From contig CBDCWI010000002.1 in the NCBI GenBank assembly GCA_965223325.1, positions 2,016,001-2,080,000 on the forward strand: a stretch of DNA of 64,000 bases, read 5' to 3'. The notes beneath the pieces were generated by a model. The model was not told the DNA's origin and did not search any database. It saw nothing but the letters and a program-made list of their open reading frames with translations. Shown piece after piece: positions 1 through 64,000 of this stretch; the first letter of the stretch is position 1; every line of letters starts with the position of its first letter. The translations under genes were made by a program, and so were the position numbers. Origin of the DNA: Candidatus Multivoradales bacterium. GTDB lineage: Bacteria > Acidobacteriota > Thermoanaerobaculia > Multivoradales > Multivoraceae.

Positions 1-2
1 TC

Positions 3-344
3 ATCTGGCCGCTTCTCATCGGCTTCAACCGCGCCAAGGAGTACCTCTTCACCGGCGAGCCCATTACCGGAAAACAAGGGGCCGAAATGGGACTGGTCAC
101 CCGGTCGGTACCGCGCGAGAACGTACTGCCAGTGGCACTCGAATGGGCGGAGCGACTCGCAGCGCTCGCACCGAAGGCACTGCGCTGGACGAAGTACTCG
201 ATGAACCGAATCCTGCAGCAACAGGTCGGACACGCCCTCGACGTCTCGACGTTCCTCGAGGCGGCGACCATGGACAGCGAAGATCTACGCGAGGCGGCGG
301 CGGCCTTCTACGAGAAACGGGAACCCAGGTTCACTGGTCAGTAG
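3..344 (+). CDS. Enoyl-CoA hydratase/isomerase family protein, 5'-truncated by window edge
   Basis: Open frame from nt 3 (IWPLLIGFNRAKEYLFTGEP...MGLV...SEDLREAAAAFYEKREPRF), typical crotonase C-terminal half. Confidence 0.85.
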   Translation: MWPLLIGFNRAKEYLFTGEPITGKQGAEMGLVTRSVPRENVLPVALEWAERLAALAPKALRWTKYSMNRILQQQVGHALDVSTFLEAATMDSEDLREAAAAFYEKREPRFTGQ

Positions 345-632
345 GCTCACAGAACAAACGGAACTGCGAATTGCGCTTAACGGGTCGCGGACACTAGAAA
401 CAGAGACGCTCCCACCTTGGACGAGGCCCGAAGGCTCCTCGGTACCCCAGGAAACCGGGCGGGCCGCTCGAGGCGGCGAGCGCAGTGCGATGTGAGGGGC
501 GCTCGTGACGGGACGGCGGTGTGGCCCCGGTCGGTGTGCTCGACTGAGACCGAGAGGGCACGCGGTGCGCCGCGCACCGCGGGATCGGCCACAACGCTCC
601 GCTCTTCCGCACCCCGAGCAGGCTCGCGGGGA

Positions 633-673
633 GGCCCCCTGGGGGACCGGACGGGACGACCGGGCGACGGTAC
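633..673. repeat. ~41-bp repeat, copy 1 (copy 2 at 5273-5312)
   Basis: GACGGGACGACCGGGCGACGGTAC is identical at 650-673 and 5289-5312, each preceded by GGCCCC(C)TGGGGG. Confidence 0.85.
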
Positions 674-1590
674 CCGCAGCTCACCCGTTTCCTCGCTGCG
701 CGACCAGACCCAATCACCGATCTCGATTTCCCCGATCGGTTTCATCCCGGTCTCCGTCCACACCGGAGTGCCTGCGACGAAGCACTTCTGAGGCGTCGCG
801 GTACGACCCACTGCCTGTGGAGTTGCTGTCCGTGGCTTCGGCGAGGTTGTGCTCTGTTGAGCACTCCGTCTTGCACGGTTGGAGGCGTTCAAGGCGGCTA
901 CTGCTTCGTCAGCTCGCTTGGCTGCCTGCTCGCCCACTTCGGCCACGCTCTTCGCAGTGGCTCGGCCTGTGCTCCTGGCCGTACTCCGCCCTGCGCTACC
1001 CGCGTTCAGGCTCTGGGCTACGAAGGACGTGAGCTTCGTCTGCGACGCCGCATCGCCCCTCGCCGCACCGACTACGACCTCCCCGGCGCCTTTCGCCAGC
1101 TGGGTCGCCACCTCTTCTGGGTTCTCCGAGATGACGTCCCACGTGTCGGACAAAGCGCCCATCGTCTCGACGAGGCGCTCCTCCGCCTCCCTGCCCATCG
1201 TCGTGTCGGGAGACAGGCTCGCAACCATTCCGTCGGCCACGAAGCTCGTCGCATCAACACCGAAAGCGAGAACGTCGGCACCGGCACCGAAGACTCCCAG
1301 CGCCACGGCCGCTCCACCCTTCAGACGACGCGTCACGAAGTTGTCACCGAAAGCGTGATCGATTTCCTCGGCGAGGTCGCCGGATGCCTCAGCGGCCTCG
1401 TCCGTCCCTCCCCGCCTGAGGAAACCCGAGAAGCGCTCGAGAATGTCGATCCTCCCATCAGGATCGATCCACACCGTCGGGTTGACCTTGCCGAAGGTGT
1501 ACCAGTGCAGCGAAGGTGGATCGGACAGGTCGCCAAAGACCGGATCTTCGGTGAGGAACCTCCCCACTTGTGGGTCATAGAAGCGGGCTT
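674..1590 (-). pseudogene. Orphan RHS C-terminal cassette 1, truncated within a pretoxin HINT domain
   Basis: ARFYDP..GRFLTEDP...NPTVWIDPDG core end, helical linker, then CFVAGTPVWTETGMKPIGEIEIGDWVWSRSEETGEL (HINT N-terminus) that breaks off at the repeat near 673; no toxin tip or immunity gene follows. Confidence 0.8.
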
Positions 1591-1600
1591 CTAATGTCCC
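1572..1600. other. Putative recombination site, cassette 1 (29-bp imperfect palindrome)
   Basis: GGGTCATAGAAGC-GG-GCTTCTAATGTCCC; first 19 bp identical to 11274-11292 in the rhs gene. Confidence 0.7.
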
Positions 1601-1746
1601 TACCGCGATCTAGCCCTAGACCGCTGATTCCCTGAGAGTTACCTCGATCTCGGCGTTGCTATGCCCCCACCGCGAGGTTTCAGGACCGCGCAGCCGCCAC
1701 ACGCCGTCGGAACGTCCCCCCGACCGTGCGCGGCAACGCCGCGCGA
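1591..1746. repeat. Cassette leader element A, copy 1
   Basis: Aligns by eye with 3190-3345, 7409-7562 and 9500-9655. Confidence 0.9.
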
Positions 1747-1843
1747 TCTGGCGACTTCAGTCCGCTCTTGCCGGTAACCAGCGACTGGTTGTGCCGTTGG
1801 ACCGACCCAGTCGACACTCGAAAGACTCTGCCATCGCTCGTCG

Positions 1844-2083
1844 CTAGCTAGTTCCATCGTCTCCATGAAGCGCGGCTATCGCCCGTTCTAGGGCCACCGA
1901 GAAGTCCGTAGCTACAAGTTCAAGGTTGGCGGATCCAGCAAAGAGAGTGAGACGGACTTCTCCATCGGTGGCAGCCAAATCAGCAATGATCTCTCCATCG
2001 GCCAGGACCTCGTAGTAGTCAACATCTTCTTGGACGGAATAGACGTGCTGGACCTTGAGGGTTTCGATATGCCGAGTCTTCAT
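1844..2083 (-). CDS. Putative immunity protein of cassette 2
   Basis: 79-aa acidic ORF directly after the toxin tip, with GAGG RBS upstream. Confidence 0.65.
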   Translation of the reverse strand: MKTRHIETLKVQHVYSVQEDVDYYEVLADGEIIADLAATDGEVRLTLFAGSANLELVATDFSVALERAIAALHGDDGTS

Positions 2084-2100
2084 TACTTGATCTACCTCAG

Positions 2101-3189
2101 CTATCGCAAGGGGTCTATGAAGCCGATGAACTCGCCATCAGCGGTAAAACGCGCGCCGTGACCACTGGAAACGCGGAACTCAAGCGTGAGACCACTGCGG
2201 GGCAAGACTGGGGTCGTCACTACCCCTTCGTCAAGAATCTTGACAAGCGCACGTTCAGCCATGTCGTTGAGAGCAGCTTGTGACCCAGTCGCAACTTCAC
2301 CGAGGACCGTCTCGGCCACCTCAGGGTGCTTAGTGAGAGCCCGGCCCGCTTGGGTCAAGCTACCACCCTTGAACGGAGTCGAAGCGACCGCAACCAGCTC
2401 CTCAGCCTCGAACTGACGGCCGCCAACAGTCAGCGGGTTTCGAGCACCGCGACCAACTCCCGCTTTCCCTAGATCGACGGCTTCGTCAGCCAAACGGAGC
2501 GCACCGAATCCGAGCGCCGCTTCAGCGAAGAACAACTCGGGAGCTACGACTCCCACACTGAAAACGACAAGCTTCGGTGATCTCGGCTACGTACCCGATC
2601 CCCTCAAACCCCTTGTGGAACTGGCACAGGTTGTTGCAGTTCGCCTCAGGCCCAAGGATCGACGACACAATCCTCACGTCTCGACCTCTGCCGGGAACCC
2701 CCTTCTCGTGAGTCAGGTACAGACGAAGCGAAGTCTGGAAGATGTAGTGCTGGTTCTCCCACGTCTGCCCAGGATCACGTTGGTCTTCGAGCCAAATGAA
2801 GATCTCGGTGAGAAACTCCTCACCATCAGCCACCCGCTTCTCCAGCCGCTGCACCTCATGCCGCAGTCGGTTGACCTCGCCAGTCGGATCAGGTCCCGTG
2901 AGCCCAGGGCCTACCTCACCATCTCGGTCTTTGAACCGTTCTTTCCGCTCTTCGAACCTGGCAAGGCGCTGCTCAGCATCAGCAAGCGCGTCACGGCTCG
3001 TCTGCAGTGACTGGCGGTCTGCAGCGTGCTCCTCCAACGTCACGTCGAATCGCCCGTCGGGATCGACGAACACTGTCGGGTTCACCTTCCCGTAGGTGTA
3101 CCAATGGAGCGAGGGCGGATCGGAGAGGTCTCCGAAGACGGGGTCTTCGGTGAGGAAGCGCCCCACTTGTGGGTCATAGAAGCGGGCTT
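2101..3189 (-). pseudogene. Orphan RHS C-terminal cassette 2, frameshifted near 2575; putative nuclease tip
   Basis: ORF 2522-3166 carries the RHS core end; overlapping ORF 2101-2556 continues in another frame (KLVVFSVGVVAPELFF...LTQAGRALTKHP), a toxin-tip-like motif. Confidence 0.7.
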
Positions 3190-3199
3190 CTGATGTCCC
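3171..3199. other. Putative recombination site, cassette 2
   Basis: GGGTCATAGAAGC-GG-GCTTCTGATGTCCC. Confidence 0.7.
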
Positions 3200-3345
3200 T
3201 ACCGCGATCTCACCCTAAACTACTGATTCCAAACGGGTTATCCAGATCCAGGAGTTGCTATGCCCCTACCGTGCACTTTCAGGATCACCAGGCCGCCGAA
3301 CCCCTCGGGAAAGTCCCCCCGACCGTGCGCGGCAACGACGCGCGA
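3190..3345. repeat. Cassette leader element A, copy 2
   Basis: Highly similar to 9500-9655; IHF-consensus match AATCAGTAGTTTA (minus strand) at 3216-3228. Confidence 0.9.
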
Positions 3346-3463
3346 TGTTCGGCCATCGGAGGTTTGTGATGTCTCTGAGGTGATCGAATCTTCGTCGCGG
3401 TCGCTCTCGATTGTTTGATCTCGTAGCGTTGGTGAGCGCGCGCGCGCTGACCCGGTTGGCGAT

Positions 3464-4507
3464 TCAGCCGAGCGAGTCGTCGAGCACTTCGAGCGCGCGG
3501 TCGCAACCGTCGCCCTCGAGAGCAGAACGCGCCCGAGCCGCGCCCCGACGAACGTGCCCTGCGGCGCCGGTTGGCAGCGCGCGAGCTACAGAGACCAGAT
3601 CGTCGGGCGCGTATTCGGCCAGCACCGCGACGAGCACCGTCGCCTGCCAGAGATCCTTGGCACTCTTGTCACTACCCGAGTCCCTCAGTTCAGCAACCAG
3701 CATCTTGTGCCAGGCGAATCGTTCCGGCCGCGGAACGCGGACAGGAGCGATGCATTCGCGCGCGATCACCACCGCCTCCTTGGAGTCTTCGAGCAGGTAG
3801 CCGAGGTACGGAATTGCAGTGGCGTGCGCTCTCAGTTCCCGTACCTCACGAGTCTCGATCTCACGGCCTCGCCCCGGAACCAGGAGGTCGACGCGGAGCC
3901 GATCTGGGCCGGGCGGTTTGAATGAGGTGGGCTGGCCACCGCGTGCGAGCGATGGCACCGGATGGAAGGGCACAGTGGAGTCCCTGAGGATGCTGAGAAA
4001 GTCGGCCCCGTCGGGCAGCCCGACCTCGAGTGGCCGGCGCCGCGCGATGTCGACGTCTTCGGTTTGGTAGGGGGCGCTGGCGACACCGAGATCGTTGATG
4101 AGGGCACCAAAGGCGTGTGAGCCCACCAAAAGAGCACCCGCTCGGAAGAGACCCGCATTGACCAGAGCAGCGAGAACCGAGCCCGTTCGGATGTCCGCCC
4201 GCGCGTACCCCTGCTCGGCCAGCAACCGGCCCTCTCGCACGAGCTGCTTCTGGATCTCGATCTGCGAACGGATGGAGTCGGCCTTGCGCTCGGCCTCGGC
4301 GTCTCCAGCGCTACCGAGGTAATCGGCAGCCTTTTTCCCCCGCGCGTCGTAGAACTGCCGATAGAGGTACTCCCGGCCCTTGACGATCCGGCTCCCCACG
4401 GTGCCGGGTGTTCCTGCCAACAGGTTCGTTTGTTCGAACGCCCGGCGCTTGAGATCCGAGTAGGCGGTCTGGAAGACCATGGGATGCGCACTGTAGAAAG
4501 TCGTCAT
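3464..4507 (-). CDS. Nucleotidyltransferase-fold protein (GSU2403/NTP_transf_8-like)
   Basis: LLVGSHAF...QTEDVDIA (GS...DxD), RVDLLVP, VRVPRPERFAWHKMLVA...KSAKDLWQA; GGAGG RBS. Confidence 0.8.
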   Translation of the reverse strand: MTTFYSAHPMVFQTAYSDLKRRAFEQTNLLAGTPGTVGSRIVKGREYLYRQFYDARGKKAADYLGSAGDAEAERKADSIRSQIEIQKQLVREGRLLAEQGYARADIRTGSVLAALVNAGLFRAGALLVGSHAFGALINDLGVASAPYQTEDVDIARRRPLEVGLPDGADFLSILRDSTVPFHPVPSLARGGQPTSFKPPGPDRLRVDLLVPGRGREIETREVRELRAHATAIPYLGYLLEDSKEAVVIARECIAPVRVPRPERFAWHKMLVAELRDSGSDKSAKDLWQATVLVAVLAEYAPDDLVSVARALPTGAAGHVRRGAARARSALEGDGCDRALEVLDDSLG

Positions 4508-4521
4508 GGCGTCCTCCCGGG

Positions 4522-4601
4522 GTTGTTCTCTACGGATGATTGCTAGAGAACAGCCGGCGGAACAAGGTGTTGTTCTCTAGTCTAGCAAACTAGATAACAA
4601 C
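4522..4601. promoter_or_regulatory. Two tandem inverted-repeat operators upstream of the NTase gene
   Basis: GTTGTTCTCTA-N11-TAGAGAACAGC (4522-4554) and GTTGTTCTCTA-N11-TAGATAACAAC (4569-4601). Confidence 0.75.
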
Positions 4602-4701
4602 CAGCCAGTGACTAGGCCGGTGTTGGCCTACTGGACGGTCGAGTTCCGCGCCGCGCGAGCAGCTAAGAGGAGAAAGACCACGTCACCTGCGGCCTCTCGA
4701 T

Positions 4702-4994
4702 CTAGGTCGTCAGCGGGATTCGGCTCAGGTCGCGGCTCCCGCGGACGACCGCGACGATCTCGAGACGCTCCGACCGGGGTAGACGATCCGGTAGCTGTCG
4801 ACGAGGACCTCGCGCAGGCCGAGACCAGGCTTCTCGGGCACTTCACGCCCCGACTGGGGAAAGTCACTCAATCGCTCGGGAGCAGCGAGCAGACGAGCCA
4901 CGAAGCGGCTCGCCCGGTCGACAGAGTCTTCAGAAATGTAGTCGTGAATCGCTTCGAGGTGCCGCACCGAGCGCAGCGACCAGACGACCTTCAT
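4702..4994 (-). pseudogene. RelE/ParE-family toxin, frameshifted near 4775
   Basis: MKVVWS...LEAIHDYI...LSDFPQSGREVPE...YRIVY; the expected C-terminus (ERLEIVAVVRGSRDL) is in another frame ending at TAG 4702. Confidence 0.8.
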
Positions 4995-5179
4995 CGAGAC
5001 AGCAGGTGCTGCTCTGCCTCGGCCTGGGTCATCACACGCCCTTCGTCCAGGTCGCGCAGCCCCGCTTCGATCTCCTGGCGCACGTAGATCTCGTAGAGCA
5101 GATCCTTCCAGGTGGCGTCGTCGGGAAGCTGGTCGACCAGCTCTCGGGCTTGTTCCTTGATCGTCGTCATCGTGCTCAT
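4991..5179 (-). CDS. Antitoxin partner of the ParE/RelE toxin
   Basis: 62 aa, IKEQARELVDQLPDDATWKDLLYEIYVRQEIEAGLRDLDEGRV; overlaps the toxin start (ATGA). Confidence 0.8.
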   Translation of the reverse strand: MSTMTTIKEQARELVDQLPDDATWKDLLYEIYVRQEIEAGLRDLDEGRVMTQAEAEQHLLSR

Positions 5180-5272
5180 TCTATCGTCCCTCCCGAAGGC
5201 TCAGCCGCCGGGCTCCCCGTCCTTGAGCTCGTGACCGAACTACACGGTACACGGCGCCTACGCACGCCGGGG

Positions 5273-5312
5273 GGCCCCTGGGGGGCCTGACGGGACGACC
5301 GGGCGACGGTAC
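5273..5312. repeat. ~41-bp repeat, copy 2
   Basis: Matches 633-673. Confidence 0.85.
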
Positions 5313-5411
5313 GGACCAGGCACGCGAGATGATCTCGGCACAAAGGCCCGGGCCGGGGCGCCGGTTGTGACGGCAAGACCCGTTAGAGGCTCAGGATTCC
5401 GCCCGCTCCAG

Positions 5412-5438
5412 GTTGTACATAACTCCGTTATGTCAAGC
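5412..5438. other. dif-like palindrome (Xer-type site or operator)
   Basis: GTTGTACATAA-CTCCG-TTATGTCAAGC; right arm resembles an XerD arm, but the spacer is 5 bp rather than 6. Confidence 0.4.
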
Positions 5439-5454
5439 CCCGAAGGGGCCGAGC

Positions 5455-5823
5455 CGCGGCGTACGAGGGCCAGAGTCGGGGAACGCCGCGTTCCCGGACA
5501 GGCGGATCTGCAAGCGGCGTGACAGAAGGGAGGTCCGAGGAGGGGCCCAATGGCGCGACGCTTGCCCCGCCAGTCTGGCCCGATCCCGGAGGGCGGACGA
5601 CGCGGCGATGCCTGGAACGGGCGGAATCCGGATCGAAGCCTTCTTCCTTAGTGGCTACCAAAAGCCCCGGGCCGGGACGCGATTCGGGTGGCTGCGACGA
5701 TTCGATGGCTCGGCGAGCCCGGGCGGGTGGGCCGGGGGGACTTCCGTTCCGAGAAAGACTGCAGGACGCAGGGCGACGCGCTCCGGCGTCAGCCGGAGTG
5801 CGGCGTCCCGAAGGCCTGGCGAC
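5455..5823. repeat. Inter-cassette element B, copy 1
   Basis: Aligns with 9658-10023 and 7566-7843; ends CTGGCGAC next to the immunity gene stop. Confidence 0.9.
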
Positions 5824-6102
5824 CTACTGGCTGTCGTCCGCACCATCGAGCTCCTTGACAACAGAATCTCGGAGGCTCTCGACAAGGGTCAGCCAATCCC
5901 TCAGCTCCGAGGGTCCGGACGTGTCCACAAGGCCCCGGTGCGAGGTAGCGTGATCGAGTAGCGCCTCCAGGGCACATCGCCTCTTGCCTTGGTTGCCGAG
6001 GACATCTTCAGCTAAGCGCTCAATACTCTCCGCATAAGCACAGTGGCCCCCCGCGCGAAGTTCCTCGACTACACTCTGCAGCACATTCTCAAGGTGGCTC
6101 AA
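5824..6102 (-). CDS. Putative immunity protein of cassette 3
   Basis: 92-aa ORF overlapping the toxin stop by 4 nt. Confidence 0.65.
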   Translation of the reverse strand: MSHLENVLQSVVEELRAGGHCAYAESIERLAEDVLGNQGKRRCALEALLDHATSHRGLVDTSGPSELRDWLTLVESLRDSVVKELDGADDSQ

Positions 6103-7408
6103 TCCAGCTCCTCCAAGCGTACGGCACCGGACCTCGTTCCTCCGGCGGTAACCGTCTGCTCACCTCCACCGGCCTTGAAGGTTGGGCCAAACACGGGGTC
6201 GGTCGGCCGGCCTCCCTGGCCCCTGACTTTGCCTTCAAGCAGGATCTGACTCCGCGTTAGTACCGCTCGTCTCACACGGATCGCGTTGTTCTTGCTGGGG
6301 AGCGCGAACAATACGGTTCGGGCAAGTGCTGGAAGGGAGGACGCGGGCCTTACGAAGAGGCCTGATGCTGGCGAAAGAAGCGCACTGTCGGCAAAGAAGT
6401 TCTCGCCAGCCAACCCTCGGCGAGCGGTGATCTTACCCTTGAAGGAGCGAACCACATCCCTCGCTGCCTCGGGCGAGAAACCTCGCTGTTCAAGAAGTCG
6501 ACGAGCACCCTTGTTGTTGATCTTCGCAGGGGCCTGGCTAAGACCCCGGCCAAGATTCGACGCCTCTCGAGCGCGGCGACTCTGAGCAATGTTCTGAGTC
6601 ACCCGCTGACGAATCTCGCTCCGCGCTCGTGGTAAGGCCCTGACACCCGCCTGCAGCAAGGCCGGAGGAGGCGATGGCGCCGCCTCATTGGCAGCCCGCA
6701 CCGCACTACGAGCTCTGCTCGTCCGATTCAAAGACTTGACCGCATCTGCAGCACTGCCGACGGACCTCCTCGCAGCGCCACTGGCTGTTCCAGCGCCCTT
6801 GCTCAGCAAAACCTCCGCAAGAATCTCGGTCTTGAACGCCTGGACCTTGGCAATGGTCTCTGGGTCGCCCGAGGCAAGTTTTCCGGACGTGCTGGCCACT
6901 GCCTTGACCGCGGCGGAAGCCGCCTCGCTTGGATGCTCGACGACGTAGCTGACTCCAGCCTTCACGCCCTCGATCGTCGACTCAATCGATTCCTCGAGCT
7001 CGAGTGCCGCTTCCTGAGCGATCGGGTTGTCGGAGCCCAGGGCAGTGGCGGCACCAACGTTCGCCGAGAAGTTCAGGAAGCCGACACCCCGATCGACGAG
7101 CCCAAGTGCCCCCGCAGCTGAGCCCTTGATCTTCGCTTCTGCCCTGCCTGCGAGGTTCCCCAGCACGGTATCTTCGCCGAACACCGCGTCACTGATGCTG
7201 GCAGCCCCAGCAATGATCTCGGCCTTCTTGGCTCGGATCCTTTCCTGCAGTGCACGCAGCTCAGCGATGCGCCCATCCGGGTCGACCCAGACGGTCGGAT
7301 TCACCTTGCCGTAGGTGTACCAATGCAGCGACGGCGGATCGGAGAGGTCTCCAAAGACCGGATCCTCCGTCAAAAACCTCCCCACTTCAGGGTCATAGAA
7401 GCGGGCTT
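6099..7408 (-). CDS. Orphan RHS C-terminal cassette 3; possible ADP-ribosyltransferase-like tip
   Basis: RHS core end NPTVWVDPDG; basic tip with ALP..N...LEG.V..Q...GGGEQ, reminiscent of Rhs ART tips (recall, unverified). Confidence 0.75.
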
Positions 7409-7418
7409 CTGATGTCCC
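7390..7418. other. Putative recombination site, cassette 3
   Basis: GGGTCATAGAAGC-GG-GCTTCTGATGTCCC. Confidence 0.7.
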
Positions 7419-7843
7419 TACTGCGAACTCACCTAAATCACTTAATCCATTGAGCTTGCTCGGGTCCGAGGGTTAATATGCCCCCACCGTGCACTTTCGG
7501 GATCGCGAGGCCGCCAAACCCTCGGGAAAGTCCCCCCGACCGTGCGCGGCCACGACGCGCGATCCGAAGAGGGGCCCACTGGCGCGCCGCTTGCCCGACG
7601 GCCTGGCCCGGCCCCCGTGGGCGGACGACGCGGCGACACCTGGGGCCGGCGGAATCCGGATCGAAGCCTCCTACTTTAGAGGCTACGAAGCCCCGGGCCG
7701 GGGCGCGGCTCGGGTGGCTGGGACGGTTCGCAGGAAGGCCGAGCCCGGGCGGGTCGGCCGGGGGACTCCGGAAAAGACTGCAGGACGCAGGGCGACGCGC
7801 TCCGGCGTTAGCCGGAGCGCGCGGCGTCACGGAGACCTGGCGA
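7409..7843. repeat. Element A (7409-7562) plus internally deleted element B (7566-7843)
   Basis: Aligns with 9500-10023 but lacks about 80 bp equivalent to 9657-9736. Confidence 0.88.
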
Positions 7844-7902
7844 CCTTCAAGTTTCGGTCAAAGATGGTCGCCGGAGCCAAAACTCCCTGCTGGGATCGGG
7901 TC

Positions 7903-8355
7903 TCATTCGACAACGACGGCTGGTCGCCACCGCCTTCTTTCAAAGTACCTTGTTGACTCCTCAGAAAAATGCGCCTCGGCGTGGCCGTTTGCGTAGAGCA
8001 CTAGCTCGACCTGGCCGTCGTCTACCAAGACCGCTACCCGAGTACCTAGGTCACTCGACAATCGGACAGCCGACCGATCGGCAACTACCTCAAGTATCTC
8101 TCGCTCAAGGGACTCCCGCGGCGCGCTGAGGTAGACAGCAACTGCAAAGGCCCTTGAATCTGCGATGGCCCAAAGCGGGCTGCCATCGGTTTCGCCTCTA
8201 GACCGAAGATAGTCGTCCGCATCCCGAGCTTCGTCACCCACGTATGCCACCTCTACGTGAAACGGCCACTTCTCGGAGAGCACATGAGACAGCTTCGCCT
8301 CAACCTCAGAGCAGTCCGAGCTTTCGACACAAAGCACTACGTAGGGGGATGACAT
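7903..8355 (-). CDS. Putative immunity protein of cassette 4
   Basis: 150-aa acidic ORF starting 2 nt after the toxin stop. Confidence 0.7.
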   Translation of the reverse strand: MSSPYVVLCVESSDCSEVEAKLSHVLSEKWPFHVEVAYVGDEARDADDYLRSRGETDGSPLWAIADSRAFAVAVYLSAPRESLEREILEVVADRSAVRLSSDLGTRVAVLVDDGQVELVLYANGHAEAHFSEESTRYFERRRWRPAVVVE

Positions 8356-8357
8356 TC

Positions 8358-9499
8358 TCAGAAGTCTTTCGGATTCGGTAGACTGGCCTCATCGACCACC
8401 CGGATCGAAACCGACGGGTCCTTGGGGTTGAATCTTGAGACAAAGCCCTCAAAGGTGGCTAGCGGGACTCTGGAATCAGCCGCTCTAACAACGATAACAA
8501 GGCCACCCTCACCAACCTGGCCGACCCCCTTGTTGAGATCGCGGGCGAGGTTCTTCAGGCCCTTCGCTCGCTTCACCTCAGTGAACTGGTTCAGCGGCTT
8601 CCCTTTCCGTGAGACATGAAGATCTGGCCTCGGGGTCTGCGCTTCCGGAACGAAGCGAACATCCTTTCCCTCAAGTCGCAACAGCTCCGCGACCTTCAAC
8701 TCTGCTACGGCGCTGGTGTCACCCCTTTTCGCCATCCGAACTCTTCTGGAGCGCTCAGCCAAATCCCCTGTGATGCGACCAGCTGTGCCTCCAGACCTAG
8801 CCTTTCCTCTCGGTGAGGCCAGGTTTACTCTCGGTGCACCGGAACCGGCGGAGCGCGTTCTAGCGGCACGAGATGCTCCACGGAGACTTCCCGCTCCCTT
8901 TCCTCCTGCAGCAAACTCCAGTGCCGTCCTCTTAGCTCGAATCTGAGCGTCCGCGTCTCCCTCGACGGCACGGGTACCTACATCGACGACGTTCTCAATG
9001 ATCTCTTTGACGTCCGGAGTCTCTCGCTCGATCTTCTCAAGCACCTCTCGTTGACGAGGCCTGAGTTCGCGATCGGCAATCGTTGAGGAGCTAGAGAGAA
9101 GGCGCTCGTGATCAATGGCCTGGTCGGCACCATGAAGGCCGAACCCAATCACACCGAGCACTGCAGACCCTGCGGCCGCAGCATCCTCGATGCGATTTCC
9201 AATGAAGCCACCAACGACGGGGATCTTCTCGGAGGCCTGGTCCGATAGGTCTGCCGCCGCAGAGATCAAAGTTTCGTCGGCTAGCGCTACCGCCTCCTGA
9301 GCTGTGTCCAGCTTCTCCTGTGCTCCAACGAGGAGTTCGTCCAGCTGCTCTTGGCTCATCCGACCGTCCGGATCGACCCACACCGTCGGGTTGACCTTGC
9401 CGTAGGTGTACCAGTGCAGCGAAGGTGGATCGGTGAGGTCTCCAAACACCGGATCTTCGGTGAGGAAGCGACCGAGTTGAGGGTCATAGAAGCGGGCTT
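8358..9499 (-). CDS. Orphan RHS C-terminal cassette 4; PD-(D/E)xK nuclease-type tip
   Basis: ARFYDPQLGRFLTEDP...DPDG; tip AELKVAELL...PRPDLHV...FTEVKRAK (E...PD...ExK). Confidence 0.8.
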
Positions 9500-9509
9500 C
9501 TGATGTCCC
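9481..9509. other. Putative recombination site, cassette 4
   Basis: GGGTCATAGAAGC-GG-GCTTCTGATGTCCC. Confidence 0.7.
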
Positions 9510-10023
9510 CACCGCGATCTCACGCTAAATCACTGATTCCAAACGGGTTATCCCGATCTCGGAGTTGCTATGCCCCCACCGTGGACTTTCGGGATCGCGA
9601 GGCCGCCACTCCCCTCGGGAAAGTCCCCCCGACCGTGCGCGACAACGACGCGCGACCCGCGGCGTACGAGGGCCAGAGTCGGGGAACGCAGCGTTCCCGG
9701 ACAGGCGGATCTGCAAGCGGCGTGACAGAAGGGAGGTCCGAGGAGGGGCCCAATGGCGCGACGCTTGCCCGCCGGTCTGGACCGATCCCGAAGGGCGGAC
9801 GACGCGGCGATGCCTGGAGGGGGCGGAATCTTCGTCGAAGCTTCTTTCTTAGTGGCTACCAAAAGCCCCGGCTCGGGACGCGGACCCGGAGGAGAGGGTG
9901 ACTCGCAGAAAGGCCAGCCCGGACGGATGGGCCGGGGGGACTTCCGTTCCGAAAAGGACTGCAGGGCGCAGGGCGACGCGCTCCGGCGTCAGCCGGAGCG
10001 CGTCGTCCCGGAGACCTGGCGAT
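9500..10023. repeat. Complete inter-cassette element A+B (~520 bp, non-coding)
   Basis: IHF consensus at 9526-9538; motif repeats at 9503, 9570, 9621 and inverted at 9933; hairpins at 9682-9698 and 9971-10009. Confidence 0.9.
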
Positions 10024-10052
10024 CTCATGCACGATCGCAAGGTTGACTTGAT

Positions 10053-10277
10053 TCAGGTTTCGGTGAGGCCGAGCCCTAGGTCGAAGAGCCCGGCCTCTAC
10101 AGTCTCTAGTGCTCTCTCCCAGTCGGCCCAGGCCGCAGGATCTGCTGTTTCACCGTCCGCCAGGAAACTCATGCCACCGAGAAGAGCGCCCAGATCGCCC
10201 GAACCGGTTCTCTTGTACACGCCCTCTAGGAACACAAACATAGCGGCATACGCTTCCTTACTCGTGAGTCTGTCCAT
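10053..10277 (-). CDS. Cognate immunity protein of the full-length RHS toxin
   Basis: 74 aa, 2 nt after the rhs stop; LTSKEAYAAMFVFLE...DGETADPAAWADW. Confidence 0.75.
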   Translation of the reverse strand: MDRLTSKEAYAAMFVFLEGVYKRTGSGDLGALLGGMSFLADGETADPAAWADWERALETVEAGLFDLGLGLTET

Positions 10278-10279
10278 CT

Positions 10280-13200
10280 CTATTGTTTCCCTCGCGACAG
10301 CCCGGTGTCAGAATTGAAAGTCCTTGGCTCGAGGTTTAGGCCTCCGTTCTGAACGATCCCATCACGGGTTTGAACCCAAGCCTGGGTACCGTCATCAAGC
10401 GTGCGTGCTGACCACTCGTTACCGAATCTATCGGTTCCCAGAGTCGCTGCTGGATCATCCGCGACGTCGATCAACAGGTTTCGGTTCTCTGGTGTGTCAG
10501 GCAGATGTCCTGGCCTATCTTCGAAAATGTGCTCGAGCTGGGAGTCACCGTCTGGGAACCGAGTAGCCGACTCTGGGGGAGCAGAAGCTCCCCTTGCCGC
10601 ACGAGCTCTCTTCCCTCGAAACGCGCGAACAAACTTCGACCCACCTCGGACCAATCCACCCGCCGCGGTGCCAACCTCGAGCACGGTCCGCTTCGTTCGA
10701 ATCTGAGCTTCTCGATCTCCCCTGGAGGCCTCATACCCGACCTCGACGGCGCTCTCCAAGATGAGAACAGCGCTGTCTTTCGCCTCTTCGACGAGCTGCT
10801 GGTTCGCTTCGAAACCTCTTGTGCGGTGTGGAAGCGCCTCGGGCTCCGCAATCATCGTTATCGGCGACTGCTGATTGTTGGCGTTGATCTCTAGCGCTAG
10901 ATCTACAGCCTGAACAGCACTCGGCGGGATCCGAAGGAGGTTGAGGCCGGCCGAGGCGACAGCTGCCAAGTCTTCAGTTCTTTCAGCAAGCCAGGAGCCT
11001 CCAGGTAGCTCTTCAAGCTTGTCAGCCGCTTCCGCGGCCTTCTCGATAACAGCATCATCGAGCTCGGTGATCATTTCTTGAGCGCGCTCTGCCTTCTCCA
11101 CCACCTCGTCAGGCAGTCCCTCCGGCGCAGAGGGCATTCCGCGTACCTCCACTCGCCCATCGGGATCGACCCAGACCGTCGGGTTGACCTTGCCGTAGGT
11201 GTACCAATGGAGCGACGGTGGATCGGAGAGGTCTCCAAACACCGGGTCCTCGGTAAGGAAGCGGCCCAGCTCCGGGTCATAGAAGCGGGCTTTGGCGTAG
11301 TACAACCCCGTCTCATCATCCAGCTCATGTCCCGTAAACCCGAACACGTTCGCACTCGACCCCACCTGCGAGCGTAGGTTGCCCCACGCGTCCCAGCGGT
11401 ACCTTGCCTTCAAGGCGCCGTCGGGCTGGATCAGGTTGGAGATTGAGCCCAGGGCGTCGAAGAGGTAGAACTGGCGGCCTTCTGAGGTGTTGTTGAGCGA
11501 CAGGAGGCGGTCGGGGCCGTAGTCGTACTTCGAAAGGGTGAAGCCGTTGTCGTCGGTCTGCTGGAGCACGCTCTGGTCGTCGTAGACGTAGCGCACTGTC
11601 CCTTCGGGGCCGCCGCTCTTGCGGATGCGGAGGCCCTGGTAGTCGTACTGGTAGTAGCCCGAGAGGAGGCCGTTGGTGCGCACTTCGGTGAGCTGGTCGC
11701 GGCTGTCGTAGAAGTGCTCGCGGGTCTCGCTGCCCTGGCTGCGGGTGCGCAGGTTGCCGTTCGGGTCCCAGCTGTAGGTCACCGACTGGGTCGCGTCCAG
11801 AGCGTCGATCATTGATTCGATACGGTGGCGGCTGTCGTAGCTGAGCGTTCGGTCGCGGGTGACGCCGCTGGTGCTTGTGTCGACTTCGGTGAGACGGTTG
11901 CCTACGCCGTCGTAGGTGTAGGTGGTGGTCTTGTCGGGGTACACCACCTGGGTGAGGCGGTCGGCCAGGTCGTAGCTGTAGGTCGTGGTCTCGGCGGCGC
12001 CGCCGTTCTCTTCGACCTGGACCGTGCGGTTGCCGTTCCGGTCGTACTCGTACGAGTAGCTCGAGACCAGGGCGCTGTTCCAGCGGTTGGTGATCGTCTC
12101 GGTGCGACCCGCCAGGTCGTAGGTGGTGTCGGCCGTCGTACCGTTCGGGTAGGTAACGCGCTCGAGGCGGCTGTCGCGGTAGTAGCGATACTCAGTCGTT
12201 CCACCGTCGGTGGTCACGGTGGTCGGGCGGTTCAAGCCGTCGAAGGTGTAGGTCGTAGCGAGGCCGTCGGAGTCTTCGAGGCGGGTGCGGTTGCCGTTGG
12301 GGTCGTAGCGGTACGAGAGGGTCTCGCCCTGAGGGTCGGTTACGGTCTCGAGGCGGTCGAAGGTGTCGTAGGTTCTGGTGGTGACGCGGGTGCCGGTTGC
12401 ACCGGTGTACTGCTCCTCGATCAGGGTCGGGTTGCCCGATGGGTCGTAGGTCATCGAGATCTCTGACAAGAAGTCGGTGCGGTCGGGGTCGTTGACCGGC
12501 TCGGGGTAGGTCACCGAGGTCTCTCGATCGAGAACGTCGTAGGAGCGGGTGATCTCCTGGCCTACGGCATCGCGAAGGCCGGTGATGTTGCCGTTCTCGT
12601 CGTAACGCATCGCCTCAGCCGAGCTATCGGCCATGGTCTTGGTGGCCTGGCGGGAGAGGGCGTCGTAGGAGAAGGTGGTGGCACTGTTCTCGGCGTCGAG
12701 GTGCTCGAGGAGGTTGCCGGCCTCGTCGTACGTGTACGACGTCGTACCAGCCGGGGATGTGACGCTCTGAATGCGGTTGGCTTCGTCGTAGCTGTTGCGC
12801 CAGGTACCCCCTTCGGGGCGCTGCGTGAGGGTGCGGTTGCCGGCCAGGTCGTACTCGTAGAGGGTCGTCTCGCCGGCGCCGGTGGTCTCGCTCGAAAGAC
12901 GCTGCCGCAGGTCGTACGCGCGGCTCGACTCACGACCCACGGGATCGATCTCGAGGATGACGCTACCCATGGCGTCGTAGTGGAACACCGTGGTCGACGT
13001 CTCGGGGCGGTTCTCGACCAGCGCCAGGTCGCGCTCGTCGTAGTTCCAGGACGTCGTAGCGCCGTTGGCGTCGGTCTCGGAGACTTTGTTGCCGTTGGCG
13101 TCGTAACGACGTGAAAGCAGCTGCAGCCCATCGCGCGACTGCGCGATGTCGCGGTTCTCGCGATCGAAGGTAAAGCGCTGCGCAATGCCGCGGCGATCGA

Positions 13201-16200
13201 TGTGTTCGACCTGGTTGCCGATGGCGTCGTACTGGAAGGTCTGCACGTAGGACAGCGGACCTGGGTCTTGCTGACGGACGAGGCGGTTGAGGCCGTCGTA
13301 CTCAAACGATGTCGTCAAGCCGCGCGCATTGGTCCTGGTGAGCACATTGCCGACCCGGTCGTAGGTCTGGCTGGTCTCGTAGCGGGCGGTGCTGCCCTCA
13401 TTGCCGAAGCCGGTGGCGGTGGGCGGCAGGATGCGTCTGGTCTCGCGGTTTAAACGGTCGTATTCGATGTCAACCGTGAAACCGCGCACGTCGGTCACGC
13501 TGAGCTGGTTGCCGACGACGTCGTAGGTGAAGGTCTCAACGCGCGGCTGGGTTGCGGGAACTGTAACGGTAGGTAGACGGCGCTCGACGACGCGATCGAG
13601 CGCGTCGTAGTCGAGCTCGGTGCGGTGGCCACGCGCGTTGGTCTCGGCGGTGCGGTTGCCGCGCGCGTCGTATTCGAAGGACGAGATTGCCCCCATGTCG
13701 TCGCTGGTATTCAGCAGGCGGTTGAGGCCATCCCAGTTGGACGTCTGGGTGTTGCCGTTGGGGAACTCTTCGGTGAGCAGGTTGCCGACCGCATCGAAGG
13801 TGCGCACCGTGGTCGCAACAGCTAGACCCTCGGGATGGGTCGCTGACGTCACCCGGTCGAGATGGACTGTGGTTGTCGTGCGCCGGTTGCGCGCGTCGTA
13901 GCTGTGCTCGACCCGGTTGAGGTTGGGGTCGATCTCGGCGACGACGTTGCCCACCTTGTCGTAGCGGAAGGTGGTGGGCCGGTTCTGCGGCTCCCGATCT
14001 TCGGCATCGGTCTGCGTTTCGACCCGGTCGAGAGCGTCGTAGCTGAAGTTGCGAATCTGGTCGGCGATGTCCCAGCTTCCCGAAGCGCTGTAACGCTGGT
14101 TCAGGCGGCGTTCTTCGATGAGGTTGCTCGAGCCGTCGTAGATCCACTGGGTAGTTTTCGCGGCGCCTGACGAGTAGGGCGGCTCGACGAACTCGATGCG
14201 CCGGTTGAGCTCGTCGTAGCGCGAGCTGCTTACCCGTCCCTCGGGGTCGATCTCCTCGACCAGGTTGCCTTCGCCGTCGTAGCGACGCCGGGTCGTCGCG
14301 TCGCCCGCTGCGGTGCCGAAGACCTGGGTGATTTCATCCTGTCGGTTGAGACCGTCGTAACCGAACAGGGTCTCGCGGGTGGGGAACGAGCCATCGCTCT
14401 GATCAAGCAGGGTCTCGCGGATGACGTTGCCTGCCGGGTCGTAGCCGTAGGTCGTGGTGCGATCGAGGGGCTCATCGCGGCGCACCAGACGATCTGCGTC
14501 GTCATACTGAAAGGTCACCTCAGTGCGCAGCGTGTCGGCGTCGAACCAGCCGGTTTCGAGAGTCTTGTTGCCGGCCTCGTCGTAGGCCAGCTCCATGGTG
14601 CCCCCAACCGCGTTCTCGATACGCACCACCCTGCCCTGCAGATCGAACTGTGTGGTGGTGGTACGGCCGGCCGGGTCGGTCTCGGTCTGGACGTTGTTGG
14701 CGTCGTCGTAGCTCGCCGTAGCCGAGGGGCGGCCTGCCTCACCTGCTGCGCGCGGCAGGTCGGTGCGCAGCAGCCGACCGAGACCGTCGTAGGTGAAGTC
14801 GGTGACCCGGCCTTCCTGGTCGGTGCGCGAGAGCGGCAGGCTGCGTTCGTCCCAGACGGTCTCCGTGGTGCCGCCGGGCGAGGGCTCGATGACCCGCGCG
14901 AGGTTGCCGTAGACGTCGTAGGTGAAGGTGGTTGTGAAACCGCGCGGATTGGTGGTGCGAATCCGGTCGCCGTTAGCGGAGTAGGCGTGGGTGGTGGTCA
15001 GGCTCTCGGAGGACTCGAGCCCGGTGACCTGGATCGACTCTTCGATCAGGTTGCCGCGGTTGTCGTAGCCAAACGACGTGGTGTTGCCGTTGCGGTCGGT
15101 GCGCGTACGCAAGCGGTTCTTGATCTTGCCGCCAGCCGGCAAACTGAACGTCTCAGAAGGCCAGTAGGTGTTGACCTGGGTGAAGGTGCGCTCGGTACCG
15201 TCCCACTCACTGCTGAGGGTCTCTTCGCTCAGCAGGTTGCCTTCGCTGTCGTATGTGAAGGTGGTGGTCACCCCGTTGGCATCGGTGCGACTGGTGAGCA
15301 GGATGTCCTGGTCATCCCAGGTCATCAGGCTTTCGTTGCCGAGCGGGTCGACGGTGCGCTGGGGCGAGCCGTAGCCGTTCAGGAACCAGCGGGTGACTTT
15401 GGGGTCGCCGTCGGTGCGGGCGCTCTCGACCTGGGTCTCGAGCTGACCAGAGGAGCGATCGGCAAGTGCCAACGTGTTGTAGACGAACCGTGTCGTGCCG
15501 CCCGCGGTCGTGATGTCGCCCCCGGGCCCGGTCGTTCCCTGGGGCTCCACCAGGTGGTCCACGGCATAGGTGGGCACCTGAATATCACCCTGCACGCCGA
15601 CCGGCTGCTTGATGTACACGTAGCTGGAGAGGGCGGTGTTGAGCTGGTTCTCCACTTCCACGAGCAGGTGGCGCTTCTCCCACAGCGGGGTATCGCCAAC
15701 CTCGAAGTTGTAGCCGTAGCGCTCACTGCGCAGGCCCCCTTCCCGCACAGCGCTCGTCAGATTGCCGTGGATGTCGTAGCCAAAGGTGACGCTTTGATTC
15801 CCCGGACCAGTGATTGCGGTGATGACCTGGCCACTCCAGAGAGCAAAGTCGCGGCGCACGTTGGTGAAGTCGAGGCTGCGCCCACTGGAATCAACGACGC
15901 TGGTGAGCACCCGGTTCTCACCGGCACCGCTATACAGCAGGTCAGTTCGGTTGCCGTTGGTGTCCTCGATGAAATCGAGTTCGAAGTGGTTGTGCTCGCG
16001 CAGGAAGTAGCGGTAGCGGCTGCCATCCCGCGTAAAGAAGTCGAAGGCACCGTTGTCGGTGTCCTGCACCAGGGTGCCGTGGTAGCCACGCAGCGGTGTC
16101 CAACCACCCTGGCCGTCGCCCTCGAAGCGCATGCCCGACCCTTCGGCGCCGATGACGATCGCGATGCCATGCGGCGTGAGGATGAGGCGCGAATCGTAGG

Positions 16201-19200
16201 GATGAGACCAACCCACCCCGAGCGTTCCCGGCGCGTTGCCATGGTTGCTCGACCAGGTCCGCGAGAAAGAAAGGGCCTTGCCTCTCCCGGGGTACGAGAG
16301 GTCGGAGCGTGACACCACCAGATGGCCGTCGAAGAGATTGACCCCTTTGACCATGGCATGGCCGACTGGTGCACGATCACGCACCTCGTAGGCAACTTCG
16401 ATACTGCCCTCATGGGTTTCAACGAAGCCGTCGTCGGTGGCGACACCTGTGAGTTCGAAGCGGTAGCTTCCCGGCGCGAGGTCTCCCGGGCCGAGGTCAC
16501 GCCGCTGTTGGCCCAAGAGCACTTCGCCGCCGATGACCGTCTGCGGGGCGCCGAGCTCGAAGTCGCCGTCCGGGGTCATCGCATCAATGGGCCGCACTTC
16601 GAGGGTGACTGCGGCCTCGCGCCTTACAACGAACTCGAACGCGTCGGCCTGGCTGAACGCCCGCTCGTTCGGGATGTCGACCTCCTGGGTCACCCGCAGG
16701 TACTGCTTGACGTCGCGGAAGATGCGCTCGGTTACCGGGAGGGGGAAGGGCTCTGAGCGCACTTCGTAGCTGCTGCCACGGTTGAGAACGACCTCGAAGG
16801 CGTAGCTCGCGCCATCTACGATCTCCAGCCCGCGTGGAATGAGAGCCGTGCCCTCGCCCTGGCGTTCGGTGCCCTGCGCCGTGCCGAGGAGTCGGCCGGT
16901 CTCGACACCGTTCGCATCGCTGACTTCGATGAACGCCACCTCGACTGACAGCGCGTGGTAGTCGGCAGGTTCGATGCGATAGGCCACAGTCAGCTGGTCA
17001 CCAAGGCGAGAGTCGGCGGTGATCACGGTCTGCTCGGGCTCCGTTCCCAGAACCTCTGGCTGCACCGCAAAGAGTGCCGGGCGCTCGAAGGTCAACCAGG
17101 GCAAGCCGCCCGCCGGTGAGAACAGCTCTCGCGGAATGACCAGCGGGTTGCCGGCCTCGTCGATGAACTCGGCATTCCAACGAATGTGGTGCGGCTCGAG
17201 CTTGACGGTGTGCTCGACCGGCACTGGCCCCGCGGTCGGACGTACGAAGTAGGTTCCGAACTCGCTCCCTTCACTTTCCGGCACGAAGAGAGGCGCAGAG
17301 AGAGAGCCGCCGTTGGAGAGGGCGCCAGGCTCGGCCAAGAGCTCCGGCAAGTCGACCGCCGTCCCGGTAATCCAACGACCCGTTGTGCGTTCGCGGACAT
17401 CGCCCTGGTCATCAATGTACGGGTCCGGGTTCCACACCTCGAGAACGATCGAGAGGTCGGCGTCGGGGCTTTCTCCTGGTCGCGCTGCGGCAATCATGTT
17501 GCCGAACTCGTCGACCGGGCGCGGCATGCGGAACCTGAAGCTGGTCAGGTTGGAGCACGGGGAGATGGGGTTCCCGTCGGGATCGGTGGCGTTGCCCTGT
17601 GAGAACAGAACGTTGTATTCGAGCGTTTCGGAAAACACCACGCCGTCTCCCGCGACCGGATAGGAGACACGGATCAGCGACGGCCGAACAGCATCGTTCC
17701 CCAGGATGACTCCGGCTTGTGCACCGCGCGGGCCAGACACCGTCTCGAGGACCGGACCGCCGCACTGTCCGTGCCTTGGCAGCGCAATGGCGCAAGCCGC
17801 GGGGTCGAACACCTGAGCATCGCGGAACAGGCCTGCGGGCGGCACGCCAGGGAGCGGCTGAAAGTAGTCCTCCTGGTTGGGGCAGACGTTCTCGAAGTAG
17901 GGCGCCTCTGGCACGTCGAACACGACGGGCGCGTTGGAGACCGGGTTGTCGAACGCGTCATAAAGAAAAACGCGCAAGGTCTCGGCAAACGTTGCTGGTT
18001 CCGCCGTATGCACCTGATCAACCGGACGATCCGGCACCAGTCGTGCCGGCGGGCCTGGCAGCATGTACTCACGGAACGGCTGGTCGATGACGACCTCGTC
18101 GTCCTCGACCTGAGCGACCGCCTCAATGAGAATCTGCCCGGCGAGCGTGGCTTCCTCGTCACTTTCGCGAATCCGGATGAGCTCACCGTTGACGCTGGTG
18201 TCGGTTCCCATGAGAACCTCGACCCACGCAATGCCCGCCTCATCGCTAGTGGTGCTTGCCGACTCGCCTGCACCGTTCTCTGAGCGCACGGTGGCGTCGC
18301 CGGCAACAACAACAAACTCCACCAGAGCGCCCACCACGGCGCGACCGAGGTCGTCGCGGGCAACCACCCCAATGCGCTGCGGCAGCCTTTCACTGACTTC
18401 GGCCATCAGCCCGTCGGTTTCCTCAACTCGCGAAAGGCTGGTTACCGAGAGTGGGTCCGGGTTGGTGTCCTGGCCGGCACCCGCCAGCGCATCCGCCAGG
18501 TCGTCGAGCACCCAGTCCGCGAAGGGCTCGACGGTCTCACCGCCCGCCAGGCCGCCACTCAGGAAGTAGCCGGCTGCCCCGCTGGCCTGATCGATGACCC
18601 GAAACACCGAGCCCCGCCAAGCGCGCAGCTCGACTTCTGTTTGTGGGATCTCGACCACCAGGCCGTCTTGTGCCCAGGCGAGAACCGCCGCTTTGACCTC
18701 CTCCGAGTGCGACAGTGTCGGAAGCAGGGCATCGACATTGCTCGCGTCAAGGGTGGTGATCGCAATGCCCGACTCTCGCGCCAGGCCGAGGCCTCGATCT
18801 GCCGAAATGCTCTCCACCATGAAGTCGTCTTCGAAGCCGAAGTGCTCGCGGCTCGAGCCATGAAGGGCAGAAATGGCGGTAAACGAGCGTGCTACGGCCT
18901 CCGGGTCGCCGCCCTGGGTCGGGTCCGCAAAGGGGTGCACAACGCGCTCAATGGCATCGAGCTCCACCCCTTCGACCCGTAGGGCCTGCGGAAGACCGAC
19001 CGCAAACTCGACATCGATCGCCAGCGAAGTCACCGCCAAAGAGGGCGCGGGCCGCAGAACGGTGACTCCGAGCAGGCCCCCGAGGAGCCGCTCACCCTCG
19101 TCCCATTCGATGCCGAAAGAAAGCGCCCGCTGGGCGAGAAGAACCGCCGCCAAGGTCTCGTCTTCCCCAACGACCAGGTCCTCCGCAGAAGGCTGCCGCT

Positions 19201-21376
19201 CGTACGAACCCGCGCCGAAACCGAAGGCGTAGAGGCCGCCGGCGAGGGCATCGATCGAGCGCCGGTGCGTCGACGCGAGCGGGCCACCCGAGACGGCAGG
19301 TGCCGAACTCGGACCAACCCACTCCACGACGACGCGGGCCTGGCTGGCGAGCGGCAGGGAACCGGTGCCCACCGCCGCTCGCAGACCCGCAATCGAGATC
19401 TGCGGGCGTACATTCAGCAGATAGGCCGGTACCGAATAGAGGCTGCCCCAGAGGTTGAGGGTCTGGTGGTCTTCGAGGGTGGCGGGAATCCACGAGAGGG
19501 TGACTCGCTCTCCGGCGAGCCGTGCGCTGGGTACTTCGAAGCGCAAGAGCTCTTCGCCGGTCTCGGCTCGCACCAGGAAACGAGCGCGGTGCACCAGGCG
19601 CTCTGGGATCGCCGCGGCCTCTTCGAGAACGACTACCTCCTCGAAGGGAAGCGAGCTCGGAAGTAGCCCGAGGTCTTCGCGCACGATCTCGCGGCTGCCC
19701 AGCTCGGCTTCGAGCGCGCCACCGGCTAGCGCTACCTCGAGCCGGCGCACCAGGGTGTCGACGACATCTTCCGGCTGCTGACGGCTGAGATAGGCGGCAA
19801 TCTCCTGGTCGACATCGACGGCGCCTCTCAGAATGCCGGTGGGCGGTGTAACACTCACGCGCTTCGACGCAGGCGCCAGCGGCACCCAGGCGGCGCCCGA
19901 GAGGTCCACCACGGCGCCGCGATAGTTGCCGTACGGCGGCCGCGCACTGACCCAGACCTGTTCGAGCTGCATGGCCGCCACGCGGCCGCCACGAAGCACC
20001 GGCTCTGCCGGAACTCCCGCTTCCCGCAGCGCTCGCGGCACCTGCGCTTCGGTGACCCCGATCGAGAGCGCAAGCTCCTCGATGTCACGCTCGGCGACGC
20101 CCACCACGAAGCGAGCGGGCACCCCGCTGGCGCGCAGCAAGGCGACCAACAGGGCAGACTGGTCGGCATCGTTGCCGGCTCGTTGACGGAGAGTGGCCTC
20201 GGCACCCTTCTGGAGACCGGCGTACCACTCCGTGTGAATCTCGTTGCGCACGAAGTCAAAGATCCGCGCGGCTTCGAAGCCAAGTGCCTCGGCCTGGTCC
20301 CGGACGCTTACCGAGAGCGGCGAGAAGAGGTCAAACGCCAGGTCAGCACCTGCCGGCAGAATGTCCGCGGCGGTGCTGTAGGTCGGGGTGATCGGCGGGC
20401 CGAGGCTGAGGGCGCGGGCACCCGGGTGGTCGCGGTGGTACGGGAGCGAAACACCATGGATGCGCTCGCCGCGGGCTTCTTCGGCGAACGGTGCAGCTTC
20501 TGGAGCCGAGAACAAAACGCGCAAGCGACGAGTCGCCGCCTCGACCGCTTCGCGACTCGCCGGCGTGCGAACTGTCGGCACCTCGGTCTCTCCCGACCTG
20601 GGAGAACCGAAAGGCACCGCTTCGGCAGCACGGAGTTCGAGCGGGCCTGGCTCCTCTCTTGGTTCCTCTCCCGGTTCCTCGCCCGGCTCAGCGACCGACG
20701 CACCGGAACCATCTGGCTGTGCCTGGCGATCCACGGGCTCGCCTGGAAAGGCGGCATCGAGGATGCTGCGCAGCTCGGCCATGCGCTCGCTGTAGAGGCG
20801 TTGTGCCTCACTGAGCCGAGCGAGTACCTGACTGCCTGGCACCTGGACCTCGCCCGTTTCGTCGAGGGCTCCCCCGCTGGAATACCCGGCGCCAGTGAGG
20901 CGCTCCCGAACAGCCTCGAAGTGTTCGATCATGCGAGCGTCAGCGGCCCGCACGGCTCGCAGCAGATTCGTCGTGTGCGCGGTGTCGAGCGTCTCGGCGC
21001 CAGAGGTCCGAACGATCTCGGCGCGCAACGCTCTGATCGCACGGGTGAGCTCGGCCGCTGGCTCACCATCGTCACCCGGAGAGGTAAGCGCCAGACGCTG
21101 GTGCTCTAGCGAAGCGGCCGGCAGGGCCTCGAGTGCGGCGCGGAGCGAGTCGACCTCCTGGCCGCGGGCCAGCCGGTCGACCCACTCGTGGTGCAAACGG
21201 CGACGTTCAGCTTCAACGTCGGCGGTGGGTGAGCTCTCGGCCACCTGTGCGCCAACCGCTGTCGCAATGGCCACACCGAGAAGAAGAACGGAAGACACCA
21301 GACACGTGACGCGCCCGCGACGACGCGGTAGCGCATGAGAAGGAGTCAAAATCATCGGGCACTCACTCTTCATCAC
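10280..21376 (-). CDS. Giant RHS/YD-repeat polymorphic toxin: signal peptide, transglutaminase-like domain, Ig-like region, DUF6531-like, YD repeats, core, toxin tip
   Basis: Hydrophobic N-terminus; GNDADQSALLVALLRASGVPARFV; many YD repeats; FGFTGHELDDETGLYYAKARFYDPELGRFLTEDP...DPDG; tip HIFEDRPGHLPDTPENR. Confidence 0.95.
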   Translation of the reverse strand: MMKSECPMILTPSHALPRRRGRVTCLVSSVLLLGVAIATAVGAQVAESSPTADVEAERRRLHHEWVDRLARGQEVDSLRAALEALPAASLEHQRLALTSPGDDGEPAAELTRAIRALRAEIVRTSGAETLDTAHTTNLLRAVRAADARMIEHFEAVRERLTGAGYSSGGALDETGEVQVPGSQVLARLSEAQRLYSERMAELRSILDAAFPGEPVDRQAQPDGSGASVAEPGEEPGEEPREEPGPLELRAAEAVPFGSPRSGETEVPTVRTPASREAVEAATRRLRVLFSAPEAAPFAEEARGERIHGVSLPYHRDHPGARALSLGPPITPTYSTAADILPAGADLAFDLFSPLSVSVRDQAEALGFEAARIFDFVRNEIHTEWYAGLQKGAEATLRQRAGNDADQSALLVALLRASGVPARFVVGVAERDIEELALSIGVTEAQVPRALREAGVPAEPVLRGGRVAAMQLEQVWVSARPPYGNYRGAVVDLSGAAWVPLAPASKRVSVTPPTGILRGAVDVDQEIAAYLSRQQPEDVVDTLVRRLEVALAGGALEAELGSREIVREDLGLLPSSLPFEEVVVLEEAAAIPERLVHRARFLVRAETGEELLRFEVPSARLAGERVTLSWIPATLEDHQTLNLWGSLYSVPAYLLNVRPQISIAGLRAAVGTGSLPLASQARVVVEWVGPSSAPAVSGGPLASTHRRSIDALAGGLYAFGFGAGSYERQPSAEDLVVGEDETLAAVLLAQRALSFGIEWDEGERLLGGLLGVTVLRPAPSLAVTSLAIDVEFAVGLPQALRVEGVELDAIERVVHPFADPTQGGDPEAVARSFTAISALHGSSREHFGFEDDFMVESISADRGLGLARESGIAITTLDASNVDALLPTLSHSEEVKAAVLAWAQDGLVVEIPQTEVELRAWRGSVFRVIDQASGAAGYFLSGGLAGGETVEPFADWVLDDLADALAGAGQDTNPDPLSVTSLSRVEETDGLMAEVSERLPQRIGVVARDDLGRAVVGALVEFVVVAGDATVRSENGAGESASTTSDEAGIAWVEVLMGTDTSVNGELIRIRESDEEATLAGQILIEAVAQVEDDEVVIDQPFREYMLPGPPARLVPDRPVDQVHTAEPATFAETLRVFLYDAFDNPVSNAPVVFDVPEAPYFENVCPNQEDYFQPLPGVPPAGLFRDAQVFDPAACAIALPRHGQCGGPVLETVSGPRGAQAGVILGNDAVRPSLIRVSYPVAGDGVVFSETLEYNVLFSQGNATDPDGNPISPCSNLTSFRFRMPRPVDEFGNMIAAARPGESPDADLSIVLEVWNPDPYIDDQGDVRERTTGRWITGTAVDLPELLAEPGALSNGGSLSAPLFVPESEGSEFGTYFVRPTAGPVPVEHTVKLEPHHIRWNAEFIDEAGNPLVIPRELFSPAGGLPWLTFERPALFAVQPEVLGTEPEQTVITADSRLGDQLTVAYRIEPADYHALSVEVAFIEVSDANGVETGRLLGTAQGTERQGEGTALIPRGLEIVDGASYAFEVVLNRGSSYEVRSEPFPLPVTERIFRDVKQYLRVTQEVDIPNERAFSQADAFEFVVRREAAVTLEVRPIDAMTPDGDFELGAPQTVIGGEVLLGQQRRDLGPGDLAPGSYRFELTGVATDDGFVETHEGSIEVAYEVRDRAPVGHAMVKGVNLFDGHLVVSRSDLSYPGRGKALSFSRTWSSNHGNAPGTLGVGWSHPYDSRLILTPHGIAIVIGAEGSGMRFEGDGQGGWTPLRGYHGTLVQDTDNGAFDFFTRDGSRYRYFLREHNHFELDFIEDTNGNRTDLLYSGAGENRVLTSVVDSSGRSLDFTNVRRDFALWSGQVITAITGPGNQSVTFGYDIHGNLTSAVREGGLRSERYGYNFEVGDTPLWEKRHLLVEVENQLNTALSSYVYIKQPVGVQGDIQVPTYAVDHLVEPQGTTGPGGDITTAGGTTRFVYNTLALADRSSGQLETQVESARTDGDPKVTRWFLNGYGSPQRTVDPLGNESLMTWDDQDILLTSRTDANGVTTTFTYDSEGNLLSEETLSSEWDGTERTFTQVNTYWPSETFSLPAGGKIKNRLRTRTDRNGNTTSFGYDNRGNLIEESIQVTGLESSESLTTTHAYSANGDRIRTTNPRGFTTTFTYDVYGNLARVIEPSPGGTTETVWDERSLPLSRTDQEGRVTDFTYDGLGRLLRTDLPRAAGEAGRPSATASYDDANNVQTETDPAGRTTTTQFDLQGRVVRIENAVGGTMELAYDEAGNKTLETGWFDADTLRTEVTFQYDDADRLVRRDEPLDRTTTYGYDPAGNVIRETLLDQSDGSFPTRETLFGYDGLNRQDEITQVFGTAAGDATTRRRYDGEGNLVEEIDPEGRVSSSRYDELNRRIEFVEPPYSSGAAKTTQWIYDGSSNLIEERRLNQRYSASGSWDIADQIRNFSYDALDRVETQTDAEDREPQNRPTTFRYDKVGNVVAEIDPNLNRVEHSYDARNRRTTTTVHLDRVTSATHPEGLAVATTVRTFDAVGNLLTEEFPNGNTQTSNWDGLNRLLNTSDDMGAISSFEYDARGNRTAETNARGHRTELDYDALDRVVERRLPTVTVPATQPRVETFTYDVVGNQLSVTDVRGFTVDIEYDRLNRETRRILPPTATGFGNEGSTARYETSQTYDRVGNVLTRTNARGLTTSFEYDGLNRLVRQQDPGPLSYVQTFQYDAIGNQVEHIDRRGIAQRFTFDRENRDIAQSRDGLQLLSRRYDANGNKVSETDANGATTSWNYDERDLALVENRPETSTTVFHYDAMGSVILEIDPVGRESSRAYDLRQRLSSETTGAGETTLYEYDLAGNRTLTQRPEGGTWRNSYDEANRIQSVTSPAGTTSYTYDEAGNLLEHLDAENSATTFSYDALSRQATKTMADSSAEAMRYDENGNITGLRDAVGQEITRSYDVLDRETSVTYPEPVNDPDRTDFLSEISMTYDPSGNPTLIEEQYTGATGTRVTTRTYDTFDRLETVTDPQGETLSYRYDPNGNRTRLEDSDGLATTYTFDGLNRPTTVTTDGGTTEYRYYRDSRLERVTYPNGTTADTTYDLAGRTETITNRWNSALVSSYSYEYDRNGNRTVQVEENGGAAETTTYSYDLADRLTQVVYPDKTTTYTYDGVGNRLTEVDTSTSGVTRDRTLSYDSRHRIESMIDALDATQSVTYSWDPNGNLRTRSQGSETREHFYDSRDQLTEVRTNGLLSGYYQYDYQGLRIRKSGGPEGTVRYVYDDQSVLQQTDDNGFTLSKYDYGPDRLLSLNNTSEGRQFYLFDALGSISNLIQPDGALKARYRWDAWGNLRSQVGSSANVFGFTGHELDDETGLYYAKARFYDPELGRFLTEDPVFGDLSDPPSLHWYTYGKVNPTVWVDPDGRVEVRGMPSAPEGLPDEVVEKAERAQEMITELDDAVIEKAAEAADKLEELPGGSWLAERTEDLAAVASAGLNLLRIPPSAVQAVDLALEINANNQQSPITMIAEPEALPHRTRGFEANQQLVEEAKDSAVLILESAVEVGYEASRGDREAQIRTKRTVLEVGTAAGGLVRGGSKFVRAFRGKRARAARGASAPPESATRFPDGDSQLEHIFEDRPGHLPDTPENRNLLIDVADDPAATLGTDRFGNEWSARTLDDGTQAWVQTRDGIVQNGGLNLEPRTFNSDTGLSRGKQ
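11274..11292. other. Intragenic 19-bp core site (putative attB-equivalent) in rhs
   Basis: GGGTCATAGAAGCGGGCTT, identical in all four cassettes. Confidence 0.7.
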
Positions 21377-24300
21377 AGACCCCCACCAGTGGAGCCATCA
21401 TCCGGGCCAACAGCTCTTCGCCCGCCGGCGCCGAGACGCCGGACGCCGAAGGCAAGCAGAAGCCCAACCAATAGAAACAAACCGAACGGTCCGAGCACTG
21501 GAATCGCAATGACACTCGGACTCAAGTCGACCACCGTGGCATCGCCCTTCTCGACGGTGGTGGGATCATCGCTGTAAGTCGGCTCGAGATCGCCGGCGGT
21601 CAGAACACCCTGGATCGCCACGAAGCGCGTCCCCGGGAGCGGAGCCTCGGCGAGGCGGGTCGCAAAGCGCAACCAGCGCGCACCGCCGGGCTCGATTCCG
21701 CCGAAGGCATGCAGCGCCTCCAGCTCCGGCCCACTTGCATCGCGGCTGGAGGTGCACCCTTCAGGTGGTGAGCCATCTCCGAACTGCACGCTGCCGGGCA
21801 CCGTCTTCAAGACAGAAGGAACGTCGACCAGGGCCGTCACGCCGCGGGCGGCCGCGTCACCTACGTTCTCCACCCGCAGCGTCCATACGAGGACGTCACC
21901 GTGATCGAAGAGCCGATCCAGCTGGCGGTCCTCTTCGAAGCAACGGTCAAGGAATGCTTTGAGCTTCGGGCGCAGCCACTCGACGGTGATGCTGTCCTCT
22001 AGAACCTCACCGCCAGCCGTCGTGGCCACAGCATCGATCCGGGTGAGACCGCGGAAGAGCTTCACTTTGGGAACCAACCAGCTGCCGTCTGCCTCTGCGA
22101 TGACGGAGGGATAGACCCTCGAGTTGTGAGGATGGGCAACGCGGGTGGCCGTCACCTCAACCGTCGCGCCGGGGTCGGCCTGACCGCTCACGTCCTCGTG
22201 CGGGCCGAGCAGACTCTCGCCGTCTTCTGGATCGAGAATCAAGAAGCCAAACGACGGCCTGATCTTGAGGATGAAGCGAACTTCGACCCGCGCCGTATTG
22301 CCGAGCGTGTCTGTTGCCACAACGACCAGGAAGTGCGCACCGTTGGCATCGACCTCGGTGCCGCTCTCGAAAGGCTGGAAGTCGAGGGTGATTTCGGTGG
22401 TGTCCAGGTGCGGGTCTTCGACCGTAATGATCGGCGTCACCGGGTGCTCGTACTCGACCGTATGTTCCACGCCGGTCACCGTGATCTCGGGCGGCGTACC
22501 GTCAACCTCCACCGAAATCGCCTGCGCTCTGCCCTCTGCACCGTCACCGTCTGTCGCACGCGCCTCGATCTGGTGGAGCCCGTCGGCGAGCCCGTCGACT
22601 TGCCGCTCGTAGAAGGGCGCGACCATGGCAGTGGCCGGTAGCCACGCACCGCCGTCCATGCGAATCTCGACCGTGTCGACGGAGTTGTCATCGGTCGCAG
22701 AAACACGGACGGTGAAGCTCGCTGGTAAGAGCGCGTCCGCGAGCGGTTCGACAATCGCAACGACCGGTGGCTCGTTGGTGCCACCAAGCTGGAGGGCGGA
22801 ATCGGCATTCGCCAGGAGCTCTGTTACGAGGAACAGGTCAGCCTCGACCCGATACTGCCCGGGCGCCGCACCCGACGAATCCCACAGACGCTCGACGACC
22901 ACGCTTTGACCCACGGGGATGTCGGCTGGATTGTCCTGCCAACTGGCAACCACCGTTGCGGTGGCCATCTCAACGATGCGCAGGTCGAGGCGCGCACCGG
23001 AAAGCGGCTCCGAGCCGGCCTGAAGGTCGATCTGGGCACGAACTGCGATCTCGGTGCCAACCTCGGCGTTCGCAGGATCGGCGAGCACCGAGAGCCCGAC
23101 AGACTGCGGTACCAGAATCGTAAAGACCTCCGCGCTCTCAGACACCACGGTACCGGCGCCATCGGTAAGAACGGCGCGCACGGTGTAGACCCCTGGGGCG
23201 ACTCCGGCTGTGTCCCAAGTGAAGGGGAACTCCGCCGAACCATCGGCAGGAACCTGGGCCGTACCATCAACAAGAACCGCGACGAGAGAGCCGGCGCTGT
23301 CGTAGACGCGCACGGCAAGCTGGCCGTCCAGGGCAGTGCTCGCTGCAGACACGGTCGCCGACCCCGAAACCACAACACCCGGTGCACCCTCTTCGGCATC
23401 GAGGGCAAGGGTCACAGAAGGCCCGTCGCCGAGGATCACGAAACGAACCAGCGTGCTTGCCTGGTTGCCGGCAAGATCGCGGGCGGTTGCCTGGAGCAGG
23501 TAGCTGCCCGGCTGGGAGACGTCGGTACCCGAGATGAAGACCAGCCCGTTGAGGAGCACCGAGCTTGCCGCGAGATGGTCTTCTAAGATCTGAACGACTG
23601 GCGTCACGGTCCCGGTCAGCTGCTGGCCGTCGATGACGCCAAGAATGGTGATCAGAGGTGGCGTGAGATCGACCTCGAAGGTCAACGGACCCGCCGTCGC
23701 AACGTTGCCGAAACGATCGGTCGCGCGGGCGGTGGTGGTGTGCGTACCTTCGCTGAGGCCACTGGCATTGAGGACGAACTCCCCACGCTCGATATCGGCC
23801 AGGGTGGCCAGCATGAACGGTCCGCCGTCGATCGCGATCTCGACCCGCTCGATCCCGGAAAGGTCATCGGTCGCGGCCACCACGAGCCGGGCGTCGGCAG
23901 CGAGGAACGCACCATCCGTCGCCGGCGAGCGGAACTCGAGCACCGGCGGTTGACGGTCCACCAGGCTGACCTGAATCGTCGCCAGGCGGACGGTTTCCAC
24001 TCCCCCGCCAGGTGCTGGCAGGTCGGCCGAAAGAACCGCGACATAGGACGCCAACTCCAACCCGTCGGTGGCGAACTCGGCCCGCCCGCTAATGGTTTCC
24101 TGGACGGCGAGATCATAAAGCTCGACCACCGCGCCCAGCTCTTCGCCGCTCTCGGCGCGGCGCAGAACCACCCGCACCGGAATTGCTGCCAGATCGACTC
24201 CACCGACGTTTCTAACCGTGAAGTCGAGCGGCAGAGTGTCGCCTACCGCCACCGCCGAAGAAGGCCCGAAGAGAGAGCCTACGAGCGCGGCGGGCTGCAA

Positions 24301-27300
24301 ACTGACTTCGAAGGTCGTCTCGGCGGTCGCCAGGTCGATCCCTGCTCCGCGGAGCACGTGAACGACGCGCCACACGCCAGGTAGAGCACCATCCGTCGAC
24401 CAGGCAAAGAGCGCTGTGCGCTCCTCACCCGGCAGCAGCGTGCCATGGTCGCGCTCGAACATCGCGACCTCGACGTCGTTCGGATCAAACACCCGTACCG
24501 TTGAGATGGCATCTTCGACAATCGCGCTCGTGGTGAGATGACTCACCGAGGCGGTGATCTCGACTTCGTCGGGCGGCGTGTAGCGCCCGCGGTCCGTCTG
24601 GATGGCCGCCGTCACCTCGGCCTCGGCGCCCAGACCCAGAGTGGCTCGATCAACCAGTACCGGCGGTGCTCCGTTCTCGAGGCTGGCATCGAAGAGCTCG
24701 GCCACGACGACATAGGTCCCCGCAAACACGCCGGCGCTGTCCCACAGGAACTCCTCGATGTGCGATGCCCCGAAGTCGAGGTTGAGGTTCTCGACCCGCG
24801 ACAGGGTGGCAAGAGCAAAGCCGGCTTCGTCTTCGACCCGCACCACCAGGGTTCCCAGGAGCGGATCGCCGGCATTGGAAAGTCGCGCCGAACCCGTCAC
24901 CAGGTCTCCGGCCTGCCAGACGTCACGCTCGAGCTCGACGGTCAGTGCTGGACCTGCAAGCTCGGGCACGTCAACCGAGCGCTCGGACCGGTTGTTGGTT
25001 TCGTCGCTTTCGAAGATCACATTGGCGGCGTCAACGACCGCCCGCACGATGTGAACGCCAGCCAGGGCCTCGAAGTCGGCTGAGAACTCGAGCCGCTCGC
25101 CCGGTGCGAGTGGGGGAACGTCCGCATCAACCAGCGTCGAGGTAACGAGGCCGCCCGCTCCGTCTGGAAGATCGACGGCCAACACAAAGCGCGTTGCCGC
25201 CTGACTGACCGATCCACCGCGGTTCTTGACCGCCGCGCCCACACGCACTGTGTCGCCGCTCGCCGGTTGCACGGGCAGAAGCGAAACTCCACCCTCGAGG
25301 GCCAGGTCAGGTAGCTGACTCGCCTCGAGCACCAGGTTGACCGCCTCCGAAGGAGCGCTCGGGTTGCCAGCGGAATCGACCGCGATGGCACGAACGAGAT
25401 TGCTGCCCGGCTCGAGCGCCACCGGGAACTGGAAGCGCCCAGGAAGATCGAGGAAGAAGTGCGAGGCGCCAGTCGACCCCAGGAGACCCGACGGCCCGAA
25501 CTGAAGGTCGCGGGCGGATGACACATCCACGACGTCCTCTTCCCCGCTCGAGAGATCGCGCACGACAATGCGCGACTGCGGGTCGACAAACGCCAACTCG
25601 CTGCCATCGGGCGAGACGACCGGTAGACGGCCCAGACCAAGATCCTCGACCACACCGGTAGAAGGCGTGATGCGTACCATCTGGTCCTCACTCGGGGCGC
25701 TCGGATGTGGGCGGCTCACCAGCACGCGGCCTGCAGCGTCCCACTTGACGGGCACCTCCGAAACGGTGTCTTCGATTCGCACGACCGGGCCGCTACTACC
25801 GGTTGCGCGCTCCCAGATGAACAGCCCCGGGTCACTCGATCTCCCGGCCCACGCGAACCAGGCGCTGTCACGCGACCACCGCAACCGCTCGCCCACCAGG
25901 GTCGAGCCCTCGGCAAGCACGAACCATTCGCCGGTGGTGAGATCGTAGATGTGGATCCCTGTCACCGTACCGCCGCTCGCAACGGTACGTCGACCGGAGA
26001 GCGCGAGGAGCGTGCCGTCGGGCGACAGGCTGAGGTTACCGCTCCTTGCGGTCGTCAGTGACTCGTCCCTCGCACCATCGAACAGGAAGCGCCTGATCCC
26101 GTCGAGACCAACGTAGAGGAAGCCTTCCTCATCAGGCAGCCAGATCGGGCTGTTGTCGCCTTCCGTTGGGTGTTTCGTTTCAATACCGGTTCGGACATCT
26201 CGCACTACGACCTCTCCCGAACCTTCGAAGACAATCCGCGCGCTCCACGGGGCCAGAACCACCGAGCCGAAGACCGTCACACTCGGGTGCTGGACCGGCG
26301 CGCCGGTTGCCGTCCCCACGGCGACCAGAAGATCATCGCGCTCGAGCCGCACACCGGTTCCGGGCTCCGCACGACCACCAACAGGAACCGGGGTTGAAGA
26401 AGTCTGGTAGGTCTCACCACCACGAACCGGCACGAGGATGGTGGGCACTGCGGGCGGCTCCGCATCGATCGGCGTCGCCGCCACTTCATTCGAAACCGAG
26501 CTTTCGTTTCCTACTGCGTCGATCGAGGTCACCACCCAGAACCACTGCATCCCGGTTTCGAGATCACGATCGGTAAAGGGCGGCGCCGGGGTCGACGCAA
26601 CCCGTTCGTAGGGGCCGCCCGAAACAGCCGAACGGCGTACCACGTAGCCCGCCGGAGGCGGACCAGCAGGAGGCTGCCAGGCAAGGTCGACCGCATCGGC
26701 ACGCACCGCAAGCACCTGCAGGGCAACCGGTGCCAACGGGGAGGGAGCAAGGATCTCGACGACCTCGACGTTCGAAGACGCGCTGGCATTGCCCGCCGCG
26801 TCCAGGGCACGCACCAGGTAGCTGTAGATGCCGTTGGCCAGCAGGCCATCCACCAGCTCGAGTGAAGACAGGTCCTCGTGGCGCGCGATTCTGGCGCCAT
26901 CCCGCTCCACCGCATAGGCCACGACGTCGGGCTCGGGTGATGCGGTCCACGAGAGCTGGACGCTCGATTCCACAACAACTGCCACGAGACTCGGGGGTGA
27001 CGGCGCCACGACATCGCCAACCGAGGCGGCGGCCGGGGCACTCAGCACACTCTCGAATCCAAAGACGTCGACCGCAGTCACCGTGTATGTGTGCAGCCCA
27101 TCGGGCGCCGTGTCGACAACCGGCGGACCGCCAACGAGTGGCGCCTCGAAAGTTCTGAATTCGGCGACCTGCGGCACAACGATCACGCCCTCTTCGCTAC
27201 GACGCGTGAGGATATCCAGGCGCACGCCGTCTGCCTTGTAGAGATGCGGAAGCGTGATGGTCGTCGAGGCACTCTCGTCACCGCGCACCTCGGCGACAAC

Positions 27301-30300
27301 GCGCCAACGGTCAAAGACCAGCACTTCTAGATTCCAGTCGGGCGCATTGTGCACCAGGCCGGACGGTTCTTCGGTGCGCCAGTCAATCCGCATTTCCTGC
27401 ACATGGCGCGGCGCCGTCATCAGCGCTTCGAGTTCGAGGAAGCTCGACGTCGCGCGCGGCGACCAGAAAGTCAGAGGATCGTCGTCGAAGGCAAAGGTCG
27501 CATCCGAGGTTGCGTCCGTCGAAGTGGCGTCGATCTCGGCGAAATCGCGCACCTCGACGTTGGCGAGCACGGGCTCGCCGTTGCGGAACAGCCGGAAACC
27601 CACCACATCGGTTTCGGGGTGGGCATCCCAGTCCAGGGTGACATCGAATCCAGAAACACTGGTGACCAGACCGGTCGGAGGAGCTGGCGGCAGGTCAGCC
27701 AGGAGTGAGAGCTCAGCCGCACTACTGATGTTGCCTTCTGCGTCGGTCGCCGTCGCGATCAGCTGGAGCTGACCTTCCACCAGCGGAATATCCTCGAACA
27801 GGAAGTTGCGCGGCGTACTCACGGTCTCGAGCTCAGCAAACACACCACCCGGTCCCTCGACCCGCAGCTCGATTGTGAAACCTGCTTCTGGAAAGTCATC
27901 GCCCGAACCCAGCACAACCCGTCCGGGTAGCTCCTGCAGGGTCGTCTCGGGATGCGGCGACGCCGGGAAGGCGCTCCAGAAGACAGAGAAGACGCGCGCC
28001 TCGGCAGGATCAGACCACTCACCGATGTTGTCGAAGTCGTCTACCGCAGCGACGCGGTAGATCCAGAGTCCGCGCGACAATGAAGCATCGAGGTAGGTGG
28101 TTTCAACGATCAGATCGGTTGTGACCTCAGTCCAAGATGACTGGTCGGCGCGCCGGCGTTCGAGGCGATAGCCGACCAGGTCGCTGTCGGTCGCTGCGTT
28201 CCAGGCAAGCTGGACGTCGCGAGCGGTTGCCTGGGCAACCAGCCCGCTTGCTCCATCGGGCGGCGTGAGGTCGGCGTACTCAAACGTCGAGACCGGCGGT
28301 GCGGGGTCGACCCGACCACCGGAATCCGTTCCGACGGCGCGGAAGCTGTAGGTGCCAAAGGAGCGGCCCTCAGGATCCCAGGTTGCTTCGAAGGGTGCTT
28401 CCTCGTCGAGCGAGACCAGGACAAAGCCGCCCAGATCGACTTCGAAACGAACCGACGCGAGGTCCGTGTCGTCGCTGGTTGCGGTCAGCACGAGAATGCC
28501 GGTGAAACGCGTCCCCTCCTCGGGGTCGACAATGCGTGCACTCGGAGCGCGACGCTCGATGGTGGCTTCAGAAGGCGCTGAGGGCAAGCTTAAATTGCCA
28601 GCGGTGTCGATCGCGTAGACGATGTACTCAAAGGTTCCATCGGGGCTCTCGGCATCGGTCCACTGCGTGTTCTCGAGAATGAACGGCGCAAGGTCACCAA
28701 CCACGGCGCCTGAGGCGTTGACCAAACGACCGTCGCGGTAGAGCAGGTAGCCCGCAAGATCGGGCTCACTGTTCGAAGCCCAGGTGACGGCGATGTCTCG
28801 ATTCGCTACGGCCTCAGCGACCAATCCGCTGGGCTGGGCGGGCGCGACATTGTCGACCACCACGTCGACGCTCACGCTGGCGAGATTGCCGACCTGGTCG
28901 ACAGCCTCGAGCGTGAAGGTATAGGGCGCTCCTTCGGGTTGGCCAAACGAACTCCACTCGCCAAGCAGATCGAGCACCACCGGCGCCGGCGACTGGCGCA
29001 ACAGGGTGCGTTGTGCCGGCTGACCCGTAGGTTCTACGAACAGTCGATACTCGAAGAAGTCGCTCGGGCTGTGAGCGCTGCCCTCGATCTCGACCAGGCC
29101 ACGGACGCGATCTCCATCCTCCGGTGCAAGCAGGCGAACAGTCGGCGGCTTGCGATCGAGGGTCAAACGGGCCTCGTTGGAAGGCTCACTTTCGAGGCCG
29201 CCGAAATCAACCGCCGTCACCCGATAGCCATAGTCACCGTCGGCCAGCGCCAGATCGAGATAGGTGGGCAACGCCTGGGGAGGCACCAATGAGGCGCTGA
29301 TGCGGGTGCCATCGCGGTAGACGTAGTAGCCCGCGAGATCGCTCTCGGTGTTCGCCTCCCAGGCGAGCCGCGCATCGCGCTCGCCCTCAACCGTCACGAC
29401 CAGGGCGCGGGGCGCTGCCGGTGGTGTGAGATCGACCGTAATGCTGTGAACCGTCTCAGCAGAGTTGCCGGCATGATCAAGGCCGCGAAGGCGCAACGCG
29501 TAGACGCCGTCCGGCGGCAGATTGGCGAAACGATGGAGCAATGCTCCGGTGACCGACTCACCGTCCTGGGCGATCACCGACCAGCGGGTAGCACTCTCCG
29601 GGGTTCCCGGCGCCAACTCGAGCAGCCACACCGACAGATTGTCGTCGGAAGCGGTGCCGACTGTGTCAACCGGTTGGCCGATCTGCGCACCATCGATTGG
29701 CGCGTCGAGGGCAACCGTCGGCGGCGTTGCATCAACGGCAACCAGGATGGTGTCGGCTGCTTCCTGGCCTGCCAGATCAACCGCCACCAAGCGCAGGGTG
29801 TAGAGACCATCGGCAAGACCGGCCAGCGACCAGTTCGCGAGGAGGTCGGAGCTCGGAAGTTCGCTGCTCGACGCTAGGGCAGTAAAGCTCTGGGGCGGCC
29901 CGGCGGGACCGTGAGCACCGTATTCGAGTCGCCAGTTGTCGAGGTTTACCTCGACAACCGAGCCCAGAATCGCGACCGGACCCGAAACCGGTGACAGAAG
30001 CGCCTGTGGGGAGTTGGCTGGCGCCTCGGGATCACGCACTGGGCTGTCGATCGAAACGACCGGCGGCGTCTCGTCGATGGCGAACGCAATGAGCTGTTCG
30101 CTGGCGTTCTCAGCACGATCTGATGCTCTGCCCCGCAGATGGTACTCGCCTTCTGTTAGAGGCATTTCGCCACCCAGCCTGGCGACTTCGGCCTCGTCGA
30201 CCGGTGCCACGCCGGAGGCGACCGGAACCCAACTCGAACCGCCATCTGAGCTCAACTCGAACGACCAGTCACTGAGTAGCGCATCGCCAACGGTCACCAG

Positions 30301-33300
30301 AAGCGGACCCTCTGGGGGAGCAAACCCACGATCGACTGGGCGATGGAACACCAGCGTCGGTGGAGTCGAGTCTGTCTGCACAGTGACCAACTCGGTCTGC
30401 GAGGCTGCGCCGAAGGCGGCGGTGAGCTCGAGCGAATACTCCCCGTCGGCCAGCACTGCATTCGAGTCGTCGCGCCCGTCCCAGGGCACCACGCTCGCAC
30501 CCGCCGGGAAGAGCTCGCCCGCGCGGAGAGTTCGCCGCAGCGAGCCGTTGGCATCGAGCACCCGCAACGTCACTTCGGCCTCCTGGGACAAGGCGAAACG
30601 CACGGCGGTTTGGTCGCGGCGCCCGTCGTCGCCGGGCGAGAACAGGCGCGGCGCTGCATCGAGCTCGGTGATCAGAACGAGCGGGAAATCCACCGTGTGG
30701 GTGGTAGTGACTTCCGCCTGGTTGCCATAGATGTCGCGAGTTCGGAGGCGGAGCGTCATGGCACCGAAGAGATCCGCCAGGTTCCAGGTGCCCAGGTAGT
30801 GAGGTACCTCTTCACTGAGCGCGCGGCGCAGGTCGTCACCGTCGAACTGAGCGATGGGAGCCCAGGATTCCGGTGCCGGGCCGAAGCCGAAAGCCAGCTC
30901 AGCCGATTCGTAGTTCTCACTTCTCGGCTCACCTCGCACTGATCCGGTGACCTCGGTCAGAACTGTCAGGGGATCGCCAGAGAGCGGATAGTCGATTTCG
31001 GGCACAGGCGGTGTGGTGTCGAGCAACAGACCGCAGTGGCGACTGACTCTCAAGTTGCCGCAGGCGTCCTCGAAGCGTGCAACGACCGCGTAGAGGCCAT
31101 CGGCGGCGACCTGGCCATTCGCATCGCCACCGTCCCAACGCATCAACGCCCCACCGACATCCATGGGGAAGCTCTCAGCCAGCAACCTGGTCGCGGGAGT
31201 CGCCGGCCACGACGGATCGGGCCCACTGCACACCTCGGAGCGTGGCCACACACCGACATCGGCATGCACCGGTTCCGTTGTTTCGAGACGAATGAGCGCT
31301 TCGTCGAGGAACAGATCCTGGTTGGGCGAGAAACCGCGGTCGACTGACGTGATGGCACTGCCTTCGACTTCCGAGTCGACAAAGACACGCCGCTCCACGC
31401 ATCGCCGTTGGCCGGCCGCGTTCACCGCCTCCACGGTGAAGTCGAGAGCCCCTGTTCCGGTGAACACATCGTCGGCGAAGGGAAGCGGCTCACCCGGGAA
31501 GTGGTCCATGGCCTGCCCGAAAACACCGGTCGAGAAATCTCGACTGGCGGGGCTTGGCAGGGGCCCGCTACCAAGCGCCGGGCCCCCCCTGGTTGTCCGG
31601 AAGACGAAACCGACTGAGTCGACGATACGCACCTCGGGTACGAAGGCACCGCAGATGCGCTGACTCTCGAGAGGGAAGGTCACCTCGAGCTCCGGCGGCG
31701 TTCGATCGACGAGGACCGAGAACAGCCTCGTGGCTTCGCGGTCCTGGTCGTTGGTGAGTCGGGCCACCCACAGCTGCTGCCCTTCTGGAAGGCCGCTGGT
31801 ATCGAGATCGAACGCGAGAACCTCCCCGCTGGTGGGCTCGTTCAAGCTTGCGACGACCTCGAACCCACCATCGGCAAGTGGTCGCTCCAGGGTAAGGCGC
31901 TTGAGCGGTTCGCCATCGAGACTGGTTGCTCTCACCGAGATCGGCCACTCGCCGAGCGACGATGCGCCGCCCCCACACGAGCCGTAAGCCACATCGCGCT
32001 GCTCGACCAGCACCTCCAGGCAGGGCCGACGAAGCTCCCCGGTCACCTCTACCGTCTCAGAGAGCACCAGCTCGCCGGTACTCGGGTGGACGAACTGCGG
32101 ACTGGTTGCGATGACGCGCACCTTGTAGGTCGCGCAACTGACGGTCGGAACGTCGAAAATGAGATCGCTCTCGGTCTGGGCGACAACATCAAAAGCCGTC
32201 TCGCTGACGTAGCGCGAGTCGTCATCGCTTTGAACGAGGAGGCGAACATCACTCATCACGCCTGGGAAGGTCTCCTCAGCGTGGAGCAGAGACTCCGAAG
32301 CCGGGTCGAGGCCCACCTGTTCGATCGCCATGATCACCTCGGCCGAGGGCTCAGAAAGCTGGCCAACGAAACGCAAGCCCGCAAACGGCGGCGCGAACCA
32401 GATGGGTAGGGTCTCGAAAGAGTTGCCCTGGGTGTCGATCACTTCGAGATGGACCTCCAGCGACCGAGATCGGTCGACTCCGGACCAGTCCCACTCCACC
32501 TCGAAGGCTCCGTCCGGGGCCACGGCGCTCGGGATCAACGAGCCGGGCGCATAGATGTCGGCAAGCGACGTCTCGAGAACCGTAGCGTTCTCATCCAGGT
32601 GCTGCGCTCGCAAGATCACCTGCGAGACCGGGGCAACGATCGCCTCGTCAACGCGCAACCGAATGGCCTCGCCCGGGGTCGTCAGCGGGCAAAGGCTCCG
32701 AGTCTCGGCGCAGTAGTTGCCGAGGACCGCTCCCGCGTGGAGGAGTCTCACAGGCTGACTGCCACCCTCTGGTCCGGGTCCCGCTGGACCGACGGCGGTA
32801 AGGAAGGCCCTCTCTTCCCACTGCTCCGTGACGACGGTCTCGTTGGCGACGATGTCGGTCAGCACGACGCGGCCCGAACCACCGACTGCTCGCGCTGGCT
32901 CGATCTGCACCGCACCGGTGGCCACTGTCGGGTGCTTGAAACTCGTCTTCAAGGTACCCCGGCCCTCCCACGGCGGGCCGATCTGGAACTCGCCGCCGAG
33001 CTCGTCGAAGTGGTCGTCCTGGGCTTTGGCCGACATCGACATCGTGAGCGCCGAGCTGGAAGGCGACAGAACGAGCGGTGCCTGGGCGCGGCTCGGCGAA
33101 GCCAGGAGCACGAACTCCTCGACCGTCGGCGGCGTCGTGTCGACTTCGAAGAAGAACTCGAACGTGAGAAGCGACAGGACGTACCGACCATCTGGCACCG
33201 GTAGGCCGCGATCGTCGCGGCCGTCCCAGACCACCGCCTGATCGTTGGCCGCACCAGCAAACGTCCGCTGAAGCGCCCGCACCGGCGCACCGCCCTCGTG

Positions 33301-36300
33301 GGCGATGAGGATGTCGAGAACCACCGGCCGCACGACATCGAAACGAATCTCGAGATCGTCGAAGGCACCGTCGTTGTTGGGCGAGATGACGCGCTCAGAA
33401 AGCTCGGGGTTGGCGATCGTCGGCGTCGTCGGAATGCCAACCTGGCGGATGTCGCGCCGAGTGTTCCCGGCCCGGTCTTCGACCGTCAGGCGCACCAGGT
33501 ACGCACCGCCGTTCTCGGGGCTGAAGACCCCAAGCTGCCCATCAACAACCGCCTCCGAACCCGGAGCGTTGAACAAGCTCCACGAATCGGGACTAGAAAG
33601 CGGCGCAAACTCGAGGAGGTAGCGCTCGAAGTGAGCGTCGGCAGCGGTGCCCTCGAGAAGGACGGCGCCGGATGGGTCCGACCGCGCGCGCAGATCTGCC
33701 GTGAGGTTCAGCAGTGAGCGATACCGGTAGAGGTCATCGTCCCAGGGATCGCCGACGCAGTCGTTGGCACCGGGATTCTCGTCACGATCCTCGTTGGCCT
33801 GATCGGACCGGAAGAAGACGCCGGTACCAGTCGGCGACAGGGTCGGGTCGATCACGCGATCGAACTCGAGCAGGAAGCGAACGACCTCGTCCTCGTCCAG
33901 CTGCACGCCTTCGACGCCTATCGCGTTGCCGAACTGACCGAAGAAGACATCGCGGCGACCCGGCACCCAACGCAGGTCATCGAAGCGCTTGATGGAAAAG
34001 AGCTCGTGCTGTGCCTGCACGATGCTGAGAAGCCCGGCGCTCCCCGAGGAGCGCTCGATGGTTCCGTGCTCTGACCTTGGGGTGACCTCAGAGGCCACGA
34101 GAGTGAGGCTCACCTCCGGCAGGCGACCGGCTCTCGGCGAGTCGCCAAACACGTCGGCTGCGGCGAAATCCACTTTGAGGCTTCGACTGTGGGCATCGAA
34201 ACCGAGCTCGACTCCTACGGGCCGACCAGGCACCGTTTCCAGCGGCTGGCCGCCGAGCAGAATCTCTCGCGGCCAGACGCGGCTCCCGCCAACTTGGAGA
34301 TAGACCTCCTCGAGGCCTGCCGCAATGCCGCCGCGCTGCTCGATCTCGAAGCTAAGATCCTGCCCCTTCGAACGCATAGCGCGGGCGAACGCGTCAACGG
34401 GCAGAGACTGGGTGTGCAGCTCGGGTGAGAAGTGAAGTGCGCCGAGCTCGCCACCGCCAGCGGCCGGTGCGACGTGGAAAGACCCACAGGTGTCAAACGG
34501 TATGGTGCTCGCCACCGGCTCCCACGCCCCGGTCTGCCGGTCCAGGCTGGCGGTGTAGTCGACGCGCTCGCAGCTCTGGTTCTGGGGCTCGAAGAAGTCG
34601 AATGTCACGAGCACGTAGCGACCGTTCGAATGCACATCGACGAAACTGACGCCGGCAGGCAGGGCTGCAAGCGGGGGCTCGCCCTGTGGCACGCGGGTCG
34701 AGAACCCGAGCTCTGAAGCAAGCGGAGGCGGCGGAAAGTCGTAGCTCTCGACCTCGACACCACCGGCTGTGCGCAAGACGAGGCGCTCCTCGACCGACGA
34801 AGCAACCGCGACCACCGGTGTTTCAGGCAACCAGGCGGCAACAGGTGGTGACGGTCCTCTGAAGGGGGCGTCAGTCCAGCTCTCCAGGGTGACCGCGGCA
34901 CCGGCGGCCAGATCGACAACCAGGAGAGACCCAGAGTCGAAACCCTCGCCCTCCGCGCGCAAGATCACGTAACGCCCTCCGGGCGCAAAGCCTCTCTGCA
35001 CGGGATCCAGTCGCGCCGAACCGGACCAGATCTCAACCGGTGCCGAACCGTCGATCGGAAGGTGCACGACACCCTGGTCGCTGAGCGCGAAGGGCGTGTC
35101 GGTTCCCGGCGAGAAGCCGAGGAGCTCGAACCCACTTGAATCGGGTATCTCGAGCACGAAGCCGCCAAGTGGGTCGGCGAAACGGATGTTTGAGTTGAAC
35201 GGCCGGTAGGCGACCGCACCATCGTTACGCAGCTCGAGTTCACGTGGGCTGAAAATCCCGGTTTCGATCGGCTCTGGCGACGACCCGTCGGTGCGAACCC
35301 GCCACATTCCATGACCCGCGGCGCCGGTCCCTACGAAGAAGACGAAGCGCTCGTCTTCGGTGACCCGGAAGTCTCGCGCGCTCTCGAGCTCGCAGGTGAG
35401 GTTGAGCGACTGCGCAAACTCGGTGCCGGCCGCGGCAAAGAGCGGCGAGCGGTTGGTATCGACCGTGACCTCTGCGAGCCGCAAAACGGCGCCTGAGGAG
35501 TCGACCGCCTGGAACGAGTAGGTGCCGTCGGGAACCAGCGACCCAAAGCGGTCGCGGCCATCCCAGTCGAAGCGGCCGTCGCGCGACGACCGGGTGCCCT
35601 GCTCGACCCTTAGGACCTCGTCGCGCAGGTCGACGATCTCGACGTCGGTGTCGGCGGCTGTATCGAGGCGATAGATGAAGGCGGTCGTGTCTTTGACACC
35701 GTCACCGTTGGGCGAGAACCAGCGTTCGGTCACCAACGCGGAGCCCTCTCCGGTGGTCACGCGTAGATCCTGGCGGTTGTTGTCTTCGCTCGACTCCCGC
35801 AGAGTGTTGGCGCGATCCACCACCACAACGAGGTTGTCCGCTCCCGCTTGTGGCCAGACCCAGTCAAGCGAAACAACACCGGCCATCTGGCCAGGCGCCG
35901 ACACGGTTCCTGCGGCAAGAACAGCGCCACTGGGACTGCCCGAGAACACCTCGACCGAGACTTCACCGCTGGGCTGTTCCCCGAGATTCGACACTGTGAC
36001 CTCGAGCGTCACCGTGTTGCCTGGCGTCGGCAACGAGGGTGTCAGCCGGAGCGAGCCTGCGCTGAGGGCGAGGTCAGGGAGCGAAAGCACGGCCACCTGG
36101 CGCAGCGCGAGGTTGTCGTCTTCGTCGAACTCGGGTACGACTCCGTCCGGGTCGACGATGGCAAAGAGCACCCGATCGGCGGAACCCTCGAAGTCGAGGA
36201 TCTGCGCCGAGGCAACACGGCTCTCGCCCGGTCCGAGAGTGCCCGTTAGGACGGTGCGCGCCAGTTCTAGACCGCCCTCAGCCGGTAACCCATCGAACAA

Positions 36301-39300
36301 GCCGACCAGGACGTCGTTGGCCGCCGTGCCACCGTTGTTCTCGACCACAATCTCGAGAACTACAGAACCGCCTTCGAGAACCGGCTCGGGGCTAACGGTC
36401 AGACCCGCTGGGTCGACCTGCAGGTTGGTCTCGGTAATGGCGCCGGCGGTGAACTCGAAGCGCGCCGTGTTGTCGGATTCATCGGCCTCGGGTAGAAGAT
36501 CACCTGGGTCGAGCGCGATCACAAAGGCGAGGTCTCCTTCCCGATCGACCACCCAGTCGGAGCGCACCTCGAGGCTTCCGCCAGCCGGCAGTTGAATCGG
36601 TGTTGGCCCACCGAGCGCCAGGAACTGGCCCACGTCGAGCTGGTAGAGAACCTCGACATTGTCCGCGTCGACCGTGCCACGGTTATAGACCGTGGCGACA
36701 AACTCGACCCGCTCGCCAACCAGAGGCTGACCTTCGAGTCGCACATCGGCGACCGCAACCACCAGGTTGACCGCATCCACCGTCGAGACAAGGGTGCGGG
36801 CTATGTTGTTGTCCTCGCTGGCCTCAGACACCAGGTCCGCCGGGTCGATCTCGACCGTGAGCTCGGTGACTCCCGGAGTGTCGAGCGTGAACGCGAAGGC
36901 CACAGGCACGCTCGAACGCGCCGCAAGAACGCCAAGGGTTTCCTCAGCAAGGAGTTCGCCGGCTCCTGGATCGCCGCGCCAGAGGCGCAGCGCGACGTCC
37001 GGCGCATCGGTGCTGCCGATGTTGCGGGCGATGACATTGACCGTGATCTCCGCCGGCAATTCGCCCGGGCGCTCGGGCGACACCACCACCTCGTCGGAGC
37101 GCAACTCGAGGTCGGCTTCGGTTGCAGCTCCCTCGATCCGAATCTCGACGTCCGCCGTGTTGTCCGACTCGCTGAGTTCCTCGACGGCCCCATCGACATC
37201 GAGCTCGAGGGTCAGAACGTGGGTCCCCGAGCGCCCGGTGGTGTCCCACGCGACCTCCAACTTCGCGGTCTGGCGCGGGCGAAGCGTTGGCACATCGACC
37301 GACTCGAGGACCTCGCCTGCGAGTCGGAGAACCGCGCGACTGGCCATGGCGTCCACCGACCCGTTGTTGATGATGGTCGCCGTTACGACGACGCCCTCTC
37401 CGTCGCGCGCCGGGTTGGGAGCGACCTCGGCTGGGCCGGCAAAAGCAAGGTTCGAGAACTCGGCGCGGGCTAGAACGTCAGCGACTACTGCGGTGGTGTA
37501 GATGCTCGATCCCCAGTCTCCCGCCTGCGACTGGCGCGCGGCGAGCCAGCCGGTTGCCGCTGACAGGTCGACGGAACCGTCGCCGAGGAGTTGGAAGGTT
37601 GCGACGGCGTCGGCGGTTTCGTGGAGGCTCGCCAACGGTGCCCCGAAGCCGCCGCCTGGGTGTGCAGTCGACGCCAGCCAGCCAAGAGCGGCGCTGATCG
37701 AGTCGGCGCCATCGCCCGACGTGCGACCCATTGCATGAAGCGCCTCGACCACTGCCCGCGTGGCGCCAATGCGCGCGGCGCCGCCGACGGTATTCGACCA
37801 GCCCCCACCGGGGGTTTCAGACGCAAGGAGAAAGTCACCGGCGCTCTCGAGACCCGGCGCCTGCCCTCTCAGGGCGAGAACAGCAAGCGCCGTATCGAGC
37901 GGTTCGCTGCGATGGTCGTCGCCCAGCCCCCAGCCACCGTCGGCATTGCGGCGAGCGAGAAGCTCGCCCTGTAGCTCCGCGTTGCTGCCGAGCGCCTGCA
38001 GGCGGCGGGCAAGCGAGTCGGTACCGGCGGCGGAGACAGAGCGCAAGAACCCGGCGGCTGCCGCGGATCCGGAAAAGGCCGGGTCCTGTGCCACCAGCAC
38101 CGCCAACGCCTCGGCGGTGTCCCGAACGGCCGTCGAGGGATGATCTGCAAACGAGCCGTCGGCCGACTGCTGGCCGCGAAGCCAAGCATGGGCGGCCGGC
38201 AGCGAAGCTTCGGGCCGTAGGTCGCCGCCGCCCGGAACCGAGGGATCGCCGGGCTCGAGATCCGCCGTTGCCGGCGGAGCCACCCGCAGGATGCCGCGGC
38301 CGCCGGTCAGCACACTGAAGTGGCGCTCGAAGGCTTCGCGGACGCGCTCGACACCCTCGAGCTCGGCATCGGTGGGACGGCTCCCGGGTCGCGTGAGCAC
38401 GACGAAGGCGGCCCGGAACTCGCTCGGGGCGTCGCCGTACGACGGTACGCGGGCGCCTTCGGCGGCGACAATGTCGGCGATCGAAACGTCGACCCGTGAA
38501 CCGACGACGACTTTGCCGGCGCGGGGTGGCTCGGGTGCCGGAGCGTCACCGTTGTCGATATAGAAGACGTCTGGCACCTCGCTGGCAGGTACCAGGCCCG
38601 CGGCGTAGAGATCGAGCGGGTTGTAGGCGGAGCGTGGAAGGAGCGACGTGAACTGCCCACCGCCATCAGAGCGCCAGTCGTTGCCATACATCAACGTCCC
38701 GCCGCCAGCATCGGTCAGCGGACCCCAGTGAGAGCCCACCCCGAGAAGAGCGTCACTTGGCTGCCCGGCGTCGTCGAGAAAGCGGAGCCGTGCCGACCAG
38801 CGGTGCATTACCTCATGGGAGAGCACCGAAAGCGTGCGCGTGAAGCCCGACTGCAGCGGATCCATCACATGGGTGTCGAGCCCCGCCATGTCGACAAAGC
38901 CCTGAAGCCGGCCATCACTACCGAATTCGTCGCTGTTGTCGAAGATCGGTAGGCCAATTCCTTCGACGTCATTTGCGACGGTTGTGAATAGGCCACCAAT
39001 CGGCAAACCGCCAAACGCCCCCAGGGAAACGTCAAAGTCGGCGAATGTAACCAGAAAGTCGTAGCGATCTCCGATTTCGCTGAGCACCGCCCTCGAAACT
39101 GCACTGCGAGCGGCGAAGTTCGTACTTCCGTCGGGAAGTTCGCGGTCGTACGGACCTTCGATCTCGAGCAAGACGATGTCGTTGCGCAACTCGAGAAAGC
39201 GCACCGTGACCGGTGCTCCCGGTGCCCGCTCGACGAAGGTCGCAAGCTCGACGTGGGGAGAGTAGAGACCCGGGGAGGAGCGAGCGTCGCGAGCGCTAGG

Positions 39301-39507
39301 CGATGGCGTGGTGGCAGTTTCCGAAGCGGAAAGCGCTAGTGAAGCAACCAGGCCAAGTGCGACGAAGCGGCCCACATAGGTTGCCCGTTGACTGCGAGGG
39401 TGGCGCGTCGATTCCAGACGGGTACGCACCAGAGCCACCATGAGAGCGGGCCACCAGGACCGCAGCGCGGTCTTCTCCCGGCTGGTGTGCATTGGATCTC
39501 CGGACAC
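21373..39507 (-). CDS. Giant surface protein: HExxH metallopeptidase, prenyltransferase-like repeats, CARDB, FlgD-Ig, FN3, beta-propeller, Ig repeats, IPTL-CTERM-like tail
   Basis: HEVMHRW; RNADGGWG/QSQAGDWG; ESDETNN-type CARDB ends; FSPNGDGVKD and WDGRD; SDLAGYYVYRDG; C-terminal IPVLGPFGLFLLVGLLLAFGVRR. Start may be ATG 39492. Confidence 0.9.
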   Translation of the reverse strand: MSGDPMHTSREKTALRSWWPALMVALVRTRLESTRHPRSQRATYVGRFVALGLVASLALSASETATTPSPSARDARSSPGLYSPHVELATFVERAPGAPVTVRFLELRNDIVLLEIEGPYDRELPDGSTNFAARSAVSRAVLSEIGDRYDFLVTFADFDVSLGAFGGLPIGGLFTTVANDVEGIGLPIFDNSDEFGSDGRLQGFVDMAGLDTHVMDPLQSGFTRTLSVLSHEVMHRWSARLRFLDDAGQPSDALLGVGSHWGPLTDAGGGTLMYGNDWRSDGGGQFTSLLPRSAYNPLDLYAAGLVPASEVPDVFYIDNGDAPAPEPPRAGKVVVGSRVDVSIADIVAAEGARVPSYGDAPSEFRAAFVVLTRPGSRPTDAELEGVERVREAFERHFSVLTGGRGILRVAPPATADLEPGDPSVPGGGDLRPEASLPAAHAWLRGQQSADGSFADHPSTAVRDTAEALAVLVAQDPAFSGSAAAAGFLRSVSAAGTDSLARRLQALGSNAELQGELLARRNADGGWGLGDDHRSEPLDTALAVLALRGQAPGLESAGDFLLASETPGGGWSNTVGGAARIGATRAVVEALHAMGRTSGDGADSISAALGWLASTAHPGGGFGAPLASLHETADAVATFQLLGDGSVDLSAATGWLAARQSQAGDWGSSIYTTAVVADVLARAEFSNLAFAGPAEVAPNPARDGEGVVVTATIINNGSVDAMASRAVLRLAGEVLESVDVPTLRPRQTAKLEVAWDTTGRSGTHVLTLELDVDGAVEELSESDNTADVEIRIEGAATEADLELRSDEVVVSPERPGELPAEITVNVIARNIGSTDAPDVALRLWRGDPGAGELLAEETLGVLAARSSVPVAFAFTLDTPGVTELTVEIDPADLVSEASEDNNIARTLVSTVDAVNLVVAVADVRLEGQPLVGERVEFVATVYNRGTVDADNVEVLYQLDVGQFLALGGPTPIQLPAGGSLEVRSDWVVDREGDLAFVIALDPGDLLPEADESDNTARFEFTAGAITETNLQVDPAGLTVSPEPVLEGGSVVLEIVVENNGGTAANDVLVGLFDGLPAEGGLELARTVLTGTLGPGESRVASAQILDFEGSADRVLFAIVDPDGVVPEFDEDDNLALRQVAVLSLPDLALSAGSLRLTPSLPTPGNTVTLEVTVSNLGEQPSGEVSVEVFSGSPSGAVLAAGTVSAPGQMAGVVSLDWVWPQAGADNLVVVVDRANTLRESSEDNNRQDLRVTTGEGSALVTERWFSPNGDGVKDTTAFIYRLDTAADTDVEIVDLRDEVLRVEQGTRSSRDGRFDWDGRDRFGSLVPDGTYSFQAVDSSGAVLRLAEVTVDTNRSPLFAAAGTEFAQSLNLTCELESARDFRVTEDERFVFFVGTGAAGHGMWRVRTDGSSPEPIETGIFSPRELELRNDGAVAYRPFNSNIRFADPLGGFVLEIPDSSGFELLGFSPGTDTPFALSDQGVVHLPIDGSAPVEIWSGSARLDPVQRGFAPGGRYVILRAEGEGFDSGSLLVVDLAAGAAVTLESWTDAPFRGPSPPVAAWLPETPVVAVASSVEERLVLRTAGGVEVESYDFPPPPLASELGFSTRVPQGEPPLAALPAGVSFVDVHSNGRYVLVTFDFFEPQNQSCERVDYTASLDRQTGAWEPVASTIPFDTCGSFHVAPAAGGGELGALHFSPELHTQSLPVDAFARAMRSKGQDLSFEIEQRGGIAAGLEEVYLQVGGSRVWPREILLGGQPLETVPGRPVGVELGFDAHSRSLKVDFAAADVFGDSPRAGRLPEVSLTLVASEVTPRSEHGTIERSSGSAGLLSIVQAQHELFSIKRFDDLRWVPGRRDVFFGQFGNAIGVEGVQLDEDEVVRFLLEFDRVIDPTLSPTGTGVFFRSDQANEDRDENPGANDCVGDPWDDDLYRYRSLLNLTADLRARSDPSGAVLLEGTAADAHFERYLLEFAPLSSPDSWSLFNAPGSEAVVDGQLGVFSPENGGAYLVRLTVEDRAGNTRRDIRQVGIPTTPTIANPELSERVISPNNDGAFDDLEIRFDVVRPVVLDILIAHEGGAPVRALQRTFAGAANDQAVVWDGRDDRGLPVPDGRYVLSLLTFEFFFEVDTTPPTVEEFVLLASPSRAQAPLVLSPSSSALTMSMSAKAQDDHFDELGGEFQIGPPWEGRGTLKTSFKHPTVATGAVQIEPARAVGGSGRVVLTDIVANETVVTEQWEERAFLTAVGPAGPGPEGGSQPVRLLHAGAVLGNYCAETRSLCPLTTPGEAIRLRVDEAIVAPVSQVILRAQHLDENATVLETSLADIYAPGSLIPSAVAPDGAFEVEWDWSGVDRSRSLEVHLEVIDTQGNSFETLPIWFAPPFAGLRFVGQLSEPSAEVIMAIEQVGLDPASESLLHAEETFPGVMSDVRLLVQSDDDSRYVSETAFDVVAQTESDLIFDVPTVSCATYKVRVIATSPQFVHPSTGELVLSETVEVTGELRRPCLEVLVEQRDVAYGSCGGGASSLGEWPISVRATSLDGEPLKRLTLERPLADGGFEVVASLNEPTSGEVLAFDLDTSGLPEGQQLWVARLTNDQDREATRLFSVLVDRTPPELEVTFPLESQRICGAFVPEVRIVDSVGFVFRTTRGGPALGSGPLPSPASRDFSTGVFGQAMDHFPGEPLPFADDVFTGTGALDFTVEAVNAAGQRRCVERRVFVDSEVEGSAITSVDRGFSPNQDLFLDEALIRLETTEPVHADVGVWPRSEVCSGPDPSWPATPATRLLAESFPMDVGGALMRWDGGDANGQVAADGLYAVVARFEDACGNLRVSRHCGLLLDTTPPVPEIDYPLSGDPLTVLTEVTGSVRGEPRSENYESAELAFGFGPAPESWAPIAQFDGDDLRRALSEEVPHYLGTWNLADLFGAMTLRLRTRDIYGNQAEVTTTHTVDFPLVLITELDAAPRLFSPGDDGRRDQTAVRFALSQEAEVTLRVLDANGSLRRTLRAGELFPAGASVVPWDGRDDSNAVLADGEYSLELTAAFGAASQTELVTVQTDSTPPTLVFHRPVDRGFAPPEGPLLVTVGDALLSDWSFELSSDGGSSWVPVASGVAPVDEAEVARLGGEMPLTEGEYHLRGRASDRAENASEQLIAFAIDETPPVVSIDSPVRDPEAPANSPQALLSPVSGPVAILGSVVEVNLDNWRLEYGAHGPAGPPQSFTALASSSELPSSDLLANWSLAGLADGLYTLRLVAVDLAGQEAADTILVAVDATPPTVALDAPIDGAQIGQPVDTVGTASDDNLSVWLLELAPGTPESATRWSVIAQDGESVTGALLHRFANLPPDGVYALRLRGLDHAGNSAETVHSITVDLTPPAAPRALVVTVEGERDARLAWEANTESDLAGYYVYRDGTRISASLVPPQALPTYLDLALADGDYGYRVTAVDFGGLESEPSNEARLTLDRKPPTVRLLAPEDGDRVRGLVEIEGSAHSPSDFFEYRLFVEPTGQPAQRTLLRQSPAPVVLDLLGEWSSFGQPEGAPYTFTLEAVDQVGNLASVSVDVVVDNVAPAQPSGLVAEAVANRDIAVTWASNSEPDLAGYLLYRDGRLVNASGAVVGDLAPFILENTQWTDAESPDGTFEYIVYAIDTAGNLSLPSAPSEATIERRAPSARIVDPEEGTRFTGILVLTATSDDTDLASVRFEVDLGGFVLVSLDEEAPFEATWDPEGRSFGTYSFRAVGTDSGGRVDPAPPVSTFEYADLTPPDGASGLVAQATARDVQLAWNAATDSDLVGYRLERRRADQSSWTEVTTDLIVETTYLDASLSRGLWIYRVAAVDDFDNIGEWSDPAEARVFSVFWSAFPASPHPETTLQELPGRVVLGSGDDFPEAGFTIELRVEGPGGVFAELETVSTPRNFLFEDIPLVEGQLQLIATATDAEGNISSAAELSLLADLPPAPPTGLVTSVSGFDVTLDWDAHPETDVVGFRLFRNGEPVLANVEVRDFAEIDATSTDATSDATFAFDDDPLTFWSPRATSSFLELEALMTAPRHVQEMRIDWRTEEPSGLVHNAPDWNLEVLVFDRWRVVAEVRGDESASTTITLPHLYKADGVRLDILTRRSEEGVIVVPQVAEFRTFEAPLVGGPPVVDTAPDGLHTYTVTAVDVFGFESVLSAPAAASVGDVVAPSPPSLVAVVVESSVQLSWTASPEPDVVAYAVERDGARIARHEDLSSLELVDGLLANGIYSYLVRALDAAGNASASSNVEVVEILAPSPLAPVALQVLAVRADAVDLAWQPPAGPPPAGYVVRRSAVSGGPYERVASTPAPPFTDRDLETGMQWFWVVTSIDAVGNESSVSNEVAATPIDAEPPAVPTILVPVRGGETYQTSSTPVPVGGRAEPGTGVRLERDDLLVAVGTATGAPVQHPSVTVFGSVVLAPWSARIVFEGSGEVVVRDVRTGIETKHPTEGDNSPIWLPDEEGFLYVGLDGIRRFLFDGARDESLTTARSGNLSLSPDGTLLALSGRRTVASGGTVTGIHIYDLTTGEWFVLAEGSTLVGERLRWSRDSAWFAWAGRSSDPGLFIWERATGSSGPVVRIEDTVSEVPVKWDAAGRVLVSRPHPSAPSEDQMVRITPSTGVVEDLGLGRLPVVSPDGSELAFVDPQSRIVVRDLSSGEEDVVDVSSARDLQFGPSGLLGSTGASHFFLDLPGRFQFPVALEPGSNLVRAIAVDSAGNPSAPSEAVNLVLEASQLPDLALEGGVSLLPVQPASGDTVRVGAAVKNRGGSVSQAATRFVLAVDLPDGAGGLVTSTLVDADVPPLAPGERLEFSADFEALAGVHIVRAVVDAANVIFESDETNNRSERSVDVPELAGPALTVELERDVWQAGDLVTGSARLSNAGDPLLGTLVVRVEDEAGFALATLSRVENLNLDFGASHIEEFLWDSAGVFAGTYVVVAELFDASLENGAPPVLVDRATLGLGAEAEVTAAIQTDRGRYTPPDEVEITASVSHLTTSAIVEDAISTVRVFDPNDVEVAMFERDHGTLLPGEERTALFAWSTDGALPGVWRVVHVLRGAGIDLATAETTFEVSLQPAALVGSLFGPSSAVAVGDTLPLDFTVRNVGGVDLAAIPVRVVLRRAESGEELGAVVELYDLAVQETISGRAEFATDGLELASYVAVLSADLPAPGGGVETVRLATIQVSLVDRQPPVLEFRSPATDGAFLAADARLVVAATDDLSGIERVEIAIDGGPFMLATLADIERGEFVLNASGLSEGTHTTTARATDRFGNVATAGPLTFEVDLTPPLITILGVIDGQQLTGTVTPVVQILEDHLAASSVLLNGLVFISGTDVSQPGSYLLQATARDLAGNQASTLVRFVILGDGPSVTLALDAEEGAPGVVVSGSATVSAASTALDGQLAVRVYDSAGSLVAVLVDGTAQVPADGSAEFPFTWDTAGVAPGVYTVRAVLTDGAGTVVSESAEVFTILVPQSVGLSVLADPANAEVGTEIAVRAQIDLQAGSEPLSGARLDLRIVEMATATVVASWQDNPADIPVGQSVVVERLWDSSGAAPGQYRVEADLFLVTELLANADSALQLGGTNEPPVVAIVEPLADALLPASFTVRVSATDDNSVDTVEIRMDGGAWLPATAMVAPFYERQVDGLADGLHQIEARATDGDGAEGRAQAISVEVDGTPPEITVTGVEHTVEYEHPVTPIITVEDPHLDTTEITLDFQPFESGTEVDANGAHFLVVVATDTLGNTARVEVRFILKIRPSFGFLILDPEDGESLLGPHEDVSGQADPGATVEVTATRVAHPHNSRVYPSVIAEADGSWLVPKVKLFRGLTRIDAVATTAGGEVLEDSITVEWLRPKLKAFLDRCFEEDRQLDRLFDHGDVLVWTLRVENVGDAAARGVTALVDVPSVLKTVPGSVQFGDGSPPEGCTSSRDASGPELEALHAFGGIEPGGARWLRFATRLAEAPLPGTRFVAIQGVLTAGDLEPTYSDDPTTVEKGDATVVDLSPSVIAIPVLGPFGLFLLVGLLLAFGVRRLGAGGRRAVGPDDGSTGGGL

Positions 39508-39716
39508 GAGCAGAATCGTCTTCCTGAAACGACCACCTGGTCATTTCCAAGTGGGCGGAAAAGCGGGTTCTCAAAGGAAGGCCTCGCCAACGGGCGATTG
39601 ATAACAAGTTGCATAAGGTATCAAAGGTCAAAGACCATGTCATATAGAGTTTTACGCACATCCAGTTGTCCCCAACCGTGCCTTCCTGGGCCTTGGTTCA
39701 TGGCGATGCGTTGAAT

Positions 39717-42374
39717 TCATTCCTTGAATTCGGCCTGCAACGCCAGGAAACGCGGATGGGTCCGCAGCCCGTCGTACGACGGGTGCCCGAAATCTTCTGC
39801 GACCAGAGCGCTGGGGATCTCGGAAAGTATCTCGAGCGTGTTGAGGGCTCGGTCTGCCTCATCGACTTTGGCAAAAACCCGAGACACGGCGTCCAGCACG
39901 AGAGGCCCCTCAAAGGCGTCACGTTCCACGGGCTGGAGGTCCTGAGCGGTGTCGGCGTGCCGAAGTGCCAGAGCCTTGTCGCCGAGAAGGGCGTGAAGCC
40001 AGGCCAAAGAGAGATGAAGACGAAAATCTTGCGGCCGGTCATCGAGCTGCGCCTCGAGGTCGACACGCGCGGCGCGGAGTTCGGCGCCGGCCTCGGCTTC
40101 GCGACCGAGCTCGAGGAGCGCATGCCCGAGAAGAAGACTCCGTGGCACAACGGTGGTAAGTCCAACGCAGCCCCGTGGCTCGAGGGTGGAGGCAGTGACG
40201 AGCAACTCTTGCCAGCTCCTCTGGTGAGTCAGGTAGAACGTGCTCGTGCAATCAACGAACTGCTCCGCGAGGCCTGCAGGCTCCGCCTCGCGGAGGGCGT
40301 CGATCGCGGCCGCGGGTCCTCCGCGGCGGAAGGCGTAGAAGGCGTTCCACCATTGGGCTGTGCTGGAACCGGGGGCCAGAGCCAGAGAGCGCGCCAGAGC
40401 GTCCTCAGCCCCCTCGTGGTCGCCCATGAGAAAAAGAGTGATCGACAATGACGTGCTCTCGGACTCGCTCTGCGGAGCCAGCTCGACAGCGCGCCAGAAG
40501 TCGTCGGCGGCACCCTGCCAATGTCCAGCTCGGCGACGGATGGCGGCACGGTCGCCGAGCAGCTCGGCATCACCCGGCCGCAGCTCGAGTGCGCGGTCCA
40601 TCAGAGGGAGAGCGCGCTGGTAGTCGCGATCGATCCTGTAGGCCGCATTCGCAACCGCCTGGAGTGCGAAAGCGGATTCTGGATCGAGGCGCTCAGCCTG
40701 CTGGGCGGCACGCCAGGTTGCGTCGGCGCGTTCGGGACTTCTCTCCTGGAAGTGATACACCAGTCCGTGAGCGTCGGCCAGACCGGCCCAAGCCAGCGCA
40801 AAATCAGCGTCGAGGGCCACCGCACGCTCGAAGTGTGAGGCCGCCCGCCGTAGATCGGGGGGCGAGTTCCCTGGCCTGGCCAGGGCGGCGCGGCCAGCGA
40901 GGAAGGCAGTGTAGGCATCCTCGCGCTCAGTGGGGCGGGTCGCTTCTTCGGCAGGTGTCAGGGCGAGGCCCAGCTGCGCCACGACCACGTTCGCGATCTC
41001 GGACTGGACTTCGAAGACATCGACGATCGGGCGCTCGATCGAGGCGGTCCAGAGCGGGGTATCGTCGCTCAAGCGGATGAGTTCGGGACTCACACGGACG
41101 CGGTCGCCGCTTCCCTGGGCGGCCCAGCGCACGGTGCCGTCGAGGGCGTAGTCGACGTCGAGCTCGTCGCGCAGCTGTTCGGGCGACCAGTTACCGTTGG
41201 CGTAGCGGCGCGAGCTGTTACGAGAGATGACTGCAAGATCGGCGATGCCGGCCAGACTGGTGCGGATCTCATCGGTGAGGCCGGCCGCGAAGATCGCGTC
41301 GTCGTCGCTCCCAACGTTGGCGAGCGGCAGGACGACAAGTCGAATCGCCTCATCCGCGGGGAGGATCCCGATGGCATCGCGCTCGCCAGCCCTCGTGCGC
41401 GTAGAGTTGGATAGAGCCACGATTGCCACCAGGACGAGGCTCAGGCCCAGGATAGCGAGGGCCATTCCCCGCGCGCGCCCTCGCTGGACCGCTTTGCCAG
41501 GATCGAGCTCATGAGCCGAGTGAGCGCCTTGGCTCGAGTTGCGGAATTGCCGAAGTGCGGCGACGAACTCGGCCGCAGTCTGGAAACGGCGAACCGGCTC
41601 CTTCTCGAGCATCCGCCGCAGGACCGGTTCGAGTCCTGGCGGAAGATCGTCACGCAGCGTGTTGACGGGTAGGGGCTCGTCTCGCAAGACCGCAGACACG
41701 ACTTCGGCTGCGCTTTGACCCTGGAAGGGTCGCCTGCCCACGAGGGCCTCGTAGAGCAGCACACCGAGCGAAAAGAGGTCGCTCCGTTCGTCGACCACCT
41801 GGCCCTTGATCTGCTCGGGTGACATATACGGCGCAGTCCCGGGCACCGCGCCCTCGGCCGTCAGGGCGATCTGGGTCTCTTCGTCTTCGCCGCTGGCATA
41901 GCCGGTACCGAGGCGCGCGAGCCCGAAGTCGAGGATTCGGGGTCGCGAGTCGCTCGACATCATCACGTTGCTGGGCTTCAGGTCGCGGTGGACCACACCT
42001 TTCGCGTGCGCAGCCTCGAGCGCTTCGCCGAGCGCCAGGGCCAGTTCGAAGAATTCGGGCAGGGCGAGGCCCTCGGCAGGGAGCGCTTCTGCCAGCGAGC
42101 GCCCGTCGACGCGCTCCATGGTCAAGAAGAGCACATCCTCGTCTTCTTCCAGCGAGTAGAGAGTGACGATGTTCGGGTGGTCGAGGGCAGCGAGTGCACG
42201 GGCCTCCCGCTCGAGACGCGCTCGAAAGTCGGCGTTGCGCGCCGTCGACGACGGCAGCACCTTGACGGCGACCTGGCGCCCGAGCTTTTCGTCTTCGGCC
42301 AGCCAGACCTCTCCCATACCGCCGCTTCCGAGGCGCTCAACGATTCGGTAGTGGTTGAGGCGTCTGCCGATCAC
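39717..42374 (-). CDS. Ser/Thr protein kinase with TM helix, TolB-like/FlgO domain and TPRs
   Basis: LGSGGMGEV, VAVK, HRDLKPSN, DFGLA, GTAPYMSPEQ; LVVLPLAN...FAAGLTDEI; TPR helices. Confidence 0.95.
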   Translation of the reverse strand: MIGRRLNHYRIVERLGSGGMGEVWLAEDEKLGRQVAVKVLPSSTARNADFRARLEREARALAALDHPNIVTLYSLEEDEDVLFLTMERVDGRSLAEALPAEGLALPEFFELALALGEALEAAHAKGVVHRDLKPSNVMMSSDSRPRILDFGLARLGTGYASGEDEETQIALTAEGAVPGTAPYMSPEQIKGQVVDERSDLFSLGVLLYEALVGRRPFQGQSAAEVVSAVLRDEPLPVNTLRDDLPPGLEPVLRRMLEKEPVRRFQTAAEFVAALRQFRNSSQGAHSAHELDPGKAVQRGRARGMALAILGLSLVLVAIVALSNSTRTRAGERDAIGILPADEAIRLVVLPLANVGSDDDAIFAAGLTDEIRTSLAGIADLAVISRNSSRRYANGNWSPEQLRDELDVDYALDGTVRWAAQGSGDRVRVSPELIRLSDDTPLWTASIERPIVDVFEVQSEIANVVVAQLGLALTPAEEATRPTEREDAYTAFLAGRAALARPGNSPPDLRRAASHFERAVALDADFALAWAGLADAHGLVYHFQERSPERADATWRAAQQAERLDPESAFALQAVANAAYRIDRDYQRALPLMDRALELRPGDAELLGDRAAIRRRAGHWQGAADDFWRAVELAPQSESESTSLSITLFLMGDHEGAEDALARSLALAPGSSTAQWWNAFYAFRRGGPAAAIDALREAEPAGLAEQFVDCTSTFYLTHQRSWQELLVTASTLEPRGCVGLTTVVPRSLLLGHALLELGREAEAGAELRAARVDLEAQLDDRPQDFRLHLSLAWLHALLGDKALALRHADTAQDLQPVERDAFEGPLVLDAVSRVFAKVDEADRALNTLEILSEIPSALVAEDFGHPSYDGLRTHPRFLALQAEFKE

Positions 42375-42546
42375 CGGTGTAGCCTACCGAAGCATCCCTC
42401 TCTCGCCACACGAGGTCCTCGTTGCTCCCCGGGACTAGGCAGCTGTACCCGCGATCTTCCAGCGCCGGAGATCGGAGCGAGCCCACAGCGTTCGTCTGCG
42501 AAAGCTCCTAGCCCAAAGCGGATGGGAATGGGTCCCACTGAGATGT

Positions 42547-42640
42547 GAAGCTTCAGGTCGTCCGCTCGGTAGACCTCGCCCACGCCAGCACGGCCAAGAG
42601 ACGAAACAGTGTGGTAACGGTAACGATGCGTTCCCCTGGC
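42547..42640 (-). pseudogene. Degenerate Ser/Thr kinase N-terminal fragment
   Basis: RYHTVSSLGRAGVGEVYRADDLKL resembles kinase subdomains I-II and has no continuation. Confidence 0.55.
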
Positions 42641-42973
42641 AGGTAGCACACAGAGGCACCGGAACTGGACTCGACTTCGGCAGCACGCGTCGCTTCCTCG
42701 GACGCTCCTTGGTCCGCTGGGTCCTGGGTGATGGTCTCGACAGAATTCAGCCGGTCGATTCAAGGAGCCGAGACCGCTTTCCATGCGCCGGAATCTCGAC
42801 AAGAACCTGCGCGTTCTATCTGGTTCGAGCGTCCCACGCCGCAATGATCTTGATTCCTGGCTCCTCGAACACCTTACGAGCACGACGTGCCTGGGCTGGC
42901 ATCCGAGTCGCTAGAGGGGCGTTCTCCCCGGCGTAGTCGCAGCTCGCGAGTGGGCACGCACTATGGGAATCGG

Positions 42974-44350
42974 TCAGTTGTTGGGCGGATACAGCTTCCG
43001 CACCTCCAGCTCCGCCTCGTATTGGCGGGCGGACCAGGCTCTCTCGGCGCTCATGCGCTCTTGCTGCTCGCGCACGAACTCGCTGGCCCCCACTGCCTGC
43101 CGGCGGTCGAACGCTTCCTGGGCCGCCATCTCAGCCAGGTGCGCTCGCTGAATCCTCATGGCGATCGAGGGGTCCCGGTCTTCCAACCAATCCTCGAAGT
43201 CCAGGGACTGAGGAACGGGAACACTCTCGGTGAAGGCAGACCGAACGGCATTTCGAGAGCGCGCGTCGAGCAGCTCGGAAGGAAAGAAGACGTGCTCGGC
43301 GAAGGCGTTCTCTTCCTGCACCAAGAGGTTCAAACGGTCTTCGACAAGCTGCGCCATCGGGGCGGAGCGACTGAGGAGCGTCGACGCAAGAACGGCCTCC
43401 CGGGTCGTGCCGCGTTCGATCACGTCGACCAGGAGACTCGCGATCTCCTGGGTGAGATCAGGCTCGAGAACCTGACCGTCGGGGCGACTGAGGAGCTGGG
43501 CGAGAGCGCGACTGGCCTCGGCGCGCAGCTCCGGTGACCGTTCCGGGTCGGCCAGCACGCCGCGTAGGACCTGGGCGCTTTCCTGCTGCCCAAAGGCACC
43601 CCACTCGAGGCTCAGTTGGTGCACGGTCGACACGTCCAGTTCCCACTCCTGCCGAAGAACGCCGAAGCGGCGGGTGCGAGAGCCGTAGGCAGTCAGGAGG
43701 GCACGAAGGTAGGGCGAGACGTCTTTGACCTCTTGCTTGAGGATGCACGCCTTGATGACCCGCAAGATGTCTGGGTGGAGCGGCCGCGTACCGGCCAAGG
43801 CCTGCACCGCGTTGATGCGGACCTCAGAGAGATGGGTTGAAAGCGCCAGCTCGGCGAGCGGGCGCAGCGCGCGCTCGGGGACTACATCTGAAGAGGCCAG
43901 CGCCATGAGAAGGTGGTGATCCGCCAGCGTCACCGGGCTTTCGAGACTCAGCTGCCCAGCGATCTGCGGAGCGCTAGAACGTAGAGCCTCCAGGGTCGAA
44001 CGGGACCGGGACGAAGCCTCGTCGAAGGAAGGGTAGAAGGGAGAGACGCGGTTCGCCTCCACCGCCAGGAGCCAGGCAGCCTTGCGGCGCACGTCGTCGT
44101 CGAGATCGCCCACTTCCAGCCGACCGACCAGGGCAACAACAGCCGGGGCCGCCTCCAGATCTTCCCAGGCGCGTTTCGAACGAGCCGAAAACGCGCGCTC
44201 GATCAACCGATCGGTCGGCTCCTCGGCCAACTGGTCGTACAGCCGCTGAAGGTCGGCGCCAGCCGGTGCAGCCACCAGCGCGACCGAGAGGGTCAAGAGA
44301 GTAGGGAGAGTTCGACGAAAACGGTGCATCATGGAGCTCCAGAGGGTCAT
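42974..44350 (-). CDS. Secreted helical (HEAT-like) hypothetical protein
   Basis: Signal peptide ending APAGA-D; EVRINAVQALA and ELRAEASRALAQL motifs. Confidence 0.6.
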   Translation of the reverse strand: MTLWSSMMHRFRRTLPTLLTLSVALVAAPAGADLQRLYDQLAEEPTDRLIERAFSARSKRAWEDLEAAPAVVALVGRLEVGDLDDDVRRKAAWLLAVEANRVSPFYPSFDEASSRSRSTLEALRSSAPQIAGQLSLESPVTLADHHLLMALASSDVVPERALRPLAELALSTHLSEVRINAVQALAGTRPLHPDILRVIKACILKQEVKDVSPYLRALLTAYGSRTRRFGVLRQEWELDVSTVHQLSLEWGAFGQQESAQVLRGVLADPERSPELRAEASRALAQLLSRPDGQVLEPDLTQEIASLLVDVIERGTTREAVLASTLLSRSAPMAQLVEDRLNLLVQEENAFAEHVFFPSELLDARSRNAVRSAFTESVPVPQSLDFEDWLEDRDPSIAMRIQRAHLAEMAAQEAFDRRQAVGASEFVREQQERMSAERAWSARQYEAELEVRKLYPPNN

Positions 44351-44416
44351 TCAAGACACCTTTCCGGAGCCCGACACCTTCGTTACACCCAAGCTTTCCC
44401 AGAATCACCCCAGTCG

Positions 44417-44471
44417 ATTGCCCGGGAATTGCCCGGGGATTGCCCGGGGATCGCCCGGGAGTTGCCCGGGC
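44417..44471. repeat. 11-bp tandem repeat x5 (ATTGCCCGGGR)
   Basis: Read directly, intergenic. Confidence 0.9.
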
Positions 44472-45395
44472 CTAGGTGGTTTCTGCGGCTGCTTTGGGTG
44501 CCTGGCCGAGTACTGCAGGAGAGCGCACGCCGACGACGGTTAGCGAGAAGACGACGACAGCCATGCCAACCATCTGGATGGGCAGGAAGGCCTCGCCCAG
44601 AAAGAGCGCCGCTAGCATGGTGGAGGCAACGGGTACGGCGAGGGCGGCGGTGCCACCGACCCATACCGGTATGTGGCGCAGCGACCAGTTCATCAACACG
44701 TGTCCCGACCAGCCGAGCACAGCCATGGCGCCTAGTGCCAGCCAGTGCAAGGGCTCGGGCCAACTGAGGTGGCCGTCGACGAGGACAAAGGGCGTCACCA
44801 GAATCGACGCGATGAGGGTCACCCCAGCAGTGAACTCGAGCGGGCTGATGTGACGACCGGCGCGCTTCGAGAAGATCAGGTAGAACGTCCAGGCGACCAG
44901 CGTGATGACGGCTACCAGGTCGCCACGAATGTCCCACGCGGCCGACGACCGTGAGCCGTAGGCGACGAGGCCGGCGCCACCTATCGCGATCAAAGCTGCA
45001 GCGGCATCGGCGAGACCGACCTTCTCTTTGAACAACCAGGGTGCCAGGAAGATGAGGAGCACCGGCGGCATCGCGCTGATGAGCGTGGCGTTGGCGACGG
45101 TGGTCATCTTGATGGCCAGGAAGAAGGTCATCAGATCGATGCCCAGTGCCAGCCCGCCGAGCAGCGCGTAGCGCAAGACCCTCATCGACATGCGCCCTCC
45201 CCCAATGTAGAGCGCGGCAAACGCCCAAGCCACCCCGATCCAGCCGCGAAAGAAGACGATCGGTAGCGCCTCCATCGGCAAAGCCTTGATCAGGATCGAC
45301 GGGCACGCCCAAACGAGGACCGCCAGGACCACAGCGACGAGGCCCGCGACCAGGCGCGGCTCTTCTGGCTGGGAATCGCTTACAGCGTCGGGCAT
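44472..45395 (-). CDS. DMT/EamA family transporter
   Basis: About 10 TM helices; TTVANATLISAMPP...LFKEK; LFLGE. Confidence 0.9.
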   Translation of the reverse strand: MPDAVSDSQPEEPRLVAGLVAVVLAVLVWACPSILIKALPMEALPIVFFRGWIGVAWAFAALYIGGGRMSMRVLRYALLGGLALGIDLMTFFLAIKMTTVANATLISAMPPVLLIFLAPWLFKEKVGLADAAAALIAIGGAGLVAYGSRSSAAWDIRGDLVAVITLVAWTFYLIFSKRAGRHISPLEFTAGVTLIASILVTPFVLVDGHLSWPEPLHWLALGAMAVLGWSGHVLMNWSLRHIPVWVGGTAALAVPVASTMLAALFLGEAFLPIQMVGMAVVVFSLTVVGVRSPAVLGQAPKAAAETT

Positions 45396-45473
45396 GCGGC
45401 GAGTGTAATTTGACCCTTTACCCTGGCCGGGGCCATTCCGCTGGCAGCCCCTACCCCGCTCGCCCGCCTGCAT

Positions 45474-46652
45474 TCACGATCGAATGGCGACGAAGAACGC
45501 GATCGCAATCAGAGCGGCCACCACGGCGAAGCCGATCTTCCACACGCTCCATGGCCGCTCGCCCAGCACCTGGCCGGTCTGCGCATTGACCGCCAGCTGG
45601 TAGGTGTTGTCGCCGTACTGGTAGCTCATCAGCCACAGCGGCAGCAAGAGATGTTTGTAGGTCACGGCGTCGTAGCGCACGTCGAGGTCGTCGACGCGCT
45701 GTGCATCACCGCCAATGTCCCGACGCGCCTCACGGTCGAGCCGCGCCTCCATCAGGTGGCGGGCATCGGCAAAGCCGGCGTGTAGCTCGGTGTCGTAGGT
45801 GCGCGCAAAGAACCCGGCCAGGTACTCACCGCGAAACGGCACGGTGCGATCGAGTGGCCAGGGTTCGAGCGAACGCACGAGGTCGCCGTCGAGGCGGCGC
45901 GCGGCAAGCACCAGGACGTCATCGAGGAAGAGCTGAAAGCTCCCCGACACCCGGCGCCACCGCGTTTCGGTGGTCGTCTTGCGGTTCTTTCCCGAACCGC
46001 TCGTGACCCTGTGATGGGTACCGCGCTGCCCGCGGTACCTCGTGAACGTGAGACTGTCGAAGGTCCAAAACGGTAAGAACACTCCTTCGAAGCGCTCCCG
46101 CAAGCCCCGCCGCTTGAAGGCGGTGGGCAAGAACCAGCGCTTCTTGAGCCAACGCCGGAGCGCCCTCGACGCCGTCTCGCGGTCGACCGCAAACGGCAGC
46201 ACCGCGTCGACGGGAATGCGCTCCTCGGTTTGGTGTACGCCGTCACGCTGGAGGGGCGTCCCACACCAGGCGCACTCTGTCGCCGTCAGAGTGCCGGTGA
46301 ACATGACCTCGGCCGAGCAGTTCTGGCACTCGACGGTCTGCTCGAGGCCGGCGTTTGCATCGCCACCCCCAGCCCGCCGCTCTTCTGCCTTGCGCAACTC
46401 GGCCAGGCGATGGAGCGTCTCCTCGTAGTCCTGCTCCTCGATCTTCTTCTCGGGATCGAGCTCGATGTCGCGGTCGTAGCCACAGTGGACACAGCGCAGC
46501 GCATCACGCCCGATCCAATACTCGAGGTCAGCTCCGCACTGCGGACACGGAAAGTGCCGGGCGTCGCGTAGCGGATCGAGGTCGGGCCGCTGCCCAGCCT
46601 CGTCCGTGCGACCCGGCCGCTGGGTGACGACAGAGTCGCCCGGCATGGTCAC
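45474..46652 (-). CDS. Zn-ribbon membrane protein of the type found next to SPFH genes
   Basis: Four CxxC motifs; FLPFWTFD; AVNAQTGQVLGERP; C-terminal TM. Confidence 0.75.
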   Translation of the reverse strand: MTMPGDSVVTQRPGRTDEAGQRPDLDPLRDARHFPCPQCGADLEYWIGRDALRCVHCGYDRDIELDPEKKIEEQDYEETLHRLAELRKAEERRAGGGDANAGLEQTVECQNCSAEVMFTGTLTATECAWCGTPLQRDGVHQTEERIPVDAVLPFAVDRETASRALRRWLKKRWFLPTAFKRRGLRERFEGVFLPFWTFDSLTFTRYRGQRGTHHRVTSGSGKNRKTTTETRWRRVSGSFQLFLDDVLVLAARRLDGDLVRSLEPWPLDRTVPFRGEYLAGFFARTYDTELHAGFADARHLMEARLDREARRDIGGDAQRVDDLDVRYDAVTYKHLLLPLWLMSYQYGDNTYQLAVNAQTGQVLGERPWSVWKIGFAVVAALIAIAFFVAIRS

Positions 46653-47791
46653 TCGGCGTCGGGCGGTGCCGGCGGACCGAAGAGGGCCGCGACTTCAGGC
46701 GTTTGTTCCGCGGTTTGCCACGCTGCGAGCCCGGCGCGCCACACGTGGGTGTGACGGGTGAGCTGGCCCTGGGCGATCAGCTCCCGCAGCCCTTCGACGT
46801 TGAAGGGGCCAAGCGTGCGCCCGTCGACCGCTAGATGCCAGGCAATGGTCTGCGACGGGGGCGGCGGCGGGGGTGGTATCGCACCGGGAGCCGGCATCAT
46901 GACCTGTCCTCCGGCCGCCTGCTGCATGGCTTGCTGCTGCGCCATCACCTGCTGCGCCATCGCCAGACCGACGCCCAGGCCCATGCCCTCGGCGGCGCCG
47001 CCGCCTGCCGGGTTGTTGGCGGCGTCGGCCACGGCTTTGCCCATCTGGTACTGCTGGTAGCGCGCCATGTCGCCAATCACGCCAATGCTCGAACGGGTGT
47101 CGAGCGCCTTCTCGACTTCCTCAGGCAGCGAGATGTTGACGATCAGGAGCTGGGTCATGTCGAGGCCATACTCTTGACCGATCTGCTCCCGCACGTGCAA
47201 TCGCACGTCTTCGGCGATTCGCCCGTAGTTGGCGGCCAGGTCGAGCGCCGCAATCTGAGCCGAACCGACGACGTCTGCGAAGCCGCTCGCCAGGAACGAC
47301 CGAATCAACTCGGCGACCTCGTCGGTCTCGAACTCATCGTCGGTGCCAACGAGCTGCTCGAGCAGTGCCTTCGGGTCGGTGCACTGGAGGTTGTAGGTGC
47401 CGTAGGCGCGCAGGCGAATCGGCCCGAAGTCGGCATCGCGCATCATGATCGGGTTGGGCGTACCCCACTTGAGCCCGGTGACCTGGGCGGTGCGCACGAA
47501 GTAGACCTCGGCCTTGAACGGGCTCTCGAAGCCGTGCTTCCAACTCTTGAGAGTCCGCAGAATCGGCAGGTTGGCGGTCGTCAGTTCGTGGGTGCCGGGA
47601 CCAAAAACATCGGCAAGCTGCCCCTCGTTGACGAAGATCGCCACCTGGCCGGGTCGCACAACCAGGCGCGCGCCGTTCTTGATTTCGTTGCGGTAGCGCG
47701 GAAAGCGCCACACCAGCGTCTGACCCGGGTCGTCGATCCACTGGATGATGTCGACGACTTCATGTCGGAGTTTCTCGAGCCAGTTCACCAT
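46649..47791 (-). CDS. SPFH-domain protein (YdjI-like) with C-terminal GYF_2 domain
   Basis: FESPFKAEVYFV, KWGTPNP, NISLPEEVEKALD; GPF...VWRAGLAAW. Confidence 0.88.
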   Translation of the reverse strand: MVNWLEKLRHEVVDIIQWIDDPGQTLVWRFPRYRNEIKNGARLVVRPGQVAIFVNEGQLADVFGPGTHELTTANLPILRTLKSWKHGFESPFKAEVYFVRTAQVTGLKWGTPNPIMMRDADFGPIRLRAYGTYNLQCTDPKALLEQLVGTDDEFETDEVAELIRSFLASGFADVVGSAQIAALDLAANYGRIAEDVRLHVREQIGQEYGLDMTQLLIVNISLPEEVEKALDTRSSIGVIGDMARYQQYQMGKAVADAANNPAGGGAAEGMGLGVGLAMAQQVMAQQQAMQQAAGGQVMMPAPGAIPPPPPPPSQTIAWHLAVDGRTLGPFNVEGLRELIAQGQLTRHTHVWRAGLAAWQTAEQTPEVAALFGPPAPPDAE

Positions 47792-47855
47792 GCGGTCATC
47801 CTCTTCGTTCTTTGATCGGTTGGGGAAAGCGTACCTGCGCAGGCAGGGGTACGGC

Positions 47856-48296
47856 CTACCACTCGCCTTCATTCTCCATCGACTGCCACGGTTCCCGGAG
47901 AGGTCGTGCCTCGCCGCGCTGGAGGAGCTCGATGGACACCTGATCAGGTGAACGAACAAACGCCATGCGCCCGTCGCGCGGCGGCCGGTTGATCACTACA
48001 CCGCCGTCTCGAAGGCGCTGGCAGGTGGCGTAGATGTCGTCGACCTGGTAGGCGAGATGGCCAAAGTTGCGACCGCCGCTGTACTCCTCGGGGTCCCAGT
48101 TCCAGGTCAGCTCGAGAAGCGGCGCCTGCTTCTCCGCCACCGCCTCACGATCACCTGGCGCGGCCAGAAAGATCAGCGTGAAGCGGCCGGCCTCACTCTC
48201 GTGGCGACGCACTTCCTCGAGGCCCAGCTTGTTGCAATAGAAGTCCAGCGACTCGTCCACGTTCGTGATGCGGACCATGGTGTGAAGAAACTGCAT
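47856..48296 (-). CDS. gloA: Lactoylglutathione lyase / VOC family
   Basis: FLHTMVR, LELTWNWD, GRNFGHLAY, AFVRSPD...IELLQ. Confidence 0.85.
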   Translation of the reverse strand: MQFLHTMVRITNVDESLDFYCNKLGLEEVRRHESEAGRFTLIFLAAPGDREAVAEKQAPLLELTWNWDPEEYSGGRNFGHLAYQVDDIYATCQRLRDGGVVINRPPRDGRMAFVRSPDQVSIELLQRGEARPLREPWQSMENEGEW

Positions 48297-48583
48297 GTTT
48301 GGAGCCTCCGAGGGCATGGGGAGCCGAAGGGAGCGTGAGGACGGCGTAACCGGCGGATCGAACACGACAAAGGGGGCTCATGATATTCGCTGACGAACCC
48401 GCGGATCACCCCGTCGTCTGCGCACATCGACAACTCGAGGATGGTCTATGATCATCACTGACCTTCCTTCTCGTTCCCACCTCCTCTCCTGGGGCGTCTG
48501 CGTCGCCGTTCTCTCTTCCAGGGACGGCACCTGCACCGTGCTTGTTTCGGTGAGATCGTCGTTCGCGTCGATCCGCGTTTCCC

Positions 48584-51532
48584 ATGCCCCCCACCCGCTC
48601 CTCAACGCGCCCTCGGCGCGCCCTACCGCTGCTGCCCCTCTTGACGCTCGCGCTCCTGGCTGGCAACAGCCTCTTGGCGGGCCCGGCTGGGGCTCTCAAC
48701 AGCCTCCGCATCGTCGCGGCTTCGGCGGTCGAGGGATCGTCCGGCACGTCACAACAAGCGCGCTTCCAGGTTTTCGCCGAGCGATCGAACAACCAACCGA
48801 TCACCGTCGCCTTCCGGACCGAGCCGGTCACCGCCACGCCCGACGTCGACTACCGCTCGTTCTCCGGCCTCATCACGTTCCCGGGAGCGAGCAGCCTTCG
48901 CATCCTGAGCATCGAAGTCTTCGGCGACGACGTTGCCGAACCCGACGAGACGTTCCGGGTCAGGCTGTCGTCGCCCGAGAACGCGTCGTTCGTTCGGGCG
49001 AGCGACGCCGAGGCCGTTGCGACCATCGAGGACGACGACGGGGGCAACACGGTGGGACCGCCGCGAGTTGTCGTCGACGACACTTCGGTCGTCGAGGGCG
49101 ACAGCGGACGACGCGATGTCGAGGTCTTGCTTCGCCGCCTGGGCGACACCAGCGGGGTGACCGAACTGCACTACCGACTCGCCAACGGGAGCGCCCGCCA
49201 GGGGGAAGACTGGCGCACCGTGTCCGGGCGCACCATTCTCTACGAAGGCGCCCTGAGTAGTCGCCTTCGCCTCTCGGGCGTCGTCCTCGGCGATAACACT
49301 CCCGAACCTGACGAGTCCTTCTTCGTCGAACTCTGGAACATCACCGGCGGAGTCATCAGCGACCCCCGGGCCGAGATCACCATCATCAATGACGACGGCG
49401 ATCCCCCACCTCCAGAGATCGACCTTGCCCCCGAAGTCGAAGTGCGCGAGGGGAACGAAGGCAGAACCGAGGTGGTGCTCGAAGTCGAGCGGCACGGCGA
49501 TCTCCGCCAGGTCAGCAGCGTCAAGTGGCGCACTGTTGCTGGCCGTGCCGTTGCGGGCGAGGACTTCGAAGATGCCAGCGGGGAGCTCCAGTTTCCGCCT
49601 GACCGACGACGGGTCAGAATCCGCGTCGACGTTCTAGCCGACCAGACCCCTGAAGAAGACGAGAACTTCAGCGTCATGCTCTCGGCGCCCAGTGGCGCCA
49701 CCCTCGGGAATCGAACCGCGACCGTCTTGATCCTTGACGACGACCAGCCCGACACCGGTGACCCAAGTGCACCAGATACACCGTCGACTCCAGACGACAC
49801 AGGTGACACTGATGACACGGGCGACACGGGCGACACGGGCGAGAGCCCGCCAGATGCGCCGCCAGATGAGCAGCCGCCGAACTCTCCGCCTCCAGAGAGT
49901 GACCCGCAACCGCAAGCGCCGCTCGGGTTGCGGCAGTTGCGTTTCGAACTGGCTGAGGCGCGCGCTGGCACACTCCTTGTCGTCGATGCCGAACTCGAAC
50001 GCGACGGGCAGAAAGTACGCCACGCAGAAGCGACCTGGTCCTCCGATGGACCGACTCTGCTCGCCGGCGAAAGAACACGCACCGACGATCGCGGAGTCCT
50101 CAGCCAACGCCTGCGGCTCGACGTCATGCCAGGCCGCTATCTGGTGCGCGCAAAGCTCGAAGAGGCACGCTTCCAAGTCGAGTTCGCCATCACGGTTCGC
50201 GGCGGGTCGGCCGACCTGTTCGAGGCGATCGAGCGCCCGAACCAGGCTTCCGTCGCCGAGGCTTTCGACGCCGCTTGCCTGGGCGCCACCGGTCGTCTCG
50301 AAAGCGCCTGTCGCTACGTCTTCTCCCTCGAAGATCACCAACGCCGCGAGGTCATCGAGCAGATCACCCCCGGTGCGCTCGACGCCCTGGGCTCGGGCGC
50401 CACCCGCGCCCTCCGTGGTCAGGGAAGAAACGTCGCGTCCCGCACTCGCGCTCTGCGCTACGACCTCGCTTCTCCGCGCGCCCGCGCATCGATTGCTGGA
50501 TTGATCGTCTCGCTGCGCGGTGAAACGCTCGCACCCTCCGCCCTCACGACACGCCCGTCGAAGAACGACCCACGCCAGGCCGTCGACCGAGCTCTTGCCG
50601 GCCTCCGCGGCGAGCGCCTGGCCAAGGGCGATGAAACACCGCGCCTTGCTCCGGGCCAAACCGTTCCCGAGGCCAGCCGGCGCTGGGGCGTTTTCGTGAC
50701 CGGCACCGCCTCGTTCGGCGAGCGGCCGCGAACCGGCCTCGAGGAGGGCTACGACTTCACCACCAGCGGTCTCACCATTGGCAGCGACCTTCGGGTTGGC
50801 AAAGGCTGGTACGTCGGTGCAGCTCTCGGCTACACCGACACTCGGCAGGACCTGTTCGGCGCCGGCGGGGTCGTCGACATGACGGGCCCGACGGCGGTTC
50901 TCTACACAACCGCCGGCGGCTCACGGTTCTGGTTCGATCTCTCGCTCAGCGCGTCGCGATTCGACATCGAGAGCCAGCGTCGGATCCGCCTGCCGGCACC
51001 GTTTGACGGGTCGAGCGAGTTCCGCGCCCTCGGTCAATCGGACACCACGGCCTACTCGGTGGTCACCGGAGTCGGATGGGATCTGGTTCAGGGCCGTACC
51101 CGGTTCGAAGGGTTCGTGCGTGGCACCGCCACCCGCGTCGACGTCGACGCCTTCGCCGAGTCGGGCGGCGGTGGGTTCGAGATGCGCTTCGAAGAGCAGC
51201 AGATCGACTCGCGCCTCGTCGAGGCCGGGTTCGAGATCGCCCGACCGTTCAGCTCTCGCCGCGGGATCCTGGAGCCCGCGCTTCGACTGGCCTGGCTGCA
51301 CGAGACGGCTGATGACCGTCGCGCCCTCGGCGGCGTCCTCGCTCTCGATCCATCGGGCAACCGGTTCACACTGCTCACCGACCGGCCAGACCGCCACTGG
51401 CTGGATCTCGGGCTGGGTTTCGCCTGGACGCTACCCCGGCGCCATTCACTCTTTCTCTGGGGCAGCACCGAGCTCGGTCGCGACGATCTGGAGAGCATCA
51501 CCTGGACGGCCGGCTACCGCCGGCAGATGTAG
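48584..51532 (+). CDS. Autotransporter with Calx-beta repeats
   Basis: Three Calx-beta units (GDDVAEPDETF, GDNTPEPDESF, ADQTPEEDENF), D/T/P linker, C-terminal beta-barrel. Confidence 0.88.
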   Translation: MPPTRSSTRPRRALPLLPLLTLALLAGNSLLAGPAGALNSLRIVAASAVEGSSGTSQQARFQVFAERSNNQPITVAFRTEPVTATPDVDYRSFSGLITFPGASSLRILSIEVFGDDVAEPDETFRVRLSSPENASFVRASDAEAVATIEDDDGGNTVGPPRVVVDDTSVVEGDSGRRDVEVLLRRLGDTSGVTELHYRLANGSARQGEDWRTVSGRTILYEGALSSRLRLSGVVLGDNTPEPDESFFVELWNITGGVISDPRAEITIINDDGDPPPPEIDLAPEVEVREGNEGRTEVVLEVERHGDLRQVSSVKWRTVAGRAVAGEDFEDASGELQFPPDRRRVRIRVDVLADQTPEEDENFSVMLSAPSGATLGNRTATVLILDDDQPDTGDPSAPDTPSTPDDTGDTDDTGDTGDTGESPPDAPPDEQPPNSPPPESDPQPQAPLGLRQLRFELAEARAGTLLVVDAELERDGQKVRHAEATWSSDGPTLLAGERTRTDDRGVLSQRLRLDVMPGRYLVRAKLEEARFQVEFAITVRGGSADLFEAIERPNQASVAEAFDAACLGATGRLESACRYVFSLEDHQRREVIEQITPGALDALGSGATRALRGQGRNVASRTRALRYDLASPRARASIAGLIVSLRGETLAPSALTTRPSKNDPRQAVDRALAGLRGERLAKGDETPRLAPGQTVPEASRRWGVFVTGTASFGERPRTGLEEGYDFTTSGLTIGSDLRVGKGWYVGAALGYTDTRQDLFGAGGVVDMTGPTAVLYTTAGGSRFWFDLSLSASRFDIESQRRIRLPAPFDGSSEFRALGQSDTTAYSVVTGVGWDLVQGRTRFEGFVRGTATRVDVDAFAESGGGGFEMRFEEQQIDSRLVEAGFEIARPFSSRRGILEPALRLAWLHETADDRRALGGVLALDPSGNRFTLLTDRPDRHWLDLGLGFAWTLPRRHSLFLWGSTELGRDDLESITWTAGYRRQM

Positions 51533-51595
51533 GAACGACGAGAGCGTTCCGTAGAAGAGACAATCCGCCCTCCGTCAGAGACACACCGAGGCCTC

Positions 51596-54340
51596 TTGGG
51601 GGAACTGGCGTCTCGCCGCTCGTCCCCAGCGAACAGCGTTCTGGGACGGTTCAATCGGCTGGCATCCGAGCTGCATCCAGCGCGCGTAGGATCTAGCAAC
51701 TCCCTGAACCGCCGCCGGGCGGAAAGCTCTCGAGTGAAACCTGTCTCCCATGTGCGACGACCCCAACGTGCGGCCGCCCTTCGTGTCTCCTTTGTACTCC
51801 TTCTGCTGACCGCACACCTCCTGGCCGCCGCACCACCGGCCTCAGCTGCGCGGGGTGAACCACGACTGCGCACCCTCTGGGAAGACTGGCTGGTTTCCGT
51901 TGAGCACATCCTGAAGAGCGACGAGCGCGCCGCGTTCGAGGCGCTCGTCGACACCCAGGATCGCGAGCGTTTCGTGCGTGCTCTGTGGCTGGACCGCGGC
52001 GAACGCATCCACCGGAGGTGGGCGGAGAACGAAGCGGCCGCTGTGGCTCTCCGCAGCCTGTCGCCCGAGCGTGCGCTCGCTGTACGTCTGGCCGGGAAGC
52101 CACGCGAAATCGAACGCGTCCCGGCGTGCGATCGAGAACTGCGGCCACTCGAGATCTGGCACTACTCCGGCTGGACAGTGGCGCATCAGACCGGGGTCAG
52201 AGGTGCCGACACCGCTCCGGAAGGCGAGACCCCGGGCTTCAATCTGGTCTTCGTTCAGTCGAGCACGCTCGACATGCGCTCCTTTAGGTGGTGGCACCCG
52301 GCCCTCCCGGTCCAGGACTTGAGCTTCGCCACCCTCGATCGCACCGAAGCCGACGACAACGCACTGACGCACCTCATTACGAGAGTCAACGCCCTGCGGT
52401 GCCTTGCGCCGGCCCGGGCGGAGCGCATCCTGGGACTGCTCGAAACGGCGCTGTCGCGCAACCAACTCGAGAGCCGCATGCCATGGCCACGAACGCGACA
52501 GGGAAGCGACGACCTGTCGCTGTCCACGCGGGTCAAAGAGCGCCATCCCGGAGTCGAGCTGCCCGGTGCTCTCCGGGTCGACTTCCCCGGCCGCTACGGT
52601 CAGGCAACGATGGTGCTCGCCGGCCAGGTTGAACTGCCGGCCGCCGTGTTCCAGCGCACCAGGAGCGGTCGACTCTTCGATCGCATCACACTCACCGGCG
52701 ACATCTACCGCGGGAGTCGTCTCGTCGACAGCTTCGAGATCGTGCACCTGGTCTCCGGAGGTCTGCCGCGCCAGAACGAGTTGGCCCTCGACTTTTATCG
52801 CACCCTCCGGCCAGGCAGCCACGAACTCGACTTGCGGGTCACGAACTCCGGCGATCTGCCTCTTCTGCGTGTCCGCCGCCCGCTCGAAGTGCCCACACTC
52901 GCCGACACCGCGCCGCAGCCGGCGGGGCGTCTCGCCGGTTTCGCACAGCTCGCGCGCAGCGAGGTTGTGCTCTTGACGACATTTCCGACGCTCGAGCTCC
53001 TGCCACCGGTGGGGCGCCTCGGGCAGCGAGCCACCCTCGAGGCGATGACCACCGGCGGCCCCATCAGAGCGGTGGTTTTCCGTCCCACTGACGGCGGCGC
53101 CGAGATCCGCGACTCCGAGCCACCCTGGACGACTGAGGTCACCCTGCCGGTGGGTTCCGAAGAAAGCCGCTGGACAGCGATCGCACTCGACGCCGAGGGT
53201 CGCGAGCTGGCGCGCGACGAAACCAGGGTACGCGCTGCCGGGCAGCCCTTCGCGGTCGACTTCAAGGTCGGCAATGACACCGGCCCGGAGGACACGGCGG
53301 AAAGCGGCGACCTGGTTGCCACGGTCAGCGTGCCTCTGGAACGGCGGGCGGAAGTCTCGCGTTGTTTTCACCGCGACGCCCTGGTCGAAGAGCGTAGCCT
53401 CCGAGCCCACGAAACCGAGGGCGGAGTGCTCGAGGTTGCCTGCCCGCGCCCGCCCGACTCCAGCGTCACACTCACCTGGGTCCGCCTCGAGGTCGAGCTC
53501 GATAGTGGCGAGCGCGCCGAAGACGTCGCCTTCTTTGGGCGTGATGCACCCGAGCGGCTCGAGATTTCGCTGGTCGAACTCTACGTCAGCGTGCTCGACC
53601 GGCACGGCGCGCCCGTCCCGGGTCTCACTGCGGCAGACTTTCAGGTGCTCGAGAACGGAACGCCGCGACCCATCGCCCGCTTTGGGAACCCGTCGGACCT
53701 ACCGCTCGCCGTGGCGCTCATGATGGACACCTCGAGCTCGATGGGCCGCCGCCTGCGGGTGTCGTCGGAGTCGGCGGAACGCTTCTTCGAGAGCGTCGTC
53801 ACCGAGCGCGACCAGGCCGCGCTCCTGCTTTTCAACCACGACATCCGGCTGCCAGTGCCGTTCACCTCAGACAAGAACCGGCTGCGCTACGGAACGCTCG
53901 GTCTACGAGCGTGGGGTGCGACGCGCCTGTGGGACGGCGTGGTGTGGAGTCTCGGTTCGTTCGACGGCACCCTCGGCCGTCGGGCACTCGTGGTGCTGAC
54001 CGACGGCAATGACGTCGGCAGCGACTACGACGCCGCCCTGGTCGCTGACGCCGCACGTCGTGCCAGCGTGGCGCTCTATCCCATCGCGCTCGGTGACACC
54101 GATGAAGCAACGCGCGCCGCCCTCGCCGACCTCGCCCGCCAGACCGGTGGCCGCAGCTTCAAGGCTTCGAGCATCGCCCAGCTCGACCGCATCTACGAAC
54201 GCATCGAGGAGATCCTGCGTTCGCAGTACCTCCTTGTGTTCGAAGCCGAGGCAGACGGCACATCGTGGCGCGCGCTCGAGGTTTCGGTTACCGGCGAAGG
54301 CCGCACGGCGAGCGCCGTTGACGGCTACTTCTCGCGCTGA
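51596..54340 (+). CDS. VWA-domain protein with GWxTD-like N-terminus (true start probably later)
   Basis: VELYVSVLD..G.PVPGLTAADF; MIDAS DTSSSM; RRALVVLTDGND; LARQTGG; LRSQYLL. Confidence 0.85.
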   Translation: MGELASRRSSPANSVLGRFNRLASELHPARVGSSNSLNRRRAESSRVKPVSHVRRPQRAAALRVSFVLLLLTAHLLAAAPPASAARGEPRLRTLWEDWLVSVEHILKSDERAAFEALVDTQDRERFVRALWLDRGERIHRRWAENEAAAVALRSLSPERALAVRLAGKPREIERVPACDRELRPLEIWHYSGWTVAHQTGVRGADTAPEGETPGFNLVFVQSSTLDMRSFRWWHPALPVQDLSFATLDRTEADDNALTHLITRVNALRCLAPARAERILGLLETALSRNQLESRMPWPRTRQGSDDLSLSTRVKERHPGVELPGALRVDFPGRYGQATMVLAGQVELPAAVFQRTRSGRLFDRITLTGDIYRGSRLVDSFEIVHLVSGGLPRQNELALDFYRTLRPGSHELDLRVTNSGDLPLLRVRRPLEVPTLADTAPQPAGRLAGFAQLARSEVVLLTTFPTLELLPPVGRLGQRATLEAMTTGGPIRAVVFRPTDGGAEIRDSEPPWTTEVTLPVGSEESRWTAIALDAEGRELARDETRVRAAGQPFAVDFKVGNDTGPEDTAESGDLVATVSVPLERRAEVSRCFHRDALVEERSLRAHETEGGVLEVACPRPPDSSVTLTWVRLEVELDSGERAEDVAFFGRDAPERLEISLVELYVSVLDRHGAPVPGLTAADFQVLENGTPRPIARFGNPSDLPLAVALMMDTSSSMGRRLRVSSESAERFFESVVTERDQAALLLFNHDIRLPVPFTSDKNRLRYGTLGLRAWGATRLWDGVVWSLGSFDGTLGRRALVVLTDGNDVGSDYDAALVADAARRASVALYPIALGDTDEATRAALADLARQTGGRSFKASSIAQLDRIYERIEEILRSQYLLVFEAEADGTSWRALEVSVTGEGRTASAVDGYFSR

Positions 54341-55197
54341 CTTGGGTGCGGAGGAAGAGGCGCCAGGGTCACCCGCCAGAAGCTGAGGCCAAGGACCGGC
54401 CGCTTGCGCTCCTGGCGCAGGATGCGAAGAAAGTTCGCAGGCGTCTGGTCGGCGACGCGACCGAGACTCGCCGAAGCGTGGCGCACGACGCGCGTGCCGT
54501 CTGCAAGCTCGAAGAGGAGCGCCTGGTGGCTGATGATGACCGGCGACCACGGAACCGGTTGGCGCACGACATTGAGCAACGTTCCAGAAGGCACCTCGAG
54601 AAGGCCATCGCTGAGCTCCTCGAGAGGAACGTAGGCCAGTGGGTGCTCGCCAAACGGCAGCGCCTCGACCGGTAACTCGAGAGAACGCGCGACGCGGCGC
54701 TCTCGCCAGCTGCGCTCGTCGAGGACGTAGGGTGCAACCTCGGTCTTCTCCCCGCCGACTTCGTGGGTGATCTCTGCTAGCTGGTTGAGGGCCTCGAGGC
54801 CCGGTAGCCACTGCGCCGTCATCAAGTGGCGACGACGTTCGAACGCCGGCGCGCCGTCGTAGCGCAGGCGGTCGAGGACACGGCGAAGCGCCTCTTCATC
54901 GCTGGCTTCTTCAGCATGGACTTCGACCAACGCACGCGCAATCGCGGTCTCAACGAACGTCGTGCAGTCGAAGGCATCGAGACGCAGCCGCGGATCAGCA
55001 TCAGGAGCGGTGCCCGGACCCTCGCCGAGCGGCGACAGAACGTAGGGGCGGCCGAGCAGCGAACGGGTCGCGGCTTCGAGCCGCTCTGCTGGCCGAGGCT
55101 CGACACCGGGTTCAACCTGCGCCCGTGCCGCACCGCCTCCGGTGAGCGTCGCCAGCGCGACGCCAAGAGCAAAAAGGACGACGGGTCGCGCGTTCAC
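54325..55197 (-). CDS. DUF1460 / NlpC-P60-like amidase
   Basis: LLGRPYV...LGEG...LRLDAFDCTTFVE, RRHL, ISHQ, RHAS; start inferred at the GTG overlapping the upstream stop. Confidence 0.8.
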   Translation of the reverse strand: MNARPVVLFALGVALATLTGGGAARAQVEPGVEPRPAERLEAATRSLLGRPYVLSPLGEGPGTAPDADPRLRLDAFDCTTFVETAIARALVEVHAEEASDEEALRRVLDRLRYDGAPAFERRRHLMTAQWLPGLEALNQLAEITHEVGGEKTEVAPYVLDERSWRERRVARSLELPVEALPFGEHPLAYVPLEELSDGLLEVPSGTLLNVVRQPVPWSPVIISHQALLFELADGTRVVRHASASLGRVADQTPANFLRILRQERKRPVLGLSFWRVTLAPLPPHPSQREK

Positions 55198-56741
55198 GCG
55201 CGCGGTGGTGCGCTGGCGCGCGCACCCCAGCCTGGTTGGTACCCGAAGTGCTCGCGAGCGGGCACGGAACGCAGGAAGCCATCGAGCAGCGCCCAATGAT
55301 CGAGCGTTACATCGGCCGGGTGGGAGACGCCACAGGCGCGGCTCAGTTGGAGTAGCTCTTTGCGCAGGGTGACGATGTAGTTGGCGCATCGGGCTGCCTT
55401 GTCGGTGGGGTCGAGCCCTCGAATCAACCACTTCGACTGCGTCGCTACTCCGGTTGGGCAATGCCCACTGTGACAACGCTGCGCCTGAATGCAGCCGACG
55501 GCTAGCATCGCCTCGCGGGCGACGTTGATCGCGTCGCAACCGAGTGAGAAGGCGAGCATGGCGCGCTCTGGAAAGCCGAGCTTGCCGGCGCCCATCCAGA
55601 AAACGTCATCCTGGAGCCCGGCTTCGGCGAAGATCCGGTAGACCTCAGAGAAGCCGAGTAGGAATGGCATCGAAACATGGTCGGTGAACGCCAACGGGCC
55701 GGCGCCGGTTCCGCCTTCGCCGCCGTCGATATTGATGTAGTCAACGCCGCGCTCCCGCCGCGACATCTGTGCCGCTAACTCGCGCCAGAAATCGAGCTGC
55801 CCGACGGCTGACTTGATGCCCACCGGCAGCCCAGTGGCAAGGGCGAGGTCCTCGATGAAGTCGAGCATCTGGTCGACGTCCCCAAACGCTCGATGGCCCG
55901 CCGGGCTCAAACAGCTCTTGCCAGCCGGGATGCCGCGGATCAAAGCGATCGCCGGCGTCACCTTGGCGGCTGGCAGAATGCCGCCGAGGCCGGGCTTGGC
56001 CCCCTGGCTCAGCTTGACCTCGATCGCCCGCAGGGTGAGATTGGCATCGACGGTGGCGAGGAAACGTTCGCGTGAGAACCCACCGTCGTCTGCGCGGCAA
56101 CCGAAGTAACCGGTTCCGATCTGCCACACCAGTTCGCCACCGTGGCGATGGTGTGGGGAAATACCGCCTTCGCCGGTGTTGTGAAGACAGCCGGCGATCT
56201 GGGCACCACGGTTGAGCGCTTCGACCGCGGGGGCCGACAGCGAGCCGAAACTCATCGCCGAGATCCCCACCACCGAAGACGGGTAGAAGGCGTGCTTGCG
56301 ACCACGTGGCCCACCGAGTTTCTTTGCGGCTGGAAGCTTGTACAGCGGATCGTATTCGGAATCGCCCGGCCAGGGCGCCGGCAGCGGCACGGCAGCGTGG
56401 CGCAGGATCGGGTGGTTGGACGCCATCTCGAGATCATTGTCGGTGCCGAACCCGAAGTAGTTGTTCTGCTGCTTCGCCGAGGCGTACACCCAACGCCGTT
56501 CGTCGCGACTGAAAGGACGCTCCTCGTCGTTGCCGGTCACGATGTACTGACGCAACTCCGGACCGACAGCTTCGAGCGCATAACGAAAGTGACCGATGAT
56601 CGGGAAGTTGCGAAGAATCGCATGCCGCTTCTGCAACAGGTCATAGAAGATGACAACGACGACGAAGGCGGCCAGCGCCCCCGGCAACATCCACCACCAA
56701 CCCGACATCACGCACTCCTTTCCCGGCCGCACACTCTCCAA
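55194..56741 (-). CDS. FMN-binding glutamate synthase family protein
   Basis: SAMSFGSLS, NTGEGG, EVKLSQGAKPG, DGGEGGTGA, GCIQAQRCHSGHCPTGVATQ. Confidence 0.93.
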   Translation of the reverse strand: MESVRPGKECVMSGWWWMLPGALAAFVVVVIFYDLLQKRHAILRNFPIIGHFRYALEAVGPELRQYIVTGNDEERPFSRDERRWVYASAKQQNNYFGFGTDNDLEMASNHPILRHAAVPLPAPWPGDSEYDPLYKLPAAKKLGGPRGRKHAFYPSSVVGISAMSFGSLSAPAVEALNRGAQIAGCLHNTGEGGISPHHRHGGELVWQIGTGYFGCRADDGGFSRERFLATVDANLTLRAIEVKLSQGAKPGLGGILPAAKVTPAIALIRGIPAGKSCLSPAGHRAFGDVDQMLDFIEDLALATGLPVGIKSAVGQLDFWRELAAQMSRRERGVDYINIDGGEGGTGAGPLAFTDHVSMPFLLGFSEVYRIFAEAGLQDDVFWMGAGKLGFPERAMLAFSLGCDAINVAREAMLAVGCIQAQRCHSGHCPTGVATQSKWLIRGLDPTDKAARCANYIVTLRKELLQLSRACGVSHPADVTLDHWALLDGFLRSVPAREHFGYQPGWGARASAPPRA

Positions 56742-56790
56742 ATGCGGGTCCTTCCGCTCCAGGCCCTCCCGGCTCTAGGACTCGCGCGTG

Positions 56791-57873
56791 TCAGCCTACC
56801 GCCTCGAGCAGGCGCGGGCGCACCAGTTCGCCGAAGCGAGTCGCTTCCTCATCGTGGGGATAGCCGGACAGGCAGAAGGAGTGGCAACCGACATCAAAGA
56901 AATCCATCAAGGTCTCGGTGACCTGATCGGGATTGCCCACTACCGCAACACCCGCACCCGGGCGAACAGTCGTCAACCCGGTCCACAGATGGGGCGTGAG
57001 GCGATGGTCTTCGATCTCTGAGAGCTCTTTCATGCGCTTGTTGGCTTCCGAGACGCTCCAGATGCGCTGAATCATGTTCTTCCAGCCCTCGCTGGCGTCT
57101 TCGACCAGCGCGTGCGCCGCCCGCCAGGCCTCGTCTTCCGTTTCGCGACAAACGATCTGTAGACGCATACCGAAACCGATCTCATCGCGGCGGCCATGTT
57201 CGGCGGCGAGGTCACGGATGTCGGCAATCTGCTGGGCGATGCGTTCGGGGGTGTCGCCCCAGAAGAGGTGCACCGCCGAATGGCGCGCCGAGAGCTCCCA
57301 CGCCTGCTTGGATCCCCCACCGAGATAGAACGGCGGCCAGGGCTTCTGTTGCGGGCGCGGTTCACAGCGGGCGCCATCGCACTGGATGTGCTTGCCTTCG
57401 AAGCTCACCAGCTCGTCTTCCGTCCAGAGGCGCTTCATCAGGGTGACCGTCTCCTCCATCACCTCGTAGCGCTCTTCCTTCGAGAGCGTGATGCCGTCGG
57501 CGAGCGCCTCCTTGTCACTGGCGCCAGCGATCAAGTTGATGCACACGCGGCCGTCGGTCAACTGATCCAGGGTTGCGATCATCTTGGCCAGGAGTGGCGG
57601 CGCGATGTAGCCGGGACGTGCAGCGACCAACGGGCGCATCTTCTCGGTACGTGCCGCGAGCACCGCGCTCGTCATCCACGCTTCCCAACAAAGGGTCTGA
57701 ACGGGAATCAGGATGTACTCGAAGCCGGCATCTTCGGCCGCGCGAGTAATGCGCTCGAACATCACTGGCGAGGATGGAATGTCAAGATCCTTCCGCCCGA
57801 AGGCACGCGTGTCGCCAGCGGTAGGTAGGAACCAGCCGAGCTCCAGCGGGCGAGCCGCCCTTGTCTGTGTCAT
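56791..57873 (-). CDS. LLM-class flavin-dependent monooxygenase (SsuD-like)
   Basis: WFLPTAGD, LVAARPG, TLDQLTDGR, YLGGGS, LSGYPHDEEA. Confidence 0.9.
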   Translation of the reverse strand: MTQTRAARPLELGWFLPTAGDTRAFGRKDLDIPSSPVMFERITRAAEDAGFEYILIPVQTLCWEAWMTSAVLAARTEKMRPLVAARPGYIAPPLLAKMIATLDQLTDGRVCINLIAGASDKEALADGITLSKEERYEVMEETVTLMKRLWTEDELVSFEGKHIQCDGARCEPRPQQKPWPPFYLGGGSKQAWELSARHSAVHLFWGDTPERIAQQIADIRDLAAEHGRRDEIGFGMRLQIVCRETEDEAWRAAHALVEDASEGWKNMIQRIWSVSEANKRMKELSEIEDHRLTPHLWTGLTTVRPGAGVAVVGNPDQVTETLMDFFDVGCHSFCLSGYPHDEEATRFGELVRPRLLEAVG

Positions 57874-57952
57874 CGCCTCGTAGCCTCCGTCGGCTGGGTG
57901 ACCGACTCCTGGGAATCCATCTTTGCGGGAGTCCGCCAGTGTAGCGACTGCC

Positions 57953-58543
57953 TCAGTCGCCACGACGAAAGAGCTTGGCGACCCGCTGAAGCGCCTCGCT
58001 GCAGCTCTGGCAGAAGGTCGTGCCGCGGGCGTCGATCACCCCGCGCACGTAGCCACGCTCGCCATAGCCGTTGAAGTCACCTTTCGACATGGGGCAGTAG
58101 CCGCCGCCCAGGGCAGGCTCGAAGGAGTAGTGATGACCGAGCCCGAAGTTGTGGCCGAGCTCATGAAGGGCCACCTTGATCAGGCGCTCACGTGCGCGCT
58201 CGCGGGAGTGTCCGGCCAGCCGGCGCGTCGACACCACCGCGACGTCGTTGCGGGTGTCCTTGCCACCGAACATGAACGACGAGAAGTCGGCGCATTCGTC
58301 TTCAAAGAGGTCCGCATCGGTGATCGCCAGGATGTGCCCACCGACGTCCTGGGCCAGGGCACCAGTCAAAAGACTCGCTTCAATGCGCTCGAGTGGCGGA
58401 AAGTCGTACGGCACCACCTCGAGCTTGCGGAGTACGTTGCCGAGCCCTAGGGCGATCGCACGCTTGTACAACTCGATGCGACCGATCTGGGGCGGCTCCC
58501 CGACGGTCACGATCTTGAGTCGAGACAGGTTTGATCCGAGCAT
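57953..58543 (-). CDS. Archaemetzincin-like Zn metalloprotease
   Basis: HELGHNFGLGH...CPM...FCQSC. Confidence 0.8.
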   Translation of the reverse strand: MLGSNLSRLKIVTVGEPPQIGRIELYKRAIALGLGNVLRKLEVVPYDFPPLERIEASLLTGALAQDVGGHILAITDADLFEDECADFSSFMFGGKDTRNDVAVVSTRRLAGHSRERARERLIKVALHELGHNFGLGHHYSFEPALGGGYCPMSKGDFNGYGERGYVRGVIDARGTTFCQSCSEALQRVAKLFRRGD

Positions 58544-58582
58544 GACGACGATCCTCCGAACGGTGACCCTCCAAGAGCATTA

Positions 58583-58595
58583 TATCAATAACTTG
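58583..58595 (+). promoter_or_regulatory. IHF-consensus site in an AT-rich promoter
   Basis: TATCAATAACTTG matches WATCAANNNNTTR. Confidence 0.5.
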
Positions 58596-58699
58596 TATTT
58601 CACCATTTTCCCCTAATCCCGCCCCCTGGGACCCACTCCGCACAACTCGCCATCCCACCGTCGCATTCCGCCACATCGCAGCCCCCAAGAGACACCACC

Positions 58700-58747
58700 C
58701 GCACCCGGGTCCCCACCCGGGTCCACGCCCGGGTCCACGCCCGGGTC
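58700..58747. repeat. 12-bp tandem repeat x4 (CNCRCCCGGGTC)
   Basis: Read directly, intergenic. Confidence 0.85.
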
Positions 58748-58761
58748 TTTGCGGTGTGGGG

Positions 58762-60105
58762 TCAGGTGGTTGGTAGGAGGAGTCGGACTCTGGTGCCGAC
58801 ACCTTCTTTGCTCTCGACCTCGATACAGCCCTGGTGGTGACGGACGATGCCGAACACGGCGGAGAGACCCAGGCCGCGCCCGAGAAAGCGGGTGCTGAAG
58901 AAGGGGTCGAAGAGCCGCTCGAGGGTCTCGGCATTCATGCCTTCGCCGTTGTCGTTGACTTCGACGAAGGCGAACTCGCCGGCTTCGGCAACGTCGCCGA
59001 GGAGGAGCTGCTCGAGGTCGGAACGGGTGAGGGCGACCTGCCCTGTGCGCACGGCGATTCTGCCCCTCGAATCGCCGAGGGCCTCGAGCGAGTTGGTGGT
59101 CAGGCTGAGCACGGTCTGGCGAATCCGGGCGGCATCGATCTCGACGGCGAGAGGCAACTCAGGTGCTTCCATCACCAGATCGACGCGTTCGGGCAGGCTT
59201 CGCCGAACCTGTGGCCCGAGGTCAAAAACCAGACGGCCGAGGTCTTGCGCCTCGGGCACGGTCTCGGCTTTGCCCGCATAGGCGAGCAGCTCGTCGCAGA
59301 GGGCGGCGGCCGCGCCCGCCGCATCAACGATCTCATCGAGGGGGGCGCCAACGTCGTCGGTGTCCGGGCCGATGTGACCCCGCGCGACATCCACGTTGGC
59401 GCTGATCCTCATCAACAGGTTGTTGAAGTCATGCGCGATTCCGCCTGCCAGGATCCCGAGGCTCTCGAGCCTCTCGACCTCCGCCAACCGCGCCACAACC
59501 CCTTCGTCACCCGCACGGAGCTGCTGCTCGCGATCGTTCCTACGCTTCGACTCTTCCTCGAGTTCGGCCACCTTACGACGTTCTTCCGCCAGCGCGAGTC
59601 GAAGGCGAGACGCCTCAATCTTCGCGCGGTGGCGCTCGAGCGGGAGCTCGTGCGGAGCCAAGTCTGCCGGCCGCAGTCCCATGCCGATCAGCTTCTCGAG
59701 GCTCTTCGACGTAGGACTCCCCAGAAACAGGAGGCGGGCCGAATCTTGAGAGACCACGACCTGGCCCTCGAGCTCGAGGTCGTAAGCACGCAGCGCAACG
59801 ACGAAGGGAGCCCTCGTCAGACAAGCGAACGTTGGGTAGTCGAACCCCCCCTCCACGTGCGGGCGGCGGACGATGAAGTGGTCATCGAAGGCGGACTCGA
59901 CGGCAAGGAGTGAACAGCTCCGGACGATGCCCGGACCGAGCTGCTCGATCGATCCATCGGAGCGTAGGACGACGTGGAACGGGAAGACCTGGTCGAGCTG
60001 TCGCGGCGACAGACCGCAGCGCACCGCGTCGGGCGACGGAACGGCCGTCAGTGGTGAAACCTCGCGACGGAAACGGTGTGGAAGCTGGAAGTTCATGTTG
60101 CTCAA
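58762..60105 (-). CDS. HNOBA (H-NOX-associated PAS) histidine kinase
   Basis: FPFHVV...LEGQV...LLFLGSP...GL..ADLAPHE; AGGIAHDFNN; DNGEG; GRGLGL. Confidence 0.85.
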   Translation of the reverse strand: MSNMNFQLPHRFRREVSPLTAVPSPDAVRCGLSPRQLDQVFPFHVVLRSDGSIEQLGPGIVRSCSLLAVESAFDDHFIVRRPHVEGGFDYPTFACLTRAPFVVALRAYDLELEGQVVVSQDSARLLFLGSPTSKSLEKLIGMGLRPADLAPHELPLERHRAKIEASRLRLALAEERRKVAELEEESKRRNDREQQLRAGDEGVVARLAEVERLESLGILAGGIAHDFNNLLMRISANVDVARGHIGPDTDDVGAPLDEIVDAAGAAAALCDELLAYAGKAETVPEAQDLGRLVFDLGPQVRRSLPERVDLVMEAPELPLAVEIDAARIRQTVLSLTTNSLEALGDSRGRIAVRTGQVALTRSDLEQLLLGDVAEAGEFAFVEVNDNGEGMNAETLERLFDPFFSTRFLGRGLGLSAVFGIVRHHQGCIEVESKEGVGTRVRLLLPTT

Positions 60106-60651
60106 TGGTTTAGGCCGAGCTCGATCGGCTTGGTGGAGTATAGGAGGTAATAACCATCAAAACTCGTAAAAACCGCATTTTTCCGACAAAAATCCTCAAG
60201 ATGGGCCAAAGACCCAATAAAACCGGGTTTTCTGGGGTCGGTTTCACTGTTCCCTCCTGGTAGCTCGCCGGGGTGGCGCAGATGCGCTTCGAATCCGAGC
60301 GCACCAGCGTCGGACTGCACCTCGTACATCACCCATCTTGTTGACGGGCCTTTTTCTCAAGGTTTTCTACGGAACCTTGCTTGAAGTCTCGTTCTGTGTG
60401 AGTCTCCACAAGACTCTGAGCTTTTCGAAGCTCAGGAATTGTTCTTCTTCATCGTTGTTTCCTATGACGTCCAAGGATCCTCAGTGTCAGCCTCCAACCA
60501 CAATCCTCCACGCCGGCGTCGGCCACCCGCAAGCTCACCGCGAGCCGGCGACGCCTCGCGTCCCGGCAACCAGCGGCCGATCCCCGGGATCGACCGGGCG
60601 CGCGCAGCCGACGATGGACTGGGCAGCGCGACCGAGGAGATCGCGTGGAAG

Positions 60652-61518
60652 ATGAAGGCCAACTCTGCGGTTCCCTTCGCCTCCTCACACCGGGAGCGGC
60701 GCGAGGAACGTCTCAGGCGACACGTACGGCTCCTCGAGGCCCGGCTTCGTCATGAACGCACCCTCCGCGAACGGGAGCGGTTGGATGCACTCGCTGTCAT
60801 GGCCGCCGGACTCGCCCACGATCTGAACAACCGCCTGATGCGAATCCAGGGGCATGCCGAGATCGCAGCGATGGCCGGACGGGGTGGCAACTCGCCCGAA
60901 GAGTCACTGGCCGAGATCGTCGCCGCCGCCTCGGAGGCCGCCGAACTCTGCCGCCGACTGCTCTCCTTTTCGGGGCAGGTCCCGATGCGTGCCGAAGATC
61001 TCGACCTCGACGATCTGGTGCGGCAGGAACTCGATCGCCTGCAGACGATGCTGGAGCCTGGCGTTCGCCTCGAGCTTCGGCTCGAGCCTGCCAACATCCA
61101 GGCAGACGCCGAGATGATTCAACGCCTCATCGCCGACCTGGTCGCCAACGCCGCCGAAGCCACCGGCACCAGCGGTACTTCAGTCGAGATTCGCACAGGA
61201 ACCGCTCTGTGCAGTCCCGAGTTCCTGGCAGCAACCCGACACACCGGACGCCTCGAACCCGGTCGATACGCCTACGTCGAAGTGCGCGACGACGGGCCGG
61301 GCATTGAGACCAGCGTACTGGAACATCTCTTTGACCCCTTCGCCAGCACCAACTTCCTAGGTCGTGGCATGGGGCTGGCGGCGGTCTTTGGCGTCGTCCG
61401 ACAGCATCGTGGATGTTTGGTGGTAGACAGCGAACCAGGGCACGGCGCGAGAGTTCGTGCGATGTTGCCGATGCAGCAACCCACCGAGGCCCGTCAGCTC
61501 GACCTGTTCGGCGACTGA
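60652..61518 (+). CDS. Histidine kinase lacking an obvious sensor domain
   Basis: AAGLAHDLNN, NAAEA, DDGPGI, GRGMGL; GAGGAG RBS before ATG 60652. Confidence 0.85.
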   Translation: MKANSAVPFASSHRERREERLRRHVRLLEARLRHERTLRERERLDALAVMAAGLAHDLNNRLMRIQGHAEIAAMAGRGGNSPEESLAEIVAAASEAAELCRRLLSFSGQVPMRAEDLDLDDLVRQELDRLQTMLEPGVRLELRLEPANIQADAEMIQRLIADLVANAAEATGTSGTSVEIRTGTALCSPEFLAATRHTGRLEPGRYAYVEVRDDGPGIETSVLEHLFDPFASTNFLGRGMGLAAVFGVVRQHRGCLVVDSEPGHGARVRAMLPMQQPTEARQLDLFGD

Positions 61519-61695
61519 GCCGCCCTCGTACAAACCCTACCGGCCGCAGGCGAATCGGCAAGGCAGTGTTCGGCTAACATCGCCTGCACAAGCACACCCT
61601 CGAGGAGGACTGCACGCGCCGCTCGGCGAACCCGCCGCGAGAAGGCTCTCGCGCCGGTGCAGTCCGCGCCCCCTCAAGTCGCAGGAGAGTCCCGC

Positions 61696-62673
61696 ATGTC
61701 CAAGCCTGTACGTGTCGCCGTGACCGGAGCCGCCGGTCAAATCGGCTACTCACTGATCTTCCGTATCGCCGCCGGCGAGATGCTCGGCCTCGATCAACCG
61801 ATCAGCCTTCACCTGCTCGAGATTCCTCCCGCCATGGACGCCCTCGAGGGTGTCGTCATGGAGCTTCGCGACAGCGCCTACCCGCTGCTGCATGAGATCG
61901 TCACCAGCTCCGACGCCGAGGAAGCGTTCGATGGCGTCGACATCGCACTGTTGGTCGGAGCGCGCCCGCGCAGCAAAGGAATGGAGCGCAAAGACCTGCT
62001 CCAGGCCAACGCCAAGATCTTCTCGGCCCAGGGCAAGGCGCTCAACGCCAGGGCGAACAAGGACGTCAAGGTCCTGGTGGTTGGCAATCCCGCCAACACC
62101 AACGCGCTGATCGCCTCGGCCAATGCGCCGAACATCGACCCGCGGCAGTTCACGGCCATGACACGGCTCGACCACAACCGGGCGCTGTCACAGCTGTCAG
62201 AGAAGACCGGCGAGCACACGACCGACATCAAGCGCATGATCATCTGGGGCAACCACTCGGCGACCCAGGTCCCTGACGTCAGCCATTGCCTCGTCAAGGG
62301 CCAGCCAGCACCCGAGCTGGTTAGCGAGGAGTGGCTCAAGGAGAGCTTCATTCCCACGGTGCAGAAGCGCGGCGCAGCGATCATTCAAGCGCGCGGCTCC
62401 TCTTCCGCTGCTTCAGCGGGCGCCGCGGCGATCGATCACATTCGTACCTGGGTCATGGGAACAGAGGACGGCGACTGGGTGAGCATGGCGGTCCAGGCTG
62501 ACGGTTCGTACGGCATCGAAGAGGGCATCATCTACTCCTATCCCGTGGTCTGTAGGAACGGCGACTTCGAGATCGTTCCGGACCTGGAGGTTGCGGGGTG
62601 GCTGAGAGAGCGTCTCGACGCCACCGAAACAGAGCTGCGCGAAGAGCGCGAGGGCGTCGCCGAGCTTCTGTAG
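61696..62673 (+). CDS. mdh: Malate dehydrogenase
   Basis: [42 protein letters not shown]. Confidence 0.97.
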
Positions 62674-62737
62674 TTTCATTCAGCGGTGGTTGCTCGCTCT
62701 TGTCGCGCGGCGGTCGTCTAGCTCCCGCGCTTTCCAG

Positions 62738-64000
62738 CTAGTCGAGGTCGCAGCGGAAGGCGACGAGATCAACGACCGGCTCTGCGGCGACGCCGTCGGT
62801 GTTGCTCCAGGTGCGCGATGTTCCCTGGTGGGTATCGGTCACGGTGAGGTCAAAACCTACCGTCGTCGTGGCGGCGAAGAGGACCCAGTAGTGGCTGTTG
62901 ATCGCACAGCCGTTGAGAACCTTGACGAGGATCTCGGGGTTGCCGCGGCCGAAGAACCAGAACAGGCCACCACGGCCGACGCCCAGGCTTTCGAGTGAGA
63001 TTGCCTGCGCGGTGCCGGTCGGTGGCGTGGCCGTAGCGCTCGAGTACGACGAGTTGATGGCGAAGCGAGCGTCGCCGGCCTGGTCGTCGATGCATAGCTG
63101 CGTTTCGGAAGCGTCACACCCTTCGGTGAGACCTGGCGCGAGGAACGGAGCCAGCGCTTCGTAGCTGGCCGAAAACGCGCCGTCGACTTCGGTATTGCCG
63201 AAATTGCAGCCATCGATGGGATCGGGACCGCAGGCTCCGGTCAACTGCCCGATGACCAGACCGTTTCCCAGCATCAGCGGCGATCCGGAAGATCCCCCGA
63301 ACGAGGCACCCATGATGTTCTTGCTGTGGATGAAGTGACTGCGTGGCGACTCGGGGCAGGTTGCCACGCTGGTATCGACCCGATAGCTGGCGTAACTCTG
63401 CGGCAGGATGACGCCGGGCGCCGGGTGCGAAAGGCGATGCACGATCTCCCCGTCGACCGCGGGCGTCGCGTCCCAGCCGAGGAAGAAGCGGCCCGAGGGC
63501 ACAGACTGTAGGCGCACCAGGGTAACGTCGGAAGAGGCTTCACTTGCCAAGAGCGTCGCGCCGTTGCTGCGCGGGAGCTGGTCGAAGTCGAGGGCGTCAC
63601 CGGCGTTGCAACTCGAGTTGCGGTAGTCCCAGAAGACCTCGAGGGCCGAGGCGCTGCTCTGATCCGAGAAACAGTGGTTGGCGGTCAAGAGGAAGGGTGT
63701 CTCCGACGCGGTGGCGTCGTTGAGCAGGCTGCCGGTGCACACGAAACCATCGAACTGCAGCTGGGCGACGGCGGCCCGCACCTCTTCGACCGGTGCAAAG
63801 TTGTCACCTACTTCACACGCGCCGTCGATCAGACACTCGGTTCCGGCCTGAGTCGTCGAGTCGAGCCATTCGGCCGGTTCAAGCAGCTCGAGAACCTGGC
63901 GGATCGCAACCGAATGCCCCGGACCCACACTCGCTTCAGGAAACTGCACTTCAAGCTCGATGAACGGCCCGCCCACACTCGGCGTCCACAATGTGCCGTC
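62738..64000 (-). CDS. Lysyl-endopeptidase-like trypsin serine protease with C-terminal accessory domain, 5'-truncated
   Basis: CTGSLL, LTANHC, SDVTL, GGSSGSP; tail FWFF..NPEILVKVLNGC..N.HYWV. Confidence 0.85.
   Translation of the reverse strand, partial: DGTLWTPSVGGPFIELEVQFPEASVGPGHSVAIRQVLELLEPAEWLDSTTQAGTECLIDGACEVGDNFAPVEEVRAAVAQLQFDGFVCTGSLLNDATASETPFLLTANHCFSDQSSASALEVFWDYRNSSCNAGDALDFDQLPRSNGATLLASEASSDVTLVRLQSVPSGRFFLGWDATPAVDGEIVHRLSHPAPGVILPQSYASYRVDTSVATCPESPRSHFIHSKNIMGASFGGSSGSPLMLGNGLVIGQLTGACGPDPIDGCNFGNTEVDGAFSASYEALAPFLAPGLTEGCDASETQLCIDDQAGDARFAINSSYSSATATPPTGTAQAISLESLGVGRGGLFWFFGRGNPEILVKVLNGCAINSHYWVLFAATTTVGFDLTVTDTHQGTSRTWSNTDGVAAEPVVDLVAFRCDLD

Follow-up and report, generated by a model that had tools for sequence, protein, structure and literature searches.

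The window analysed here, a stretch of 64,000 nucleotides from the genome of a Candidatus Multivoradales bacterium (contig CBDCWI010000002.1, positions 2,016,001 to 2,080,000 of the forward strand), contains an Rhs 'orphan' array, in which one expressed rhs gene of 3698 aa is followed by four silent toxin-tip cassettes (Table 1). The rhs product has a Pfam RHS_repeat match (7e-26) and an N-terminal transglutaminase-like domain (Transglut_core, 2e-10). In alignments, the rhs gene is homologous to the cassettes in a 46-codon handle only (ARFYDP...VDPDGR), and every cassette carries this same minimal core piece. The handles of gene and cassettes share 84–90% amino acid identity. Outside two perfect blocks, one of them at the seam with the upstream sequence, the copies are 66–90% identical to each other. 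The core 3' end up to the DPxG motif is common to the fragments, and unrelated tips lie beyond it, being 19–43% identical at the DNA level with the exception of the duplicated CT2. All five tips begin at one and the same nucleotide, and core fragments of varying length, the pattern described for enterobacterial arrays, are not seen; none of 18 short-frame loci in relatives begins at that position. No Pfam match was found for cassette 1. Candidate immunity genes were located at 7903–8355 (cassette 1), 5824–6102 (cassette 2) and 2101–2556 (cassette 3). Part of cassette 2 together with its leader (6332–7562) is duplicated on contig C1.

Table 1. Features of the rhs array, with positions in the window.
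Feature	Position	Strand	Basis and remarks
rhs gene, expressed, 3698 aa, current toxin tip CT0	10280..21376	-	ORF list
46-codon handle of expressed rhs gene (ARFYDP...VDPDGR)	11153..11290	-	Alignments
Site in expressed rhs gene, AAGCCCGCTTCTATGACCC, identical to cassette copies; AAGC-CC-GCTT mini-dyad only	11274..11292	-	Alignments, folds
Spacer (module B), terminator-like hairpins	9660..10025	-	Other copies 7560-7846, 5450-5825
Leader (module A), non-coding, before cassette 1	9510..9655	-	Repeat alignment; other copies 7419-7562, 3200-3345, 1601-1746
Palindrome copy 1, 5' edge of cassette 1	9481..9509	.	Pattern search, fold
Cassette 1: handle 9360-9497 and unrelated toxin tip CT1	8358..9497	-	ORFs, alignments
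Palindrome copy 2, 5' edge of cassette 2	7390..7418	.	Pattern search, alignment with C1 copy
Cassette 2: handle 7269-7406 and CT2	6099..7406	-	ORFs, alignments
2.1-kb insertion exactly between module B and module A	3346..5449	-	ParE toxin gene 4725-4994; NTP_transf_8 gene 3464-4507
Palindrome copy 3, 5' edge of cassette 3	3171..3199	.	Pattern search
Cassette 3: handle 3050-3187 and CT3	2522..3187	-	ORFs, alignments
Palindrome copy 4, 5' edge of cassette 4, bulge A on + strand	1572..1600	.	Pattern search, fold
Cassette 4, last of array: handle 1451-1588 and CT4	377..1588	-	ORFs; weak Hint_2 match

The same seam and leader occur in 5/5 cassettes. No leader module lies beyond cassette 4, and the array comprises four leaders for five tips. 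Module A starts with a terminus of the REP or Y1-transposase-element type, a hairpin GCGCG(T/G)C-GTT-GCCGCGC followed by CACGGTCGGGGGGACTTTCCCGA. At least 10 Y1-transposase elements with hairpin-bearing ends are present in the genome, and the cassette leader, which begins with such an end, is derived from REP / Y1-transposase repeats. Several other assignments were rejected. For the leader or the palindrome as a known RNA family, 0 Rfam covariance-model matches were obtained at E up to 1 (window 1–12000), and the leader fold is unremarkable (z = +0.5). For the leader as decayed core, 110–294 of 500 shuffles scored as high in local alignments of the 200 nt upstream of the gene site with the leaders. 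No promoter-like site was found in the leader. An overlapping plus-strand ORF from an ATG within the palindrome (9503–9901) closes early in cassettes 2 and 4 and is not conserved. A TnpB/omega-RNA arrangement, with the leader as scaffold and 21 frozen nucleotides at the seam as guide, was discarded for a genome without tnpB: PF07282 had 0 matches in it, and the control gave matches in 8/14 genomes.

The original prediction described a 29-bp imperfect palindrome with a T/T mismatch and a bulge at the cassette junction, and this element was found four times in the window and once on the other contig. The 29-base sequence GGGTCATAGAAGCGGGCTTCTGATGTCCC is exact in copies 1 to 3 and carries G>A at the bulge in copy 4, giving four matches in the window against 0 in 100 shuffles. 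The fifth copy (~C1:1782124–1782153) has a two-base bulge, TC on the coding strand. Pairing involves 12 Watson-Crick pairs, one T/T mismatch (A/A on the coding strand), one bulged base and a central GG/CC. The symmetry is 13-2-13 (13-GG-13) with one mismatch and one extra base, and the central dinucleotide is non-palindromic. As predicted, the element is half coding and half non-coding. One arm encodes ARFYDP on the minus strand (codons GCC CGC TTC TAT GAC CC), and upstream of the seam, on the side of the non-coding arm, in-frame stops occur at 10–11 codons; in cassette 1, an in-frame GTG lies within the 5' foot of the stem. Homology of the rhs gene to the silent cassettes begins at AAGC, and the gene keeps only the AAGC/GCTT mini-dyad, again in agreement with the prediction; its site does not fold (-0.9 kcal/mol as DNA, -2.5 as RNA).

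The regular dyad is rare, and its folding energy is ordinary. Comparable palindromes, with at least 12 of 13 pairs, at most one bulge and a loop of 0–6, form 1154 clusters in the 6.69-Mb genome (0.17 per kb), and the chance that one covers a pre-named point is ~0.005. The copies were counted as one event here because all descend from one junction. Palindrome 35-mers fold at -5.1 to -6.0 kcal/mol as DNA and -11.6 to -12.5 kcal/mol as RNA (z -1.4 to -3.6). When 24 upstream and 30 downstream bases were compared with shuffled upstream sequence, the minimum free energies of the five copies were unexceptional (P = 0.24, 0.31, 0.62, 0.48, 0.43). An RNA stem in the expressed gene (GGGUUGUA / UAUGACCC, two G-U pairs) was considered and rejected; it is not predicted, and it is not conserved in 10 core ends of relatives.

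The palindrome is the best-conserved stretch of the repeat unit. No substitution is found at 28 positions in five copies, and the bulge alone varies (C, C, C, T, TC), which upholds the predicted single variable position in the four window copies and extends it to the fifth. The non-coding arm is invariant in 5/5 copies, bulge excepted. When the five copies are aligned, no invariant run exceeds the 21 nt of AGAAGCCCGCTTCTATGACCC at the seam, and the next longest has 8 nt. In codons 1–5 of the coding arm, all five synonymous sites are invariant in 6/6 copies, expressed gene included, and the codons after them vary at the third position in 20 of 20 cases. Overall, 12/45 degenerate codons are invariant, and the probability that the first five fall among them is 6.5e-4. 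Over the 218 nt that surround the seam, 44 differences (20%) separate the C1 copy from cassette 2; within the 29 nt they differ at the bulge only, against 5.6 differences expected (0.8^28 = 0.002). The conserved island runs ~11 nt 5' of the palindrome (AGATCGCGGTA), and the dyad may therefore not be the unit under constraint. The stem shows no sequence variation among copies. The seam codons vary freely in 10 core ends (mostly full-length rhs genes) of 8 related genomes and also in an independent metagenomic orphan family; the freeze is therefore not a protein or codon-usage effect. Judged by these alignments, the seam looks selectively maintained and not like a neutral leftover. The gene's own site is frozen despite having no second arm, an indication that gene and cassette interact and that the role is not a cassette-only one. 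A bulge that can be 1 or 2 bases long is easier to reconcile with a folded single strand than with a dimer-bound duplex dyad.

An order-wide pattern search matched 1/300 genomes, namely this one, and the dyad was absent from all 299 others of the order. DNA searches found it in none of 60 relatives; 28–32-nt matches to the REP part only were returned from 2 of these genomes. The plasmids searched had no match, and a peptide scan of genome contigs for homologues yielded 4 weak loci. The independent metagenomic orphan family has no dyad; its junction lies 12–25 nt further 5', and its coding arm varies without compensation. The original prediction expected the dyad in homologous arrays, and on this point it formally fails. 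The evidence for the frozen seam comes from one genome. Within it, exact copies of either palindrome arm occur at six rhs sites only, and a general genome motif (Chi- or uptake-like) was rejected, with no exact arm copy outside the rhs sites. A second Rhs family in the same genome includes two orphans with unrelated leaders and the same start nucleotide, beside a natural palindrome CATGCATG; one of these orphans has an 8-bp stem (AGTAGCGA / TCGCTACT) across the seam. A rule that orphan-specific bases mirror coding bases was dropped after a shuffle test of 5 + 2 + 4 orphan seams, none being significant by energy and one alone (L043) reaching P = 0.04 by pair count. In one relative (G042), contigs C198 and C238 start within the RFYDP codons, and no contig with upstream context was found.

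Neither the 64-kb window nor the 12 kb past the array holds an integrase, resolvase or transposase gene. The genome as a whole has nine genes for tyrosine recombinases and four for serine recombinases. The nearest tyrosine recombinase (Phage_integrase match) is at C2:2253521, ~216 kb from the array, and the nearest serine recombinase (Resolvase match) at C2:1573611. Between the C1 copy and cassette 2, divergence falls from 20% to 0.5% between handle codons 23 and 24, ~52 nt 3' of the dyad. Public contigs also contain strain variants, in which another tip follows the same handle; these part from the reference at positions 11154, 11092 and 11069, at the handle 3' end or past it. The crossovers that could be mapped therefore lie outside the dyad, formally against the original prediction. 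No joint of the gene site with a cassette site was seen in four contig-only public runs of one study, contigs being blind to rare recombinants; 66 loose ends were left out of this check, and uncovered parts of run X4 carry no weight in it. The mosaic units show recombination at work on the units of the array; together with the strain variants they indicate, from sequence, homologous exchange inside the shared core piece. Of the proposed asymmetric recombinase crossover site, the asymmetry between gene and cassettes is real, and binding or cutting by a recombinase is unsupported, with no such gene nearby. The seam may still have a recombination-related role through host functions.

Orphan arrays of the Rhs 'C-terminal displacement' type have been described (Jackson et al., 2009, PMC2935791; Koskiniemi et al., 2014, PMC3967940; Poole et al., 2011, PMC3150448). 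As far as the available text of these papers goes, they share with this locus a full-length rhs gene followed by silent unrelated tips, each with a core piece, as well as small candidate immunity genes after the tips and evidence of homologous exchange between units. In the same text, the published core fragments vary in length and often run to hundreds of bases (in Salmonella, 522 bp at 95% identity), and neither 'palindrom' nor 'inverted repeat' occurs in that of Jackson et al. (2009). Unlike the published arrays, this one has five tips with the same 46 codons, only 66–90% identical outside the two perfect blocks, one leader common to all, and a frozen imperfect palindrome as seam. In the titles and opening lines of abstracts of nine papers touching on rhs orphans, hairpins and polymorphic toxins, a frozen hairpin seam in rhs orphans is not a topic.

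Integron attC sites are imperfect hairpins with an extrahelical base between cassettes; they share a short core with the site beside the expressed position, where the arrays grow, and have a bipartite structure (R''-L''/L'-R') with a conserved core motif. The present seam is likewise an intercassette imperfect hairpin with an extrahelical base and a short core in common with the expressed-position site, and array growth beside that position is a further common trait. It differs in being a single 29-nt stem, half of which is the cassette's own coding sequence; the cassettes are gene fragments requiring fusion to a gene, and no integrase gene accompanies the array. Gin/Hin-type gix/hix sites (phage tail-fibre genes) and the sfx repeats of the Rci shufflon lie in coding sequence at a constant/variable junction, have an adjacent recombinase gene and flip inverted segments reversibly. 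Here, too, a dyad around a central dinucleotide stands where a constant N-terminal part meets exchangeable C-terminal parts, but with cassettes arranged as direct repeats the outcome of recombination would be a deletion, and no enzyme gene lies nearby. Of the features of a serine-recombinase site, the dyad around a non-palindromic dinucleotide is present and a linked recombinase gene is absent (4 Resolvase matches). In Borrelia vls, 17-bp repeats and an inverted repeat are known, and short invariant blocks border the silent cassettes and the expressed copy; the role of the border repeats is debated, and they are not known to have a dedicated recombinase. Short invariant borders are common to both systems, although vls belongs to another gene family and organism and works by gene conversion of internal segments, not by replacement of a C-terminal tip. 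The ends of IS200/IS605 elements are hairpins with bulges and mismatches that are recognised on single strands. Such hairpins, and a leader that begins with a Y1-type end, also recall REP/REPIN sequences with RAYT (Y1, IS200-like) transposases, as presented in the available text of Bertels and Rainey (2011; PMC3116915, PMC3337134). The palindrome itself has no sequence similarity to REP/Y1 ends, occurs at rhs seams only and is half a conserved protein-coding motif. Many dispersed extragenic copies, some flanking a Y1-transposase gene, are not observed for it, and the REP-type motifs of the genome are different.

Our tentative explanation, preferred although we give it less than even weight, is that the palindrome is a lineage-specific boundary element of the Rhs orphan array, used by host recombination or replication. 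It is the seam of leader and handle, with every copy from a single ancestral seam. Homologous recombination, following the circular-intermediate model (Jackson et al., 2009), would have spread this seam together with its unit, through excision and re-insertion or through duplication. The seam has stayed unchanged since then, on this reading because it works in cis at the cassette boundary during propagation and switching. Pairing between gene and cassette would first be possible in the 19–21-nt block (AAGCCCGCTTCTATGACCC), which the gene and all cassettes share without a single difference. The cassette-only arm would let the block fold on a single strand, leaving it paused or exposed. Pairing, or a template switch of the nascent strand, would start at the handle 5' edge and carry the whole handle and tip to the gene, with host replication and recombination functions doing the work and no dedicated site-specific recombinase. 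The conservation would then reflect a role in pairing or template switching, and the fold would presumably form in vivo. Several observations weigh against this explanation. The contig-only public runs, which are blind to rare forms, contain neither a recombinant nor a joint that crosses over within the block; both kinds of mappable breakpoint lie elsewhere (codon 23/24 and the handle 3' end); and at -5 to -6 kcal/mol as DNA the hairpin is weak, its stability being matched by folds with shuffled upstream sequence.

Two other explanations appear rather unlikely, each to a similar degree. The first is an element at the RNA level, a transcript stem-loop heading each silent cassette as the last of a REP-like cluster, which would serve as a signal for processing or stability, or else bar the way of ribosomes or exonucleases between the upstream immunity message and the silent toxin frame. 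Minimum-free-energy folding of the leader predicts the hairpin, whose energy as RNA is -11.6 to -12.5 kcal/mol, and it has company in the REP-type hairpins of the leader and the terminator-like hairpins of module B. The tolerated bulge length suits a folded strand, and the GTG inside the stem's 5' foot in cassette 1 is also consistent with such an element. However, it leaves the five frozen synonymous sites of the expressed gene, which has no second arm, unexplained; the energy is not exceptional, no Rfam family was matched, and the leader has no promoter-like site.

The second is a historical scar. The non-coding arm would date from the making of the first seam, for instance through a brief fold-back or template switch that began on the natural AAGC-CC-GCTT mini-dyad, or else because a REP-like motif (CGGT-N-GGG-N-CAT) happened to be complementary. 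Units homogenising one another would then explain why the arm is invariant today, with no function of the dyad involved. The REP-like motif has a second occurrence ~70 nt upstream in the leader, and the arm resembles a direct repeat within the leader (CACGGTGGGGGCATAGCAA vs TCGCGGTAGGGACATCAGAA). The common origin of all copies, the ordinary folding energy and the second Rhs family, whose two orphans with unrelated leaders share a start nucleotide at CATGCATG, one with its 8-bp seam stem, are in keeping with a scar. Neutral persistence is improbable, however, with 0/28 positions changed against 20% flank divergence and 5/5 synonymous sites frozen in six copies, and homogenisation limited to ~40 nt per copy and 19 nt in the gene needs repeated, very short conversion tracts.

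We consider it quite unlikely that a dedicated site-specific recombinase, with its gene elsewhere in the genome, binds the dyad and crosses over there as originally proposed, acting integron-like on the folded strand or serine-recombinase-like around the central GG/CC. A 19-nt core identical in gene and cassettes with complete heterology on one side, a full dyad in the cassette and a partial one in the gene around a non-palindromic dinucleotide, and nine tyrosine and four serine recombinase genes in the genome are all compatible with it. Four leaders for five tips, with none after the last, are expected from serial integration of circles at the gene site, but homologous integration of circles yields the same architecture (Jackson et al., 2009, PMC2935791, in its available text). 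No recombinase gene lies within ~216 kb, the mapped breakpoints are outside the dyad, and a spacing change of one or two bases in one half-site speaks against a duplex dyad. The dyad occurs elsewhere neither in the genome, where it is confined to rhs sites, nor in the 299 other genomes of the order, and therefore no conserved enzyme-site pair can be named. A duplex operator, bound by a dimeric regulator controlling the cassette leaders, would account for the near-perfect 13-2-13 symmetry and the strong conservation, but it is highly improbable, given half-sites of unequal internal spacing (by one base, or by two in the C1 copy), no promoter-like site nearby, no 0-mismatch half-site copy outside the rhs sites, and a gene half-site conserved without its partner arm.

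Beyond the boundary element preferred here, a bolder version is unlikely on present evidence. The frozen 19–21-nt block with its cassette-only arm might be a hairpin-directed switch site in coding sequence, at which a nascent or invading strand leaves the folded single-stranded cassette and resumes on the rhs block, or which is cut by an unlinked, unrecognised enzyme, so that handle plus tip would be moved in one directed step. If true, this would amount to integron-like logic for polymorphic toxins without a linked integrase. The one route of tip-switching known for polymorphic-toxin loci (Rhs, CDI and others) is homologous recombination along extended, near-identical core pieces. In this array, gene and cassettes have a short piece in common, with divergence at almost all synonymous sites except in the frozen block at the edge of the piece, a block that is half of a hairpin in the cassettes alone. 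If the block and hairpin guide switching, they would be a compact, testable cis element for directed toxin-tip replacement and also a case of selection on DNA sequence within a conserved protein motif. If they do not, the array would still be a clear-cut case in which to study why synonymous sites are frozen at the seam of a cassette.

Downstream of the rhs gene lie four silent fragments, and only the 46 codons of the handle (ARFYDP...VDPDGR) are common to the gene and each fragment, with an unrelated toxin tip (CT) after the handle. This layout is of the classical Rhs orphan type, as described in Jackson 2009 (PMC2935791) and Koskiniemi 2014 (PMC3967940). The 6044-aa ORF overlaps the rhs gene start by 4 bases, so translation of this giant surface protein and of the Rhs toxin appears to be coupled. 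A non-coding leader of ~146 nt (module A) precedes every cassette, and module B (~370 nt, with terminator-like hairpins) is present in three of the spacers. Genes of toxin-antitoxin type sit within the toxin-cassette array, inside the 2.1-kb insertion. The 12 kb examined beyond the array carry fatty-acid metabolism genes.

Coordinates of the array and of related loci (plain coordinates, window, which spans C2:2016001-2080000; C1 and C2, contigs of the source genome G000)
Feature	Location	Strand	Remarks
rhs gene, 3698 aa	10280-21376	minus	RHS repeats; transglutaminase-like N-terminal domain
6044-aa ORF	21373-39507		5' of rhs gene; CARDB, Big_13, Big_7, FlgD_ig, fn3 (Ig-like-rich)
Silent fragment 1 ORF	8358-9512		Downstream of rhs gene
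Silent fragment 2 ORF	6099-7385		Downstream of rhs gene
Silent fragment 3 ORF	2522-3166		Downstream of rhs gene
Silent fragment 4 ORF	377-1567		Downstream of rhs gene
Module A copies	9510-9655, 7419-7562, 3200-3345, 1601-1746		
2.1-kb insertion	3346-5449		Exactly at module B/module A border, before cassette 3
NTP_transf_8 gene	3464-4507		Inside 2.1-kb insertion
ParE-family toxin gene	4725-4994		Inside 2.1-kb insertion
Small ORF upstream of ParE gene	4991-5179		Inside 2.1-kb insertion
Duplicate of leader, handle and part of CT2	C1:1781066-1782299		Locus L018, 2035-4534
Y1 element loci	C2:4448420-4487817 (L020); C1:2125285-2142783 (L021)		
(C/A)GTCGGGGGGACTTTCC motif sites	C1:970007-971340, 1242425-1243776, 1917242-1918591; C2:784927-786298, 1745289-1745589		
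Second-family orphans	C2:2356143, C2:4532854		Homology from CGACT(A/C)CA(T/C)GCATGC

The 29-nt imperfect palindrome at the seam, where leader meets handle, pairs as originally predicted. Its sequence is exact at 9481, 7390 and 3171 and recurs at 1572 with one bulge change (four matches in the window versus none in 100 shuffles); the bulge is indeed the only position varying among these four copies. In a fifth copy, on contig C1, the bulge is one base longer. Gene and cassettes are homologous from AAGC onwards, 4 bases before the dyad centre; all upstream differs, and the gene's own site does not fold. Since the 6.69-Mb genome holds 1154 palindromes this regular, the chance of one covering a named point is ~0.005, counted as a single ancestral event.

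The strongest result of the analysis is the freeze of the coding-arm codons. GCC CGC TTC TAT GAC plus CC is invariant in all six copies (gene, four cassettes and C1 copy), while third positions vary in 20 of the 20 codons that follow. An invariant third position occurs in 12 of 45 degenerate codons, giving a probability of 6.5e-4 that these include all of the first five. Apart from the bulge, no base of the non-coding arm differs among five copies, and the five-copy alignment has its longest unchanged stretch, 21 nt, at AGAAGCCCGCTTCTATGACCC, the runner-up being 8 nt. Through the tip, the C1 copy and cassette 2 show 5 differences in ~1006 positions, and from codon 23 back to the leader start 44 of 218 positions differ; within the 29 nt the bulge is the sole difference (0.8^28 = 0.002). 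In 10 core ends from eight related genomes, mostly of full-length rhs genes, these codons do vary, as they do among members of an independent metagenomic orphan family, so the freeze is not due to the protein motif itself. The conserved island extends ~11 nt 5' beyond the palindrome, and the unit under constraint may therefore not be exactly the dyad.

Module A starts at the same terminus in all five copies, behind five different upstream sequences, in the order ATCGCGCG, the hairpin GCGCG(T/G)C-GTT-GCCGCGC and CACGGTCGGGGGGACTTTCCCGA. A multi-copy Y1_Tnp (IS200-like) element family of G000 ends in this terminus; its ~45-nt inverted ends (GATCGCGCGGCGATGCCGCGCAC(A/G)GTCGGGGGTAAGTTTTGA) enclose an ORF of 320-347 aa that carries a Y1_Tnp domain. 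The ~1.4-kb element, present in at least 10 copies, sometimes in tandem and also as solo ends, looks RAYT-like, yet is multi-copy. The motif (C/A)GTCGGGGGGACTTTCC has ~20 copies in G000, some in tandem triplets, brackets another Y1_Tnp gene (319 aa) in inverted orientation and is probably a REP/REPIN family of the genome. Given the element terminus and this motif, the leader is, by its make-up, assembled from REP/RAYT-like repeats. The C1 duplicate corresponds to window 6332-7562 (96% over 1234 nt) and starts at the module A terminus. An rve-type transposase ORF stands on either side of it, the two being identical and in inverted orientation, which gives it the look of a composite transposon. 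It adjoins a truncated ORF that weakly matches YwqJ-deaminase, and another RHS-repeat gene (1346 aa) lies ~2.3 kb away.

No comparable dyad was found elsewhere. Leader and seam had no DNA match in 60 relatives, two genomes giving just 28-32-nt matches to the REP part; the dyad pattern, with up to three mismatches, occurred in one of 300 genomes of the order, G000 itself, and was absent from the plasmids searched. Of the 61 genomes searched for handle-like peptides, 19 have them, including G000. Fourteen of 18 short-frame loci keep at least 50 core codons, two keep ~20 and two ~6-8; the start point seen in G000 recurs in none of them. Seven of 78 metagenomic loci (L029, L030, L031, L034, L036, L040, L043) make up the independent orphan family, which has a separate conserved leader. 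Homology of the metagenomic orphans to matching genes (L032, L038, L042, L044) begins 12-25 nt further 5', and the sole symmetry is GCCTTT-CTACGC-AAAGGC (9 bp in one member). The compensatory changes sought in related seams did not appear in this family, where the coding arm varies. Its leader is nearly invariant for ~45 nt before the seam, is open in frame for >40 codons and has an in-frame GTG located six codons ahead of ARFYDP; the end of a conserved gene lying upstream appears to be part of it.

The second Rhs family of G000 (YMHARYY type) has two orphans with unrelated leaders and an identical start nucleotide, adjoining a natural palindrome, CATGCATG. One of them (C2:2356143) has an 8-bp stem across the seam, and its handle runs directly into a complete Y1 element in place of a toxin tip. 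Across these arrays, seams thus tend to fall just ahead of AR(F/Y)Y, within a few codons of it, and close to small natural palindromes; the tendency was not significant in a shuffle test. Two contigs of genome G042, of the same order (C198 and C238; L139, L140), have their first bases exactly at TCTATGACCC, within the RFYDP codons, each in a different tip. The assembly is thus interrupted at the corresponding site, which suggests that a repeat lies immediately upstream in that genome as well.

The uniform seam in all cassettes is explicable without a site-specific enzyme, as one ancestral seam carried along suffices. In the circle model of Jackson 2009 (PMC2935791), units are excised and re-inserted by homologous recombination, which accounts for the five tips having four leaders and for the lack of a leader behind the last tip. 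This model leaves unexplained the freeze, which covers ~40 nt around the seam and 19 nt of the gene's site. The folding energy of the palindrome is ordinary, shuffling of the 24 upstream bases giving an equal or better minimum free energy in 24-62% of trials. An RNA stem-loop of the leader seems unlikely, and a scar maintained by homogenisation equally so. The units are mosaics, and between the C1 copy and cassette 2 one breakpoint lies between handle codons 23 and 24, ~52 nt 3' of the dyad, and another ~45 nt upstream, within the leader.

The original prediction made the dyad the binding and crossover site of a dedicated recombinase, which now appears distinctly doubtful. The mapped breakpoints fall in the handle, at or beyond its 3' end, or in the leader, none at the dyad. 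Neither the 64-kb window nor the 12 kb beyond the array encodes an integrase, resolvase or transposase; tnpB is absent from the whole genome, which has four serine recombinases and nine tyrosine recombinases (the nearest ~216 kb from the array). Variants in four public contig-only runs from one study (X1-X4) depart from the reference at 11154 (in two of the runs), at 11092 and at 11069, with a different tip after the same handle; it seems that in co-occurring strains this rhs gene bears other toxin tips. Positions 10064 and 10739 are also listed for variant contigs. No gene-site/cassette-site joint occurred in these runs, whose contigs are blind to rare recombinants and leave 66 loose ends unlisted. 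From the mosaic units, the codon 23/24 breakpoint and the variant tips, homologous exchange is documented inside the handle, but not at the dyad. A duplex operator is very improbable, as the variable bulge length fits a single-strand fold better than a duplex dyad.

Rhs orphan arrays are already known. In the literature searched, no array was found that combines handles of one minimal length with a frozen seam hairpin and a leader derived from REP repeats, and Jackson 2009 (PMC2935791) contains neither 'palindrom' nor 'inverted repeat'. Since the gene's site is frozen too, we tentatively favour a role of the block and the cassette arm in gene-cassette interaction. In the frozen block, gene and cassette would have their first perfect stretch for pairing, and with the arm present only in the cassettes this block could fold as a single strand. 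Pairing or template switching may thus start at the handle edge, with host functions doing the work.
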